Shown here in pieces: positions 1-64,000 of a stretch of 64,000 nt of DNA. A model generated the notes under the pieces. The model worked only from the letters and a program-made list of their open reading frames with translations. It was not told the DNA's origin and made no database searches. The DNA lies in NCBI GenBank assembly GCA_963817525.1, contig CAWFOU010000007.1, positions 320,001 to 384,000 on the forward strand. Direction: 5' to 3'. Source of the DNA: an uncultured archaeon. GTDB taxonomy: Archaea; Thermoproteota; Nitrososphaeria; Nitrososphaerales; Gagatemarchaeaceae. Numbering within the stretch: the stretch's first letter is position 1; every line of letters begins with the position of its first letter. Position numbers and translations under genes: made by a program.

Positions 1-439
1 GTATCCCCGCCGCATTGATGGCCGTCATGGCCAGCGCCGCGACGACCGCCGCGTCACGCGCGGGGACTGCGCCTACCACCGCGTTGAGGTAGCCTCCGAA
101 GGCTATGGCGATCGCTCCAGGGCCTACCGTGTTCGCGACCAGGAACATCCATCCGGCCGAGAAGCCCCACCACGGACCCATCATCTTCCGGCCGAACGCG
201 TAGGTCCCTCCCGTCCGGGGGAGGACGGCCGCCAGCTGGGCCGAGGAGAGAGCGTTGCAGAGCGCCACGAACGCCCCTATGACGAAGGAGACGAGCAGGG
301 CGGGGCCGGCTATCTTGGCCGCGGGCGCAATGACCGCGAAGATCCCAGCGCCGAGGATCGCGGCGAGGCCCGTGGCCACGGCGTCGAAGAACCCGAGCTG
401 AGGGCGGAGGGTGCGGTCACCTTCCCCTGGCTTCCCCAC
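1..439 (-). CDS. APC-family amino acid permease (5' part; runs off the window edge)
   Basis: Manual translation from GTG at 439: MGKPGEGDRTLRPQLGFFDAVATGLAAILGAGIFAVIAPAAKIAGPALLVSF...PRTGGTYAFGRK, with the GAGIF and PxxGGxY APC motifs. Confidence 0.9.
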   Translation of the reverse strand, partial: MGKPGEGDRTLRPQLGFFDAVATGLAAILGAGIFAVIAPAAKIAGPALLVSFVIGAFVALCNALSSAQLAAVLPRTGGTYAFGRKMMGPWWGFSAGWMFLVANTVGPGAIAIAFGGYLNAVVGAVPARDAAVVAALAMTAINAAGI

Positions 440-578
440 AGGGGTCCTTGGCAGTCCAAGGTATAATTGCGAATTGCTGCGGGCCGGGCGCAGCCGCGGC
501 AAAAGGGCGACCGGAAGGCCCCGCGCCGCCCTAATACCCAAATAGCTTGAAGGGCCTCGGGAGGACGGGACACCGATC

Positions 579-1442
579 ATGATTCCAAAGCCCTTCGATT
601 ACTACGCGCCCGCCTCGCTCGGCGAGGCCATGCGCCTCCTCGGGGAAAACGAAGAGGCGAAGCTGCTCGCGGGCGGCCAAAGCCTGCTCCCTATGATGAA
701 GCTCAGGCTGGCGGCGCCGACCGCCCTGGTGGACATCACAAAGATAGCTGACCTGTCCTACGTCCGGGACGAAGGGGGCCACGTCGCGATAGGGGCACTC
801 ACCACGCACGACACCGTCGAGCGCGATGAGACGGTCGCGAAGAGGCTCGCCGCCCTGCACGACGCGGTCTTCAGGATAGGAGACCAGCAGGTCAGGAACC
901 GGGGGACCATCGGAGGCAGCGCGTGCCACGCCGACCCCGCGGCGGACCTGCCGACGGCCCTCCTCGCTCTGGACGCGCAGTTCGTCATCCAGGGGAGGCA
1001 GGGGACGAGGATGGTCCCAGCGCGGGACTTCTTCGTCGACATATTCGCGACCGCGGTGTCGCAGGACGAGATACTCACGGAGATACGCATCCCCCACCTT
1101 CCCCCGTGGTCGGCCTCCGCCTACATGAAGCACGGCTTGAGGGAGGCCGACTTTGCTATCGCGATGGTGGGGGCGGCGCTGACCCTGGACAGGGGGGACG
1201 CGTGCAAGGAGGTCAGGCTGGCCATAGGCTCCGCCGGGCCGACGCCGATAAGGGCGGCGGGCGCGGAGGGATACCTCCGGGGCAAGGTCCTCGACGACCA
1301 GACGATAGGGGTCGCCGCCGAGATGGCCGTGGAGGGGGCAGACCCCCCGTCGGACGTGCACGGCAGCAGGGAGTACAGGCTCGAGGCGACCAAGGTGCTC
1401 ACGGGGAGGGCTCTCAGGCTAGCCCTGAGCAGGGTGAAGTGA
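579..1442 (+). CDS. Xanthine dehydrogenase/CO dehydrogenase family FAD-binding medium subunit (CoxM/CutM-like)
   Basis: [25 protein letters not shown] and [11 protein letters not shown] motifs. Confidence 0.93.
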
Positions 1443-1453
1443 GGGTGGGGGAG

Positions 1454-1954
1454 ATGCAGTGGGCAAAGACGGGGCCGGCGAAGGTCGGGATGAGGGTGAA
1501 CGGCACGGAGGTCAGCGGGTCGGTCGAGCCCAGGACCCTCCTGGTCAGCTTCATCAGGGACGACCTCGAGCTGACCGGGACCCACGTGGGCTGCGACACC
1601 GGGCACTGCGGGGCCTGCACGGTCATGATGGACGGCAAGACGGTGAAGTCCTGCATGGTCCTCGCGGTCCAAGCCCAGGGCTCCGACATCCTCACCGTGG
1701 AGGGACTCTCGGAGGGGGACGAGCTCCACCCGATCCAGGAGGCCTTCAGGAAGAACCACGGCCTCCAGTGCGGATTCTGCACACCGGGCCTGCTGATGTC
1801 AGGCCTGTACCTCCTGAAGAGGAACCCCGACCCGAGCGAGGAGGAGATCAGGAGGGCGATCGAGGGGAACCTCTGCAGGTGCACAGGATACGTGAACGTG
1901 GTAAAGTCGATACGCGCCGCCTCGAAGGGCGGGAAGAAGGGGGGCCGGGCATGA
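1454..1954 (+). CDS. [2Fe-2S] small subunit (CoxS/CutS-like)
   Basis: [20 protein letters not shown] and GNLCRCTGY motifs; ATG at 1454 within ORF 923..1954. Confidence 0.95.
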
Positions 1955-4428
1955 CCCTGAGCGTCGCGGCCCCGAAGACGGCCGTGGAGGCGCCGGAGGG
2001 GAGGTTGGAGGACAGGAGGCTTCTCACGGGAAAGGGGAGGTTTGTAGACGACCTCAGGCTCGAAGGCCAGGCCTACATGGGGCTGGTCCGGAGCACCTAC
2101 GCCCACGCGAAGATACTCGGCATCGACTTTTCAAAGGCGCGCGAGTCGCCGGACTTCATCGCGTCACTGACTGGGGAGGACCTCCTCAAGGAGGGCGTCG
2201 CCCCGCTGACGCAGAACCCCTGGCCCTTCCAGAAGCGCGCGAAGAGATACCACCTGGCCGTGGGCAAGGCTAGGTTCCAGGGCGAGCCGGTGGCGGCCAT
2301 ACTCGTCAGGAGGAAGAGCTCGGTCGAGGACCTCGTCGAGATGGTCGAGGTGGACTACGAGTCGCTCCCCGTGGTCACGACGATAGAGGAGTCGAAGGAG
2401 GGCAAGGCGCTGGTCTACGAGGACTGGGGGGACAACGCGTCGCTCGCGAGCGAGGTCAAGAAGGGGGACGCGGACAAGGCGATAGCCTCGGCGGCGCACG
2501 TGGTGCGCGTCAAGGAGGGGATAGCCAGGCAGGTGGCCGCGCCAATCGAGCCCCACGCGGTGCTGGTCTCCTACGACAGCAAGGGTGACTACTACGACGT
2601 GTGGGCGACCGTGCAGACGGTCCACGGGACACGGGACAAGCTCGCCGCCGAGCTCAAGAAGCCGAAAGAGAAGTTCCACGTGAGGGTGCTCGACGTCGGG
2701 GGAGGGTTCGGGAGCAAGGGGGCGCAATCGTACCCCGAGGCGCCGCTCGCTTGCATATTCGCGAGGAGGACGGGCCTCCCGGTGAAGTGGACCGCGACCA
2801 GGAGCGAGGAGTTCCTCGAGGCGGCGGCCGGGAGGGACGAGTACGCAGACGTCACCCTGGCGTGCACCGAGGACGGCAGGATGGTAGCGGTGAAGGCGAG
2901 CGTCGAGTGCGACTCAGGCGTGACAGGGACGCAGGCGCACATGCCCACGATGACGATAGAGTCGATGCTCGGCCCATACAAAATCCCGAACCAGGACCTG
3001 ATAGTCGCCGCGTACGCCACGAACAAGATGCCCATAGGTCCGGTCAGGGGGGCGGGCGTGCCCGAGGGGTGTTACTTCATGGAGCGCGCCGTCGACGCGA
3101 TGGCGAGGAAGCTCGGCCTCGACCCGATAGAGTTCAGGAGGAGGAACCTGCCGCGGCGCGAGGGGCCGTCCGAGGGCGAGGCGGACTTTGAGCAGCTCCT
3201 GGATGCGCTGGTCAGGTCGTCGCGCTACGAGGAGCTCCGGGGATGGAGGGTCGAGATGCTTTCGAGGTTCAGGCAGAGCGGGCCTTCGCGGTCGACCGAG
3301 GTGGTCGGGCTGGGGGTCTCGATCACCGGCGGCGAGGAAGACGAAGAGGAGGACGAGGACTGGGGGAACGAGGGCAGTGACGCTGAAGGGGCAGAGAAGT
3401 GGAGCGGAGGAGGAGGCTCCGGGGGCCAGTGGCCAGCGAAGCCCCCCGATGGGCAGGAGGCTTGGAAGCCCGGTGGGCAGTCCTCCGGAGGGAACTGGCC
3501 CAAGGCAGGGGAGGAGACGCTGAGCTTCATGAGCGAGACCGCCAGGGTGGCGATGGACAAGGGCGGGAGGGTGACGGTCTACACCGGCTCCTCCCCGCAC
3601 GGGCAGGGGGAGGAGACGACCTTCGCACAGCTTGCCGCGGATGAGCTGGGTGTCCCGCTCGAGAACGTCAGGGTGGTGTGGGGGGACACGGTCCTCATCC
3701 CGAGGGGGATAGGCACCTTCGGCAGCAGGTCTGCGGCGACCGGGGGGAGCGCGGTCGTGGACGCATGCCGCAAGCTGAAGGCCCAGCTCCTCGGCAAGGC
3801 ATCCGAGACACTCGGGGCCGACGCAAAGTCGCTGGAGATCCGCGGGGGCTTCGTGGTGATAGCTTCCCGCCCGGACGAGCCGCTCGCGAGCCTGATGGAG
3901 GTCGTGCAGAAGCAGGGAGACGAGGAGGTCTCGGCGAGCTCGGTCTTCACCCTCAGCGACCTCAGCTACTCGAGTGGGGTGCACCTCTGCGTGGTCACCC
4001 TGGACGTCGAGCTGGGCAAGGTGAGGATCGCGAAGTACTTCGTGGTGGAGGACTGCGGGAGGATGATAAACAAGACCATCGTGGAGGGGCAGCTGCACGG
4101 GGGCGTGGTCCACGCGGTGGGTGGCGCCCTCTTTGAGAGGCTCGCCTACGACTCCGAGGGGAACCTCCTCAGCTCGACGTTCATGGACTACAACATCCCC
4201 ACTGCGCTCGACAGCCCGGACGTCGAGGTCGCCCATCAGGTGACGCCGTCTACTGTGACGCTGACGGGAGTGAAGGGCGTGGGGGAGAGCGGGACTAACG
4301 GTGCCTACGCCGCGGTCATCAACGCCGTGAACGACGCCATCTCGCAGGTCAAGCCGGGGGCGGAGATCAACGTGGCTCCCGCCACGCCCGACGCGATATT
4401 CCGCGTCCTCAGCCAGAGCGGCGCCTAG
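1951..4428 (+). CDS. Molybdopterin-binding large subunit, xanthine/aldehyde oxidoreductase family (CoxL-like, not form I CODH)
   Basis: [44 protein letters not shown] and KGVGESG motifs; active-site loop is PVRGAGVPE, not AYRCSFR; ATGA overlap with the small subunit. Confidence 0.92.
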
Positions 4429-5433
4429 GGCCGCGGACCGCGGGCAGCACCTCGCGCCCGAAGAACCGGATTGCCCTCGATTGGTCGGGCACAGGGGAGT
4501 GGACCACGACGTGGGTTGCGCCGAGGCCGGCCAGCTCTTCTATCGCGCGCACGTGGTCGCGTGGGTCGCGGCTCACCGTCCACCCCTCGAGGACGTCCTC
4601 AAGCGAGACCTCCTTCTCGGCGCGGCCTGGATGTCGGCGGGGCTGATGTTGTCGTAGAACCCGGACGACCACGCGTTGGGGATGAAGCGCCACTTTTGCG
4701 CGGCCTCCTCCGCCTGGGCCCGGTCCCCGGCGACCGCCCAGTGCTCCACGACGATTGGTTGCAGCCCCTTCCTCCCCGCCTCCCTCGCGGCCGCGTCCCG
4801 GGCCGCCTTGAGGTCGGGCTTCTTCCTCAGGTCGCTGGCTCCCATGATCATCCCGTCGCCGTGGAGGCCGGCGATGCGCGCAGACTTGGGGCCTCCGGCG
4901 GCGATGTAGATCGGTATCGGGGAGGCCGGGGGGTCGTAGAGCCTCGCGTCGACGCTCCAGAACTCCCCCTCGGCCTTCACTGGGTCGCCCGTCCAGAGGG
5001 CGCGGATGATCCCCACGCTCTCGACGAGCCTGGAGGCCCGCTCCTGGTATCTCCCCCAGCCCCCTCCCGCGGCGCCCTCGTTGAGGTTCTCTCCCGCGCC
5101 GACGCCCAGGAAGACCCGCCCAGGCGCCAGCTGGCTGAGCGATCCCCAGGCCTGGGCGACCACCGCGGGGCGGTAGCGGAAGGAGGGGCAGGTGACGCCG
5201 GTGCCCATGGTGAGCCGCGAGGTGCGCTGGGTCAGGGCCGCGAGGGTGACCCAGGCTGACCCGGAGTGACCCTCGTTGGGCTGCCAAGGCTGGAAGTGGT
5301 CGCTGGTCCACACGCCGTCGAACCCCGCTCGCTCGGCCTCCTGCCCGCACTTGACCAGCTGAGGCACGGCGAACTGCTCGCTCGAGAGGACGTAGTAGAC
5401 AAGGGGCCTTGGCCCTTTCATGGCCTCAGCCAC
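4409..5433 (-). CDS. F420-dependent LLM-class oxidoreductase (luciferase-like), frameshifted near 4623
   Basis: SSEQF, AGFDGVWTSDHFQPW and LGVGAGENLNE motifs in ORF 4573..5433; the C-terminus (AEKEVSLEDVLEGWTVSRDP...FFGREVLPAVR) continues in the frame of ORF 4409..5350. Confidence 0.85.
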
Positions 5434-6917
5434 CCCAGCTTGATGAAGCAGTAGCCGACGAAGGCCATGCTGAACACGATGACCGCCACTATCTGCCAGA
5501 GGTCGAAGGTGTAGGGCACGTCGAGCAGGTTCATGCCCAAGATCCCCCCTATCGCGGAGGGGATGATGGCGAGGGCCGTGATGACCGCCAGTATCTTCAG
5601 TATCCTGTTCGTCTCGTAGGAGGACTGGTTGATGTAGAGGTCGATGATCGTGCGCAGCTGGTCGATGATGTCGTCAGCGATGTCGTTCAGGAAGGATGTC
5701 TCGTCCTGAAGAGCCTTGAAGTCCTCCTCAGCGCTCTCGCCGAACCCCGCGAGCGGGACGCGCTTGGATATCACGACGCCCAGGAGCTCCTTGAAATGCA
5801 CCATGTTCGAGGTCAGCCTGGTCACCTCCTTGTTGAGGCCATACATCCTCTGTAAAAAGTCGCGGGGGAGTTTCGACCTCGGCGTGCCACCTATCCTCGT
5901 GGCCTCGAGCTCTATCTCCATGAAGATCGACCTGTACTCCTTCAGCGTGGCTTCGAGGATGCCGTATAGCACTGAGGCCGTGAATCCGTGCTGGTCCAGG
6001 CGCTTCTGCACCTCGGCGAGGAACTTGGTGAACATGTCGATCCCGGGTGGTGAGGCAGAGATTATCTTGGGGCCTCTGCAGATTATCAGCTCCCCCCGCC
6101 TCGCGATTGTGAGGTAGCTGTCGGCGCGCTCGGGGTATTTGATCGTCCCCGACTGCAGGAAGATGAAGGACATCTCTTGGACCTTGTCGACGTGGGGGTA
6201 GATCTCGTCGACGTGCTTCGCCTTGAAGTGGTGAGAAGGCACGCGGAGCATGGCGCTGAGCCTGAGAACCCCCTCCTCCGTGATGTTGTGGATGTCTATC
6301 CATTCTTGGTCCTTCGTGGCGAGGTGCTTCTCCAGGTCTTCCCAAGAAAGGTCGTCGTGCTCAGTGGTCAGGTCGGAGGAGACCTGGCGGATGACGGTGA
6401 GGGGCGGCTTTGCCTCGACGGTGGGCGCTGGCTCTGGCGTCCTAATCCTGCTGCCGGCGGTCCGGCTGCCCACGGCCAAGGCCCGCGGCAGCCTCAGGAG
6501 CCGAAGGAGGAGTGAGGAGGAGCCAGCGCTCCCGGAGCGGAGGAGCGGGAGGTAGGAGACGAAAGAAAGCAGGATGACGGCGAGGTCCAGCAGGTGCCAG
6601 GGCGACCTGAAATACTCCCACCTGCTTTTGGCGAGATACAGCTTGGCGGAGTACTCGAGGGTGAAGAGAAGGATCACCGTCACGTCGCAGATCTCGAAGA
6701 AGGTCAGCACGGGCACGGAGAAGCTGACGAAGAACGGAAGGACGATGACGGGTACGAGTATGACCGATAGGAAGGCCATGAACTTGTCGGAGAGCACCGA
6801 GTCGACGGTCTCTCTCAGGTCCTTTCTCGGATCTTCCTTCCTGACGAATATAGAGCGCGGGAGGAGGTCGTCGTCGACGTCGTCTTCACCTGTCTGCCTC
6901 GGGACGTCGTCGGGCAT
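5418..6917 (-). CDS. CorA-family divalent cation transporter with an N-terminal voltage-sensor-like (S1-S4) domain
   Basis: C-terminal CorA: NRILKILAVIT...GGILGMNL (GMN motif) plus 2 TM; N-terminal FTLEYSAKL, SPWHLLDLAVIL and LRLLRLPRAL. Confidence 0.88.
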   Translation of the reverse strand: MPDDVPRQTGEDDVDDDLLPRSIFVRKEDPRKDLRETVDSVLSDKFMAFLSVILVPVIVLPFFVSFSVPVLTFFEICDVTVILLFTLEYSAKLYLAKSRWEYFRSPWHLLDLAVILLSFVSYLPLLRSGSAGSSSLLLRLLRLPRALAVGSRTAGSRIRTPEPAPTVEAKPPLTVIRQVSSDLTTEHDDLSWEDLEKHLATKDQEWIDIHNITEEGVLRLSAMLRVPSHHFKAKHVDEIYPHVDKVQEMSFIFLQSGTIKYPERADSYLTIARRGELIICRGPKIISASPPGIDMFTKFLAEVQKRLDQHGFTASVLYGILEATLKEYRSIFMEIELEATRIGGTPRSKLPRDFLQRMYGLNKEVTRLTSNMVHFKELLGVVISKRVPLAGFGESAEEDFKALQDETSFLNDIADDIIDQLRTIIDLYINQSSYETNRILKILAVITALAIIPSAIGGILGMNLLDVPYTFDLWQIVAVIVFSMAFVGYCFIKLGWLRP

Positions 6918-6982
6918 CTTAGCTCCTTGCCTCGTTCCCGCAGGGTCACGCTAAATAAACATCCGGCGGCGCGGGCCGCAGC

Positions 6983-7528
6983 CTACTCGGTCGACCCGGG
7001 AGAAAGAAAGAGCTGGTAGAAGGCCACGTCCTGCCACCTTGAGAACTTGAACCCCACTTCCCTGAAGTTGCCGACGTAGGCGAACCCGGACCCCTGGTGG
7101 AGCCTCACGCTCGCCTCGTTGGGAGGGACAATGGCCGCGATGACCGTGTGATACCCGAGGCGGACAGCCCTCGCGAGGATCCCCTTCAACAGTATCTTCC
7201 CCACCCCCTTCCCTCGGGCGTCCTTGTGGACGTAGACCGAGTCCTCCACGGACTTTGAGTATCCGGGCTTGTCCCTGAAGCTGGAGAGGCTCGCGTAGCC
7301 GAGGATTCTGCCCTGGCTCTCGGCGACGATCAGGGGATGCCGCCCTCCATGCTCGGAGAACCACCTCGCGCGCTGGCGGAGGGTCTGCGGCTCCAGGTCG
7401 AAGGTGGCGGGCAACTTGGCGATTGCGTCGTTGTAGATCTCGAGGAGCGCGGGAAGGTCTCGCTTCCTCGCGTCCCTGACCACGATGCCCTCGGCGGCGC
7501 GAGTTCTCCGACGGTGCCCAGCAGTCAT
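6983..7528 (-). CDS. GNAT N-acetyltransferase, phosphinothricin/methionine-sulfoximine type
   Basis: EIYNDAI...ATFDLEP, SVYVHKDARGKGVGK, NEASVRLH and EVGFKFSRWQDV motifs. Confidence 0.9.
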   Translation of the reverse strand: MTAGHRRRTRAAEGIVVRDARKRDLPALLEIYNDAIAKLPATFDLEPQTLRQRARWFSEHGGRHPLIVAESQGRILGYASLSSFRDKPGYSKSVEDSVYVHKDARGKGVGKILLKGILARAVRLGYHTVIAAIVPPNEASVRLHQGSGFAYVGNFREVGFKFSRWQDVAFYQLFLSPGSTE

Positions 7529-7642
7529 CCGCTTTCGCTTGTATGGCTCTGGGTGTCGAAGTATATCAGGTGTTGAGCCGCAAAACCGCTTGAGATAGAC
7601 CATAACCTCTTCCTGCCCCGCGTGGCAGTCGGGGGAGGGCGC

Positions 7643-8896
7643 CTACTCGAGCGCGTGGCGCTGGGGCGCGGCGACGCCCTCTTCGGCCGAGCGCGCCTCT
7701 GGCGCCGCGAGGGCCTCGGCTTCACGCATCTTGCGGAGGGCGATCTTCGAGGCAATGGGGGACACCACCGTCGTGATGATCCCTATGCAGACGACCAGAG
7801 AGAAGGACGCTTGGTCTATCAGCCCGAGCTGGTAGGCGGTCGTCGAGACGACCAACTCGACGAAGCCGCGGGAGTTCATCAGGAAGCCTATGGTGCGGCT
7901 CTCCGCTTCGAGGAACCCGACCGCCCGCGCGCCCGCGTAGCCGCCGAAGAACTTGGACGCGACGGCCGCGGCTAGGAGGGCGCCGAGGATCTCCAGGCCC
8001 GTCGCAGTGGGCACGACGAACTCTAGCCCGATGAAGGCGAAAGTGATGGGGGCGAAGAAGCCGAAGGTGATCCCGTGGAAGACGTCGTTGGCCTTCCCGA
8101 GGGCTTCGGCCCCGAAGGCGTCTCCGAGAAGAAGCCCGGCGAAGAACGCCCCGATGACGAACTGCAGGCCCGCCGACTGCGCGAACAGGGAGACGCCGAC
8201 AGCGAACGTCACGAGCCCGATTAAGGCCGACCCCGGCGCGCGTATGTGCGGGCTGAGCTTGGCCGCCCGCGCGCGGATCCACGTCATGCGGCTCCTGATC
8301 AGCCTCTCGGAAACAAAGATCACCGCGAGGAAACCGACGGCTTCGCCAGAGCCGACGAGGACCGCCTGACTGACGCCTCCGTGGCCGGCGGCATAGTCCT
8401 GGATTACCGCGAGAACTATGAAGGCGACGATGTCGTCTATCACGCCCGCGGCTATCACGGTCTGGCCCAGCTTGGTGTCGAGTATCCCGAGCTCCATGAG
8501 GACTATCGCGTTGACGGGGACCGCCGTGATGGATATGGCGAGCCCGACGACGAGGGAGGTGGTCATGTCGGCCCCGAACAAATGGGCTATCTCCGTGCCG
8601 GCGGCGAACGGGATCGCGAACGAGACAAGCGAGACGACGAGAGCGCGGCGCCCCGCCGCGGTCAACTCGCGAGGTTTGACGGTCATCCCGGTGAGGAGCA
8701 TTATGAAGAAGAGTCCGAAGTCCTCGAGCACGGTCAGATTGGCCGTGGTCTGGACCAAGTTGAAGACTGCCGGCCCAATAAGGACTCCGCCAAGGAGCTG
8801 GCCAACCAGGCTGGGCTGTCCGATCCTGTGGGCGACCTCGCCCATTGCCCATGCCACGGCGAGCATGAGGAAGACTGCGTCGTAGAACTGTATCAA
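7643..8896 (-). CDS. Cation:proton antiporter (CPA2/KefB-like)
   Basis: About 12 TM; GQPSLVGQLLGGVLIGP, AAGVIDDIVA, GAFFAG and MNSRGFVELV motifs. Confidence 0.9.
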   Translation of the reverse strand: MIQFYDAVFLMLAVAWAMGEVAHRIGQPSLVGQLLGGVLIGPAVFNLVQTTANLTVLEDFGLFFIMLLTGMTVKPRELTAAGRRALVVSLVSFAIPFAAGTEIAHLFGADMTTSLVVGLAISITAVPVNAIVLMELGILDTKLGQTVIAAGVIDDIVAFIVLAVIQDYAAGHGGVSQAVLVGSGEAVGFLAVIFVSERLIRSRMTWIRARAAKLSPHIRAPGSALIGLVTFAVGVSLFAQSAGLQFVIGAFFAGLLLGDAFGAEALGKANDVFHGITFGFFAPITFAFIGLEFVVPTATGLEILGALLAAAVASKFFGGYAGARAVGFLEAESRTIGFLMNSRGFVELVVSTTAYQLGLIDQASFSLVVCIGIITTVVSPIASKIALRKMREAEALAAPEARSAEEGVAAPQRHALE

Positions 8897-9126
8897 GGAA
8901 CTCTACGCCTCGACTACCGTCGGGGGCCGAACAGTGGCTCCAGGACCCTCTGCGGGTCGGCCTTTCATCACCGTTGTAGGCTGCCCCGGCACTTAAACCG
9001 TTATGATTTCCGAATCCATATCGCCAGAGCCGTTCGACCCCGCGTCCCTCTATGAGACCGAGGTATCTGGCAGGCCCATCCGTGGGTGCTCTCGCGAGCC
9101 CCGCTTCGCCCCGTGCTGCCCTTCGA

Positions 9127-9167
9127 TCAGATGTCGAAGTTAAGGGAGAAGATAACTTCTACATATC
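9127..9167. repeat. att site copy 1 (displaced glnA 3' end plus palindromic arm)
   Basis: tcagatgtcgaagt reads TTC GAC ATC TGA (F-D-I-stop) on the minus strand; 9131-9167 is 34/37 identical to 10975-11011. Confidence 0.85.
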
Positions 9168-9235
9168 GACCAAGAACCGTACGGCATGTGCGATGGCGTG
9201 TGTGTTTATATCCCACTCTACGATAACAAAGTGGG

Positions 9236-9484
9236 ATGAAACGGTTAGCGCTGAAAGTCGACTCGAAGGGGAGAATTCAAGTCCCAAAAGAGATCCGAGA
9301 AGAGCTGGGAATAGGAAAAGAAGTCAGCGCGAGAATCGAGGGCGGGACTATGACGATCGAACCGGTCGAGCGCGTCTTCGACAGACTCGCCAGTGAGGTG
9401 AGGTTCAACTTCAAAAGCGTGGCCACGGAGCTGCCCAGGTTGAGAAAGGCCGCCGAAGAGGAGTTGCTCAAACAGGCATCATGA
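9236..9484 (+). CDS. AbrB/MazE-family antitoxin (VapB-like)
   Basis: KVDSKGRIQVPKEIREELGI...MTIEP swapped-hairpin motif, directly upstream of a PIN gene. Confidence 0.9.
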   Translation: MKRLALKVDSKGRIQVPKEIREELGIGKEVSARIEGGTMTIEPVERVFDRLASEVRFNFKSVATELPRLRKAAEEELLKQAS

Positions 9485-9498
9485 TTCGGTGACCAGGC

Positions 9499-9903
9499 TT
9501 GCTCTTTGAGACTGATGTGTTGCTCGCTGCGCTCAACCCGAACGACCCGCTCAACTCCCCGGCTAGAAAGGTCATGGAACACGACGCCCTCTTGCTATCG
9601 CCATTTTCGTTGCTGGAAGTGAATCTTCTCGCGAGGGCGGGAAAGCTGGAGATTTTGAACTTCAGCGATTTTGCGAGAGACCTGAGCGCATTGTTGGACG
9701 CGAGTTCGATTCGAACCTTGAACGACAGGGCAGAGTACCATTCAGAGGCGCGCCGGTTAGAATCAGAATTCGAGCTGAGCTTCTTCGACAGCCTTCACGG
9801 TGCGGTGTCAAGAGTCCAAAAGGAAATCCTGGTGAGCTTTGACAGGACCTATGACAAACTGAGAAAGGCGGGAGTAAGAAGGCTCGATCCAAAAGAAATC
9901 TGA
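9499..9903 (+). CDS. PIN-domain toxin (VapC-like)
   Basis: ETDVLLA, LLEV, LSFFDSLH and LVSFDRTYD acidic PIN motifs. Confidence 0.9.
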   Translation: MLFETDVLLAALNPNDPLNSPARKVMEHDALLLSPFSLLEVNLLARAGKLEILNFSDFARDLSALLDASSIRTLNDRAEYHSEARRLESEFELSFFDSLHGAVSRVQKEILVSFDRTYDKLRKAGVRRLDPKEI

Positions 9904-9974
9904 AGCTCGTTCGGATTGTTGCAAAGGATATACATCGCTGAGCGCTGAGCGATGAGCTGGTCTAGTGAAGAACC

Positions 9975-10807
9975 GTGATAGGTATTGAACGCTACCAAGG
10001 CGAAGAGGCGAGCGTAAACAGCTATCTCATTTCTGACGCGAGAAACCTGATTGTCGTCGACTTATTGAGAAATAGCGCCGAGGCCAAGAAACTAGCTGAT
10101 CACGTGGCATCCACCGGCAAGAAATTGGACTCAATTTACGTAAGTCATGGTCATCCGGATCACTACATCGGTCTCGGAGTGTTCCAAGCCCGATTCCCAG
10201 ATGTTCCCATCAGGGTAGCGTCACCCAAGATTCGCGAACACATTATTGCTTTCTCCAACTGGATGGACTCGGTTGGATGGCTCAACGCCGAAACAAAAAT
10301 GAAAGTGAAGTCAGAGAAGAACCCCGGAGGCTTTGATTACGCGAATTCGATTGAAGTCCTGGCGAGCCGTTCATGCGACTGCCTCTGGAGCAAGCCAAGA
10401 TTCAAGTCGAGACCGACTATCCCGCGGCAGAATGCGGTCACACGACGACATTAGTAATTCCGGAACAACGCGCTTTTCTGGGATTCGACCTTCTTTACAA
10501 TCGCGTTCATGCTTGGTGCGGCCCTGGGGTTGGGGTGGCTGAAATACAAAATTGGATTCTTACCCTGGATGAGATTATGCGGACTAGGTCTGGTGGAGGC
10601 TGGACGTTTTACTCGGGACATGGGGACAGCGGGGATGAGCAAGTCGTTAGCGGCTTGAAGAGATACCTTCAAGATTTTGTCCGAGTGACCGCGGCTGCAA
10701 AGAGCAGACAGGGAGCGATGGATGAGATGAAGAGGTTCAACCCCGGCTACGCGCAGGAAGACTTCCTCTTGCGATTCAGCGTTGATTTTCACGTGAAAGA
10801 GACGTAA
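9975..10807 (+). CDS. Metallo-beta-lactamase-fold hydrolase, frameshifted at about 10361
   Basis: SHGHPDHYIG motif in ORF 9975..10454; ECGHT, DLLYN and SGHG in ORF 10373..10807; one G missing in CTG GC GAG. Confidence 0.8.
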
Positions 10808-10939
10808 GAGAACCCACAGCCGTGGTGAGTTGGATTGGGCTTCGCCCGAGACGCAGGCCTCAACTGAGGTTGTCTGCGAATCTTCCGCTTTGGCTGCCCC
10901 TTCCATCCACCCCTAGCTTCGTGCCAGAAAATGAAGTTC

Positions 10940-11011
10940 CGATGTGTAGAAGTTGACTTCTACACATCGCCTAAATGTCGAAGTTCAGGTAGAAGATAAC
11001 TTCTACCTATC
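10940..11011. repeat. att site copy 2 with flanking palindromes
   Basis: Perfect 14-2-14 palindrome cgatgtgtagaagt-tg-acttctacacatcg (10940-10969), then ctaaatgtcgaagt (F-D-I-stop on the minus strand), then aggtagaag-ataa-cttctacct. Confidence 0.85.
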
Positions 11012-11193
11012 ACAGGTTAGCGTACAAATAAATGCCGAAAGCCTGGCTGTTGGATGATTCGAATGGAATATGTGAAGAAGCTTGTGGACGGGTGGATATC
11101 GGAGATCTACTTCACTTGGGTTCCTGACCGGCCAGATTGGAAGCAGGGCGAGGGTAAGACAGATTGAGAGATTCCTAGTTTGCCTGTCGACAA

Positions 11194-11607
11194 TCATGTC
11201 CACATGTTCTTGTCTTTTATTATCCGCAACAACTCCCTCTCCCGCTTTGTGATTGTCGTGGCGTTTAGGGTTGCGTATGTGTTCGAGCTGAACGTTCTAG
11301 CGTTGATTTCCAAGGGAGACACTTGACGGGGATTCAGAATCCTAGTCCTCTTAGCCGAGTACCGCAAGGTACCCAGCTGGCTATTCTCTCCCCTAGAGAG
11401 AATCGTCATGTTTCCTAACCTCTTAACCACGTCCGCGTGAACAAGCCCATTCTGAGCGAGATACCTATTCCAGGCTGGATTAGGGTGCTGGGGGACCAAA
11501 TGCTCCACCGTTCGCTTGTACTCCCAGGCCCTTCCGAGAGGATTTGCGATCGCGTCGTTAGCCCTCGTCCAAAGGTAGTTGGCTACCCTGGTGCTCACGT
11601 CATTCAT
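11194..11607 (-). CDS. DUF1524/GmrSD C-terminal-type HNH nuclease domain protein
   Basis: TVEHLVPQ...RLGNMTILSRGENSQLG..Y..K signature. Confidence 0.75.
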   Translation of the reverse strand: MNDVSTRVANYLWTRANDAIANPLGRAWEYKRTVEHLVPQHPNPAWNRYLAQNGLVHADVVKRLGNMTILSRGENSQLGTLRYSAKRTRILNPRQVSPLEINARTFSSNTYATLNATTITKRERELLRIIKDKNMWT

Positions 11608-11609
11608 CT

Positions 11610-13061
11610 CTACGACTTGTCAAGCATCTCTATGTACGTCCTTTCATCAGATTGCGAGAGTACCCTGCTGACAATGGAGAGATGAAGATACGTCAAGAGA
11701 ACTGACGCTAAATCTCCAGCATAGCTTTGCCACGCGTGAAGAGCGTGATCGGTAGTCGAAACGGGAGGATGGAATTCATCCCAGCCTTCGCCTCTATGAA
11801 CATGGGCGCTTCGGATGCTGTAGGCGTTGAGAAGGAGGTTTTCAGTGTCGTTCTCATCCACAGCCAAGGACTTGACAAGGTGAACTACCCTTTGGACAAA
11901 GACCTTCAGTCTATCAGACTCCGGAGTGAAGAAAGCTTCGAGAGCCTCGATTATGCGCTGTACCCTTGCCTCAGATGACTCATACGAGTCCAGTATTTCG
12001 ACATATCTGGAATACGCCAATGACAGAGGCGTTTGTCTCCCTTCATGCGGATACAGTCTGGTCGAGTAGTCCCTCGCGACTAGGGTTCTCATCAGGTCCA
12101 AGAACTGCGCATCCGACTTTGAAACCGAAAACGTACCGCGTGCCTCCTGCCATGAGCCGCCCTCCTTCCATTCATACCTGTAGACCGGCTCGGAGGACAG
12201 AGCGGGAAGATACAGTTCGACATGCTGGAAGCCGGTCTTGATGTTCGCATCGCTCTGCACAAGCCAAAGCGCGTGCCTCCAAGAACTCGCCGAACCGAAA
12301 GCTGGGCCAATGAGGAGATCAAATTCCCTCACGGACGAGTACATTCGAACATCAACGAAGTCCCGATAGCCGTACATTTCGTTCAGTTTTCCGGTGACGC
12401 CGCCTGACGCTTCGAGGACGGCCGAATCGTGGTACTCGGAAGGAAAGGGGACGTCCCTGAAAGACCTGTCGGCGAGAGGCTCGAAAACGTCGTGATAGTC
12501 GGACTTGAGGAGTCTGCGGAGAGCAACACCGGGAGAGATCTCAATCGATTCATCTTTGACGCTGATCCCTCTCAAACCGAATCTGGCGACGACTCGAAGA
12601 CTATCCTCCTGGAGGTCCCTCAAGAATCCGTCGACAAGTGGTTGAATATCCACCCAGCGATTCTTCAAAATCGCGGTCTCAATGTAGTATGCAAAGCAGA
12701 CTAGGTAGAGTCGCAGCGTCCCTTCGTCCCTGGACCGATTCTCCGCCTCGACCAGCTGTGAGAGCGCGGTAGTGAACTCAGGCCGATTTCGAATTATATT
12801 GAAAAGGCGCTCGATTTCTGCATCCGAGTAGCCGAGAGCAGGGTGGCCGCTCCAGTTGACTCTTGGAATCACGGTGTCTCCCAAGGTGAAGTCACCGTAA
12901 TAGTTCACGCGGAATAGCATGCCTTTGACCTGGTGAAGTAGCGGAGGCGACAGCCAAGCTTTGACATCGGATACCTCGATGAGCGCGTCGTCAATCAATA
13001 CTCCTACAGCACGTGCCAACTCAGAGAGGGCATCACGAGGAGCCATCTTTTCGGTCATCAT
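11610..13061 (-). CDS. Large HEPN-domain protein (ApeA-like architecture), putative defence RNase
   Basis: C-terminal IEALEAFF...AYSIRSAHVHRG (Rx4H HEPN motif). Confidence 0.7.
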   Translation of the reverse strand: MMTEKMAPRDALSELARAVGVLIDDALIEVSDVKAWLSPPLLHQVKGMLFRVNYYGDFTLGDTVIPRVNWSGHPALGYSDAEIERLFNIIRNRPEFTTALSQLVEAENRSRDEGTLRLYLVCFAYYIETAILKNRWVDIQPLVDGFLRDLQEDSLRVVARFGLRGISVKDESIEISPGVALRRLLKSDYHDVFEPLADRSFRDVPFPSEYHDSAVLEASGGVTGKLNEMYGYRDFVDVRMYSSVREFDLLIGPAFGSASSWRHALWLVQSDANIKTGFQHVELYLPALSSEPVYRYEWKEGGSWQEARGTFSVSKSDAQFLDLMRTLVARDYSTRLYPHEGRQTPLSLAYSRYVEILDSYESSEARVQRIIEALEAFFTPESDRLKVFVQRVVHLVKSLAVDENDTENLLLNAYSIRSAHVHRGEGWDEFHPPVSTTDHALHAWQSYAGDLASVLLTYLHLSIVSRVLSQSDERTYIEMLDKS

Positions 13062-13133
13062 TGAGACGCCTCAGAAGATATGCATTAGGCTATGCGCTTT
13101 GGTTCAGCGCCCTTCGGAAGTGAGCCTGCCTGC

Positions 13134-13991
13134 CTACCACTCATATTTTCCGCCACGGGCGAAGTATGCACTCGAGCTGACGATACCCGATAGACCAGAT
13201 TCCAGAACTGCTTCAAACGGGATGTACTTGTACTGATGGTCGCTGTTCTGAATCACGCTGCCGCTAGGTGCGAGCATGAAGTAGGAATCGACCATGTCCT
13301 CACTGGATTCGAAGGTCGGGGGCTGACCTGATTCTAACAGCATTCCGCCGTTGATTCGCCTGAAAGTTTCGAATTCTTCTCTAGTTGGCGCTAGTTCATT
13401 CGGATGCGAGTCGTTCTGACCGTGGATGACCAGCATCTGGAAGACCTTCCACCTGATTGGGCGCAATTCGGCAATCAATGGGCGCATGTCCTCGTCGAAG
13501 TTAAGCTTCGTAACGACGGTGTTGATCTTCAGCTTGACTCTAGCTCTCCTTATCGAAGCGCACGCACGTTTCGCATTCGCTATGTGCCCTCCGCGCCCCC
13601 TTCCTAGGGCCTCTTCTACACCTCCCCTGCCGGAGTCAACCGATACTCCTATCCAGTCGACCCATGGTCTGAGCTCATCCAGCCTTTCGTCTGAAAGAAG
13701 TGATGCGTTGGTGACGATACTGACAGTTAGGCCGGTCTCCTTGGCGAAGGCAGCGAAATCCCTCAAGTTTGGATGCAGCAACGGCTCGCCGCCAACAAAG
13801 TTCAGTTTGGTTATCCCCAACGACTTGAGGCCGGAGATGACGAATCTTCCGCGGTCAAGGTTCGCCTCGGCCTCGGGGAGCTTCTTCATGAAGCAGAATC
13901 TGCACGAGTAGTTGCAACGGTCAGTTAGGTGCCAGTTAGCCGACTCCACTTTGGAGCATTCCGCCTTCTCCGGCCTAGTTACTGAATCCAC
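13134..13991 (-). CDS. Prokaryotic viperin (antiviral radical SAM, ddhNTP synthase)
   Basis: SANWHLTDRCNYSCRFCF, KLNFVGGEPLL, SIVTNAS, KINTVV, RWKVFQML...GQND, MVDSYFML and terminal RGGKYEW. Confidence 0.92.
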   Translation of the reverse strand: MDSVTRPEKAECSKVESANWHLTDRCNYSCRFCFMKKLPEAEANLDRGRFVISGLKSLGITKLNFVGGEPLLHPNLRDFAAFAKETGLTVSIVTNASLLSDERLDELRPWVDWIGVSVDSGRGGVEEALGRGRGGHIANAKRACASIRRARVKLKINTVVTKLNFDEDMRPLIAELRPIRWKVFQMLVIHGQNDSHPNELAPTREEFETFRRINGGMLLESGQPPTFESSEDMVDSYFMLAPSGSVIQNSDHQYKYIPFEAVLESGLSGIVSSSAYFARGGKYEW

Positions 13992-14057
13992 GGATTGTCT
14001 CCTTGTCGAAAACTATTTAGAATCTGTCATTGAAAGTCAAATGGGAGTTTTTATCAA

Positions 14058-14740
14058 ATGTCGACCCACATAGCCTTGCTGGGGAGAAGCGAGGAGCCGG
14101 TTCTCAAGGGATACCAGCACTACGGCGACATCAGAAGGCTGTACCTTCTTCACAGCCCGGATTCGAGCGATTTCAAGTTCAAGGACCTGGCATCCAGCCT
14201 AAAGACGAAGTTAGAGGCTGTTGGCTTCAAGGCGTAGTGTTAAGGGAGGTGAACGCGTTCGACATGAACGACGTCGTCAACGCCGTAATCCATGTCGTAG
14301 ACCATGAGGATCCGCCATACTTTGTGAACATCACCGGGGGCACAAACCTCATGGCTGGAGCGGCGACCGCTGCCGCATTCTTCATAGGCGCAAGAGCGTA
14401 CTACGTCTCAGGAAAGAGAGGAAGCGACCTGGCCGAGGCACATGTAATCGAGCTGCCCGTCCCGAACATACCCTACTATAGGAGCGTCGACAGGACTCAG
14501 CTTCGAGTCCTGAGAGCCTTAGAGAGCCTTGGAGGAAGGGCCGGCAATCCACGGCTCAAGGAGTCGCTCGGAATTTCCGCCCAGAGTCTTAGTTACCACA
14601 TCAAGGAATTGGTCAAGAAGGGATTGGTGAGCGTCACTCGAGGGCAGGAGGCGAGATCGGATGGTTCGACGGTCGATAACAGGATTGTCTTCGTCGAGAT
14701 CACCAATGCCGGAAAGCTCGTGTCAAGCTGGAGTTCTTGA
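14058..14740 (+). CDS. CARF-domain/winged-HTH transcription regulator (Csa3/DUF6293-like), frameshifted at about 14230
   Basis: From ATG 14058: MSTHIALLGRSEEPVLKG...RRLYLLHS (CARF strand 1); continues as GVVLREVNAFD...VNITGGTNLMA; C-terminal wHTH LGISAQSLSYHIKELVKKGLV...ITNAGK. Confidence 0.8.
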
Positions 14741-14922
14741 ATCGACCGAGCGATCCTAAGGGAGCGGAAGGTCCGGATGCACAGGTTGTCACGATGCGGT
14801 GATGGTCAAAATGAGGGGTTTGCTTAGTAATAAAAAAGGGTGCGGCGCCGTGGGCGGCTGAGCATCATTGGACAGCTTGAAACTGTCGCGACAACGCCGT
14901 GACAGTAGAAGGACAACTTGCG

Positions 14923-16068
14923 TCAAAGCAGTTGGAGAGCCATTTCCAGCGTCTCCTTGCACGCCTTCTTTGCCTGTGGGTCGTTCTCCATCAACATCAA
15001 AGGCGTGGTGAGCCCGCTGAACTCCTTTAACTCCTCCTTCGACACCACCTTCGCCCAGATCCTCCCGTTGGTGAAGTTCAGGACGAACAGGATCAGGGGG
15101 ACGCCCAACTTCAACGCCAGCCGCAACTCCGCGAGCACCTTCCTCCTCGGTATCCACCTCTGCCTCGTCCCGTCCTCCCTTAGCGTGAGGGCCTTGAACG
15201 CGCCGACTCCCCTGGGGTTCCGCGTCCCCGGAGCATAGAAGACGTAATCCGGAGTCCCTTCCTTTATGCTGTTGTCGATCAGCTTCCCAGCTCCACGGAG
15301 GATCTCCTCGCAGAACCTCAGCTGGGCATTGTTGCCCCTCTCCCTGTTCGCCCGCCCGTCCTCCGTGGTGAGTCGCCTGTGCCCTATCGCGATGCCCTCC
15401 TTCTCTGCTGTAGCCACCGCGCCCGCCTCTGCGGTCCCGGCTCTTGCCGAGCTGCCGCCGGGGCTGTCGTCATCAATCCCATCCTCCTCTGGAGCGGAGG
15501 CACCCTCCGCCAGGAGTTCGTCTATTTCATCCTGGAGGATCGAGGCCCTCTCGACGAGCGACTCCAGCTTGTTCGAGACGAGGTAGATCGTCGCCGCGTC
15601 GTTTCGGTGCGCCTCGGCCAACTCCTCGTAGCGGCTGGTTATCTGGCCCATGTCCTTCTTCGTGTGCTCTATCCAGTCGAAGACCGACTCGCTCGACCTC
15701 CTTGTCGCATCGCTCGCCTTCTTCATGGCGTCGAGGGTCTGCGGCGCCTTCTGGTTCCACTGCTCGATGGAGGTCTTCAACGCGTCCGCGATCCCCTCGA
15801 TCTTGCCGAGCTTCTCCCCCATCGGAGCGAGGGTCTCCGCGGTCCGCCTCTCCACGAGCTCCACGGTGTCCACCCTCTCCGACTGGACGCGCCCGGAGTA
15901 CTCGAGCATCGAGTGATAGAGACTCCAAGAGCAGACCCAGACGAAAGCGAGCAGCGCGCTCCAGACGGCTGTGAGGAAGGCCCCTTCGAACGCGGGAACG
16001 TCCTGGCTGACCTGGACGACGAGGACCCCCAGGATTGTCGACCCAATGAGAGAAAGCAGGGAGACCAC
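14923..16068 (-). CDS. Membrane-anchored coiled-coil protein with a C-terminal restriction-endonuclease-like domain
   Basis: 2 N-terminal TM, long coiled coil, acidic linker, then GNNAQ...GTPDYVFY...GAFKA resembling PD-(D/E)xK. Confidence 0.5.
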   Translation of the reverse strand: MVSLLSLIGSTILGVLVVQVSQDVPAFEGAFLTAVWSALLAFVWVCSWSLYHSMLEYSGRVQSERVDTVELVERRTAETLAPMGEKLGKIEGIADALKTSIEQWNQKAPQTLDAMKKASDATRRSSESVFDWIEHTKKDMGQITSRYEELAEAHRNDAATIYLVSNKLESLVERASILQDEIDELLAEGASAPEEDGIDDDSPGGSSARAGTAEAGAVATAEKEGIAIGHRRLTTEDGRANRERGNNAQLRFCEEILRGAGKLIDNSIKEGTPDYVFYAPGTRNPRGVGAFKALTLREDGTRQRWIPRRKVLAELRLALKLGVPLILFVLNFTNGRIWAKVVSKEELKEFSGLTTPLMLMENDPQAKKACKETLEMALQLL

Positions 16069-16084
16069 CGCAGTCGCCTCCCCG

Positions 16085-16186
16085 TCATGTCTTGCTCCTT
16101 CGCGCTATGTTCGTGAAGCCGTCGAGGATTAGGTAGGCGGCCTCGGACAGGGCGGTCAAGCCCAGGAGCAGGTCAGTGGCGTCCAC
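16085..16186 (-). CDS. 33-aa hydrophobic microprotein
   Basis: GTG-start MDATDLLLGLTALSEAAYLILDGFTNIARRSKT fills the gap between two same-strand genes and overlaps the upstream stop. Confidence 0.4.
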   Translation of the reverse strand: MDATDLLLGLTALSEAAYLILDGFTNIARRSKT

Positions 16187-16394
16187 TGTCTCTCAGGTCC
16201 TCCTCCAACTCAAGAAGCTGCAGCCAGACGCTTAGCTTCCCCACGAACTCGGAGGCAGGGATGGTCTCTTGCTCGCTCTCGAGCACTTTCCGTAGTGTCG
16301 AGTCAGCACTCAGGCTGGTCGTGGCCCATTCCTTGATCTGGCGGATGTTCACGAGTGCAGCAGGCCCATCCTGCAGCGCTAGTTTACCTACCAT
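16173..16394 (-). CDS. Small hypothetical protein of the element
   Basis: 73-aa ORF about 27 bp from the palindromic TATA box CTTATAAG. Confidence 0.6.
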   Translation of the reverse strand: MVGKLALQDGPAALVNIRQIKEWATTSLSADSTLRKVLESEQETIPASEFVGKLSVWLQLLELEEDLRDSGRH

Positions 16395-16449
16395 GCTGGT
16401 AGGAAGAGGCCTGCGGCAACCTTATAAGCCTTCCTACGCAGTAGGTAGG
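16387..16449. promoter_or_regulatory. Divergent promoter with a palindromic TATA box and CCTAC/GTAGG operators
   Basis: CCTACC-N5-GGTAGG (16387-16403), CTTATAAG (16421-16428) and CCTAC-N3-GTAGG (16433-16445). Confidence 0.6.
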
Positions 16450-16453
16450 CGAG

Positions 16454-17139
16454 ATGCCGGACGTCACGGTCAAGGTCTCGGTCTGGAGTTGCTCGAGAAA
16501 GAGCCCAGGCGCTACTCCGAGTTGGTTCGAGACCTAGGAAGGCCTGACAAGACGGTCTATGTCGCTTTGACGGGGCTGGCCGAGTCGAGATTCATTTTGA
16601 AGGACGAACAAGGCAAGTACGGTCTCACGGACGCGGGAAGGCGTGAGCTCGAGCGGATCAGGTTCGTCAGGGTCGCTGCTGAGGAAGACGACCTCACGAT
16701 CATAACGAACACGCGGTTAGCCATAGCGCTTGGACGGTCCGACGACCTCCTGTTCGACCTTCGCTATCTCCTATCCAGGACGTTCAAGGGCTTGGACGAC
16801 GAAGACAGAAGCAGAGTCAGAGAGAAGCTGGTTGTCATAAGGAACTTGTTGCTGAAGTACAACCCCTCGCTGAAGAGGGAGGAGCTCGAAAGGGGCGAGA
16901 GCAAGGGGACCGAGATCCGCCTCACGGAGCTGCTCAGCGGGGGGATTCTGTGGGAGAAGCGGTTCATAAAGTGGGGGCTGAAAGACCGATACCTGCACCT
17001 TCTCAATCTGGCAAAAGAGCTTCCGGAGGGTCCTGCCAAGGATGAGATATCCGGCTCTCTGGCCTTGTTTAGAGAGGTCGCCGGGAAACTGGATACGAGC
17101 CTAGGAGAGTTGGGTCCTCCGGCTGAGTCCGCCACGTGA
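16454..17139 (+). CDS. Winged-HTH DNA-binding protein (probable element repressor); N-terminus appears frameshifted
   Basis: LELLEKEPRRYSELVRDLGRPDKTVYVALTGL...YGLTDAGR; the nearest ATG (16454) is out of frame. Confidence 0.7.
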
Positions 17140-17361
17140 CAAATCGGGCTTTCGGCAATTGCGGCACATCTCCATCGACTCCAAAAGCAAGGAGTTCGGG
17201 CATTGAGACTTGGCTCATAGCGCTCGGGACGTCTTTTCCACGCTCAGGCGGACTGTGCCCAAACTCGAAAGAACCCCCTGTCTACTTGCTAGTTTTGGGC
17301 GCTCTTGGTTTGGGCAATACCTTGAATAGAAGAGTGTTCTAGCGCTAAGTGCGGTTCCCCT

Positions 17362-18201
17362 GTGAATCGACGCGGGTTTCCGCTAACTGGGATTGTAATC
17401 TTTCTCTATCTGATAGTCGTAATCCTCCTCCTCACTCAGGACGGCCAGATCGCTTGGAGATGGCTCCCAATCACCTACAGCGCCACGAAGGGTCATATCG
17501 AGATCATCATCACGTATTTGGTCATCCTTGCTTTAGCACTCATCTTCTGCAGGCTCGAAGGAGTTCGCGTTAGACTTGCCCGCCGGGCTGATGCTAAACC
17601 AGCCCTCGCTGTCCTCGCTTCAACGCTCGGAGGGGTGGTAATCTTGGCACTGTTGAATCCTGCCGTGATTTCAGGTTCTGACTATCTAGACGGCGCTCTG
17701 ACAGTCGTTCAACTTGTGGTGGTGGTCGGATGTGTTGAGGAATTCGCCTTCCGTGGTTACATCCAAGGAAAGTTGCTCTTGATCTCTCCGCCCTCAGCGA
17801 CTGGATCGGGGATCCCAAGGGCCGTTTTCATTTCAGCCGCATTCTTCGCGCTGATGCATGCAATCGTCGACTTCCTTAGTTCGCCTGCAACAGCCGTTGA
17901 CGGACTCGTGATTCAGTTCATGGGCGGCCTGTTTTTCGGGCTGATTTACTACATGTCCGGGTCGCTTCTGCTATCAATTCTATCGCATGGGTTCTATGAC
18001 TTAGGAGGGAGCATACTGTCCGGCCGGCAGGAGATCTACTCTGCTCCGCCGTTGGAGACCTTTGTTCTCTATCTGGCGGAATTCCTCATCCCCACCATAA
18101 TCTGCTATTACGCCTATAATCGGACTGCTATCCGAGAGGAGAATTCGAGTCCTGGAGTGACTAGGAATACCGCGAATGGCCTCGGTTCCGAGGTGCCTTA
18201 G
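17362..18201 (+). CDS. CPBP/CAAX (Abi-family) intramembrane metalloprotease
   Basis: EEFAFRG, FALMH and SHGFYD motifs; multiple TM. Confidence 0.88.
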   Translation: MNRRGFPLTGIVIFLYLIVVILLLTQDGQIAWRWLPITYSATKGHIEIIITYLVILALALIFCRLEGVRVRLARRADAKPALAVLASTLGGVVILALLNPAVISGSDYLDGALTVVQLVVVVGCVEEFAFRGYIQGKLLLISPPSATGSGIPRAVFISAAFFALMHAIVDFLSSPATAVDGLVIQFMGGLFFGLIYYMSGSLLLSILSHGFYDLGGSILSGRQEIYSAPPLETFVLYLAEFLIPTIICYYAYNRTAIREENSSPGVTRNTANGLGSEVP

Positions 18202-18319
18202 ATGGAGGGCGGGGCTACCAAGTTTGGACCACTCTGCCTGAATGCGGCAGCGGTTACCTGATGTTCATGGAAGGTCAGAAGGAACTAGAATGCAGTTCTT
18301 GCGCGGCTAAACTCCCCCT

Positions 18320-19048
18320 TCAAGCGCGACTCATTCGTTTCAGTTGCTTGGGATAATGGCCTGCCATCGTAGCAACCAATCCGAGGATAAGGAAGGCAAC
18401 GAGGCCAAGATATGCTTGGGGAAACTCAGGTGCTGTTGTGCTGTTCGCACAGTTGCCAAGAAGATCGCAGTTCGTGGCTTCCCATGCCTGCCAACCCTCC
18501 TTCAGTAGGAATCCTCCTTGTTGGCCGACGTAAGCCGTGATTGATGCCTCTACGGACAGGAGGCAAATCGTGTCGCAGTAGTGGACGGCCACATCGATTA
18601 TGCCGGGGAGGTATTCGATTGCTCCGTCTCCCAGAACGAGAATGGTTATGTCTCCTGCCAGTATCAAAGCGGCTCCTAGGAAGTTGCACGCCGAGTCTGG
18701 ATTGGTGGCATTGACTTCGGCAGAATAAGTCAGGAAGTCGTTGAATGGACCAGTGAGGGTAGTGATCTTGTTCAGGTCGTCGCCGTTCAAGAGGGGGACT
18801 TTCAGCTGCAGAGTTCCATTGATAGCGGGGATGACAGCGTTGATCTCTTGGGCGATTGCCTGTGCTGAGGTGTTGTTGGTGACATTTGTAAGACCGAGCT
18901 GATTAACTTGGCCGGAGAGAGTCAAGGCGAATGGCATGGCTTGCGATGGGCATGACGATGTGGTTTCCTGGCCCTCCGCCTTGGGAGCAGCGGCGGGGAC
19001 CGCGAACGATAGGAGAATCATCGCAGCCAGCACGAGATTAGTTCTCAA
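18320..19048 (-). CDS. Secreted Cys-rich protein with a PEF-CTERM-like sorting signal
   Basis: Signal peptide; C-terminal TTAPEFPQ followed by a TM helix and a basic tail. Confidence 0.7.
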   Translation of the reverse strand: MRTNLVLAAMILLSFAVPAAAPKAEGQETTSSCPSQAMPFALTLSGQVNQLGLTNVTNNTSAQAIAQEINAVIPAINGTLQLKVPLLNGDDLNKITTLTGPFNDFLTYSAEVNATNPDSACNFLGAALILAGDITILVLGDGAIEYLPGIIDVAVHYCDTICLLSVEASITAYVGQQGGFLLKEGWQAWEATNCDLLGNCANSTTAPEFPQAYLGLVAFLILGLVATMAGHYPKQLKRMSRA

Positions 19049-19267
19049 CTACCTAACTTCTTTACAGGTTTTTGAGCCCCCCGCCCTTAACAGTTTGGCT
19101 GATGCGAAGCCGTTTAATATCGAGAAAATGCTTACACTTAGAAATGCCTCGGTAGGATAACCACGGTGCAGCCCGCCCAAACCGCCAAGGAACTCCTCTG
19201 TCTAGCTGCTAGTTTGGGGGCTGCTTCTACTACGTAACATGTTCCGCTTCTATTCCCCGATGAATTA

Positions 19268-19797
19268 TTAGCAGATTGAATAGCCAGGTGTAGTGGTCGT
19301 ATCAACTTCAGAGGTTTGACCGTTCGCGAATGTTCCGATTAGACGCACTGAATATGGAAGTCCGCCGCTTAGATCCGAGCAGGTAATTATTCCAGCCACT
19401 GAACAAGGAAGATAATGATTGGGCAGAACGTTCAAACTACAGGTCCCAACCAGGTCCCATCAACGTAGCCCGTCACTTGATTCAGAGTCTCTTGATCACC
19501 GTCCGTTATCGTCATGCCCAATGTGAAATTCGTCATCTCAGCGCAACCATTGGCGTTGTAGGAGAGACAATCAGCAATCTCGACCGTGGTAACAACACCT
19601 GCGCTAAAGGTCGGCTTTGGTGCGGCTAACGCAGTAATTTCCTGAATGCTCGGAAGCCCCTTCCCTTGGGCAGTGTTATGGCTTCTGAAATAGAGGACGA
19701 ACCCGCCTGTCACGGCTGCCGCAGCGATGATAACGAGAAGGGTAATTGCCACCACCTTTCCCGAGACCCCCCCAGCCTTTTCCGGCTCTAGTTCCAA
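19268..19797 (-). CDS. Membrane-anchored surface/pilin-like protein, frameshifted at about 19445
   Basis: KAGGVSGKVVAITLLVII N-terminus; after one missing G it continues LGTCSLNVLP...YSVRLIGTFANGQTS...YSIC to TAA at 19268. Confidence 0.6.
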
Positions 19798-19991
19798 ATC
19801 TTGCCGTTCTGTTTCAAGATGTTGCGATTATTAGGTGATGTGGATTTCAAATCGATGTTTTGACCTCGATTAGGGATGTGACAAGGGCACCCCGGCCTGA
19901 GTTAGGTCTGAATCGAACATTGTTTTTCACTAGCCGTTGCCCGTGGTTTTGGGCACTAGGTTAAATCGGGTTTCTGATTTGAGTTGGGACA

Positions 19992-20717
19992 TTGGCAGGA
20001 TCGCAGGACGCGAACGAAGAGTTGTTTCGCAAAGGCCTAGAGGGGAAATTCCGTATGATAGAGAGTCTAGCAATCGGTCACCTGAAGAATAGTTGGGCCG
20101 AGTATCACTCAGGAGAATTTGACGCCGCCTCGGGCATAGTTACCACCTATCGAGCGGCTCGCAAATCCTTCGAAGAGCACACGAAGGAAACGCGACTCTT
20201 GGAGGACATTCCGGTTCCAACTCCCGGCTCAACCGGCGATTATCGGGACACCAAACGGCAGATCCGAATGGTGATTTCGAACTCTGCTGCTGCGGTTGCT
20301 TTCCTTACGAGAGGTGAACAGAAGGTTCCGGCAGATGTTAGAAACAAGCTCGACGCCCTCCTAGAACAGATTGCGGACGTGCAAAAACTGAGCCCCAATC
20401 TCCACGTGCATTTGGCCGAGTCAGTGAAAGAGCACGAGGCTACACATTATCTCGCCTCATCAGTTTTGGCCGCCAAATCTATTGATTATGTTCTCTCTAA
20501 ACTTCCCGGCGACAACGAGATCGGAAAGGCGGATTTCCTAGTCTCCAAGGGCCTGTTGAAAAAGGAACTGAAAGACGGATGGGTTCTAACTTGGAAGAAG
20601 GCGAGGAACTACTATGTGCATGACTTGTCGGCAATCCCAGCGTCCCCTGAATCTCTGTCTCTCGTCACGCAGGCTTGCGAGCTTGCATTGGCATACACCA
20701 AAGCCAATCTTTCGTGA
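19992..20717 (+). CDS. HEPN/DUF4145-like domain protein
   Basis: YLASSVLAAKSID...KARNYYVHD (Rx4H). Confidence 0.6.
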   Translation: MAGSQDANEELFRKGLEGKFRMIESLAIGHLKNSWAEYHSGEFDAASGIVTTYRAARKSFEEHTKETRLLEDIPVPTPGSTGDYRDTKRQIRMVISNSAAAVAFLTRGEQKVPADVRNKLDALLEQIADVQKLSPNLHVHLAESVKEHEATHYLASSVLAAKSIDYVLSKLPGDNEIGKADFLVSKGLLKKELKDGWVLTWKKARNYYVHDLSAIPASPESLSLVTQACELALAYTKANLS

Positions 20718-20894
20718 TTCTCTAACGTGCCGATCTCAGACCGCCCCGGTAGATAGGGTTCGACCAACTCGTATGCCCTGCTGATAATTTCCATCTTGTT
20801 CTCCGCAATCCTCTTCCCGGTCGCAAGTCCCGGTCCGGATCCGACGGGGGCCGTTGGCGAGAATACATGAGTGATTGAACTATAGGCTTTAGAC

Positions 20895-21383
20895 TCAAGG
20901 ATTTACGATCAGTAAGACCAATTGAATCGCCACCGAGAATATGAGGACGATTACAGACATCTGATTTTGGCGACTTTGAATCATGTTGGAATACATCTGG
21001 TCAAAAAGCGCCCAGTTTGCCGTAGGAGAGGAATTCATGACAATCCTGTGATCCAATCTGACTTCTCTCGTCATGCTGTTTCCTGTTGTGGATAGATCGC
21101 CAATGGCAGAATCCTTGTCAACCTCTTCCCAAGACACTTTTCTGAATGTATAATCCAATCCAGTTAGCCGAATCAACCAGTAGTAATTCTGACTCTTTGA
21201 GACCTTCCCTTTTTTGATAAGCTCGTTGATAGCCCCAGAAGCCTTCCAATATCTTCTATCAAAGATACGCGCCATCTTGAGGTACAAGTCCGTCGAGACA
21301 GTGATTACCGCAGCAAAAAGAGCGATTAGAATCGAAAGAATCTTAAGACCAAGGATTATTTCAGAGCAGCCAATTGACATCAA
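20895..21383 (-). CDS. Hypothetical 2-TM membrane protein
   Basis: 162-aa ORF with hydrophobic helices at both ends; low GC. Confidence 0.55.
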   Translation of the reverse strand: MMSIGCSEIILGLKILSILIALFAAVITVSTDLYLKMARIFDRRYWKASGAINELIKKGKVSKSQNYYWLIRLTGLDYTFRKVSWEEVDKDSAIGDLSTTGNSMTREVRLDHRIVMNSSPTANWALFDQMYSNMIQSRQNQMSVIVLIFSVAIQLVLLIVNP

Positions 21384-21691
21384 CCCTCTAGGAATCTCCT
21401 CGCAAATGTGGCAATCAGCATCGCCTCGAGGAAGGGGGCTGCCTTGACACGGCCAGTGAAGGGCGCACGGGCATCTCTTTCAAATCGGACTCAGGCGACT
21501 CCACCGGAAACTCGCTTCCTGGTCAACTTAAACGCTGATATATCAGGCCAGGAAGGACTTTTCCTGCTTCACGGACGAGTCAGGCCGGATTGCTCAGGGA
21601 ACCTGCAGCATGGGTAAATATTACGACCCGCGGGACCTTATTCTGCGTTTATCCCCGCACTATCCGCTGATTCAATATCTTGGATGAAGCT

Positions 21692-21961
21692 TCATTGCTT
21701 CAGCATCTCTGCAACAGCCTTTCTGGTGCCAGCCTTGGCCCACGCTATCTCCTCTTTCACCTGCTTCCTGCTCTTAGTTTGCGTCTGCAGCTTGGAAGTT
21801 ATTGACTCGAGTTCGGCCATCCGTTCATCATTATACAGCCTCCGCTTAGTCGCGACGCGAATAAGTTCATCCCTCGTCATACGCTCTCCAGTCCCAGACA
21901 GCACCTCGATACGCCTCGAGACCTTCGGCCGAGTCGAGTGGTTCCCGGCGTGCGGCGTCAT
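21692..21961 (-). CDS. Small basic hypothetical protein
   Basis: ATGA overlap with the DUF2283 gene. Confidence 0.55.
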   Translation of the reverse strand: MTPHAGNHSTRPKVSRRIEVLSGTGERMTRDELIRVATKRRLYNDERMAELESITSKLQTQTKSRKQVKEEIAWAKAGTRKAVAEMLKQ

Positions 21962-22173
21962 TCCGATATCTCCACCTTCATCTCCTTCTTGGCGGTGAAG
22001 TAACGACTGAAGTTCGTGATTGTAACTCCTCTGATCTTGTTGGTCTTCGGGTCGCGCCTGACCAGCACATAATCATCAACCTCCTCTGAGACAGAAGGCC
22101 GCGGCTTCCCGAAGCTCAGGTACGCGACATCGGCCTCCTTGTCATAGCTGATGATTAGCTTGCTTTTCTCCAT
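21958..22173 (-). CDS. DUF2283-family antitoxin
   Basis: ISYDKEADVAYLSFG...VLVRRDPKTNKIRGVTI. Confidence 0.85.
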   Translation of the reverse strand: MEKSKLIISYDKEADVAYLSFGKPRPSVSEEVDDYVLVRRDPKTNKIRGVTITNFSRYFTAKKEMKVEISE

Positions 22174-22469
22174 ACCACCTTCTTCCTCTTTACATTCTCA
22201 GTGAAGTACGCCGTCAGTATAAATCCTTCTCCATTCAACTGCTTGATCACGACTGCAAGGTACTTCGATGTCACCGCCGTCTTATTGAAGAACCTGTAGA
22301 GAATCCTGGTATCGTCAGTAGCACCAGTCGCCACCAGCTCCGGCTCCGAAAGCGCGAGTTCGATCTTGTGTTCATCGACCATCACTTCGGGATGGAAGAA
22401 AGCAATGTGTAGTCTCTGGATTTCAGTGAATCTTATCTTTCTGCCATCATAGGCAACAAAGTGGTCCAT
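22155..22469 (-). CDS. RelE/BECR-fold ribonuclease toxin partnering DUF2283
   Basis: GRKIRFTE..RLHIAFFHPEV...KYLAVVIK...GFILTAYFT; overlaps the DUF2283 gene. Confidence 0.75.
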   Translation of the reverse strand: MDHFVAYDGRKIRFTEIQRLHIAFFHPEVMVDEHKIELALSEPELVATGATDDTRILYRFFNKTAVTSKYLAVVIKQLNGEGFILTAYFTENVKRKKVVWRKAS

Positions 22470-22479
22470 CCGGTTGTCA

Positions 22480-23745
22480 CTACATTGGTAACTTAACGAC
22501 AACGTCTGAGTCGGGAAGCTGAGCGAGATATTCCCAGCCCTGACCAATATGAGCTTTCAGCTCGCTGATAGGAATCACCTTCTGTCTGTTCCCGTTGTTG
22601 GCCATGGCTCCGAGCAGCTTCTCTCGCACCATCTTCTGAAAGTCCTCGTCCTTCATGCTCGACAGGTCCAGCTTGTCGACCTGCTCCTGGGTGTAGCCGG
22701 CGATTTGTATCAGCGTCTCTCGCTTGAAGGACTGCTTGATCTCCTCTTGGCTCATCCCTCGCTTGCGCAGCATTATCGTGACCGCTTCCATGCCTTTGAG
22801 ATAGAACTCTCTCATCTGGTCTTCCGTGTATCGCCTGTACGCGGAGTCGAGGAAGAGCTTGTGCCCCATCAGCGCCTCGGCAATGTCCCTTCCCAATGGC
22901 TGAAGCATCTGCGTGAAGAAGAACTTCCTCAGGCAGTGGATGTGGATGGTAGCCCTCCCCTGGTCGTCCTTCTCCCCCAGTCCGGAGTTCTTCAGCGCCA
23001 ACGAGAAGATGTGGTCCGCGTTCCAGTAGGACATCGGGAGGTTTCCGGTCTTGTGCTCCTGTCCACGGGTTGACGTCGGGAAGATGTAGTCGCTGGGATT
23101 GTTGATCCGGTCGAGGAGGAATTCCTTCAAGAACGTGACCGCCTCGTCGCTGATGAAGCAATATCTCGGCTGTCTGTCCTTTGTCACCTCTGCCCTAAGG
23201 TGTATCGTCGCTGGGTTCTTGGACAGATCGATATCCTTCACCCTGAGAGTAAGGAACTCTCCCACCCTCATCCCGCTCGAAGCCAGCATTGTGACAAGGG
23301 CCTTTCCGCGGGCATCCGTGTGCGTGAGGACGCTCCTGAGCTCTTCCTGCGTCGGGACCCTGTCGGCGGTGACCGCGTGATACCTAGGGAGGTCCACCTT
23401 GACCCTCATCTTGGCGTTGTCCAGATCAAAGTCGTTAATGGCGAGGAACTTCTTCACGGCCGTGATTCGATTCCTGAGGGAGTTTGGCGCGAACTTGTCC
23501 TTGAGCATCCATGCCACATATCCGTCGATGACCTTGTAGACGTCGTTCTTTCTCATGTAGGCCAATGCGTCGTTGGGGAGCATCTCGAGGTAGCTGCAAA
23601 AGTCCATCATCCCTCCGGTGGCGTTCTCGATGCTCTTCTTGGAGCCCCGCCTCCCCACTTTCTCTAGGTAGGTCTTGAGCTGAACGACTACCTCGTCCCG
23701 ATGATCTCTCCTCCACTCGTACGCTCTCCTGTTTAGGACCTTCAT
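22480..23745 (-). CDS. Tyrosine recombinase/integrase
   Basis: SSGMRVGE (R), TKD (K), HCLRKFF (HxxR) and LMGH...AY (H, Y) catalytic motifs. Confidence 0.93.
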   Translation of the reverse strand: MKVLNRRAYEWRRDHRDEVVVQLKTYLEKVGRRGSKKSIENATGGMMDFCSYLEMLPNDALAYMRKNDVYKVIDGYVAWMLKDKFAPNSLRNRITAVKKFLAINDFDLDNAKMRVKVDLPRYHAVTADRVPTQEELRSVLTHTDARGKALVTMLASSGMRVGEFLTLRVKDIDLSKNPATIHLRAEVTKDRQPRYCFISDEAVTFLKEFLLDRINNPSDYIFPTSTRGQEHKTGNLPMSYWNADHIFSLALKNSGLGEKDDQGRATIHIHCLRKFFFTQMLQPLGRDIAEALMGHKLFLDSAYRRYTEDQMREFYLKGMEAVTIMLRKRGMSQEEIKQSFKRETLIQIAGYTQEQVDKLDLSSMKDEDFQKMVREKLLGAMANNGNRQKVIPISELKAHIGQGWEYLAQLPDSDVVVKLPM

Positions 23746-23788
23746 GCAGGTCGGGACCTAGCTCCAGCCCGCATTTAAGCCTTGACAG

Positions 23789-23816
23789 GTAGCAGTTAAC
23801 TGCTAGATGTCGAAGT
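23789..23816. repeat. att site copy 3 (current glnA 3' end) with a palindrome
   Basis: Palindrome tagcagttaactgcta (23790-23805) overlaps the glnA stop and core agatgtcgaagt. Confidence 0.8.
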
Positions 23817-25266
23817 AGAGGTAGTACTCGTACGGGACGGGCCTCGCCGCGACCGCCTTTGCGTTGGCCGAGCCGAGCTCGATGATCATGTCGACCATGT
23901 CCTTGCTGAAGATTCCGTCGAGGAAGCTCGAGTCGCTCTGGAGCGCCTCCAGCGACTCGAAGAGGCTCGTGGGGAGGTTCTTGACCCCGAAGGCCTTCTT
24001 CTTCTCTGGGGTGAGGTGGTAGATATCCTCGTTGACCGGGCTCCCCGGGTCGATCTTCTTCTTGATGCCGTCGAGCCCCGCGGCCAGGATCGCCGCGAAG
24101 GCGAGGTACGGATTGGCGGAGGGGTCGGGGGTCCTGAACTCGGCCCTCTTCCGCTTCTCCTCGTTGGCTCCCTTGTGGTAGACCGGTATCCTGACGTTGG
24201 CGGAGCGGTTGGCCTTGCTCCACGCGATGTAGATGGGGGCCTCATACCCTGGGACGAGCCTGCGGTAGGAGTTGGTCGTCGGGTTGGTGATGGCGGTCAG
24301 CGCGCGGCTGTGTGCCAGGAGGCCTCCCACGTAGTAGCGCCCGACCTGGCTGAGCTCCGCGTAGCTGTCCCCCGAGTCGTAGAACGCGTTCTTCGAGCCC
24401 TTCCATAGGCTCGAAGAGACGTGCATGCCCGAGGCGTTGTCGCCGAAGATGGGCTTGGGCATCACCGAGGCGATGAGGCCCCTCCTCGCGGCGATGTTCT
24501 TTATCACGAACTTGTAGCTGAGGACGCTGTCGGCCATCGGGACTAGAGTGTCCCTGTACATGTCGATCTCGCATTGGCCGGCGGTGGCCACCTCGTGGTG
24601 GTGCGCGTCGTTGATCACGCCGAAGCTCTCGTCGAGGAGGTATGCGACCTCGCTGCGGTAGTCCTGCAGGGTGTCCTGCGGGGGGGCCGGGTAGTAGCCC
24701 TCCTTCCACCTGATGGGGAAGTTGGTGCCCCTGGCCTCGACCGCGCTCTCCACCGACGTCACCTTGAAGCTGTTATCGAACGGGTTGTGCACCGACCAGG
24801 TCGCGCTGTCGAAGACGAAGAACTCTATCTCTGGGCCCCAGTACGAGTCGGTGAAGCCCGCCTTCCTAGCAGCCTCCTCGGCCTTTTGAGCGATGTACCT
24901 TGGGTCCCGGGAGAACCTGCCCTTGCCGAATCCCCACTGGATGTCGCAGATGAGCCTCCCGGTCGGGTACCTCTCATCCCCCCATGGGATGATTGCCCAT
25001 GTGTCTGCGTCAGGGGTGAGGAGCATGTCCGACTCGTAAATCTCCGCGAAGCCCTTGATCGAGGAGCCGTCCAGCTTGGCGATGCCGACCTCGAACATGT
25101 CCTCGTCGATCATGTTTAGCGGGATGGAGACGTGCTGGGTGCGTCCAGGGACGTCCATGAACTGCAAGTCGACGAACTTTATGTTCTTCTCCTTGATCTC
25201 GGCCATAACCTGCTTGGGAGTCCTCTTCCGCGGGACTAGGCCCTTCGGAGTGTGGTCAAACGGCAT
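23803..25266 (-). CDS. glnA: Glutamine synthetase type I
   Basis: LDGSSIKGF, HHHEVATAGQCEI, MPKPIFGDNASGMH, NSYRRLVPGYEAP and EFRTPDPSANPYLA motifs. Confidence 0.97.
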   Translation of the reverse strand: MPFDHTPKGLVPRKRTPKQVMAEIKEKNIKFVDLQFMDVPGRTQHVSIPLNMIDEDMFEVGIAKLDGSSIKGFAEIYESDMLLTPDADTWAIIPWGDERYPTGRLICDIQWGFGKGRFSRDPRYIAQKAEEAARKAGFTDSYWGPEIEFFVFDSATWSVHNPFDNSFKVTSVESAVEARGTNFPIRWKEGYYPAPPQDTLQDYRSEVAYLLDESFGVINDAHHHEVATAGQCEIDMYRDTLVPMADSVLSYKFVIKNIAARRGLIASVMPKPIFGDNASGMHVSSSLWKGSKNAFYDSGDSYAELSQVGRYYVGGLLAHSRALTAITNPTTNSYRRLVPGYEAPIYIAWSKANRSANVRIPVYHKGANEEKRKRAEFRTPDPSANPYLAFAAILAAGLDGIKKKIDPGSPVNEDIYHLTPEKKKAFGVKNLPTSLFESLEALQSDSSFLDGIFSKDMVDMIIELGSANAKAVAARPVPYEYYLYFDI

Positions 25267-25350
25267 TGAGGCCCGGTCGGCCTCAAACGTGATATAAATC
25301 TTGCCTTCTCACGTTTGCGCTTGTTTACATATACGTGATAAAAGTTATCA
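25266..25350. promoter_or_regulatory. glnA/Lrp divergent control region with three inverted repeats
   Basis: TTGAGGCC-N5-GGCCTCAA (25266-25286), CAAACGTGA-N16-TCACGTTTG (25284-25317) and TGATAA-AAG-TTATCA (25336-25350). Confidence 0.6.
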
Positions 25351-25382
25351 AATGGCTAATATATGGGCGCCTCTGATAGCAA

Positions 25383-25838
25383 ATGCTATTGGACAACCTT
25401 GACCGCATAATCCTGAAGGAGCTCATGCTCGACGCAAGGCAGTCCTTCAGGGACCTCTCGAAGAAGTCCCACGCCTCGGTGGTCACCGTGGCGCAGCGGG
25501 TCAGGAAGATGGAAAAAGCAGGGGTGATAAAAGGCTACTCCGCCCAGGTTAGCTCGGAGCAGCTGGGGTACGAGATAACGACGGTCACCGAGGTCACGGT
25601 CTCAAAGGGGAAGGTTCTCGAGGTGGAGAAGGAGATCGCGAAGCTCTCACACGTCTGCGCGGTCTACGACGTGACCGGAGAAGAGGACAGCATAATCATC
25701 TGCAAGTTCAAGAACAGGGAGGAGCTCAGCAACTTTGCCAAGGAGGTCCTCGCCCTCCCGCACGTGGAGAGGACGAACACGCACGTGGTGCTCAACACCA
25801 CCAAGGAAGACTTCCGGAGCCCGTTCATCCTCGAGTGA
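25383..25838 (+). CDS. Lrp/AsnC family transcription regulator
   Basis: LDNLDRIILKELMLDARQSF...GVIKGY; VYDVTGEED RAM domain. Confidence 0.93.
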   Translation: MLLDNLDRIILKELMLDARQSFRDLSKKSHASVVTVAQRVRKMEKAGVIKGYSAQVSSEQLGYEITTVTEVTVSKGKVLEVEKEIAKLSHVCAVYDVTGEEDSIIICKFKNREELSNFAKEVLALPHVERTNTHVVLNTTKEDFRSPFILE

Positions 25839-25846
25839 CCGGCCGG

Positions 25847-26239
25847 CTAGCTCACTAGGGGCGACACCACGAACATGCTGAGCATCAGGATGGCAAGGAC
25901 CGTCGCGGTTATCGCCACAAAGGCGTAACTCCTCTCCTCCGCGAAGAGGGCAATCGAGATGACCACCCTCGCCACCGGGGTCGCCAGGAGGACGACCAGC
26001 CCGAGGTCGATGATCGCATATGGCTTTGCCGCCTCGACCCCCTGGACGAGGGGGACGAGCCCGACGAGGAACTTGTCCTGGGTGCCGGAGAGCTGCTGCG
26101 CGGCCCCGAGCGGGTAGTAACCCGTCTGGCCCTCGAAGAAGAGTAGGAGCGAGCCAAGGGCGACGAGGGCGAAGGAGGCTATGACGCCGTAGCGCAGCAC
26201 GTAGCCGATGACCGCCTTGAACCTGAGCTCGGTCGCCAT
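25847..26239 (-). CDS. DUF1634 membrane protein
   Basis: VLRYGVIAS...LGLVVLLATPVARV; usual partner of TauE. Confidence 0.85.
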   Translation of the reverse strand: MATELRFKAVIGYVLRYGVIASFALVALGSLLLFFEGQTGYYPLGAAQQLSGTQDKFLVGLVPLVQGVEAAKPYAIIDLGLVVLLATPVARVVISIALFAEERSYAFVAITATVLAILMLSMFVVSPLVS

Positions 26240-26243
26240 CCCT

Positions 26244-27107
26244 CTACACCCCGTGGAGGAGCATCTCGACCGCGAGGACCACGATGACCGGGACGAACAC
26301 CTTCCTTATCGAGGAGTTACTTGCCCTCACGAGGATCCTCGTGCCGGGGACCGAGCCCAGCACGACGCCCATCATGACCGGGGCGGCGAGAAAGGGGTTG
26401 ATGTATCCGCCCAGGTAGAATATCCCCGTGCTCGCGGCGGCCGTGACCCCGATCATGAAGTTGCTCGTCGTGGAGGAGACCTTCATGGGGAGCTTCATCC
26501 CTACGTCTAGCGCGAGGACCTTCAACGCCCCGCTCCCGATCCCGAGGAGGCCGGAGACGAGTCCGGCCACATACATTATGACGAGCCCAAGGGGCGAGCG
26601 GGTCGCCCGATACTGGACGTCCATGCCCAAGGCCTTGTCGTGGTATTCCCCCTTCAGCCCCAGCCTCGCGCTGATCGCGTCCGGGGCGATGCCAGCCGGA
26701 AGCTCCTCGCCAATCCTCCTCAGGAGCGGGAGCACCGAGAGCAGGAGCACGATGCCGAAGGTCACGTAGACGACCCCCTCGAGGTGGGCCCTCGCCAGGG
26801 CGATGGTCAGGACAGCGCCCATCACTGCCCCCGTCGTGGTGGCGACCTCCAAGAACATCCCTATCCGGAGGTTGGTGATCCCGTCCTTGACGTAGGCCGA
26901 CGCAGCGCCGCTAGAGGTCGCGATGACGGAGACGATGCTCGCCCCGATGGCGAAGAGGGGCGGGACGCCGAGGAATATCGTCAGGATGGGGACCATGACC
27001 ACGCCCCCGCCCAACCCCAGGAGGGAGCCGAGCAACCCGGCGAGGAACGCCGAGGCCAATACTACGAGGAAGAACTCCAGCGGGTCCAAGGTCGAGGCCC
27101 ACTCCAA
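26244..27107 (-). CDS. TauE/SafE (TSUP) sulfite-exporter family membrane protein
   Basis: GSLLGLGGGVVMVP, SGLLGIGSG and STTSNFMIGVTAA motifs. Confidence 0.92.
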   Translation of the reverse strand: MEWASTLDPLEFFLVVLASAFLAGLLGSLLGLGGGVVMVPILTIFLGVPPLFAIGASIVSVIATSSGAASAYVKDGITNLRIGMFLEVATTTGAVMGAVLTIALARAHLEGVVYVTFGIVLLLSVLPLLRRIGEELPAGIAPDAISARLGLKGEYHDKALGMDVQYRATRSPLGLVIMYVAGLVSGLLGIGSGALKVLALDVGMKLPMKVSSTTSNFMIGVTAAASTGIFYLGGYINPFLAAPVMMGVVLGSVPGTRILVRASNSSIRKVFVPVIVVLAVEMLLHGV

Positions 27108-27110
27108 TGC

Positions 27111-27716
27111 TCAACGGCGCGCCCCGACCAGTCCGAGGCTCGAGAGCTGCGAGCTCAGGGGGGCGATGCTCCCGGGATCCCTTTCGATGACCCTCTGGAG
27201 GGCCTCTCCGTAGAGCGTGATGATGAGCGACTCCCTGTCGCCCTTGAAGGGGCGGCCCTCCTGCTCCTTGGCCACCTCGGCGAGGGAGTAGGCCAGGCGG
27301 TCTGCGATTGCCTCCATCTCGCTGCTGGTCAGGGCTATCGTGATTCCTCTTAGAGCACTCAGGACTGCGAACACGCCCCTCAACCGCTCGAGATTGACGG
27401 CGAGGAAGTACCTTCGCAGGTCGAGCGGCACCTTGCCGTAATCCGCTATGAAGTAGAGCGCGTCGGCGGCGTAAAAATTCTGGATGATGCCGTGCCTCTC
27501 GGCCTCCCTCCTGACCACCTTTACCAGGCCGGCGGCCTTGAGCTCCTTCAGGTGGTAGTAAACCGACGGGTCGGAGATGCCGAGGCGGTCCGCGAGCATC
27601 TTCTGGGTGAGCTCCTCTTCCGCGAGGTGCCGGAGGATCTGCCTCTTGGCAGGGTCCACCAGCAGTTTGGCCACCTTCTGGTCGGAGACGACTCTGGTGG
27701 CGGTCCTGGGGGGCAT
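27111..27716 (-). CDS. ArsR-like winged-HTH regulator
   Basis: LVDPAKRQILRHL...SVYYHLKELKAAGLV. Confidence 0.85.
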   Translation of the reverse strand: MPPRTATRVVSDQKVAKLLVDPAKRQILRHLAEEELTQKMLADRLGISDPSVYYHLKELKAAGLVKVVRREAERHGIIQNFYAADALYFIADYGKVPLDLRRYFLAVNLERLRGVFAVLSALRGITIALTSSEMEAIADRLAYSLAEVAKEQEGRPFKGDRESLIITLYGEALQRVIERDPGSIAPLSSQLSSLGLVGARR

Positions 27717-27719
27717 TAT

Positions 27720-27737
27720 GATTAGGCTAGCCTAATC
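27720..27737. promoter_or_regulatory. Perfect 18-bp palindromic operator
   Basis: GATTAGGCTAGCCTAATC lies between the TATA box (about 27741-27748) and the ArsR ATG. Confidence 0.7.
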
Positions 27738-27879
27738 GATTATATAAGGCTAAACGTTTGGGGGGGCAGCGGCATCCAGAAGTCTCTTGCCGGCGAGCCC
27801 AGAGCCAACACCCCACAATCGATTGGAGCTGAAGAAACCCCCACAATTCATATACCCGACCAGACGCCAAAAACGCGAT

Positions 27880-28215
27880 TTGCATAGAGAGAATCCCGGA
27901 CTCCCCGACTACAAGATCGTGGTCGACGACGTGACCGGGGGGGAGATCGCGAACATCATCAAGGGCTACATCGCGGTGAACGGTGAGAAGATACGCTTCA
28001 AGGGGATCGCCTATGGGCGCTACGGAGGGCAGAACGTCGCACCGAGGCTCTCCCCGATGTCGAAGAAGAAGGTAAAGGCGGTCTTCGGCGACGTTTCAAA
28101 GTTCGAGGAAGACCTCCAGCAGAAGCTCGTGAGTGGAGACTTTGAGATCGACCAGGCCGCCGCGGAGGCCTCGAAGAAGAAGGAAGAGCTTGAGCACCAC
28201 CACACGCACTCGTGA
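27880..28215 (+). CDS. Hypothetical protein with a His-rich tail
   Basis: Host-like codon usage; ends EELEHHHTHS; start uncertain. Confidence 0.65.
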   Translation: MHRENPGLPDYKIVVDDVTGGEIANIIKGYIAVNGEKIRFKGIAYGRYGGQNVAPRLSPMSKKKVKAVFGDVSKFEEDLQQKLVSGDFEIDQAAAEASKKKEELEHHHTHS

Positions 28216-28272
28216 AACCCGTGATTTACAAGTCAATGCTCAGGGCGCCTTCGTCGGGGACGGGCTGAAACA

Positions 28273-29220
28273 ATGAACCTCATAGTGGGCGGGACGGGGT
28301 TCATAGGCGGGCACCTTGCCGAGTATTTCTTCCAGGAGGGAGAGATCTCGAAGGGGGTCTTCCGCAAGGGCTCGCACCTCAGGATAATGGACCAGTGCGG
28401 CATCCAGATGCTCGAGGCAGACCTGCTCCAGAGGGAGACGTTGCACGAGGCCGTGGACGGCGTCAACGTGATCTACAACCTCGCCTCCCCGACGCCCGAC
28501 CACGAGGGGCAGGGCGACTACCTCCCCCCGAATACGACAGGCCTGCGCAACCTCCTCGAGGAGGCGGAGGAGCACGGGGTGCAGGACTTTGTGCACCTGA
28601 GCACTCTCGACGTCTACGGGTTCAAGAAGAAGAGGATTGGCGCCTCGGAGGACGCGGTCGTCGGGACGCCGTCGCACCCCTACCAGAAGGCCAAGCTGCA
28701 GGCGGAGGCGGAGATCAGGGAGTTCTCCAAGAGGGCCGGGGAGATGCGGCTCAAGGTGGTCAGGGCGGCGAGGGCGACCGGCCCGCGCGACATCACGCTC
28801 GCGCTTCCCCTGCTGAAGATGATGGAGGGCGGCAGCATCGCCCTCCCGTCGGGGAGCGACTCGCAGATGTCGTTCTCGCACCCCAAGGACGTGGCGAAGG
28901 CCCTCTTCAGGGTCGCGACCTCGGGGGCTGGGGGGAAGGTCTACCAGGCAAAGTCGTTCGACGCCACAGCGGAGGAGCTGGCCAAGGGCGTGGCGGAGGC
29001 GTGCAAGAAGAAGGCCAATGTGAAGCGCGAGAACATCTTCTCCAGGACGGCCCTCCCACCGTACACCGTGAGCCAGATAAGGGCCGGGATGGTCCTCGAG
29101 AAGCAGGACTCGTGGGGGGCCATCTCCTACTCCCCGGACTACGACCTCAAGCGGACGTGCGCGGAGATAGCCGAGTGGCACGGAAAGGAGCCATGGCTGA
29201 CACAAAGCGGCCGGACATAG
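28273..29220 (+). CDS. NAD-dependent epimerase/dehydratase (extended SDR)
   Basis: GGTGFIGG and YQKAK motifs. Confidence 0.88.
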
Positions 29221-29897
29221 GCCCCATCCTCCGCGAGATCGCGAAGATGGTCCGCGAGACCAAGGACCCGAGGGCCACCGCCCTCTCCGAGCTCAAGGAC
29301 GCGGAGGACGGAGACCCCTTCAGGATACTCATCGGCACGATCCTCTCGCAGCGCACGCGCGACGAGAGGACGAGCCTCGCGACCGAGCAGCTCTTCAGGA
29401 GGTTCAAGGGGCCCACCGAGCTCTCCAGGGCCCGCGAGGCTGAGGTGAGGGAGCTGATCAGGCCCGTGGGCTTCTACAACATGAAGGCCAAGAGCGTCAT
29501 CAAGGTAGCGAAGAAGATCGTGGACGAGTTCGGGGGCAAGGTGCCCTCAGACATGGAGTCGCTCTTGTCGCTCCCCTCGGTGGGCCCTAAGACCGCGAAC
29601 TGCGTCCTCGTCTACGGGTTCGACAAGCCGGCGATCCCCGTGGACACGCACGTGCACCGCATATCAAACAGGCTCGGGCTGGTGGAGACCAAGACCCCCG
29701 AGCAGACCGAGGCGCAGCTCGTCAAGACGGTCCCTAGGCGCTACTGGCTGGAGCTCAACGAGCTCTTTGTGAGGTTCGGGCAGACGACGTGCAAGCCCGT
29801 GGGACCCAAGTGCTGGGAGTGCACGCTCAAGGCCAGGTGCAAGTACTACAGGGAGGTCGTGAGGCCGAAGCAGCTGGCGGTCGCGCGAGCGAGCTAG
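29193..29897 (+). CDS. nth: Endonuclease III
   Basis: Hh[20 protein letters not shown] and the [17 protein letters not shown] Fe-S motif. Confidence 0.93.
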
Positions 29898-30436
29898 CCG
29901 GAAGCCTCGTCCTGGTACCTGCCGCTGTAGAGGCTCTTCGCTGGGGCCTCGTTCCTGATGAAGACGAGCTGGACGAGGGCCTCGTCCTTGTGGACCCTGG
30001 CGTCGATGGGCGTGAAGATGGTCTGCGTGGGCTCTCCCGAGTAGCCGCTGTCGAAGACCGCGCTCTCGAGCTTGATGATCCCGAGTCTGTTCACCGTGGA
30101 GCGGGGGAACGCAAACCCCGTGCAGTCCGCGGGTATCGTCACCTTGGGGAACCTCAGCTCGTAGAGGTTCCCCTTGACATAGTCGTAGAAGCCCTCCTCG
30201 TCCGGGCTCACGAGCTCCTTCACGTCCTTCACCTCTGGCTTCTGCGACTCGCGCCCCCTGGTGAGGGATGGCGCGACGTACCCCCTCTCCTCGCCGTGGA
30301 GGTAGATCTTGAAGCCCCGCGGGACCAGCTTGACCTCCTTGGGCGCGAGGTCCACGCCGTTGGGATTGACCTTCTTGTAGGAGGAGCAAGACTTCGCGAC
30401 CTCCTCGCCGCTGAGCACCGACACTGCGTCCGGCAC
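29894..30436 (-). CDS. dCTP deaminase/dUTPase family protein
   Basis: [28 protein letters not shown] and YSGRYQ motifs. Confidence 0.85.
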
Positions 30437-30471
30437 GACTGGGGCGGCCGATAAAAGCGAATCCCCGGGCT

Positions 30472-30636
30472 TCAGCGCTTCCTGTTCCAGAGGAGGGTCT
30501 TGCAGTTGTGGCAGACGATGCCCTCGAAGACCGCGCCCTTCTTGTCACGGACCGGCTCGACGCTCATCATCGTCCCGCCGCATGAGAGGCACTTGATGTC
30601 CGAGGGCGATTGCGAGACCTCTCCCCAGTTCATCAT
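30472..30636 (-). CDS. Small zinc-ribbon protein
   Basis: CLSC...CHNC in a 54-aa ORF. Confidence 0.65.
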   Translation of the reverse strand: MMNWGEVSQSPSDIKCLSCGGTMMSVEPVRDKKGAVFEGIVCHNCKTLLWNRKR

Positions 30637-30798
30637 AAAGTACGTGAGGAAAAGAGGCGATACGGTGGTGATCAACCCCATCTTGGCATCTCTGCGAATG
30701 ATGCCCCCGGGGTCGCCGTTTCTTGCGGGCAAGAACTGGCGCCAGAAGGGAAGCGCTATGGTTTAAACCTCGCCCAGGCCCGCCCACCCCAGACGGAC

Positions 30799-32022
30799 AT
30801 GGAGAAACTGTTCGAGAGGTCTGTGGAGGACGCAAAGAAGCTAGTCGACCTTACGGAGGACGACTACAGGCTCTTCGAGAGGGTCGAGGCGGCGTGCGAC
30901 GAGCTCGTCTTGCCCGAGTTCGAGAAGTACGTCGAGAGGAGGTTCAACGACAAGATACCCGAGGTGGTCAAGAAGCACCGCCTCATGGGGATCCCGATAT
31001 CAAAGAAGTACGGGGGAGAGGGCTCGAGACCCCTTGTTCACGCTCTGGCGCTGGAGAGGTTCGGGCAGCTCGGCCTGGGCGTCATCACGTACGTGGACGT
31101 CCACCAGGCGCTCGGGAGCCTCACGGTCCAGGAGTGGGGGAACGAGGAGCAGAAGCAGAGATACCTCACAAGGGCCGCTACCGGAGAGGTGGTCTTCGCG
31201 TACGCGCTGACAGAGCCGGAGGCGGGGAGCGACCCCTCGGCGCTAAAGTCGACGTTCAGGAAGGAGGGCAGCAGCTACTACGTGACCGGGTCCAAGTACT
31301 TGATCTCCAACGGGTCGGTGGCCAACAAGCTCATCGTGTTCGCGCTCCCCGAGGGGCAGCCCAAGGGCGTGACCGCGTTCCTCGTTGACAAGGACACCCC
31401 CGGGTTCTCCGTGGAGATGAGGATGGAGGAGAAGATGGGGCTCTTCACCTCGGACACCTCGCTGCTGACGCTCGACAACGTGAAGGTCGACAAGGAGGAC
31501 GTCCTCGGGGAGGAGGGCAAGGGCCTCTCGGTCGCGTACGCCGCACTCCTCAACGGGAGGATGGGGATCGCCTCGGGGTGCCTGGGTGTCATGGAGGACT
31601 GCATCAACCAGGTGAAGGAGAGGGTGACCTACAGGACCCAGTTCGGCAAGCCCATCGGGAAGCACCAGCTCATCCAGAGGCACATCGCGACGATGGTGGC
31701 CAACCTGGAGTCTTCTCGGTGGCTGGTCTACCAGGTCGCGCTGAAGAAGGAGGAGTACGACAACAACAGGGGGAACCTCGAGATGAGGACGGAGGTCGAC
31801 AGGGCGAGCGCCGTCGCCAAGTACGTCTCGTCGAGGGCCGCCTACAGCACCGCGGACGCCGCGGTCCAGTGCTTCGGCGGGTTCGGGTACTCCATCCTGT
31901 CGCCGGTGACGAAGCACCTGCTCGACACGCGCGTCGCCAGGATCTACGAGGGGACGGACGAGATCATGGAGCTCAAGATAGCCTCCACGGTGCTCGGCAG
32001 GGAGTTCGAGGCGTACAAGTAG
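30799..32022 (+). CDS. Acyl-CoA dehydrogenase
   Basis: YALTEPEAGSD, GSKYLISNG, RTQFGKPIG, QCFGGFGY and IYEGTDEI motifs. Confidence 0.94.
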   Translation: MEKLFERSVEDAKKLVDLTEDDYRLFERVEAACDELVLPEFEKYVERRFNDKIPEVVKKHRLMGIPISKKYGGEGSRPLVHALALERFGQLGLGVITYVDVHQALGSLTVQEWGNEEQKQRYLTRAATGEVVFAYALTEPEAGSDPSALKSTFRKEGSSYYVTGSKYLISNGSVANKLIVFALPEGQPKGVTAFLVDKDTPGFSVEMRMEEKMGLFTSDTSLLTLDNVKVDKEDVLGEEGKGLSVAYAALLNGRMGIASGCLGVMEDCINQVKERVTYRTQFGKPIGKHQLIQRHIATMVANLESSRWLVYQVALKKEEYDNNRGNLEMRTEVDRASAVAKYVSSRAAYSTADAAVQCFGGFGYSILSPVTKHLLDTRVARIYEGTDEIMELKIASTVLGREFEAYK

Positions 32023-32127
32023 CGCCAGTCAGGTCCCAAGTACCAATACGAATGTCTTCGTTGTCGGCACGCCAGCTTTTCGGGGTCGGTCGGATATAAA
32101 AAACACAGGCCGCTCCTGTGGCCGGGC

Positions 32128-33678
32128 TCAGTCCATGTAGTCCAGGAGGGTGGTGGGCTTCTTGGGCTCCCTGCGGGCGGGCTTCGCCTCCCCTCCCTTC
32201 GGGGCGGAGACCATGCTCTTCATGAGCTTCTCACGGCGCAGGCTGCTGTAGAAGTAGGCTTCGTCGACCGTCCCCTCCGCGAGCAGGACTATCACCTTGC
32301 CCTGCATGGTCCTCCCCGTCCTGCCCTTGCGCTGGATCGCCCTTATCTCTGACGGGACCGCCTCGTAGAATACCACGAGGTCGACGTCGGGGACGTGGAG
32401 GCCCTCCTCCCCTATGCTGCTGCTGACCAGGACGTTGAACTCGCCCTCGGTGAACCTCTCGAGGACGTCGGTCTGCCTCTTCTGGTCCATCCCCTCGCTG
32501 TCCGCCTTGTTGGCCTGCCCCACGAACCTGTGCGCGCTTATCCCGTCCTTCGCGAGCGTCTCGACTATCGACTCGATGGTGTCCCTGTACTGGGTGAAGA
32601 CGATTATCTTGGAGGCCGGCTTGGCCGCGAACTGGCCCTTGACTATCTTCCTGATCTCGGTGAGCTTGGGATACTCGATCGCCTGGACCCGCTTCGCCTC
32701 GTCCTCGAGCATGATCCATCTGGGGTCCTTCATGAGCGCGGTGGCTGACTTGCCCTGTTCGGGCTTTTCCCTCATCCGCTTGAGGTACTTCAGAAGGACG
32801 TCCACCCCCTGCGTCTCCGCCAGCTCGAGGGCGTGGTTGACCATGATGGCCTGAGCCTGCGTGATCAGTGCCCCGTAGATGTAGCCCTTGTTCCCCCCGG
32901 CCCTCAGCCTAGCCACCATCGTCGCCCTGGCCTGGAGGAGGATCTTCTTGGAGAGCCGGGTCTTCGGGACGAAGCCCGACTCCATGAGCCTGTTCACCTT
33001 CTCGTTGTAGACGTCGCGAAGGATGCTTAGGAGCTGGCCGTACTCCTCCGGAAGGGCGACCTTCCTACCCTCGAACTCGGTGTGCTCCACGTAGCCCTTG
33101 ACGTCCTCGTCCTCCTCGCTCCTCGCCTCGACGTGTTCGATGAAGAGGTTGTTCACGATCTCGTTGATCTTCTCCCTCGAGCCACCCGGGGAGGCGGTGA
33201 GACCTAGTATGAGCGGGGTCCACGCGGTCTCCTTGTAGACCTTGGCGACTTCGGTATAGGAGTAGTCCTTCACCGAGCGGTGGGCCTCGTCGAAGACGAG
33301 GAGGACGACGTCGTTGAGGTCGATCCGCCCGTGGCGCATGTCGTTCCTCACCGTCTGCGGGGTGGCGAAGACGAACCTCGACCTTCTCCAGAGGTAATCC
33401 CTCTCCTCGGGGGGGTTCTCGCCGGTGAGGAGCGCGATGTCCTTGGCTTCCAGCGAGAGGATCTCCTTGAAGGAGTTGTAGTGTTGGAGGACGAGCGGCT
33501 TGGTGGGCGCGAGGACGACCACCTTCCCGTTCGGGAACTTCTCCAGCCTAAGCCTGGCGACCAGCAGGGCGATTATCGTCTTGCCCAGCCCGGTGGGGAG
33601 GACCACGAGGGTATTCGCCTCGGAGGCCGCTTTGGCTATCGTCTCCTGGTATCCGCGCGGCCGGAGGGGGCTCGACAT
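32128..33678 (-). CDS. Hef/FANCM-like SF2 helicase without a nuclease domain
   Basis: LPTGLGKT, DEAH, LTASPG and QRKGRTGR motifs; terminal TTLLDYM PIP-like box. Confidence 0.92.
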   Translation of the reverse strand: MSSPLRPRGYQETIAKAASEANTLVVLPTGLGKTIIALLVARLRLEKFPNGKVVVLAPTKPLVLQHYNSFKEILSLEAKDIALLTGENPPEERDYLWRRSRFVFATPQTVRNDMRHGRIDLNDVVLLVFDEAHRSVKDYSYTEVAKVYKETAWTPLILGLTASPGGSREKINEIVNNLFIEHVEARSEEDEDVKGYVEHTEFEGRKVALPEEYGQLLSILRDVYNEKVNRLMESGFVPKTRLSKKILLQARATMVARLRAGGNKGYIYGALITQAQAIMVNHALELAETQGVDVLLKYLKRMREKPEQGKSATALMKDPRWIMLEDEAKRVQAIEYPKLTEIRKIVKGQFAAKPASKIIVFTQYRDTIESIVETLAKDGISAHRFVGQANKADSEGMDQKRQTDVLERFTEGEFNVLVSSSIGEEGLHVPDVDLVVFYEAVPSEIRAIQRKGRTGRTMQGKVIVLLAEGTVDEAYFYSSLRREKLMKSMVSAPKGGEAKPARREPKKPTTLLDYMD

Positions 33679-33749
33679 GAAGGGCCTGTAGAGCGATTCG
33701 CGGTGTCTACAAATGCATTTGCGTCGGCGCCTCCGTGAAGGTTGGCGAA

Positions 33750-35063
33750 TCAGCCCTTCGTGATGCGCAGCCCTGAGGCGTCAAAAGCGAGCTGCCTCGA
33801 GTAGAGCCTCCTGATCAGGTTCATGTCCCTTTCGTCATGGGCCTTCGAGAGGATGATGAAGATCGATGTCGCGTCGCCTTGGCTGAGGATCTCGTTGGCC
33901 TGCCCGAGGAACTTGTAGGTATCCTCGAATCCCGAGTCCAAGACAAAAGAGGATATGTTGTCGAAGACCATCGCCTTGGACTGCTGAGGGGCGGAGGCGA
34001 AGGCTTCGTCTATGATGTTGAGGAGCGCCGCGAGGTCGTTTCGCGGGACCAACACTTCAAGCGGCCTTTCGCCTGGCTTTGGATAGGCGGTCTGTGAAAA
34101 GAGGAAAAAGCGGATGCCAGGGACCTCCTTCAGGCGGATGTACAGTGGGCTCGTCTTCGTCGTGAACACGAACACGATTCGCCCGGTCGCGAGCATCTCC
34201 TCTGCAAAGTCACGTATCCATACCTCGTAGTTGAAGGCCGGGTCTGCCTCGAGAAGCGCGGAGCCCTCGTAGGAGGACGCCGGGGCCCGCCGCGCGGCCC
34301 CAGAATCGAACTTCGCCGGTTGGTTCGCCGGCTGCACGCTCTCGAGTGGCCGTATGAGGTCCTCGAGGATGGAGTTCCGCCGCGCCGCCAGGCCTGTCAT
34401 CACAAGCAGGAGGCCCGCCACGAGTTGTCCTAGGCTGGCCGCGTCTATCCCCAAGCTCGGCAGATAGCCGAATACCAAGAGGCCGTCGAAGGCTATCAGG
34501 TCCCATCCTCCGACGAAGAGGGCGATGGCGCGCCTGGTCGCCCGGTCGGGGAGCTTCTTGATGGCCAGGACATACTGCATCGATGGAAGGAGCAGGAAGG
34601 CGCCGAAGGCGAGCACGCCGAGGAAGAGAATTGGGTCGTAGAATCGGGGGAGGAGCGCCGGCGAGCCTGTCCAGTCGCGGACCGTCAGTAACACGAATGG
34701 CCTCCTGATCACCAAGAAGGCGTCGACGGCGGCCAGGTATGCGATGAAGAGGAGCATGGACAAGCCAAAGGGGAAGAAGCGCGTCGTCGCCAGCCCGACT
34801 ATCCTGTCTCCGATGGTGGGCTCGGGCGGGCGGCAGTAGACGATGTAGGCCAGGGCTGTAAGGACTATCCCCGTCCAGAGGACCAGCGATAGCGTGGCGA
34901 CCGCGTAGAAATCCATGAAGCTTGGAGAGAAGGGAAGCGATACCCTCAGGAGTTCCAAGAAGAAGTTGGTCAGTATGAACGCGTGAGCGGCGACGAGCAG
35001 CAACTTCGCGTCATGGAGGCGGCTCAGCCTCTGCCTTAGGACGTAGCGGAGGGAGAGACCCAC
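33750..35063 (-). CDS. Multi-TM membrane protein with a C-terminal inactive KaiC/RecA-like (DUF835-like) domain
   Basis: 6-7 TM followed by VFVFT...MVFDNISSFVL; start uncertain. Confidence 0.6.
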   Translation of the reverse strand: MGLSLRYVLRQRLSRLHDAKLLLVAAHAFILTNFFLELLRVSLPFSPSFMDFYAVATLSLVLWTGIVLTALAYIVYCRPPEPTIGDRIVGLATTRFFPFGLSMLLFIAYLAAVDAFLVIRRPFVLLTVRDWTGSPALLPRFYDPILFLGVLAFGAFLLLPSMQYVLAIKKLPDRATRRAIALFVGGWDLIAFDGLLVFGYLPSLGIDAASLGQLVAGLLLVMTGLAARRNSILEDLIRPLESVQPANQPAKFDSGAARRAPASSYEGSALLEADPAFNYEVWIRDFAEEMLATGRIVFVFTTKTSPLYIRLKEVPGIRFFLFSQTAYPKPGERPLEVLVPRNDLAALLNIIDEAFASAPQQSKAMVFDNISSFVLDSGFEDTYKFLGQANEILSQGDATSIFIILSKAHDERDMNLIRRLYSRQLAFDASGLRITKG

Positions 35064-35355
35064 GGCCCCGAACTCGACGACGGCGAAGAGCAGATTGACC
35101 AGAGAAGGCAGCGCGGCCGTTAGAGTCCCCTCCTCTCAGGAGGCATTGGGAGCGCTCTCCCTCAGGGGCATATCTGTTTTCAGGCCTTTTTGCAGCATTC
35201 GTGTCGCATTTTAGGAAGATGGTTCATCCCATCTGGATGGATCCTCCATCGCCGCTGGATTTCAAAGAGCCCGCTCACTCGTCCTTTGGGCCCAGATGAG
35301 TCATCCAGAAACACACTTCTTATAATCAACGGTCCAGCCCCTGCACGAATCGAAT

Positions 35356-36312
35356 TTGGACCAGATCCGGGTCGAAGCTCCCGCCTCCTCGGCCAACCTC
35401 GGCCCGGGCTTCGACGTGTTCGCGCTAGCCCTCGACAGCCCCAGGGACAGCGTCCGCCTTCGGCTGGGGGGCGCGGGAGCGGGCGGGCCATCCGTCAAGA
35501 TGATGAAGGTCACCGGCCTGGAGGTCCCAAAGTCCGAGGGGGAGAACGGGGCATGCGTCGTCTGCCTAGAGATCGCCAGGGAGCACGGCATCAAGAAGGA
35601 GATCGCAGTGGAGCTAGAAAAGAGGGTTCCGATAGGCATGGGGATGGGGAGCAGTGGGGCTTCGGCCGCGGCGGCCGCGTTCGCCATGAACGAGCTGCTC
35701 GGGCTGGGCCTTACCTCGGACGAGCTGATCTTCTACGCCGGCAAGGGGGAGGGTGTCACCTCCGGGTCGAGGCACTATGACAACGTGGCCGCGTCCATCC
35801 TCGGGGGGTTCGTGGTGGTCAGGGGAGGGGAGGGCGAGAAGCCCGCGGCGGTCAGGTTCGACCCTCCGGCCGGCCTCGCGCTCTGCGTCGCGACGCCGGT
35901 TGTGAGCCTCCCGGGAAGGAAGACGGAGTACGCGCGCTCCCTGCTCCCGGAGTCCGTCCCGCTCGGGACGCTGGTCGAGAACGTCGCCAACGCCAGCCTG
36001 ATGGTCTCGGGGTTCGCCAAGAAGGATATCAAGCTCATAGGCAAGGGGATGACCGACAGGGCAGTGGAGCAGGCGAGGAAGTCCATGATTCCGGGCTTTG
36101 ACCGCGTAAAGTCCCGGGCGATCGAGGCCGGGGCGGAGGGGGTGTGCATCAGCGGGGCGGGGCCGTCGATGCTGGCGATAGTGGACAAGAGGAGGAGCAG
36201 GCCCGAGAAGGTCCTGGCCGCGATGCAGGGGGCTTTCGGGCACGAGAGGGTAAAGTCAAGCGGCTACGTCACAAAGGTCGGTAGGGGAGCCAGGGTTGTC
36301 AAAGGTCGCTAA
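35356..36312 (+). CDS. thrB: Homoserine kinase
   Basis: PASSANLGPGFD, PIGMGMGSSGAS, HYDNVA and ISGAGPS motifs. Confidence 0.95.
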   Translation: MDQIRVEAPASSANLGPGFDVFALALDSPRDSVRLRLGGAGAGGPSVKMMKVTGLEVPKSEGENGACVVCLEIAREHGIKKEIAVELEKRVPIGMGMGSSGASAAAAAFAMNELLGLGLTSDELIFYAGKGEGVTSGSRHYDNVAASILGGFVVVRGGEGEKPAAVRFDPPAGLALCVATPVVSLPGRKTEYARSLLPESVPLGTLVENVANASLMVSGFAKKDIKLIGKGMTDRAVEQARKSMIPGFDRVKSRAIEAGAEGVCISGAGPSMLAIVDKRRSRPEKVLAAMQGAFGHERVKSSGYVTKVGRGARVVKGR

Positions 36313-37522
36313 GGGGTGGACGCAGAGGTGTGTTGGTTGCGGGGCGATCTACCCGGAGGACGTGAGGAGCTACGTCTGCGGCAAGTGCGGGAACTTGCTG
36401 GAACTGGTCAAGGACAGCCCGGTCTCGAGGACCGGGCTATACGGAGAGTCAAGAGAGCCCGGCATCTGGAGATATAGGAAGGCCCTCCCGCTCGAGCCTG
36501 ACGTCGAGCCGGTCTCGCTCTCGGAGGGATACACCCCCCTCGTCCTGGTCGGGAGGATGGGGGCCAAGCTGGGGCTCAAAGGGCTCCACGTCAAGAACGA
36601 GGGGCAGAACCCCTCGGGGTCGTTCAAGGACAGGGGGATGACCGTCGCGGTCACGCGCGCGGTGCGCGGAGGGTCCAGGCTCCTCGTCTGCGCCTCTACG
36701 GGGAACACCGCGGCCTCGATGGCGGCCTACGCCGCGAGGGCGGGGGTGACGGCGATAGTCACCGTGCCCGCGGGCAAGGTCGCGTCGGGGAAGCTCGCTC
36801 AGGTCTACGCCTACGGCGCCAAGATTGTCCGGGTCGAGGGAGACTTCGACGCGGCGCTGCAGATCACACTAAAGGTCGCCGAGGAGATCAAGGAGCTCTC
36901 GGTGATGAACTCGGTTAACCCCTACAGGATAGAGGGGCAAAAGACAAACGCCTACGAGCTCTACGAGCAGCTGGGGTACAAGGTGCCCGACTACGTCGTC
37001 CTCCCCGTCGGGAACGCGGGCAACATCAGCGCCATCTGGAAGGGGTTCAAGGAGCTCAAAGAGTGGAGGATATCCGAATCGCTTCCCCGGATGGTGGCCG
37101 TGCAGGCGGCGGGCGCCCAGCCCATAGTGGAGGCGTTCGAGCACGGACGTGACTCGGTCGTCCCGGTCCAGCCCAACACGATCGCCTCGGCGATAAACAT
37201 CGGGAACCCAGCGTCTTGGAGGAAGGCCCTCGCGGCGATACGCGACTCGAAGGGGATGGCGCTCGCGGTGAGCGACGAGGAGACGATCGCGGCGAGGATG
37301 GACCTCGCCGCCACGGAGGGGATTTTCGTGGAGCCGGCCAGCGCCGTCCCGATAGCGGCGGTGAAGAAGCTCAGGGGAAAGATCCCGAGCGGCGCCACCG
37401 TAGTGTGCATCTGCACCGGGAACGGGCTGAAGGACCAGGAGAGCGTGAGGGTCCAGCTCGACTCGACCCCGCTGGTCGCCAGCTCGGAGCAGTTGGTCAA
37501 CCTCTTGGCGAAGACCGTCTAG
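36296..37522 (+). CDS. thrC: Threonine synthase
   Basis: NPSGSFKDRG, ASTGNT, NSVNPYRIEGQKT and PVGNAGN motifs. Confidence 0.94.
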   Translation: MSKVAKGWTQRCVGCGAIYPEDVRSYVCGKCGNLLELVKDSPVSRTGLYGESREPGIWRYRKALPLEPDVEPVSLSEGYTPLVLVGRMGAKLGLKGLHVKNEGQNPSGSFKDRGMTVAVTRAVRGGSRLLVCASTGNTAASMAAYAARAGVTAIVTVPAGKVASGKLAQVYAYGAKIVRVEGDFDAALQITLKVAEEIKELSVMNSVNPYRIEGQKTNAYELYEQLGYKVPDYVVLPVGNAGNISAIWKGFKELKEWRISESLPRMVAVQAAGAQPIVEAFEHGRDSVVPVQPNTIASAINIGNPASWRKALAAIRDSKGMALAVSDEETIAARMDLAATEGIFVEPASAVPIAAVKKLRGKIPSGATVVCICTGNGLKDQESVRVQLDSTPLVASSEQLVNLLAKTV

Positions 37523-37525
37523 GCC

Positions 37526-38239
37526 CTATGCGAGGCCTCGCAGGAACTCCAATACGGAGTCGGTGAACTTCTCGTTCTCCCAAAGGAAGAAGAGGTGACC
37601 TCCCCTGAATTCGATGAGCCTTGAGCCCTTGATCCCAGAGCGGAGCTCTTCGACAAGGCCCTTCGGGGCGAGCGTGTCCCTGTCCCCTCGCATTATGAGG
37701 GTGGGTGCGGCGATCCTGCCGAGTCGGTATGTGCAGTCGAATTTTGACGACGCCTCGAGCTGGCGGATGAAGGCATAGTGGGGCTGCGGAGATTTGCCGA
37801 ACGCTCCGCTCCCCGTGATGCGCTTGGTCAGCTTGCCGAACCTCAGGAACAGGGAGGACCTGCTCTCCCTGGTGACGCGGGCCGAGGTGGAGACGAGTAT
37901 CAAGGCCCTGACCATCTCAGGATATCTGATCGCGAGGTCCATCGCGATCCTGCCGCCCATCGAGACGCCGAGGACGTCCGCTCGCTTGACGTCGAGGGCC
38001 TTCATCAGGCCTGCTGCGTCGTCCGCCATCATCTCTATCGTGTAGGGAACGTCAGGCTTGTCGGTCTGTCCCGCCCCTCTGTTGTCAAACGCGATGACCT
38101 TCCGGTCCTTTAAGAAGATCGGGATCGTCCTCGTGAAGAGGGAGACTGCCGAGCCAAGCCCCCCTATCAGCAACAGAGGCTCTCCTTCCCCGTGGACCTC
38201 GTAGTGCACCCCTATGCCGTTGACTTTGGTCTTCGGCAC
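37526..38239 (-). CDS. Alpha/beta hydrolase
   Basis: DNRGAG, GVSMGG nucleophile elbow and GGH. Confidence 0.9.
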   Translation of the reverse strand: MPKTKVNGIGVHYEVHGEGEPLLLIGGLGSAVSLFTRTIPIFLKDRKVIAFDNRGAGQTDKPDVPYTIEMMADDAAGLMKALDVKRADVLGVSMGGRIAMDLAIRYPEMVRALILVSTSARVTRESRSSLFLRFGKLTKRITGSGAFGKSPQPHYAFIRQLEASSKFDCTYRLGRIAAPTLIMRGDRDTLAPKGLVEELRSGIKGSRLIEFRGGHLFFLWENEKFTDSVLEFLRGLA

Positions 38240-38249
38240 CCTCCCACCC

Positions 38250-39080
38250 TTACTCTAGGGGCGAGCCGTGGGGATGGTGGCGCGAGGTCAGCCGGATGAC
38301 GTTTGTCGTGTTCTTGCTGGGGCGGACCTCGACCGTGTCCCTCGTGGTGATCCTGAGGCCCTTCCTGGACTTGGTCACGCCGAAGAGGTGCGCGTCCGCG
38401 TCGCGCATCAGGCTGATCTTGAAGCTCGACCCCCACGGGACCGTGTAGCGGAGGGGGTGGACCTTCGAGCCCGCTCGGGAGGTGTAGGTGGGGGCTATGT
38501 GGCAGACGCCCACCTCGTCGTGCCCGATGAGCCTGAACTTCTCGGGCTCGAGCCGGTCGCCTTTGTCCAGCTTGTCGAGATAGGAGTAGTACCCCGTGGA
38601 GCCTGCCGAGGTCGTGAGCACGATGCCGTTAGAGACCGCCGAGTCGGTGAACTCCGCCCCCTTCCCGCCCACGCTCATGGTGTAGCGTATGCAGTTGCTG
38701 TCCGCGCCCTTCTCCAGCGAGACGTCGGTGAAGATCTCCCCCTTGAACTCCCCGCCGCTTATGGAGACCTCCAGGCGCTTGTGCCTCATGACTTCGTACC
38801 TGCCCGCCTTCACCTCGCGCAGCGCTGCCTCCAGGCCCGTGAGGTACACCTCGGCGAGGCGGGCCTTTGAGTCAGTTGGCCTGCGCGACTTGGTCCCGAC
38901 GAAGAGGAGGGGGATCGCGAGCTGCCTCCCCTGGTAGCTGAATAGGCCGTCGCCGCCGACCACCACGCCGAACGTGGGGCTGGCCGCGGAGTGCTCTATG
39001 CCCGCCTTTCTCAGGACGGAGACCACCTCGCTCTCGCTGACCTTGGGCCTTTCCGAGTCGACGAGGACAGCGGCCTTCAA
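38250..39080 (-). CDS. NAD kinase-like protein
   Basis: GGDG and TSAGSTGY motifs. Confidence 0.8.
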   Translation of the reverse strand: MKAAVLVDSERPKVSESEVVSVLRKAGIEHSAASPTFGVVVGGDGLFSYQGRQLAIPLLFVGTKSRRPTDSKARLAEVYLTGLEAALREVKAGRYEVMRHKRLEVSISGGEFKGEIFTDVSLEKGADSNCIRYTMSVGGKGAEFTDSAVSNGIVLTTSAGSTGYYSYLDKLDKGDRLEPEKFRLIGHDEVGVCHIAPTYTSRAGSKVHPLRYTVPWGSSFKISLMRDADAHLFGVTKSRKGLRITTRDTVEVRPSKNTTNVIRLTSRHHPHGSPLE

Positions 39081-39081
39081 G

Positions 39082-41151
39082 CTACGCGCCTCCTTCCACT
39101 GGCGTGGCGTCGAGCTCCCGCCTCAGTGCCTCGACGTCCGTGACGGGGGCCTTGCAGGCGAAGTTCTCGCAGACATAGACGGTGGGCATCCCCTTGATGC
39201 TGCCCTTCCCCTCCGTGAGCTGCGCCATCGCGGGGTCGCCGTCCGCCATCGCGAGAACCTTCGTGGGGAGGTATCGCGTCTGGACCTCCCTCACCATCGC
39301 GCCCAGCTCGCCCGGTCCCCAGCCGCTGGCCACGACCACCTCCTTCGAGCCGAAGGAGAAGTCGACCGCCCCGAGCATCTCGAGGTATCCGGTGGGCATC
39401 GACTCCATCGGGTCGGCGAAGAGCTTCAGCGTCGTCTCCGCCATCTCCCTGAAGTCCTGGTTGCCCGTGAACTCGGCGAGGCGGAGGAGGTCGAGCGCCG
39501 CCACGGAGTTGCCCGACGGGGTGGGGCCGTCGTAGCCCTCCTTGATCGCCACTATCTCTCTCCCGGGCGGAGTGAGGAAGAATGCCCCGCGCTCGGCGTC
39601 CCAGAAGGCGGCGACCATCTCGTTCGCGAGGGTGATCGCGGCGGACATCCACTTCTTTTCGAAAGAGGCCTCGTAGAGGTCGAGGAGGCCGGCGACGAGG
39701 AAGGAGTAGTCCTCCAGGTTCCCCTCTATGGCGACGTCCCCGTCCCTGTATCTCCTTAGCAGCATCGGGCTCGCGCCCGTCCTGACCAGCTTGGAGAGGA
39801 CGAACTCGGCGCCCCTCTTCGCGGCCGAGAGGTAGGTCTCGTCCTGGAGTGCCTGGTAGGCGCACGCGAAGGCGGAGATCGCGAGCCCGTTCCAGGACGC
39901 GAGGACCTTGTCGTCGACCCGCGGCCTGTTTCTCTTCCTCCTCGCCTCGAGGAGGGCGCGCCTCCCTCTCTCCAGGGCCTTGTCGACCTTTTCGGCGGTG
40001 AGGCCGAGCTTGGCCGCAGTCCTCTCCGGGGTCGTGGCTATGCTGAGGATGGACCTGCCACCCTCGAAGTTCCCGTCGGGCGAGACGCCGTAGTAGTCGC
40101 AGAAGACCGCGGCGTCCTCCTTCCCGAGGGACTGGGAGACCTCCGAGGGCGTCCAGGTGTAGTAGTACCCCTCCCCGTCGGGTGTGTCCGCGTCTTCCGC
40201 CGAGAAGAAGCCTCCCTCGGGGGAGGTCATCTCGTCGAGTATCCAGCCGAGGGTGTCCCTGGCCGTAAGGGCGAACCTCCCCACGCGGGTCGAGCGGTAG
40301 GCGTCGGCGTAGACCCTCGCGAGGAGGGCGTTGTCGTAGAGCATCTTCTCAAAGTGCGGCACCAGCCAGTACCTGTCCGTGGAGTACCTGTGGAAGCCCC
40401 CGGCGAGGTGGTCGTGGATCCCCCCGGCGGCCATCGCGTCGAGAGTCTTCACGACGGGGTTGAGCGCGGAGCCCTTGCCGGTCCTTGCGTTGTACCGGAG
40501 GAGGAAGCCGAGGTAGCTCGGGAGCGGGAACTTCGGCGGGCGGCCGAACCCCCCGAACTGCGGGTCGTGGGCCGAGACGACCACCGCGTAGGCGTTGTCC
40601 AGCAGCGCCTTCGAGAGCTGCCCCTCCTTGAGGGCGTAGCCGTCGCTTATCGCCTTGGTTATCTCTTCCGAGCTCTGGACGACCTCCCCGCGCTTTGTCT
40701 TCCACGTGTCGGCGATGAAGTTCAGGACATCGGGGAAGCCCGGGAGGCCGTGCCTCGGGACGGGAGGGAAGTAGGTCCCGCCGTAGAAGGGCTTCAGGTC
40801 GGGCGTGAGGAAGACGGAGAGAGGCCAGCCCCCGTGGCCCGTGAGCGTTGTGACCGCCTTCATGTAGACCTCGTCGAGGTCGGGCCTCTCCTCCCTGTCC
40901 ACCTTGATTGGGACGAACTTCTCGTTGAGGATGGCAGCTGTCTTCTCGTCCTCGAAGGACTCGTGTGCCATCACTCCGCACCAGTGACATGTGGAATACC
41001 CGATGCTTAGGAAGACCGGCTTGTCTTCTCTCTTCGCTTTCGCGAACGCCTCGTCTCCCCATACGAACCAGTCAACAGGATTATAGGCGTGCTGGATGAG
41101 GTACGGGCTCTTTTCGTTGATGAGGTGATTGGGCTTTCTTTCCTCTCCCAT
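39082..41151 (-). CDS. YyaL/SPATA20-like thioredoxin plus six-hairpin glycosidase-domain protein (DUF255)
   Basis: [33 protein letters not shown] and [11 protein letters not shown] motifs. Confidence 0.93.
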
Positions 41152-41207
41152 TTTCAGTTCCCTTCCGTCCAAGCCCGCGATTTAAGGTGTGCCCAGCTTG
41201 CTGACAC

Positions 41208-42246
41208 TCATTCTCCTTTCCGTGTTTTGCGAAATCTCTCCTTTCTGCGGTAAGCGGTTCTAATCGAGCAGTTTAAGGAGTCCGCGACCTCCTCCACGCT
41301 AAGACCTCTCGCGAAGAGCGCATAGGTTGACTCAACCCTCTGGTTGAATATTTCCTGCTTTCTCCGCCTGCGGTCGGCTCTCAAAATGAATCGTCGTGTG
41401 GTTATCGCCTCAAGAGCATCTCTTTGGGCTAGAATCTTTCTCCTGTAATCCTTGTAGACTGGTCCCGCAACACTCCAAGGGTGCCCATCGTAGGTAAATG
41501 CTAGTTGGCGCCCTACGATTTTTTCCTTATGTCTGAATTGGATTTTGGTAAGAAGTCTTAGTACGTAGTCTGAGTGCGCGTACAATTCGAACATGCCCGG
41601 CTTCGTAGCATAGATGCTAGCACCGTATTCCCTCGAATCCAAGCCTCTCAGGAAGTCATCCAGTAACCGGCGGTTCATATTGCTGAGGCTGTATTCCGCG
41701 CGGGTCTTTCGCCCACTCATGGAGAGCCCGACGTGGCTCTCTGCGTCGGAAAAACCGCCCAACGCGCTGTAGAACAACACGTCATCCTTCAATACTGACC
41801 GTTCGACCCGCTTGGCCTTGGTCAGTAGGAAGTCAAAAGACGAGGATAGGTCGTAAGTCGCCCTTAGGGCATAGTGCCCGTTCGGCGTCAGAGTCGGCAC
41901 GAATATTGGTTTTGCGTGGCCTCCAAACAGGTCTCGCAGAAGTTCTAGTTGCGCGGGGTGAGTGGTTGATCCTTCGACCCTGACCTTTGTCCCGTGGCGA
42001 TACGTGTGCAAGTCTCCGGCTGCAAAGTATGTCAGCTGTCCTCTCAATATCGCTACCAATGAAGGGCCGAAGGTGCTGAGGAGGTCGAGTATTCCCAACA
42101 TTCAAGAGGTCGGATTCCGGGAACAGGTCGGCGTAAGACAGGGATCCAGGACAGCTAGGAGCCGAAAAAATCGACGGTTCGACAGCAGGGACTGGAGAAG
42201 ATATCGAATCTGGGGCCCGTATTCCGAACTTTCGAATCGCAGTCAT
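41208..42246 (-). CDS. Free-standing double-motif LAGLIDADG endonuclease-like protein with a C-terminal HTH (frameshift at about 42040)
   Basis: LTYFAAGDLH and ALGGFSDAESHV motifs; C-terminal LSVEEVADSLNCSIRTAYR; N-terminus in ORF 41833..42246; low GC. Confidence 0.7.
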
Positions 42247-42393
42247 GGATGAAATATCTTCGTCTATCGTAAATGGTCATGAAATTAAAGCGCCAATGAA
42301 AAAATCTCATTTGTGAGGGCGAAGAGGTCGGCGCCAGCCTCGGGCTTCGGGACCCTCGAACTCCTTTTAAGTTTCGGAAGGAAATGACGCGAC

Positions 42394-42978
42394 ATGCCAA
42401 AGAAGGTCCTGATGATCGTCGGAGACTTCGTGGAGGACTATGAGGCGATGGTCCCCTTCCAGGTGCTGACCATGGCCGGGCACACGGTCCACACCGTATC
42501 CCCCGGGAAGAAGCCCGGCAGCTCGGTGAAGACGGCGATACACGACTTCGAGGGCGACCAGACCTACAGCGAAAAGCGAGGGCACAACTTCGCGATCAAC
42601 ACTGACTTTGACAAGATCAAGCCAGAGGACTACGACGCGCTCTTCGTGCCCGGGGGGAGGGCCCCCGAGTATCTCAGGCTCAACGAACGGGTGCTTGAGA
42701 TTGTCCGATATTTTGACAAGGCAGACAAGCCTCTCGGGACGCTGTGTCACGGCCCCCAGGTCCTTGCGGCCGCCGGAATCCTGGAAGGGAGGAAGCTGAC
42801 CGCGTACCCCGCGATATCGCCCGAGCTCAAGAGGGCCGGCGCCAAGTGGGTCGCGGCGAACGCCACGTTCTCCAACGCGACGGTGGACGGGAACCTCACC
42901 AGCACGCCTGCTTGGCCGGGCCACCCCGAGCTGCTCCGCGCGTTCCTGGAGATGCTGGGCACGAAAATCACTTCGTAG
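42394..42978 (+). CDS. DJ-1/PfpI family protein
   Basis: GDFVEDYE, PGGRAPEYLR and LCHGPQ motifs. Confidence 0.93.
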   Translation: MPKKVLMIVGDFVEDYEAMVPFQVLTMAGHTVHTVSPGKKPGSSVKTAIHDFEGDQTYSEKRGHNFAINTDFDKIKPEDYDALFVPGGRAPEYLRLNERVLEIVRYFDKADKPLGTLCHGPQVLAAAGILEGRKLTAYPAISPELKRAGAKWVAANATFSNATVDGNLTSTPAWPGHPELLRAFLEMLGTKITS

Positions 42979-42982
42979 CAGG

Positions 42983-44650
42983 TCATCCCTTCGCGGGATT
43001 GAGGAGCTTCATCCGGCCTCTCGAGCGGAGCGACCAGACGAGGACGTTCGCGACCGCGGCTATGGCGGCGGTGGCAGCAAGTATGATCTCGAGGCTGGGG
43101 ATTGCGTTGAAGTTCAGCGTGACCGCTGACGCGACCCCGTCGGCCACGCCGACCTGGGCGCTTTGCGAAGCGCCGGCCTGCGAGGCCGTCACGGTGTAGG
43201 AGCCCGTGGGAAGGTAGAGTGCAGCGGTCAGGTTGCTTCCGATCGGGCCGCGGGTGACGTCCACGCCGTTGGTCCCTGCCGCCTCGACCGTGATCGGCGA
43301 GCCTTGGCCCCCCAGAAGGTGGACGGTCAGCCGAGCGAGGCTCACGTCGACGGTCTGCGTCGCGTATTGGGAGGCTACGTTGAGCGTCCCCTGGGCGAGG
43401 CCTCCTAGCGCGCCCATGCCCAGGGAGTAGTTTAGCTGGGCCGGATACTCGGACGCGAGGACGAAGAGGGAGCCCCCCGCCCGGCTGGTCTGGACTATCC
43501 CTGGTGAGCCGGTGACGCTCACCTTGGCGTCCTGGACGGGCTCGCCCCAGGGGGACGCCACGAAGTTGACGCTGGAGAGGTTCGCCCTCACCGGATACGC
43601 GACTACGGACTCGACGCCGAGGGTGCGATACATGTAGTAGAGCGTCCTCGGCCAGCTCGACTGGCCCGCCGTCAGGCTCGCAGAGTAGGAGATGTCAGAC
43701 GACTGGAGCGCCTGCGGGATGCAGCTGCTCGAGAGCGAGACCCAGGACGAGTCGTTGAGAACGAGGATCTCGGTCTGGGATACCTCGAGGCCGGTCGAGT
43801 TCTGATAGAAGGCCCTCAAGTCATACCTGCCGGCCCTGAGGGGCGCGTTCCAGGTGAGCGTGGCGGCCGTGGGCCCCAAAGCGGCGACGTCTATCGGCTG
43901 GGACTGCGCGGCCTCCATGCTGTAGGCGACGAGGTTGCTGGTGCCCCCCTCGTCCAGGGAGTACGTGTGGTAAAGCTCAATCCAGAAGGAGAAGGGTGTG
44001 TTGAGCACGCCGAGGGTCAAGATGGAGAGCGAGTTCCCTGGCGTAATCGCGATGCTCCCCGAGTCGCCCATGTCCGCGGGGAGCGAGAGCGTCAGCGGGG
44101 GCTGCGCGGGGAGGCCCGCGGCGCAGACCTCCTGGTCGTAGGAGTCCCCGAGGTTCGCGGGAGCCGAGATGGTGAGGTTTCCCCCGTCGAGCGAGTACTG
44201 GAGGGGGCTGAGCAGGACCGGGCGGTGGTCTGCCAGGTCCACGAAGCGGACCGGGACGACGACCGAGCCCTGGTCGATCGCGAGCGTAAGGTTCCAGACG
44301 CCGTCGGGGTCGGTGGAGGTGAAGGTGTAGACGGGAGCCGCCGCCTGGGGCCCCAGGTCTACCTGGGCGACCGTCGCGGAGGAGGGGGACTCCAGCGAGA
44401 CGCCGAGCGAGTAGTTGTAGCCGGACTCTGCCCAGATGGCATCCCCGACTGTGTAGACGGGTGTCCCTCCGGACACGAGGACGAGGCTCGAGGGGCCGAA
44501 ACCGAGGGAGAGGAGGGGCGAGGAGGCGGGGCTCGCCGCGGCAGCCGCGCCGGGCTGGAGCGCGACAACGGCGAGGAGAAGGCCGAGCAGCGAGAGCGTC
44601 GCCGCCGCCCTCGTCCTAGCGGCGCATGTATACCCAGAGGACGGCGACAA
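42983..44650 (-). CDS. Membrane-anchored surface protein (MoxR cluster 1)
   Basis: Signal peptide and C-terminal TM; paralog of 58199..59920 (GTPVYTxGD, LGDSYDQEVCA). Confidence 0.75.
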   Translation of the reverse strand: MSPSSGYTCAARTRAAATLSLLGLLLAVVALQPGAAAAASPASSPLLSLGFGPSSLVLVSGGTPVYTVGDAIWAESGYNYSLGVSLESPSSATVAQVDLGPQAAAPVYTFTSTDPDGVWNLTLAIDQGSVVVPVRFVDLADHRPVLLSPLQYSLDGGNLTISAPANLGDSYDQEVCAAGLPAQPPLTLSLPADMGDSGSIAITPGNSLSILTLGVLNTPFSFWIELYHTYSLDEGGTSNLVAYSMEAAQSQPIDVAALGPTAATLTWNAPLRAGRYDLRAFYQNSTGLEVSQTEILVLNDSSWVSLSSSCIPQALQSSDISYSASLTAGQSSWPRTLYYMYRTLGVESVVAYPVRANLSSVNFVASPWGEPVQDAKVSVTGSPGIVQTSRAGGSLFVLASEYPAQLNYSLGMGALGGLAQGTLNVASQYATQTVDVSLARLTVHLLGGQGSPITVEAAGTNGVDVTRGPIGSNLTAALYLPTGSYTVTASQAGASQSAQVGVADGVASAVTLNFNAIPSLEIILAATAAIAAVANVLVWSLRSRGRMKLLNPAKG

Positions 44651-45410
44651 GTGCGAATCCTGGGACGGCGAAGGATAAAAGCGAATTCGGGAGTATCAGG
44701 ACGGCGGCGTACACCCAGGCCAGCGACACCGCTGCGCTGAGCAGGGGCAGGACGAAGTTCATCCTCGGCTGGACCACGCTCGCGGCCGTCGGGATGGTCG
44801 CGTAGACGAGCAGGGAGCAGTAGACGGCCACGGAGGCAGCCAGGACGGGAAGAGCGGAGAGCGCCGGGATGGCGCGCGGGGCGGCGTTGGACACGCTGGC
44901 CGAGATCATATAGTCGAAGAAGTGGGCGAAGGTGAATGTCCCCGAGGACCCCAGGAGGGTGGTGACGAAGTAGACCAGCAGGCCCGACTCGAACCCGATG
45001 GGGAGGAGGACAGCGGTGAGGCGCCGGCCCCGCAGCATCTGGACCACCGAAGCGAAGATGAGGTAGGAGGGGAGGATGGTGAAGAAGGCGGCGACCCAAG
45101 TGGAGTAGATCGTCCCCGCGAACTGCCCGTAGGAGGGGTCGGACGTCGCGAGGGACAAGAGGATCAAGCCCAGCACCACGAAAGTCTCAAACGAGAACAG
45201 GATAACGAAGACGTCAGCCCTGGCCGGCCTTCCGCGGTAGTACGCAGCGACCCCGACCACCCTGAGCGCCTGGGTAACGACGATGAGCAGCTCGACGAGG
45301 GTGACTGAGGAGAGCTCGAGGTGCTGGAGGAACTGGGTCACCGAGAGCAGATAGAGGACGTAGAGGGACACGCCCGCTGCCGCCGTACACGCGACGAGGA
45401 GCTTGTTCGT
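44616..45410 (-). CDS. Multi-TM membrane protein (MoxR cluster 1)
   Basis: Paralog of 59886..60683; the aligned start position is ACG at 45410. Confidence 0.75.
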   Translation of the reverse strand, partial: TNKLLVACTAAAGVSLYVLYLLSVTQFLQHLELSSVTLVELLIVVTQALRVVGVAAYYRGRPARADVFVILFSFETFVVLGLILLSLATSDPSYGQFAGTIYSTWVAAFFTILPSYLIFASVVQMLRGRRLTAVLLPIGFESGLLVYFVTTLLGSSGTFTFAHFFDYMISASVSNAAPRAIPALSALPVLAASVAVYCSLLVYATIPTAASVVQPRMNFVLPLLSAAVSLAWVYAAVLILPNSLLSFAVPGFALVAVLWVYMRR

Positions 45411-45416
45411 GCCGGG

Positions 45417-46580
45417 CTACCTCTCGAGCGTCTTCCTGATGAGGGGGAGGAGGTCCTCGTTGCCCGTCCACACGACCGCCCTCTGCGCGAAGGCGGGCGG
45501 GGACGAGGTCTTCTCGTACACGAGCAGCAAGGGCCTGCGTGCGACGACGCTCGCCATCCGCTCGTCCTCGAGCTCTCGTAGCCCGGTGACGAGGAGGTCA
45601 GACTCGGCCACCACCCAGTCGACGTCGCGCGAGCCAGAGGCGACGGAGCACGCCATCACGGCCTCGGCGAGCTCGTCGATGTCCTCGGCGGCGGCGCTCG
45701 TCAGCCCCCGGAGCCGCTCCTCCTCGCTCGTCTCGCGGCCGCCGTCGTCGCGAGGCGGGCTGTGGTAGAGGAAGACGACGCCAGCCCCCGTCTCGAGGAC
45801 GTCCCTCCCCACCTCCCCGAGCGCCTCGCACAGCAGGTCGGTCCACGCCGCCCGCTCGTCGCCCTCCCTCTCCGCGAAGCGCACGACGCCCACCCTCACG
45901 ACGTCCCTCACGTTTGCCTCCCTCACCCTCGCGAGAAGAGCCTCGTCGGGCGACTCCGCCACGCGCCTCCAGGCGATGTCCTTCGTGTATCCTGGGTTGT
46001 ACTCGTCGAGCTTGTAGAGCTCCTGCCCCTGCCCAGAGAAGCCGCTCGACCGTTCACCGTACCCGATGACCTTCAGCCGCCTCTGGACCTCGGGGGAGAG
46101 GAGGGAGAGGGGCATCGTGTCCAGCACGAGCTGCGTGGTCAAGGTCTTGTCGAGCCTGTTGAAGAGCCTCAGCGGGTCGGTGAAGGAGACACCGACGCGG
46201 ACCCCCTGGCACCTCCCTGCCCAGGTCCCGACGAACCTGAGGCGGATCCTCATCCCGTCGGGGAGGGGCTCGACCTTCACGAGCTGCCCCGTCTCCACGC
46301 TGAAGCTCGTCGGGGTGGAGCCTATCCAGCCAGTCCCCCTGGACTCGACGGCGAGGACGGTCTCGTACTCCTCGCCCTTCATTATCCTGACGTGTCCGCC
46401 CTCGGACGAGAGCCTGACGCCGCCCCCCTGAGTCGCCAGCTCGAAGATGCACACAGAGATGACGCCCATGGCAACGAGCGACGCCCCGAGGAGGACGAGC
46501 ACCTTGGCGTTGAGGACCTCTGCCATGACCATCACGAGGAGGGTAGCGACGAGGTAGTCTCTACCGCGCGGGGTCAGCGT
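45417..46580 (-). CDS. DUF58-like protein (MoxR cluster 1)
   Basis: LTPRG N-terminus, DPLRLF and GQGQELYKLDEY...KDIAWRRVA; directly downstream of MoxR. Confidence 0.78.
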   Translation of the reverse strand, partial: TLTPRGRDYLVATLLVMVMAEVLNAKVLVLLGASLVAMGVISVCIFELATQGGGVRLSSEGGHVRIMKGEEYETVLAVESRGTGWIGSTPTSFSVETGQLVKVEPLPDGMRIRLRFVGTWAGRCQGVRVGVSFTDPLRLFNRLDKTLTTQLVLDTMPLSLLSPEVQRRLKVIGYGERSSGFSGQGQELYKLDEYNPGYTKDIAWRRVAESPDEALLARVREANVRDVVRVGVVRFAEREGDERAAWTDLLCEALGEVGRDVLETGAGVVFLYHSPPRDDGGRETSEEERLRGLTSAAAEDIDELAEAVMACSVASGSRDVDWVVAESDLLVTGLRELEDERMASVVARRPLLLVYEKTSSPPAFAQRAVVWTGNEDLLPLIRKTLER

Positions 46581-47509
46581 GGGGGCTCAACCCTGTCGAT
46601 CACGGAGGTGAGTATCGCCTGGGGGTCGCGCGACGCCCCCTTCAGCACCGCGGCGCGGTCCACCGTGAGCCTGTGCGTGAGCACCTCGCTCGCGAGCGTC
46701 TTGATGTCGTTCGGGGTGACGTACTTCCTCCCGTCAAGGAGGGCCCTGGCCCGGGCGCAGCGGACGAGCTGCACCATCGCCCTCGGGCTCGCCCCGAGCA
46801 CGAGCGAGGACTCGCTCCTCGTCGCCTGGGCAACCCGCGCCAGGTAGCCCAGTATCTCGTCGGAGACCGCGACCGTGTCCACCTCCCTCGCCATGGCGTC
46901 CAGCTCGGCGGCCGAGACCACCGTCCTCACCTCCTCGAGGTCCATGCTGGAGAGGTTCCTCTTCAGGATGCCCGCCTCTACCTCCGGGGTGGGGTAGCCG
47001 AAGCTCACCTTGACCATGAACCTGTCGAGCTGCCCCTCCAGGAGCGGGTAGACCCCCTCGAACTCCATCGGGTTCTGGGTCGCGATAACCATGAACGGGG
47101 TGGGGAGCTTCTCGGTGCGGCCCTCCACGGTCACCTGGAACTCCTGCATCGACTCGAGGAGGGCGCTCTGGACCTTCGGGGGGGCCCGGTTGATCTCGTC
47201 TGCCAGGAGGACGTTGGTGAAGACCGGGCCCTTCCTGAACTCGAACTCCCTGTCCTTGAGGTTGAAGATGAACCCGCCGATGATGTCGAGCGGGAGGATG
47301 TCCGGGGTGAACTGAACCCTCCTGAACTGGAGCCCAACGGACTTTGAGAAGGCGTTCGCGACGAGAGTCTTCGAGAGGCCTGGGACGCCCTCGAGGAGGA
47401 CGTGGCCTCTCGCAAGGAGGCAGGTCAGGATGAGGTCGGTCTCCTTCTCCCTTCCGACCACGACCTTCCCGACCTCCTCTACGACCCGGTCCCGGATCTC
47501 AGCGCCCAA
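46574..47509 (-). CDS. MoxR-family AAA+ ATPase (cluster 1)
   Basis: HVLLEGVPGLSKT, RVQFTPDILP, LADEINRAPPKVQSALLE, ATQNP and QLDRF motifs. Confidence 0.95.
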   Translation of the reverse strand: MGAEIRDRVVEEVGKVVVGREKETDLILTCLLARGHVLLEGVPGLSKTLVANAFSKSVGLQFRRVQFTPDILPLDIIGGFIFNLKDREFEFRKGPVFTNVLLADEINRAPPKVQSALLESMQEFQVTVEGRTEKLPTPFMVIATQNPMEFEGVYPLLEGQLDRFMVKVSFGYPTPEVEAGILKRNLSSMDLEEVRTVVSAAELDAMAREVDTVAVSDEILGYLARVAQATRSESSLVLGASPRAMVQLVRCARARALLDGRKYVTPNDIKTLASEVLTHRLTVDRAAVLKGASRDPQAILTSVIDRVEPPR

Positions 47510-47882
47510 CGCCCGCGCCTCCGCGCTTGCCCAGGTCGGTCCCGCCCAGCATGATCGTGACGTCGACGACCTCGTGGTAGTCAAGGTCGGGGAGCGGAGC
47601 GCCGCCGTATCGGTAGGCCTCGTAGCCCTTCAGGGCGCCCTCCATCGCCTCGGTCTGGATGCCGTAGGACCTCAGGCGCGAGACCGCCTCCTCCCACGTG
47701 AAGCCTGCGGGGAGGTCCGGGACAGACTGCTTCAGGGCCGCCTCGAGGCCGCCGAAGGCCTCGCTCAGGTTCGAGGGAGAGAACCTGCGCTTCCTGAGCC
47801 CGAGGGCGGCGAAGGCTAGGGAGGCGTAAAGCACGACGTTCAGCGCCAGTAGCGCCCCCAGCACGAGCTCGTTGCTGACCAT
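47499..47882 (-). CDS. Small membrane-anchored protein, DUF4129-like (cluster 1)
   Basis: N-terminal TM, PDLPAGFTWEEA and YEAYRYGG; paralog at 62755..63138. Confidence 0.7.
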   Translation of the reverse strand: MVSNELVLGALLALNVVLYASLAFAALGLRKRRFSPSNLSEAFGGLEAALKQSVPDLPAGFTWEEAVSRLRSYGIQTEAMEGALKGYEAYRYGGAPLPDLDYHEVVDVTIMLGGTDLGKRGGAGVGR

Positions 47883-47977
47883 CGCGACCTTCCCTCTTGG
47901 GGACGGTGGGTCTTAAGGCTTGGAGTCGGGGTTGGCTTGAAACGTTTTTAGTCAGCGCGCGCACATTTCGAGGGGAT

Positions 47978-48754
47978 TTGTCTGGCCTCCGCGCTCCGTC
48001 CAGGATAGCCAGCGCGGCGGCGATCATCGCGCTCTTCGTGATCGCCTCCCTCTCCGTAGTCGTGATCGATAGCCACAGCCTCTCCGACCCGCTCCAGCGC
48101 GACTTTGTCAGGCCCGGGAGCGCGCCGTTGCCCCCGACCGGGACGCTGGTGGTGACGATGCTCTCGAACCAGGACTTCAGCAGCTCAATCTCGGAGCCCC
48201 TGAGGACGCCCGTGCCCGTCCCCAAGTGGCCCCTCGCGCTGGTCACGATCAACTCGAGCGTCATCTCGGTGGAGCCCATCTCCCTGACCACGGACCCGGA
48301 GGGCGTCGCAATCGACACCCTCCTCCCGGGAGACTACGTCCTGCAGGCCCCCTACAACACACTCAACATCGAGGTCCCGGTGGTGATCCTCAGCGGGAAC
48401 ACGACGAGCGTGCGGCTGGACTTCTCGGAGCACGCCTACTCACTCCTCTACAGCGAGGCCTCGGACGTGGGCGCGCAGCCAAGCCTCTACGTGGAGCTCG
48501 GGTCGTCCGCCTCCGTAGCCAACGTCAGCGAGCCGGTCACCATCGGGATGCAGCACGGCGGGCCGGGGGGCAACGAGGTGTACGCGACGGTGCTCTCCGA
48601 GAGACTCCCAGCGCAAGGGACCCAGTGGCTGGACCTCGGGACGGCGGCGGAGGTCGACCTCGCGGGCGCCGGGGCGGTGATCCTGGCGACCTGGAGCTAC
48701 TCGAGCACGGTGTCCGTCGAGCCGACCGTCAAGGGCGGCGGGCTAGCCTTCTGA
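47978..48754 (+). CDS. Secreted/membrane-anchored protein, divergent from MoxR cluster 1
   Basis: N-terminal TM; VANVSEPV...QWLDLGT shared with the gene starting at 63235. Confidence 0.7.
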   Translation: MSGLRAPSRIASAAAIIALFVIASLSVVVIDSHSLSDPLQRDFVRPGSAPLPPTGTLVVTMLSNQDFSSSISEPLRTPVPVPKWPLALVTINSSVISVEPISLTTDPEGVAIDTLLPGDYVLQAPYNTLNIEVPVVILSGNTTSVRLDFSEHAYSLLYSEASDVGAQPSLYVELGSSASVANVSEPVTIGMQHGGPGGNEVYATVLSERLPAQGTQWLDLGTAAEVDLAGAGAVILATWSYSSTVSVEPTVKGGGLAF

Positions 48755-49591
48755 GGCGGCACCACGCCCGGCTCGCCTCTTCACTGAGGGCGGCCGGGCC
48801 CCGTTCCGCTGCGCGAAGTAGTCCTTGAGCGGGTCCCAGTATGCGCTCTTCCAGCCGCCGGTGTACTCGGCGACCTGGTCCGCGGGGACCTTCGAGTGCA
48901 CCATCTCCAGCTCGGTCCCTCCTTTCTTGGCAGTGAGCGTTAGCTCCAGCCTTGAGAACGGGTAGCCGTCGGGGAACTCCGTGGTCCTCCAGTCCTGGAC
49001 TATCCTCCTCCCCTTGACCAGCTCCAGGTTCTTCCCGCTGATGTAGCCCTCCCAAGCGGTGAAGGTCGCGCCCTTCTTCGCGTTCGTGGCGGCCGGCGAG
49101 CCGGTGAACTCGCTGTGCTTCTTCGGGTCGAGTAGGGCGTCATAGACCTCCTCGGGCGTGGCCTCGAAGAAGACGGTCTGCTCGATTGTCCCGAATTCTA
49201 ACGGCGAGAGCCTCTCACTTCGCTCCGACGCCAAGGGATTTCTGCCTGGCTTCGCGCTGGCCTGCGCGTCGTTCTTCATCATCCGGGCCTTGACCAGCTT
49301 CTTCACGAGCGCGACGGGGACCTCCTTGTCGAGGGGTAGGTGGACCGCCGATATCGTGGTCTTGTAGCCCGCAAGGTCCTTCTCGTGCTCCGCTATCACC
49401 GGCGGGCGGATGTAGAGCCCGATGTGGCTCTTCTGGAGGCCGAACCAGGCGAGCCGCCCTTTGTAGTCGTAGAAGGGGAGCCGGTAGCTGATGCCCTCCA
49501 CGGCGGTCGGCGCGACCTCCCCGATTGCCGCGCGGACCTCCTCGAGCTTGGCCCGCGCCTCTTTAGGGGCTGCGGATATGTAGTCATCCAC
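48743..49591 (-). CDS. DUF1801 (YdhG-like) plus SRPBCC/AHSA1 fusion protein
   Basis: DDYISAAP...EGISYRLPFY...LVKARM, then ATPEEVYDALLD...RIVQDWR...GGWKSAYW. Confidence 0.78.
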   Translation of the reverse strand: MDDYISAAPKEARAKLEEVRAAIGEVAPTAVEGISYRLPFYDYKGRLAWFGLQKSHIGLYIRPPVIAEHEKDLAGYKTTISAVHLPLDKEVPVALVKKLVKARMMKNDAQASAKPGRNPLASERSERLSPLEFGTIEQTVFFEATPEEVYDALLDPKKHSEFTGSPAATNAKKGATFTAWEGYISGKNLELVKGRRIVQDWRTTEFPDGYPFSRLELTLTAKKGGTELEMVHSKVPADQVAEYTGGWKSAYWDPLKDYFAQRNGARPPSVKRRAGRGAASEG

Positions 49592-49743
49592 ATTTTTCGC
49601 GGCTTTCTTCGTAGCAGGTTTGCGCGGCCTGAATGTCTTAACTATATCGGGCCGGCCCCTTCGGCCACGGCGTGTAGACGGCTGTCAGTGGTACCGTAGA
49701 GGTCGTGCTAGGCACATCCACCGGCTCCATGCCGGTCGACGGG

Positions 49744-51906
49744 TCACCACCGGCTAGCAAGGGACGCCGCCGCCAAGGACTTGAAGGGCGTCGTCCTCCG
49801 CACGATGGCGTAGAGCCCAAGGGCGGCCAGCAAGAAGCCGAGAGGCATCCCTGCCTGGCCTGCGATCGCCGTCATCAGCAGCGCAGCGAATAGGGGTTGG
49901 CCTACCGAGCCTGAGGACGTGCAGTCGTAGACCCCGACGAACGTCTGTGCACCGCTCGCGGTGACCGTCCTCGAGTCGACGCTGCTCCCGGTGTCCTGCC
50001 AGTTCTCGAACGTGCAGCTGCCATAGCTGTCCAGCGCGATCTCGTAAGAGGTGCCCGCTGTCACGTCCGTGAACGTCTCAGACGTGAACCCGGTGGAGAT
50101 TAGGCTCCCGCTTGAGCTGGAGAGCGTCGTCTCATAGCCCGTTATCGCGCCACCATTCTGGTTCACGGACTCTACCGTAATGCTCGGGGGCGTCGAGCCC
50201 GTCTGTGACCCGCAGCTCGAGCCGCTGTAGATGGCCTCGATCGTGGTGGATCCTGTGATCGAGATGGTCACGGGGTCCGCTGTGCTGCCCGTCACCCCGC
50301 CGCCCGACCAGGAGCTGAAGGTGCAAGGGCCGTAGCTGCTCGCCTCTATCTGGTAGCTCACGCCGCTGCTCAGCGTGTACGTCGAGGGGGTGAACCCGGT
50401 CCCGAGGGACGAGCCGCTCGAGCTCAACAGCTCGGTAGAGTACCCGGTCACCGCGTTACCCAGCGTGTTCTCAGAGCCCACGGTCAGCGTGTAGGTGGAC
50501 GGCGTCGAGCCCGTCTGTGACCCGCAGCTCGAGCCGCTGTAGATGGCGTATATGGTCGTGGCACTGGTTATGGCGATCGGCGTGGGATCTGTCGTCGCGC
50601 CGTTGGACCAGGAGCTGAAGGTGCAAGGGCCGTAGCTGCTCGCCTCTATCTGGTAGCTCACGCCGCTGCTCAGCGTGTACGTCGAGGGGGTGAACCCGGT
50701 CCCGAGGGACGAGCCGCTCGAGCTCAACAGCTCGGTAGAGTACCCGGTCACCGCGTTACCCAGCGTGTTCTCAGAGCCCACGGTCAGCGTGTAGGTGGAC
50801 GGCGTCGAGCCCGTCTGTGACCCGCAGCTCGAGCCGCTGTAGATGGCGTATATGGTCGTGGCACTGGTTATGGCGATCGGCGTGGGATCTGTCGTCGCGC
50901 CGTTGGACCAGGAGCTGAAGGTGCAAGGGCCGTAGCTGCTCGCCTCTATCTGGTAGCTCACGCCGCTGCTCAGCGTGTACGTCGAGGGGGTGAACCCGGT
51001 CCCGAGGGACGAGCCGCTCGAGCTCAACAGCTCGGTAGAGTACCCGGTCACCGCGTTACCCAGCGTGTTCTCAGAGCCCACGGTCAGCTGAGGGGAGCCG
51101 CTCGTCGCGGTCGAATCCATCGACGACATCATGGACAACATCGTGTCGAGGAAGCTGGGGAGGACGTCGTATGGATCCGCTCCCGAACCGCTCGTGAAGT
51201 ACACCCAACTCGCGTACGGGGCCACGCTCGACAGGTACGACTGGGTGGGCGTGCTGACGTCGTAGGCCATCACCGCAAAGTTGCTCGCGCTGTCGCCCAT
51301 CGCCGCGCTTTGAACCGTCGACGCGGTCGGATATCCAGGGTTCTCATAGATGACCATGACATTGACCGTCCCCACGTAGCTCGAGAGCGTGGAGGTGCCC
51401 GGGTTGCCCACGGTCAGGCCAAGCCCGAGGGAGTCGGCGTAGTCGGTCGCGGAAGAGTAGTAGCTCTGGTATCCGTTGCTGTTCGACATGCAGTCGAAGA
51501 ATATCCCGTTCACGTGGTACCAGCTCACGTAGTCCGAGATCCAGGACTCGACGGTCGAGAGACTCTCCGCTCCATAGGCGGTGTCGATGTATCCGACCAC
51601 AGTAATGCCCGCGGCTTGCAGGGTCTCGATTCCCGACACGAAGTTCGGGTCAGAAGAACTGCCGGGCCCGGTGCTGGTAGGATCTATGACCGCGATTATC
51701 GGGACATTGGGATACGCCTCCTTGGCTAGGATTAGCGCGGGCCAGGTGGAGCTCGTCGGATATGCGTAAAGGGGGACCATCAGGCCAGTTTGCGTTTGGG
51801 TGGCGGCAGATGCAGGGTGGACGGCTGCGGGGATGACCGCGAGCGTGAGGACGAACAAGACAGCGATGATCTCAATCCTTCCAGCGCTTGTTACGTAGTG
51901 TCTCAT
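49744..51906 (-). CDS. Surface protein with a spherulin-4 (GH135-like) domain, three 100-aa repeats and a C-terminal anchor
   Basis: GLMVPLYAYP, VIDPTSTGPG, VGYIDTAYG, GIFFD and VGNPGT motifs; repeats; C-terminal TM. Confidence 0.82.
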   Translation of the reverse strand: MRHYVTSAGRIEIIAVLFVLTLAVIPAAVHPASAATQTQTGLMVPLYAYPTSSTWPALILAKEAYPNVPIIAVIDPTSTGPGSSSDPNFVSGIETLQAAGITVVGYIDTAYGAESLSTVESWISDYVSWYHVNGIFFDCMSNSNGYQSYYSSATDYADSLGLGLTVGNPGTSTLSSYVGTVNVMVIYENPGYPTASTVQSAAMGDSASNFAVMAYDVSTPTQSYLSSVAPYASWVYFTSGSGADPYDVLPSFLDTMLSMMSSMDSTATSGSPQLTVGSENTLGNAVTGYSTELLSSSGSSLGTGFTPSTYTLSSGVSYQIEASSYGPCTFSSWSNGATTDPTPIAITSATTIYAIYSGSSCGSQTGSTPSTYTLTVGSENTLGNAVTGYSTELLSSSGSSLGTGFTPSTYTLSSGVSYQIEASSYGPCTFSSWSNGATTDPTPIAITSATTIYAIYSGSSCGSQTGSTPSTYTLTVGSENTLGNAVTGYSTELLSSSGSSLGTGFTPSTYTLSSGVSYQIEASSYGPCTFSSWSGGGVTGSTADPVTISITGSTTIEAIYSGSSCGSQTGSTPPSITVESVNQNGGAITGYETTLSSSSGSLISTGFTSETFTDVTAGTSYEIALDSYGSCTFENWQDTGSSVDSRTVTASGAQTFVGVYDCTSSGSVGQPLFAALLMTAIAGQAGMPLGFLLAALGLYAIVRRTTPFKSLAAASLASRW
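50306..51088. repeat. Perfect 300-bp tandem repeat (about 2.6 copies), in coding sequence
   Basis: Sequence lines at 50341, 50641 and 50941 are identical. Confidence 0.95.
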
Positions 51907-51929
51907 GGGGAGAATGCTCTGTAAAATTT

Positions 51930-52000
51930 TCATATAAAAGGCATATGACACATCTTTACATACGGAATCATATAAAAGACATATGACACGTGCCTACATA
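51930..52000. promoter_or_regulatory. Tandem palindromic operators overlapping TATA boxes
   Basis: Two 33-bp copies (28/33 identical, 38-bp period), each containing TCATAT-N7-ATATGA. Confidence 0.7.
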
Positions 52001-52110
52001 GAAAAGCTCTAGTCGTCTAACGTTAGAAACAAGTGAAAAATACCTCTGCAGGCAAGCTCCCAGTCCCTCGGCTTGTCGTCGAAGGGAATCTTCGACCACG
52101 AGCGTGCGAT

Positions 52111-53250
52111 TCAGCCTGTCAGGGTGAAATTGACGTTCGATTCGATGTACGTCATCGGCTGCATCCCGTCGAATTGCAATATCACGGTCGCGGTGTAGAC
52201 GCCGGGTTTGGCGGTTAGACCAAGGTACGAGGCCGTCGTGTTCCAGAGGAACTGGAAGGATATCTCGTGCCCCGTGGAGAGCTCAACGCTGCCCGCCTCG
52301 AACGGGACGACCGCGTCGCTGAAGAGGGCGCCTCCCTTCGAGTCCCTGATCGTGACGTTCCCGCTCAGCGAGGAGATCGTCGTCACATTCCCGTTCACTA
52401 ACGTGGCCTTGATGTTCATCGAGCCGCCGAGCGGGAAGATGGGCTGGAGGTACGTCTGGAGCGCAAGGCCCTCGGTAGAGTTCGTATCGACCGGCGTGGG
52501 GCAGGCAGGGGCCGTCGTACCATTGTCAGATGGCGTGCTCGAATTTACGGAGGATGCTATGCCCGTCGAGTCCGTCGCCAGGGTGAGGCACGAATCGGAC
52601 TCGACGTGAGTCAAGGGCTGTAGCCCGTCGAACTGGATCATCACCATGACGGTGTAGAGCTCGGGCTGCGGCGTGATTCCTTCATAGGTCGCTGAGGTGT
52701 TCCATAGGAACTGGAATGAAAGTTGGCCCCCATCCGCGAGTTCTAGGCTTCCTGCTTCGAAGGGGACTAGGGCGCTCTGGAACACCACGTCGCCCTGCGC
52801 ATCGGTGATCATTATGTTTCCGCTGAGCGAGGTGACGGTCGCCAGATTATCGCTGGACAGGACAGCCTTGATGCAGGTCGAGTCCCCCATGGTGATGCTC
52901 GGCGGGAGGAACGTCTGGATGGTCAGGCCATCAGTCGAATTCGTGTCCACGGGGGTCGTGCAACTCGAACTGGACGTGTCGTTGGTAGACGTCGCTTCGC
53001 TCGTCGTGGTGGTGGAATTTGTCGCCACTGTCTGGTTACCGCTGCTTGCTGAAGAGATTGCAAGGACCGTCGTCGAAGTAGATAATGACCCGAGGCTGCT
53101 GCTCGTCTCGTTCTGTGTGGTCTGTACATGGCCTAGGGAGCTGGTCGAGGCGATCTGACTCGGCCGCCCCTGAGAAGCATATCCCGCCAAGCCCACGGCA
53201 ATGACGATCACGACGATCACTGCGACGGCGCCTGTCACGCTAGGCTTCAT
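52111..53250 (-). CDS. Membrane-anchored surface protein with a Ser/Thr linker and two repeated beta-rich domains
   Basis: CxTPVDTNSTxGL...VPFEAGS.EL...SFQFLWNT...QFDG.QP occurs twice. Confidence 0.78.
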   Translation of the reverse strand: MKPSVTGAVAVIVVIVIAVGLAGYASQGRPSQIASTSSLGHVQTTQNETSSSLGSLSTSTTVLAISSASSGNQTVATNSTTTTSEATSTNDTSSSSCTTPVDTNSTDGLTIQTFLPPSITMGDSTCIKAVLSSDNLATVTSLSGNIMITDAQGDVVFQSALVPFEAGSLELADGGQLSFQFLWNTSATYEGITPQPELYTVMVMIQFDGLQPLTHVESDSCLTLATDSTGIASSVNSSTPSDNGTTAPACPTPVDTNSTEGLALQTYLQPIFPLGGSMNIKATLVNGNVTTISSLSGNVTIRDSKGGALFSDAVVPFEAGSVELSTGHEISFQFLWNTTASYLGLTAKPGVYTATVILQFDGMQPMTYIESNVNFTLTG

Positions 53251-53302
53251 GGTCTCTGACTCCACTTTGTGGAGGGTGCACCATGCGGCTTCAAACCTTG
53301 AG

Positions 53303-56300
53303 CTAAGCGCGCCGCGTCTTCATGACGCCTTCGCTGTTTTTCACTAGTAGAGTCTTCTGGAAGCCATACCAGGCTCCTCGACGGACGGCCTGGATCGTGC
53401 GGACGACCCCCAGAGACCCCAGCGCCACGACCACGAAGCCGATCGGTATGCCGATCTGGCTCATGATGGCCAACATCATCATCCCGATCGAGGGGCTTTG
53501 CGCCACAGAGCCTGAGGACGTGCAGTCGTACACTCCGACGAAGGTCATCGGACCAGCGGTCTGGGTGAAAGTCCGGGGGTACACCGAGCTGCCGGTGTCC
53601 TGCCAGTTCTCGAACGTGCAGCTGCCATAGCTGTCGAGCTGAATCTCGTAGCTCGTCCCCGCGGTCACGCTGGTGAAGGTGTTCGTCGTGAAGCCTGTGG
53701 CGAGCTGGCTCCCGCTTCCGGTGAATAACACCGCATAGTATCCAGGGATTGAGGCGCCATCCTGGTTCACAGACTCTACGATGACGCTTGGGGCGCCAGA
53801 AGACGAAGACGATGAGGACGAGGATGAAGACAGGGACGACGACGAAGACTTTGACGATGACGTTGAGGACGAGGACGAAGACTTTGAAGATGACGTTGAG
53901 GACGAGGACGAGGACTTTGAAGATGACGTTGAGGACGAGGACTTTGATGAGGACGTTGAGGACGAGGACGAAGACTTTGAAGATGACGTTGAGGACGAGG
54001 ACGAAGACTTTGAAGATGACGTTGAGGACGAGGACGAGGACTTCGAGGATGACGTTGAGGACGAGGAGGAGGACTTTGTGGATGACGACGAGGTCGAGGA
54101 TGACGCTGAGGACGAAGACTTTGACGAGGATGACGACGATGTCGAGGATGACGACGAGGTCGAGGATGACGACGAGGTCGAGGATGACACTGAGGACGAG
54201 GACACTGATGAAGAAGAGGAGGTTGAGCTTGTCTGTGACCCGCAGCTCGAGCCGCTGTAGACGGCCTCTATCGTTGTGGGTCCTGTGATCGAGATGGTCA
54301 CGGGGTCCGCTGTGCTGCCCGTCACCCCGCCGCCCGACCATGCGCTGAAGGTGCAGGAACCGTAACTGTCAGCTTGGATTTGGTAGCCGACACTATCATC
54401 CAGAGTGTATGGGGTCGGGGTAAATCCTGTCCCGAGCGACGAGCCGCTCGAACTGTACAGCTCATTGTAGTACCCGGTCACGGCATTCCCCAACGTATTC
54501 TCAGAGTCCACCGTCAGCTGGGAAGTTCCGCCCGACGAGGATGACGAAGATGACGAGGAGGAACTGATGGATGATGAGGGAGGGTCAGACGAACTGGATG
54601 ACGACGAACTACAAGAGGAGGAGCTTGACGAGGAACCTGATGAGCTAGAGGACGAGCTTGACGAACTCAAGGACGATTGCGTAGTCGAGCTAGTCGAGCT
54701 AGAGCTTGGCGATGAAGTAGTCGTGGACGTAGTGGAGCTTGGGGATGAAGAGGTACTAGTCGAAGACGATTGCGTAGTCGAGGTAGTCGAGGTAGTCGAG
54801 GTAGAGCTTGATGAGCTCAATGACGATTGCGTAGTCGAGGTAGACGTGGTGGAGCTTGGCGATGTAGTCGTGGACGTGGACGTGGACGTGGTGGACGAGT
54901 TAGTGGTTGGCGATGTAGTCGTGGACGTGGACGTGGACGTGGTGGACGAGTTAGTGGTTGGCGATGTAGTCGTGGACGTGGACGTGGACGTGGTGGAGCT
55001 TGGGGATGAAGAGCTAGTAGTCGTGGTCGAGGTAGTCGAGCTAGTCGAGGTAGAGCTTGGGGATGAAGAGCTAGTAGTCGTGGTCGAGGTAGTCGAGCTA
55101 GTCGAGCTAGTCGAGCTAGTCGAGCTAGTCGAGGTAGAGCTTGGGGATGAAGAGCTAGTAGTCGTGGACGTGGTGGAGCTTGGGGATGAAGAGCTAGTAG
55201 TCGTGGTCGAGGTAGTCGAGGTAGAGCTTGATGAGCTCAATGACGATTGCGTAGTCGAGGTAGACGTGGTGGAGCTTGGCGATGAAGAAGAGCTAGTCGA
55301 AAACGATTGCGAGGTAGAGCTAATGCCGCACGATGGCGATGAGGTGGTCGAGGGAGCGAACAGGTAGGTGTCTCCCGCCCAGAAGCTGGAGGCGCCGGTC
55401 GTGGCGATGACGGTGCTGCCTGAAAGCACCTCGAGGGTGGCTGAGAGCGGCAGGTCGTACGCGGCGATGTCGAGGGCCACAGGCGCAGAAGAGGTCCCGT
55501 TGTTCGTGCCCGAGGCGTACACAGTAGACCCGGAGACGAGCTCGGCCGTGTCGCCTGCAGTAACGTTCTGGACCGTGAGCACGTTGCTCAGAGTATCGTA
55601 ATAGTCAGAGTATTGGCCGAAGAGCAACTCGTTTGCGTCAGATGACTCTACTTCCAAGTAGGCGTTGAATGGCTCTGGCATGCTGAGACCCGCGCTCGTG
55701 CTCGAGTAGACCTCTGTGCCGTTCATGTAGATCTGGAGGAGGTTCGACCCGTTGGTGACGATGGTGCAGTCCTCCATCGAGGGACCACTGTTCGTATACG
55801 TCGGCCCCTCCCACAACTGGACATAACCCGTCGCTGAAACACTGTTTCCTGTAGCGATCAATGCGCCCCAGTAGTATTCATCCGAGGAACTGACCTGGCC
55901 GTAGCAAGTGACATAGTTGAGAATCCCGTTGTACGTCTGGACGTAGAGTCCGGTATTGAACGAGTTGGCGCTGATGTCCTTGATGCTCCTCGCCGGGATG
56001 ACGAGGTCCGTATGGTACAGCATGACGTTCTCGTTCGGAGATTCTGTGTAGATCCCGGCGAATTCCCCTGCGCTCGTCGCCTTGACGCCCAACCATAGTC
56101 CGGTGGATCCTTCGCATGCGACCCATGTCGCGCCTTCGCCCTCTGCGTCACCGTAGATCTTCCAGTATTTGGTATTGATACTGCTGGTCTCGTTGTTGTT
56201 GCCGCCGCTACTGCATCCGGTGTCCGCACCAGAAGTGAGCGAGTCGCTGGATACTAGGCCCGACCCGGTCTGGGTAAGCGTCCCTGAGTTACTCGCAGCC

Positions 56301-56383
56301 GTAGCCTGACTGACCAAGAGAAGAGGAAACGCCATAGATACGACCAGCAAAACTGCTATGCCTATCACAATCGTTCTGTGCAA
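53303..56383 (-). CDS. Large Ser/Thr-rich (mucin-like) surface glycoprotein
   Basis: Signal peptide, beta-rich N-domain, two S/T tracts, domains shared with 49744..51906 and a C-terminal TM. Confidence 0.82.
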   Translation of the reverse strand: MHRTIVIGIAVLLVVSMAFPLLLVSQATAASNSGTLTQTGSGLVSSDSLTSGADTGCSSGGNNNETSSINTKYWKIYGDAEGEGATWVACEGSTGLWLGVKATSAGEFAGIYTESPNENVMLYHTDLVIPARSIKDISANSFNTGLYVQTYNGILNYVTCYGQVSSSDEYYWGALIATGNSVSATGYVQLWEGPTYTNSGPSMEDCTIVTNGSNLLQIYMNGTEVYSSTSAGLSMPEPFNAYLEVESSDANELLFGQYSDYYDTLSNVLTVQNVTAGDTAELVSGSTVYASGTNNGTSSAPVALDIAAYDLPLSATLEVLSGSTVIATTGASSFWAGDTYLFAPSTTSSPSCGISSTSQSFSTSSSSSPSSTTSTSTTQSSLSSSSSTSTTSTTTTSSSSPSSTTSTTTSSSSPSSTSTSSTSSTSSTSSTTSTTTTSSSSPSSTSTSSTTSTTTTSSSSPSSTTSTSTSTTTSPTTNSSTTSTSTSTTTSPTTNSSTTSTSTSTTTSPSSTTSTSTTQSSLSSSSSTSTTSTTSTTQSSSTSTSSSPSSTTSTTTSSPSSSSTSSTTQSSLSSSSSSSSSSGSSSSSSSCSSSSSSSSDPPSSSISSSSSSSSSSSGGTSQLTVDSENTLGNAVTGYYNELYSSSGSSLGTGFTPTPYTLDDSVGYQIQADSYGSCTFSAWSGGGVTGSTADPVTISITGPTTIEAVYSGSSCGSQTSSTSSSSSVSSSSVSSSTSSSSSTSSSSSTSSSSSSKSSSSASSSTSSSSTKSSSSSSTSSSKSSSSSSTSSSKSSSSSSTSSSKSSSSSSTSSSKSSSSTSSSKSSSSSSTSSSKSSSSSSTSSSKSSSSSLSSSSSSSSSSSGAPSVIVESVNQDGASIPGYYAVLFTGSGSQLATGFTTNTFTSVTAGTSYEIQLDSYGSCTFENWQDTGSSVYPRTFTQTAGPMTFVGVYDCTSSGSVAQSPSIGMMMLAIMSQIGIPIGFVVVALGSLGVVRTIQAVRRGAWYGFQKTLLVKNSEGVMKTRRA
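53800..55320. repeat. Low-complexity coding minisatellites (33-bp SSSSSTSSSKS units; 9-bp and 48-bp S/T units)
   Basis: Repeated gaggacgaggacgaagactttgaagatgacgtt and tagtcgagc. Confidence 0.85.
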
Positions 56384-56746
56384 CTAGGGGAAAACCAGAG
56401 ACGCCAAGTTCTCATCGCCCAAGTGCCGAGCGAGTGTATTTTAGATAGAAGAATGCACCTTACACTCATAAGGGCCTAGCCTTCAGAATCGTGTTACAGA
56501 GGATTCCTCTAGTCGTTAGTTCCCAATTTTATGGAGCCGCGGCCTTCAGCCACTGGCAGAACGACGGCTCGACCGGCACGGGCAGGTCGACACCCTCCCC
56601 TATTTTTTTTCTATTCCCTTTTTTCGCGAGACGCTTTTGGAGCGTAGACAGCCATCGATTGGCAGGATAGAATCCGCACGAAGCCCTTCGGCGGCGTCGC
56701 TTGGAAATTCTATTGGCGCTTATAAGAAAAATCAGGCTTGGGCGCC

Positions 56747-57715
56747 ATGCCAAGGCTGCACTACCTGCACGAGATCTCTGAGGGGGGCGGGAAGGAGCGC
56801 TTCGTGTACTCCTGCTCCGAGTGCTCGTGCGTCCTCAACGTGTGCGCGGCGCTGGAACCCGTGGGCGACACCGTAGAGTCCCTCGAGAACCGCTGCCCTG
56901 GCTGCGGCTCTGCCCTCGAGGCCCGTGTCTCCTGCAGGTCCGCCCACATCCCCGAGGCGTGGGCGGAGATATCGCGCTCGGCCCACGCGAGGAGCGCGAG
57001 GGCGGAGACGAAGGTCGAGTTCCAGACCGCATCCTCTCTCCGCGGGTTCTCCTTCAACTTCGCGCCGCTCGACGCGCTGGTCGCGCACTACATCGACCCC
57101 GCGTGGTCGGTGGCCTTCACAGGGCGCTGCGCCAACGCGGTCGCGGAGTTCCTCTGCTTCAGGGCGCAGCTCCCCAAGGAGGCGGGGGGCTCGGACTCGA
57201 GCGTCGTGCTGATAGACGGGGGGAACCGCTCCGACCTCTACCTCTTCTCGGCGTACGCCAAGCTCTACGGGGTCCCCCCGAGAAAGGCCCTGAGGCGCGT
57301 GGTGACCAGCAGGGCGTTCACGATGTACCAGATGGCGGACCTGGTGGTGAACCAGCTCGGGCGGGTGGTCGACGAGTACGGGGCGAAGGTGGTGGTGCTC
57401 TCCGACGTCCTGGGCCTGCTCAACGAGGGGTCAGGGCTCCGCGAGGACGAGGCGTGGAGGCTCGCGGGCGCGGTCCGGCGCGGGCTGGACGGGGCGAGGA
57501 AGGAGAGGAAGCTCCTCACGTTCATGACGCTGGTGACGAAGACCCCCTACGACAGGGCGCTGACTGACCATGCGGACATCCTGGTCGGGCTCGAGGAGGC
57601 GGGCGGGGGCATCGAGGGGACGCTGCTCAAGCACCCCTTCAGGAAGCAGCCGGCGTCGCGGAGGTTCACGCTTCGCGACCTCCTCTTCCACAACCGCAAG
57701 GCGGGAGGTGCCTAG
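56747..57715 (+). CDS. Zn-ribbon plus inactivated RadA/RecA-like protein (iRadA, PolB2-associated type)
   Basis: CSEC...CPGC; FAPLDAL, VVLIDGGNRSDLY and SRAFTMYQM; no Walker A lysine. Confidence 0.78.
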   Translation: MPRLHYLHEISEGGGKERFVYSCSECSCVLNVCAALEPVGDTVESLENRCPGCGSALEARVSCRSAHIPEAWAEISRSAHARSARAETKVEFQTASSLRGFSFNFAPLDALVAHYIDPAWSVAFTGRCANAVAEFLCFRAQLPKEAGGSDSSVVLIDGGNRSDLYLFSAYAKLYGVPPRKALRRVVTSRAFTMYQMADLVVNQLGRVVDEYGAKVVVLSDVLGLLNEGSGLREDEAWRLAGAVRRGLDGARKERKLLTFMTLVTKTPYDRALTDHADILVGLEEAGGGIEGTLLKHPFRKQPASRRFTLRDLLFHNRKAGGA

Positions 57716-57717
57716 CC

Positions 57718-57954
57718 GTGGGAAGGACCGTCCCATCGTTCAGGGTCGCGGAGTCCCAGGAGATCGAGGAGTGGAGGCGCTTCAGGAGGTCGCTCCCCCG
57801 GGGGGACAGGGCCGCCTTCGACGAGATGCTCAACGCAGCGAGGCTCTACGCCTCCGCGTCCTCGGCCGCGGTGAGGACGTCCAGGTTCGAAGGGATGGCG
57901 ATGGCCATAGCGTTCCACCACTTCAAGGCGCTCGCGGAGGTGCGCGAAGAGTGA
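57718..57954 (+). CDS. Small helical PolB2-associated protein (arCOG07300/PPB2-like)
   Basis: MGRTVPSFR...EWRRFRRSL...DRAAFDEML. Confidence 0.75.
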   Translation: MGRTVPSFRVAESQEIEEWRRFRRSLPRGDRAAFDEMLNAARLYASASSAAVRTSRFEGMAMAIAFHHFKALAEVREE

Positions 57955-58202
57955 GTCTTTCAGACAAAGAAATCATGGAGGAGTTGGAGAGTTGGAAGGG
58001 GTTCGGGGACGCGCTCAAGGCGGAGGACAGGGAGCTCTTCACCGAGATGCTGAGGGAGTGCTACGAGTACGTCCCCTCGATGCACGCAAAGGCCTCGCCG
58101 TTCTCCGCGGAGGCCCTGCTCATGAGCGTCCTCTTCGTCCAGCACAAGAGGATCGCCCGCCTGGCCAAGGAGATAGAGGAGCTCAGGAAGAAGGAGCGCT
58201 AG
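57951..58202 (+). CDS. Second PPB2-like paralog
   Basis: ELESWKGFGDALKAEDRELFTEML...EALLMSVLFVQHKRI; GTGA overlap. Confidence 0.7.
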   Translation: MSLSDKEIMEELESWKGFGDALKAEDRELFTEMLRECYEYVPSMHAKASPFSAEALLMSVLFVQHKRIARLAKEIEELRKKER

Positions 58203-59920
58203 CCACTCTCGGGAGCCTCCGGCTTGATTGCGATCCTCCCCCTCAAGCTCCTCGAGCGGAGGAGCCAGTACGCCACGTTAGCGGTCGCTGCCACCGCCGC
58301 CGCGGCGATCAGGATGATGGCGAGTGTTTCGTAAGAGCCTCCGGTGGATGGGCTGGACGGCGCGATGAAGGTCAGCGTCAGGGAGTCGGAAAGACCGTCT
58401 TGTACGAGGACCTGGTCACTCCGCGACTTGTTCGCCTGCAGTCCGGTGACCGTGTAAAGCCCGGTCGGCAGTAGAAATGCAGCCGACTGGTTGACTCCTA
58501 CATGACTGCTTGAGAAGTTCAAGCCGGCGGGGCCCGTCACATCGAGGTTTGTCGCAGAGTCCTTGTCGCTGATGACGTGCACCGTTAGGAGGGCCACGCT
58601 GACATTCTCGGTCAAGCTGGAGTAGCTCTTCACAACGGTGGCCGAGCCCTGGGCCAGGTCTTTCTCTCCGTTGACGTCCAGGGTGTAGTCGACCTGCGCC
58701 GGATACCTCGATGCCAGGACGAAAAGGGAGCTGCCCGCCTGGCTGGTCTGGAGGACCCCGGCGGAGGGGGCCACAGTCGCGTTGACGGTCAGGGGGTTCA
58801 AGTTCCAAGGAGGAAAGGCGAAGTTCACGCTGGAGAGGTTCGCCTGTACGGGATAAGCGCTCACGGCCTCGACCCCGAAGGTCTGATACATCACGTAGAA
58901 ATCCGAGGGCCAGTCGGAAAACCCGTTGGTCAGGGTGGCAGAGTAGGAGATTTCAGACGAGCTGACGGCCTGCAGGGGGCAGGCTGTGGTGAGGGGGACC
59001 CAAGACGAGTCGTTGAGGATCAGGATGCTCGTCTCTACGACTTCCAGGCTGGTGGAGTTCTGGAAGTACGCCCTGACCTGGTACTGTCCTGGATGGAGGG
59101 GCAGGCCCCACGAAAGGGTGGTGGTGGCCGTCCCGTTAGTCGAGAAGGCGACGGGCTGCGAATCCGCCGCCATGAGATTGTAGGTCACGAGGTTGTTCGT
59201 GTTCACGATGTTGAGGGCGTATGGGTGGTAGAGCTCGAACCAGAAGGAGAAGGGCTCGCCCACATGCCCGGTCGCGGCCACGCCGACCGTGGTCCCGGAG
59301 GTCAGCGTGAGGTGTCCCGTCTCGTCCATCGCGGTCGGGAGGGTTATGGTCACGCTGGAGCTCGTGGCCTTGCCCGTGGCGCAGACCTCCTGATCGTAGG
59401 AGTCCCCGAGGCTCGCCGTGGTCGAGATTACGAGGTCTCCTCGGTCGAGTGAGTACGCGAGCGGGCTGAGGGAGACCGGATGGGCGGCGAGGTTGACAAA
59501 GTGGAAGGGGACGACGACCGGCCCCTGCGGGGTATCGAGCGTGAGGTTCCAAACGCCGTCCGTGTCGCCCGCAGTGAAGGTGTAGAGCGCCGTCACGGCG
59601 TCCGGGTTGAGGGCGACGAGCGTCGTCGCCACGGCCACGTTGGTGCTCGAGCCCAGTGTCGGGGACGTCAGCGAGATTGAAACCGAGTAGTTGTAGTCCG
59701 ACAGCGCCCAGAGGGTGTCGCCCGCCGTGTACACGGGGGTCCCATCGGCGACGGGGTAAAGAGACGAGGGACTGAAGCCAAGGGAGAGAGGGACTGACAG
59801 CGATGCACCGAAGGCCCCCGAGACGAGGCCGGACTGCGGGAGGAGGGCCAAGAGAAGCGAAATGAGCAGAAGCGGCGAAGCCTTCCTAGCCTTGTCGGCG
59901 CATGTATGCAAAGAGAGCAC
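58199..59920 (-). CDS. Membrane-anchored surface protein (MoxR cluster 2)
   Basis: Paralog of 42983..44650. Confidence 0.75.
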   Translation of the reverse strand: MLSLHTCADKARKASPLLLISLLLALLPQSGLVSGAFGASLSVPLSLGFSPSSLYPVADGTPVYTAGDTLWALSDYNYSVSISLTSPTLGSSTNVAVATTLVALNPDAVTALYTFTAGDTDGVWNLTLDTPQGPVVVPFHFVNLAAHPVSLSPLAYSLDRGDLVISTTASLGDSYDQEVCATGKATSSSVTITLPTAMDETGHLTLTSGTTVGVAATGHVGEPFSFWFELYHPYALNIVNTNNLVTYNLMAADSQPVAFSTNGTATTTLSWGLPLHPGQYQVRAYFQNSTSLEVVETSILILNDSSWVPLTTACPLQAVSSSEISYSATLTNGFSDWPSDFYVMYQTFGVEAVSAYPVQANLSSVNFAFPPWNLNPLTVNATVAPSAGVLQTSQAGSSLFVLASRYPAQVDYTLDVNGEKDLAQGSATVVKSYSSLTENVSVALLTVHVISDKDSATNLDVTGPAGLNFSSSHVGVNQSAAFLLPTGLYTVTGLQANKSRSDQVLVQDGLSDSLTLTFIAPSSPSTGGSYETLAIILIAAAAVAATANVAYWLLRSRSLRGRIAIKPEAPESG

Positions 59921-60683
59921 CTGCTATCAGGATTCCGGGGACCGTGAAAGAGAAGAGGGTGTTCGGGGCTACCCGCACGCCAGCGTAGACCCACGCCAGG
60001 CCGACGACCGCGGCGAGGAGCGGGAGGACGAAGGTCACCCTCGGAGGAGCCGCGCCCTCGGGGGTCGGGATCGTCACGCGCACGATGAGCGAGCAGAACG
60101 TCACCAGCGAGGGAACAAGGAGGTAGAGGGTCGAGAGCCCGGGGATGGGCCCTGAGGAGAGGGCGGCGGTGATGGCTGACACCAAGAACAGGAAGAAGTT
60201 CGCAAAAGACAAGGGGTCCGCGAACGCGAGGAGCGAGCTCGCGAAGAAGGCGAGGAAGCAGAACTCGATCGCGGGCGAGAGGAGCACGAGCGGGTTCCGA
60301 CTCTTCATCATCTGGACGACGGAGATGTAGATCAGGTATGGAGGGAAGGCTAGGCTGATCCCGGCCAGCCACACTGAGAAGAACGTCTCATAGAGGTTGG
60401 TGAAGGAAAAGACCGGGTCGATCGCGAACACCAGCAGGAGGACCATCGCCACGATGACGTCCAGGGTGGAGATCCAGAGGATAACCTCGACCCTCGGCGG
60501 CTTCCTGCGGTAGCGGTTGACCAGTAGGACGATCTTGATGAACTGGACGCCCACTACTTCGAGCTCGATCGCGGTGACCGTCGAAAGGACCAGGCGCTCG
60601 AGAAAAAGCCCGGTGAAGAGCGCGTAAAGGAAGTAGAGCGACGTGGCGACGCCGACACCGCAGACTAGGACGAGCCTGTTCAT
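59886..60683 (-). CDS. Multi-TM membrane protein (MoxR cluster 2)
   Basis: Paralog of 44616..45410 (PxYLI, FVLPLL, YMRR). Confidence 0.75.
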   Translation of the reverse strand: MNRLVLVCGVGVATSLYFLYALFTGLFLERLVLSTVTAIELEVVGVQFIKIVLLVNRYRRKPPRVEVILWISTLDVIVAMVLLLVFAIDPVFSFTNLYETFFSVWLAGISLAFPPYLIYISVVQMMKSRNPLVLLSPAIEFCFLAFFASSLLAFADPLSFANFFLFLVSAITAALSSGPIPGLSTLYLLVPSLVTFCSLIVRVTIPTPEGAAPPRVTFVLPLLAAVVGLAWVYAGVRVAPNTLFSFTVPGILIAGALFAYMRRQG

Positions 60684-60689
60684 TTTCTT

Positions 60690-61829
60690 CTAGCTCTCGA
60701 CTATTCTCTGGATCATCGGGAGAAGGTTCTGCTTCTCCGACCAGACCACTGCCCTCTCAGTGAACCCCGGAGGCGGCGAGGCCTCCTCTGGGATCAGGAG
60801 GAGGGGCTTTTGGGCGATCAACACCGCCATCTGATAGTTCTCGAGCTCCTTGAGGCCGGTCACCACGAGGTCGGAGTTGGCGACGACCTCTTCGATGTCT
60901 TGCGAGGGCGAGGCGGCAGAGCAGGACATCACAGCCTGGGTTAGGTCGATGACATCGGCGGCCCTCAAGGAGGTGATTCCGGACGACCGCTCCCTTTCAC
61001 CCGGTTCGGCCTCGCCGGGCGAGCTGAAGCTCACGGAGACCTTGGGGCCAAACGCGAGGACCTGCCGTCCGACCTGGCCGAGCGCCTCGCAGAGCTGGTC
61101 GATCCACGCGGCGCGGGCTTCGCCTCTCTCGGCGAACTGGACCACGCCCACCCTCACGACGTCCCTCACGCTCGCCTCCCTCACGCCGGCGATGAGAGAA
61201 CTGTCCGGCGACTTGGCCACCCGCTTCCATATGACGTTCTTCGTGTCGGTCTCCGTGTTGTATTCCTCGAGCCCGTAGAGCTCCTGCCCCGCGCCCGTGT
61301 ACCCGGTCGGCTGGTCACCGAACCCGTACACCCTTCTCTGCCTGGGGACAGCGGAGGCGAAAAGGGAGGCGGGGAGCGTGTCCAGCACGAAGTCCTCGTA
61401 GACGACCTCTTCGAGCCTGCTCTCGAGGCTCAGCGGATCGTGAAGCGTCATCCCGACCTTGACCCCCTCGGTCCTGCCGGCGTACTTGCCAAGAAACCGA
61501 AGCCGTACCTTGCCCCCCGAGAAGGCGTCGACCTGCATCTGCTGGCCCACCTCGAAGGAGGCGAGGCCGGTGTCGACCCAGCCCCCACCCCGGAGGCGGA
61601 TGCTCAACGTCGTCTCGTACTCCTCCCCCTTCGTAATCGTCACGTGCCCCCTTTCCATCGCCGTAGTAACGCCGCCCTTCATAACAAACTCGAAGATCGC
61701 GACCGATATCACCGCCATCGCCACTAGGGAGACCCCGAGCGCCTGCAACATCCTTACGTTCAGAAACTGTGCGCCGACAAGCATCAGGCCGGTGGCTCCG
61801 AGGTACTGCCTCCCGCGCGAGGTTAACGT
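60690..61829 (-). CDS. DUF58-like protein (MoxR cluster 2)
   Basis: LTSRG N-terminus and GAGQELYGLEEY...KNVIWKRVAK. Confidence 0.78.
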   Translation of the reverse strand, partial: TLTSRGRQYLGATGLMLVGAQFLNVRMLQALGVSLVAMAVISVAIFEFVMKGGVTTAMERGHVTITKGEEYETTLSIRLRGGGWVDTGLASFEVGQQMQVDAFSGGKVRLRFLGKYAGRTEGVKVGMTLHDPLSLESRLEEVVYEDFVLDTLPASLFASAVPRQRRVYGFGDQPTGYTGAGQELYGLEEYNTETDTKNVIWKRVAKSPDSSLIAGVREASVRDVVRVGVVQFAERGEARAAWIDQLCEALGQVGRQVLAFGPKVSVSFSSPGEAEPGERERSSGITSLRAADVIDLTQAVMSCSAASPSQDIEEVVANSDLVVTGLKELENYQMAVLIAQKPLLLIPEEASPPPGFTERAVVWSEKQNLLPMIQRIVES

Positions 61830-62758
61830 GGAGGGTCCACCTTATCGAATACCGACATGAGGATGTCGTCGACGTCGCGCGAAGCTCCCTTCATGACCGC
61901 CGCGCTGTCGATGGTGAGCCTGTGGGTCAACACGTCGATCGAGATGCTCTTGATGTCGTCCGGGCTGACGTAGTTCCTCCCAGCCAGCAGCGCCTTGGCA
62001 CGGGAACAATGGACGAGCTGCACTATGGCCCTGGTGCTGGCGCCATACGACAGCGAGACCACCGTCCTCGTCGCCTCGGCGATCTTCGCGACGTACGCCA
62101 GGACCTCGGTCGAGACCTTCACCTCCTCCACCTGCCTCACGAGCTCCAGCAGCTGGTCCTTGGTGAGGACTGTCTTCACTTCGCTGATCTCGATGTCGGA
62201 GAGGTTTCTCTCCAGGATGCTCGTCTCCGCATCCACGCCAGGATACTTGAAGTTCAGCTTGACCATGAACCTGTCTAGCTGTCCCTCGGGCAGGGGATAC
62301 ACGCCGGCGAACTCGAGCGGGTTCTGGGTCGCAATCACCATGAACGGGAAAGGGAACCTCTCGGTGTGCCCCTCCACCGAGACCTGCCGCTCCTGCATCG
62401 ACTCGAGGAGGGCGCTCTGGACCTTCGGGGGGGCGCGGTTGAGCTCGTCGGCGAGGAGGATGTTGGTGAAGACCGGGCCTTTTCTCAGCTCGAACTCCCT
62501 CTCCTTCAGGTTGAAGATGTAGCCCCCTATGATGTCGAGGGGAAGGATGTCGGGCGTGAACTGGACTCGCTTGAAGTCGAGCCCGAGGCACTTTGAGAAG
62601 GCGTTGGCGAGAAGGGTCTTCGAGACCCCCGGGGGACCCTCGAGGAGGACGTGCCCTTTTGCGATGAGGCACATCAGGAGGATCTCGGTCTCCTTCTCCC
62701 TGCCGACGACGAACTTGCTGACCTCGCCCACGACCTTGTCCCTGATCTCGTTGGTCAA
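61823..62758 (-). CDS. MoxR-family AAA+ ATPase (cluster 2)
   Basis: HVLLEGPPGVSKT, LADELNRAPPKVQSALLE and PEGQLDRF motifs. Confidence 0.95.
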   Translation of the reverse strand: MTNEIRDKVVGEVSKFVVGREKETEILLMCLIAKGHVLLEGPPGVSKTLLANAFSKCLGLDFKRVQFTPDILPLDIIGGYIFNLKEREFELRKGPVFTNILLADELNRAPPKVQSALLESMQERQVSVEGHTERFPFPFMVIATQNPLEFAGVYPLPEGQLDRFMVKLNFKYPGVDAETSILERNLSDIEISEVKTVLTKDQLLELVRQVEEVKVSTEVLAYVAKIAEATRTVVSLSYGASTRAIVQLVHCSRAKALLAGRNYVSPDDIKSISIDVLTHRLTIDSAAVMKGASRDVDDILMSVFDKVDPPR

Positions 62759-63138
62759 GCTCGAGGCCTCCGCTCCTCTCTTTTTACTCCCCCCAGCATG
62801 TTCGCGACCTTTACGACCTCACGAAAGTCCAGGTCGGGAAGGGGCGTCCCGCCGTATCGGTAGTCCTCGTAGCCCTTCAACGCGCTCTCCATCCCGTTCG
62901 TCTGGACGCCGGCCGATCTCAGTCGCGCGACCGCCTCCCCCCAGGTGAAGCCGGAGGGAAGGTCAGGAACGGCCTGCTTGAGCGCCGTCTCGAGGCCCTT
63001 GAATGCTTCGGCCAGGTTCTTTGCGCTCACCATGCGCGTCCTGTGCCTAAGGATTGCGAACGCGAGGGCCGCGTAGAGGACGACGTCGAGCGCCACTAGG
63101 GCGACTATCAGCTCCCCGGTGACCGCGATAGCGACCAT
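62755..63138 (-). CDS. Small membrane-anchored protein, DUF4129-like (cluster 2)
   Basis: PDLPSGFTWGEA and YEDYRYGG. Confidence 0.7.
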   Translation of the reverse strand: MVAIAVTGELIVALVALDVVLYAALAFAILRHRTRMVSAKNLAEAFKGLETALKQAVPDLPSGFTWGEAVARLRSAGVQTNGMESALKGYEDYRYGGTPLPDLDFREVVKVANMLGGVKREERRPRA

Positions 63139-63234
63139 CGGTGCGTCCAGCGAGGCGGGGGGGCATAATAACTTGTAGGGAACTATCTTTTGAAACAATT
63201 TTAGCCACCCACCCCCGCTTCTCGATTGGGAGAG

Positions 63235-64000
63235 ATGGTCAGGTTGCGGGCGGCAAAGTCGTCGAGAACGGTGAGCGCCGCAGCCGTCTTGGGGCTGATC
63301 TTCGTCTCCCTGCTGATGCTCTATTTCATCGACGCGTCGAGCCTCTCCAACCCCACGGGCCCGAGAAACGTAGCTCCCGCCCCTGTCGTCCCCGCCCCTG
63401 CGCCACCCGGGAATCCGCTCAACGGTAGCCTCGTGATCTTTGCGACCTCGAACGTGGACACGATCGACGGGATCCCGACCCCGATCAATGCTTCGACCGA
63501 CGCCGAGGGGGTCCTCGTCGTCGCGATAGACGAGGCGGCCAACTCCTCCCAAGCGAGGTATCTTTGGGCCACGAACACGGCCGGCCTTGCGGGCTGCATC
63601 GAGTGCGTCCCCGTGGGAGCGTATCTGCTGAGCATCCAATACGATGGGTTGGAGATCACCACCCAGGCCATCGTTTCCGTCGGCGAGCAGACCTTGGTCC
63701 AGGCGAACTTCACGGGCAAGTTGTACGACTTGAGCTATTGCGCGGAGTCCGGGGTGCTTGTCACCCCCAGCAGCGCCCAGTACACGATGTTCGCCAGCGT
63801 GAACTCGCCCGTGGCCGTCGCGAACGCGAGCGAGCCGGTCTTTCTCAACGTGGGGGGCGGTCAGGGTGTGGCGGGGTATTCGGTCAACGCCACGGTGGTC
63901 TCGCAAGGGGCGCCCACGACTGGGGCCCAGTGGCTGCAGCTTGGGACGCGCTCTCCCGTCGACCTCGTTGACGCGACCTCGATCTCCATGACGGCATGGA
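63235..64000 (+). CDS. Secreted protein divergent from MoxR cluster 2 (runs off the window edge)
   Basis: Manual translation MVRLRAAKSSRTVSAAAVLGLIF...VANASEPV...QWLQLGT; paralog of 47978..48754. Confidence 0.72.
   Translation, partial: MVRLRAAKSSRTVSAAAVLGLIFVSLLMLYFIDASSLSNPTGPRNVAPAPVVPAPAPPGNPLNGSLVIFATSNVDTIDGIPTPINASTDAEGVLVVAIDEAANSSQARYLWATNTAGLAGCIECVPVGAYLLSIQYDGLEITTQAIVSVGEQTLVQANFTGKLYDLSYCAESGVLVTPSSAQYTMFASVNSPVAVANASEPVFLNVGGGQGVAGYSVNATVVSQGAPTTGAQWLQLGTRSPVDLVDATSISMTAW

Follow-up and report, generated by a model that had tools for sequence, protein, structure and literature searches.

Tandem units behind glnA in an uncultured archaeon and an integrase clade that likely targets the glnA 3' end

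Accretion of mobile elements at the 3' ends of protein-coding genes is known from streptococci, in which CIMEs and microCIMEs accumulate at fda, rpmG, rpsI and rplL (PMC7563491 and PMC5704250, in the available portions of both). Among archaea, thaumarchaeal CIEs re-use their sites in tandem, and NitEve-E2 occupies a protein-coding 3' end with a new stop codon, as described in the available parts of PMC6563490. In these parts glnA is absent from the CIE targets, the word 'glutamine' occurring 0 times in the text and 0 times in 4 supplement files, and glnA was not found as an integration target in the literature searched. A 2021 review (PMC8371274, in excerpt) regards recombination at protein-coding sites as untested and asks about dyad symmetry there. 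Here we analysed a 64,000-nucleotide stretch of an uncultured archaeon of the Gagatemarchaeaceae (the window). From sequence comparisons we conclude, with a probability of about 0.8, that an integrase clade likely uses the last glnA codons as its attachment site and that repeated insertion likely stacked three units here.

Cores, palindromic arms and units in the window

The glnA gene (23803..25266, minus strand; PF00120, PF03951) encodes a glutamine synthetase of 487 aa ending in Y-F-D-I-stop, and its last codons are the probable target site. The initial annotation had located three copies of a short core, and all three were recovered at those places, reading TTC GAC ATC TAG, TTC GAC ATT TAG and TTC GAC ATC TGA in the glnA sense. 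The glnA-proximal junction, or attL (23803..23816), consists of the core ACTTCGA, the last codon and TAG; the junction of units 1 and 2 (10971..10984) carries the core with ATT TAG, and that of units 2 and 3 (9127..9140) the core with ATC TGA, all on the minus strand. A search for stop codon plus core returned exactly 3 matches on both strands of the 2,822,328-base genome, all in the window and in one orientation. A fourth, decayed core (7549..7562, minus strand), which reads F-D-T-Q without a stop and without a recognisable arm, forms the outermost junction to host DNA; its matrix score is only -6.1 (rank 16 of 63,957), and it aligns with the empty-site junction of genome G012 and with the distal sites of G022 and G017. 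The claim that every att copy restores F-D-I-stop is literally true of the glnA-proximal copy, but the other copies lie outside any glnA reading frame. As had been noted, the outer copies bound a region of lower GC, with values of 0.519 (9141-10970) and 0.538 (10985-23802) compared to 0.661 (1-7548) and 0.628 (25267-64000).

At both downstream sites (10971-10984, 9127-9140) an 18-bp palindromic arm of the GTAGAAG-N4-CTTCTAC type stands 4 bases before the core, at the distal ends of unit 1 (10989..11006) and unit 2 (9145..9162). Both low-GC units also carry a palindrome at the end that faces glnA. In unit 1 this is an 18-bp arm overlapping the stop codon (23789..23806; the integrase-type left end), at an offset that recurs in 21 of 24 sites with the integrase behind them; in unit 2 it is a 30-bp palindrome with 13-bp arms (10940..10969), placed 11 bp further outward than an arm of the integrase type. 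A dyad scan for the crossover register gave no clear winner. The palindromic arms and the fourth core had been overlooked in the initial annotation. No tRNA gene was found in the window, and no sigma-70 promoter or terminator was matched at the junction in a scan that lacks archaeal promoters.

Unit 1 (10985..23802) is a 12.8-kb element whose first 2.1 kb are 96% identical to an element in G009. It carries a tyrosine integrase of 421 aa (22480..23745, minus strand; PF00589) with the catalytic residues R160, K189, H270, R273, H295 and Y303, which are invariant in 34 homologues, and scores under the cut-offs of the XerA and integron integrase profiles. The proximity to glnA noted earlier was confirmed, the integrase frame starting 57 intervening bases past the glnA stop. 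A TATA-like box (TTAAA; 23770..23781, minus strand), about 30 bases before the integrase start and conserved in related loci, is presumably the promoter by the archaeal promoter consensus. The cargo includes a DUF2283 gene (PF10049) and an upstream partner without a family match, which probably form a toxin-antitoxin pair (21958..22547, minus strand), a CARF-wHTH regulator (14030..14740, plus strand; PADLOC CARF3, E 4.7e-38), a prokaryotic viperin (13134..13991, minus strand; NF038283, 241 bits against a cut-off of 180; PADLOC pVip) and a stand-alone GmrSD C-terminal domain of HNH type (11194..11607, minus strand; PF07510, with partial PADLOC matches to HEC-06/Orf5/SspE). A 483-aa protein (11610..13061, minus strand) had no match in Pfam, NCBIfam, PADLOC or PHROG; its Atlas feature match of 0.96 to an 'Apea-like HEPN' cluster is under the recognition threshold, and ApeA-like HEPN is therefore a lead only. 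Several frames in unit 1 belong to no family, and no virion or conjugation signature gene was recognised there with Pfam, NCBIfam and PHROGs, nor any relaxase. Among 12 proteins the integrase gave the only PHROGs match. A viral origin was considered and dropped: the viral sequence search returned one weak integrase match (30% over 82 residues), and the arm-plus-core pattern had no match in viral contigs.

Unit 2 (9141..10970) spans 1.8 kb, lacks an integrase and keeps palindromic arms at both ends. It contains an AbrB/MazE-type antitoxin and PIN-domain toxin pair (9236..9903, plus strand; PF04014, PF01850) and a metallo-beta-lactamase-fold hydrolase in two overlapping frames (9975..10807, plus strand), the two halves of which align under the cut-off with the N-terminal and C-terminal portions of NF040580, indicative of a broken gene or a sequence error. 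In a DNA search of 97 genomes the toxin-antitoxin part was matched in G056, G057 and G090 without att sites nearby, therefore unit 2 was not found elsewhere as a whole unit. Unit 3 (7563..9126, about 1.6 kb) has a host-like GC of 0.648, cores at both ends with the outer arm eroded, and a CPA2-type antiporter gene (7643-8896; TIGR00932, under the cut-off); it is probably the oldest unit. The fourth core implies that the antiporter segment is a third, older unit and that the host neighbour of glnA is a GNAT gene. The initial annotation had counted two successive integrations; there are three units, and the second has no integrase. Its description of a defence-cargo hotspot fits the integrase-bearing units and is less apt for the small ones.

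The glnA 3' end across genomes

In 14 genomes, 4 of them outside the order, the gene immediately behind glnA encodes a close homologue of the integrase (40-97% identity). The integrase directly follows glnA in 9 of the 12 genomes with a match among 97 family genomes, in 4 of 5 matches among 400 other genomes of the phylum and at 11 of 14 metagenome loci, in a sample of related genomes with several near-duplicate loci. The adjacency of integrase homologues to glnA, a check suggested with the original proposal, was thus found in both genomes and metagenomes. Presence is patchy: most relatives have no copy, G081 has a truncated copy behind glnA, and at locus L038 the integrase lies behind the end of another element instead. 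The 15 glnA-linked rows occupied one side of a branch with an SH-aLRT of 92 in a quick tree, in which this branch was not starred. Of 8 homologues at 32-38% identity, 5 have a tRNA gene no more than about 200 bases from their start. Integrases 86-92% alike sit behind glnA genes just 63-66% like that of the window, and such near-identical integrases behind diverged glnA genes point to horizontal spread.

An empty site in a relative, the other suggested check, was found in G012, in which glnA abuts not the sequence on the antiporter side of 9126 but GNAT, where synteny resumes. The GNAT acetyltransferase gene (6983..7528, minus strand; the start at about 7528 follows from alignment) is the host neighbour of glnA outside the array; it directly follows glnA in G012 and G068, and unit 3 is absent between the two genes in G012 and G022. 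The adjacency of glnA and the antiporter, whose absence from relatives had been named as grounds for rejecting the proposal, was not found at 20 glnA loci of relatives, and antiporter homologues (52-56%) occur in 4 of 22 congeners on contigs other than that of glnA. Since the antiporter is itself inserted DNA within the array, the missing adjacency does not refute integration; it was discarded as the form of the empty site. The idea of an element family with glnA as attB largely holds, given a clade tied to the glnA 3' end, an empty site and tandem units.

The end motif recurs in 81 glnA ends. The last residue in the 23 integrase-followed genes is I in 18, L in 4 and V in 1, which replaces the proposed F-D-I-stop rule with Y-F-D-x-stop. 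TGA stops occur in none of the 23 integrase-linked genes compared to 32 of 58 others, suggesting that the stop codon travels with the element. The last codon is host-like at L041 and L047 and element-like in G084 and G070; that the element always supplies it was dropped, as L041 and L047 have a host-type Leu codon with near-identical elements.

We propose that a circular element would recombine within ACTTCGA plus the last sense codon and would bring its own stop codon as part of the palindromic arm, so that glnA would stay whole although its last residue can change. The newest unit would land beside glnA and shift older ones outward, where decay would set in, giving an outward series from an intact integrase through a broken hydrolase to host-like GC and an eroded site. 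Integrase-less units that keep their arms would move only with the help of an integrase-bearing element, like streptococcal CIMEs, and loss of the cargo from between its two terminal palindromes may have produced the 43-bp units. The left ends of integrase-less units are unlike integrase-type ends, a difference that simple decay does not predict.

Integrase-less arrays and alternative readings

Relatives contain arrays of integrase-less units of 0.6-5 kb and gene-free 43-bp units. Downstream sites of at least 25 bits were found at 12 of 64 glnA-anchored loci, and none of at least 20 bits at 731,963 reverse-strand and 391,838 control positions; these scores, like the tally of retained stops at distal sites, are partly circular because the matrix was trained on the scored sites and favoured stop-ending ones. 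Counted from glnA, the second segment of G065 corresponds to the first of G064 (94% identity), indicating array polarity. Most of one putative G102 unit also occurs in G101, in which no site was detected, so that certain units could be nothing more than ordinary host DNA flanked by eroded sites. A supposed 43-bp unit in G022 was discarded, as its apparent second core is a palindrome extension and disappeared in the refined scan. Pfam scans of array segments found no recombination or transfer genes.

These arrays raise the question of whether the small units are purpose-built non-autonomous cassettes moved in trans by the integrase, which would make the locus a glnA-anchored, integron-like array. 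This refines the main reading rather than excluding it. Of the left ends, the 11 in which the palindrome lies at +10/+11 are all without an integrase over the following 1.5 kb, while an integrase stands behind 21 of the 24 with the overlapping palindrome; the two positions are 11 bp apart, or about one turn of the helix. Units of the +10/+11 type stand first behind glnA in G022, G044 and G065, G002 has five sites spaced 1.3-1.75 kb apart, and no integrase was matched in 30 tested segments. The integrase is missing at E 1e-60 from nine genomes that have a downstream site, although several of them are incomplete (54-99%). On the other hand, whole units are rarely common to genomes, and what is common is either confined to one end (681-694 of 1763/2829 bases; 609 of 702/1997) or compatible with vertical descent. 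Decaying integrases are known in G015, G081, G084 and G070, three integrase-type ends have no integrase behind them, and the +10 end may belong to a second autonomous family that has so far escaped notice. We regard dedicated cassettes as possible but less likely than not. We suggest only tentatively an archaeal cassette system independent of integrons, in which a mobile integrase docked at glnA inserts and reorders 0.6-5 kb cassettes in trans, the cassettes having their own att geometry with palindromic arms 11 bp further apart.

Three further readings were weighed. In the first, which is very unlikely, the host XerA would recognise a dif-like site in glnA and insert the integrase-less units there. 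Such IMEX-like units are inserted by a host Xer-type recombinase at a dif-like site, and one possible register, 11-6-11 around ACTTCG, would suit it; yet the archaeal XerA profile has no match over its cut-off in this 95%-complete genome, where the element's own integrase scores highest (76.5 against 220), and XerA is not needed since the linkage of integrase and glnA already explains the site. In the second, the locus would be a true integron, its integrase forming a fixed platform for cassettes of the attC type. An integrase beside the insertion site followed by site-bounded units would match this, and the integrase-less arrays look like CALINs (PMC9668308, available portion). We consider it highly improbable: TIGR02249, by which no IntI with its extra domain was recognised, scored 42.9 against a cut-off of 265 over residues 130-191 only, the 17 sites folded into variable structures, several near shuffle level and alike on both strands, and genes in the units face both ways, their own regulators included. 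The integrase is not stationary either, being missing from most relatives and displaced from glnA at L038. In the third, the repeats would be coincidental or an artefact of the assembly. This is hardly credible, even though the core has few bases, contamination of the genome is estimated at 8.75% and the fourth core is poor by matrix score. It is refuted already for the three main sites, as the genome-wide matches are confined to the window, independent genomes carry the same junctions and the outermost core is the exact point where synteny resumes.

Comparison with known systems

Insertion by a glnA-targeting integrase, the reading we prefer, would provide a concrete, well-replicated protein-coding att site for an archaeal tyrosine integrase, with testable arms and core, and would extend the CIME-type accretion of streptococci to archaea. 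At glnA these archaea would acquire defence and toxin-antitoxin genes as well as small metabolic ones, and an integrase able to use the glnA ends of different orders might serve as a tool for integration in the phylum. If the small units are dedicated cassettes, they would form an integron analogue of separate origin, and the whole family would have in the glnA 3' end a platform for gene capture, at which the last residue of the enzyme is rewritten as well.

As far as the available portions of PMC7563491 and PMC5704250 describe them, CIMEs and microCIMEs share with this locus the tandem elements at a protein-coding gene 3' end, integrase-less cargo units that retain att sites (1.2-13 kb in streptococci), gene-free micro units and the position of the most decayed units farthest from the target gene. 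This locus differs in its archaeal host, its glnA target, the lack of a recognised relaxase or conjugation gene in unit 1 and the size of its micro units (43 bp versus 130-220 bp). Its integrase-less units can also stand first behind the gene with their own left-end spacing, so CIME-like descent by deletion is no more than possible; no ICE or IME parent of these units was recognised.

Unit 1 resembles the CIEs, in the available parts of PMC6563490, in having a tyrosine integrase as the sole signature gene recognised, short att direct repeats, an empty site in a relative and a size within the CIE range of 2.6-98 kb, as well as insertion at a protein-coding 3' end with a new stop codon and tandem re-use of the site. 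Arrays of integrase-less units are not described for CIEs in those parts, and a single clade of integrases is here tied to the same protein-coding target in different families and orders. Ordered site-bounded units with the newest beside the anchor, and arrays without an integrase, are likewise known from integrons and CALINs, those of archaea among them (PMC9668308, in excerpt). This locus differs in that it lacks an IntI signature and a uniform attC fold, its genes face both ways, its integrase is on a mobile unit and its insertion site lies within a host gene. Finally, this locus shares with the tRNA-targeting archaeal tyrosine integrases, as covered in the excerpts of PMC8371274, the layout of a target 3' end followed by the integrase, which the nearest outside homologues also show, whereas the target here is a coding sequence.

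Copies of the glnA end bound low-GC units

glnA (23803-25266, minus strand) has the 3' end TAC TTC GAC ATC TAG, and the two downstream core copies claimed by the initial annotation are present on the same strand, with ATT TAG at 10971-10984 and ATC TGA at 9127-9140. Searched on both strands, the full 2,822,328-base genome has three matches to stop plus core, all in this array. The lower GC described for the region was confirmed in the two core-bounded segments, the integrase-bearing unit 1 (10985-23802) and the integrase-less unit 2 (9141-10970), at 0.538 and 0.519, respectively, versus 0.661 and 0.628 in the flanks. An 18-bp palindrome of the type GTAGAAG-N4-CTTCTAC lies 4 bases before the core at both downstream sites, a related one at the glnA junction (23789-23806) overlaps the stop codon, and at the start of unit 2 lies a 30-bp palindrome (10940-10969), its core beginning 7 bases past the stop; each low-GC unit therefore has a palindrome at both ends. 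In the predicted circles, the palindromes would be 14 bases apart in the integrase-bearing type and 25 in the integrase-less type; these spacings differ by about one turn of the helix. Unit 1 also contains a 25-bp direct repeat (84%; 17275-17299 and 19195-19219) that flanks two ORFs and is unrelated to the att core. An Lrp/AsnC regulator (25383-25838), divergent from glnA, is kept upstream of glnA in relatives.

A fourth core, followed by ACC CAG, was located at 7549-7562 (minus strand) by alignment to relatives (G, genomes compared; L, loci examined). It aligns with the post-glnA junction of G012 and with the sites farthest out in G022 and G017, and the GNAT gene comes next. Because its matrix score is only -6.1 bits (rank 16 of 63,957 positions), the site claim is based on alignment, not score. 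G012 provides the empty site that had been predicted for a relative: glnA is followed by the GNAT gene, and synteny resumes and extends past the junction. The antiporter segment (7563-9126; host-like GC 0.648) is thus inserted relative to G012. The adjacency of glnA and antiporter expected in relatives did not hold, as the antiporter had no match in their 20 glnA loci and itself lies within the array; a homologue (52-56% identity) occurs in 4 of 22 congeners, always off the glnA contig. Of the two successive integrations proposed originally, both low-GC units stand, but the fourth site adds the antiporter segment as a further insertion.

The F-D-I-stop ending attributed to every att copy fits glnA here but gives way to a general rule of Y-F-D-x-stop. 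The last residue varies among 81 glnA ends (L 43, I 31, M 2, Q 2, T 1, A 1, V 1) and in the 23 genes with the integrase behind them (I 18, L 4, V 1), counts that, like those of the stops, include related genomes and near-duplicates. Stops in the integrase-linked genes were TAG 20, TAA 3 and TGA 0, versus TGA 32, TAG 18 and TAA 8 in the other 58, indicating that the stop is supplied by the element. In L041 and L047 the last codon resembles that of the host, and in G070 and G084 it is Ile, though their genus mostly ends in Leu; judged from these sequences, it probably lies within the exchanged region. A dyad scan around the site did not fix the register; the invariant stretch of the target is ACTTCGA.

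Linkage of the integrase to glnA

The integrase ORF starts 57 bases past the glnA stop and matches PF00589; its residues R160, K189, H270, R273, H295 and Y303 do not vary among 34 aligned homologues. It was matched in 12 of 97 family genomes, its own included (E 1e-60), and, as the initial annotation had proposed to check, homologues do lie directly behind glnA: in nine of the 12 (G000, the own genome, G004, G009, G015, G017, G018, G063, G070 and G084), the other three showing 37-38% identity. G081 carries a truncated copy directly behind glnA, and L032 (G084) and L033 (G070) share an identical internal deletion in the integrase there; a further glnA copy in G084 ends differently. glnA is directly upstream in 11 of 14 metagenome loci, two others beginning without upstream DNA and one (L038) having another element's end before the integrase; seven further closest-match loci duplicate loci already counted and were excluded. 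An order-wide search of 401 genomes yielded new matches only at 35-38%, and a profile search of 400 other phylum genomes yielded five, four of them (42-47%, two families outside the order) directly behind glnA and one (32%) behind tRNA-Ser. Among the eight homologues at 32-38%, five begin at most about 200 bases from a tRNA gene, for two the distance is 2.6 and about 4.7 kb, and one has none within 4 kb.

A quick 26-row tree, which omits frameshifted or partial copies (G015, G070, G084, G483, L047-L050) and near-duplicates, places the 15 glnA- or array-linked rows together on one side of a branch (SH-aLRT 92, not starred). In L047 and G084 the integrase is 86-92% identical to that of the window whereas the host glnA is just 63-66% identical, a pattern consistent with transfer between genera.

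Arrays and junction types in relatives

A matrix trained on the downstream sites found sites of at least 25 bits in 12 of 64 glnA-anchored loci and two unanchored contigs, and none of at least 20 bits among 731,963 positions of the reverse strand or 391,838 of the controls; it scored its own training sites and favoured stop-ending ones, so that the controls alone are independent. The G009 array comprises a 17.8-kb integrase element, then units of 1.0 kb, 2.8 kb and 43 bp; that of G010, without integrase, has units of 3.1 kb, 43 bp and 2.0 kb; one G002 contig has five sites spaced 1.3-1.75 kb apart, and the G017 array terminates in a 43-bp unit. Nine of the 12 site-bearing genomes (completeness 54-99%) gave no integrase in array or genome (E 1e-60). 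Across 118 sites, the left palindrome overlaps the stop in 21 of 24 followed by the integrase and in three without it. A palindrome at +10/+11 was seen at 11 ends, none followed by the integrase; a left palindrome could not be recognised at 77 integrase-free sites, and three have other offsets. A third junction class has an inverted glnA-end copy after the stop, head-to-head (L007:1497-1535, L005, L074, L003:2682, L008:10488). At L013:1463-5896 (G016), glnA ends F-D-T and a cassette-like arm comes next, then genes for an XPB helicase and a DUF790 protein; up to the contig end there is no distal site.

The first segment behind glnA in G064 is the second in G065 (94% over 795 bases), which indicates insertion on the glnA side. 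Freely moving whole cassettes are less likely, since other pieces common to different genomes comprise one end of a unit only and G101, which has no detected site, shares most of a G102 unit. By the insertion model, circles would integrate site-specifically at the glnA end, with palindromes serving as putative protein-binding arms; units would age outward from glnA, integrase-less ones would depend on a helper, and the 43-bp units may have arisen as scars when DNA between terminal palindromes was deleted.

Elsewhere in the own genome, some 200 kb from the window, a glnA-type distal arm (G000:C7:131383-131419) matches almost perfectly up to ACTTCG, where the match breaks off; it lies about 130-150 bases into the tRNA-like end of a further low-GC island. 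A similar arm (G022:C11:28462-28492) is about 150 bases from tRNA-Glu, and these are possibly secondary-site insertions or arms that tRNA islands have captured. At G000:C7:182534-182575 a +10-type left end consisting of core, stop and palindrome stands alone, no matching distal arm having been found, and precedes a small two-gene module that looks by eye like HicAB. At 49744-56383, three minus-strand ORFs encode Ser/Thr-rich, probably secreted proteins, one with 2.6 copies of a 300-bp unit (100% identity) and another with a long serine-rich tract; these ORFs account for the local GC dip and skew.

Cargo and relation to known systems

The three strong PADLOC hits among 16 proteins are all cargo of unit 1: a viperin, which also scores above cut-off, a CARF-wHTH protein and a GmrSD C-terminal domain standing alone. 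At 11194-14740 the viperin, this HNH-type domain and a possible ApeA-like HEPN protein lie opposite the CARF-wHTH regulator; viperin was unmatched in the related loci screened and hence is variable cargo. The cargo of unit 2 is an AbrB-PIN pair and a split hydrolase. Eight further integrase-bearing elements were screened (L042 omitted as a near-duplicate of L043), and 12 ORFs spread over six of them matched PADLOC (1e-10), a raw count from the longer 63 of 109 predicted ORFs. None of seven large ORFs of integrase-less units did so; Pfam (one scan, 41 of 44 ORFs) assigned these units toxin-antitoxin genes, regulators, transporters and small enzymes. The defence-cargo hotspot of the initial annotation fits integrase-bearing elements and, to a lesser degree, integrase-less units.

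With the sites, the integrase-glnA linkage, the empty site, the arrays and the polarity of one pair directly observed, the system is real and broader than the initial annotation had it, but of a known kind. In the accessible portion of PMC6563490, 14 of 68 thaumarchaeal elements occupy 3' ends of protein-coding genes, one replaces the stop codon and targets are re-used in tandem; glnA is not among the targets there or in four supplement files. Coding-sequence targets are common for proviruses (39.9%) in PMC13626063, whose main text, as available, does not mention glnA, though its supplements could list it; coding-region sites of this sort are untested according to the available part of PMC8371274. 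A literature search with thin coverage of subscription journals found no description of glnA as an integration target or of archaeal integrase-less arrays. An integron reading was rejected, as the glnA arrays lack the integron features given in the accessible part of PMC9668308. Unit 1 is probably an archaeal cryptic integrative element with a predicted glnA-specific integrase, accompanied by CIME-like accretion (integrase-less units keeping att sites) behind glnA. The closest match in architecture, from the portions available of PMC7563491 and PMC5704250, is the stacks of CIMEs and microCIMEs at the ends of streptococcal genes, in which the most decayed lie outermost; new here are the glnA target, its conservation across orders and the separate left-end class on integrase-less units.
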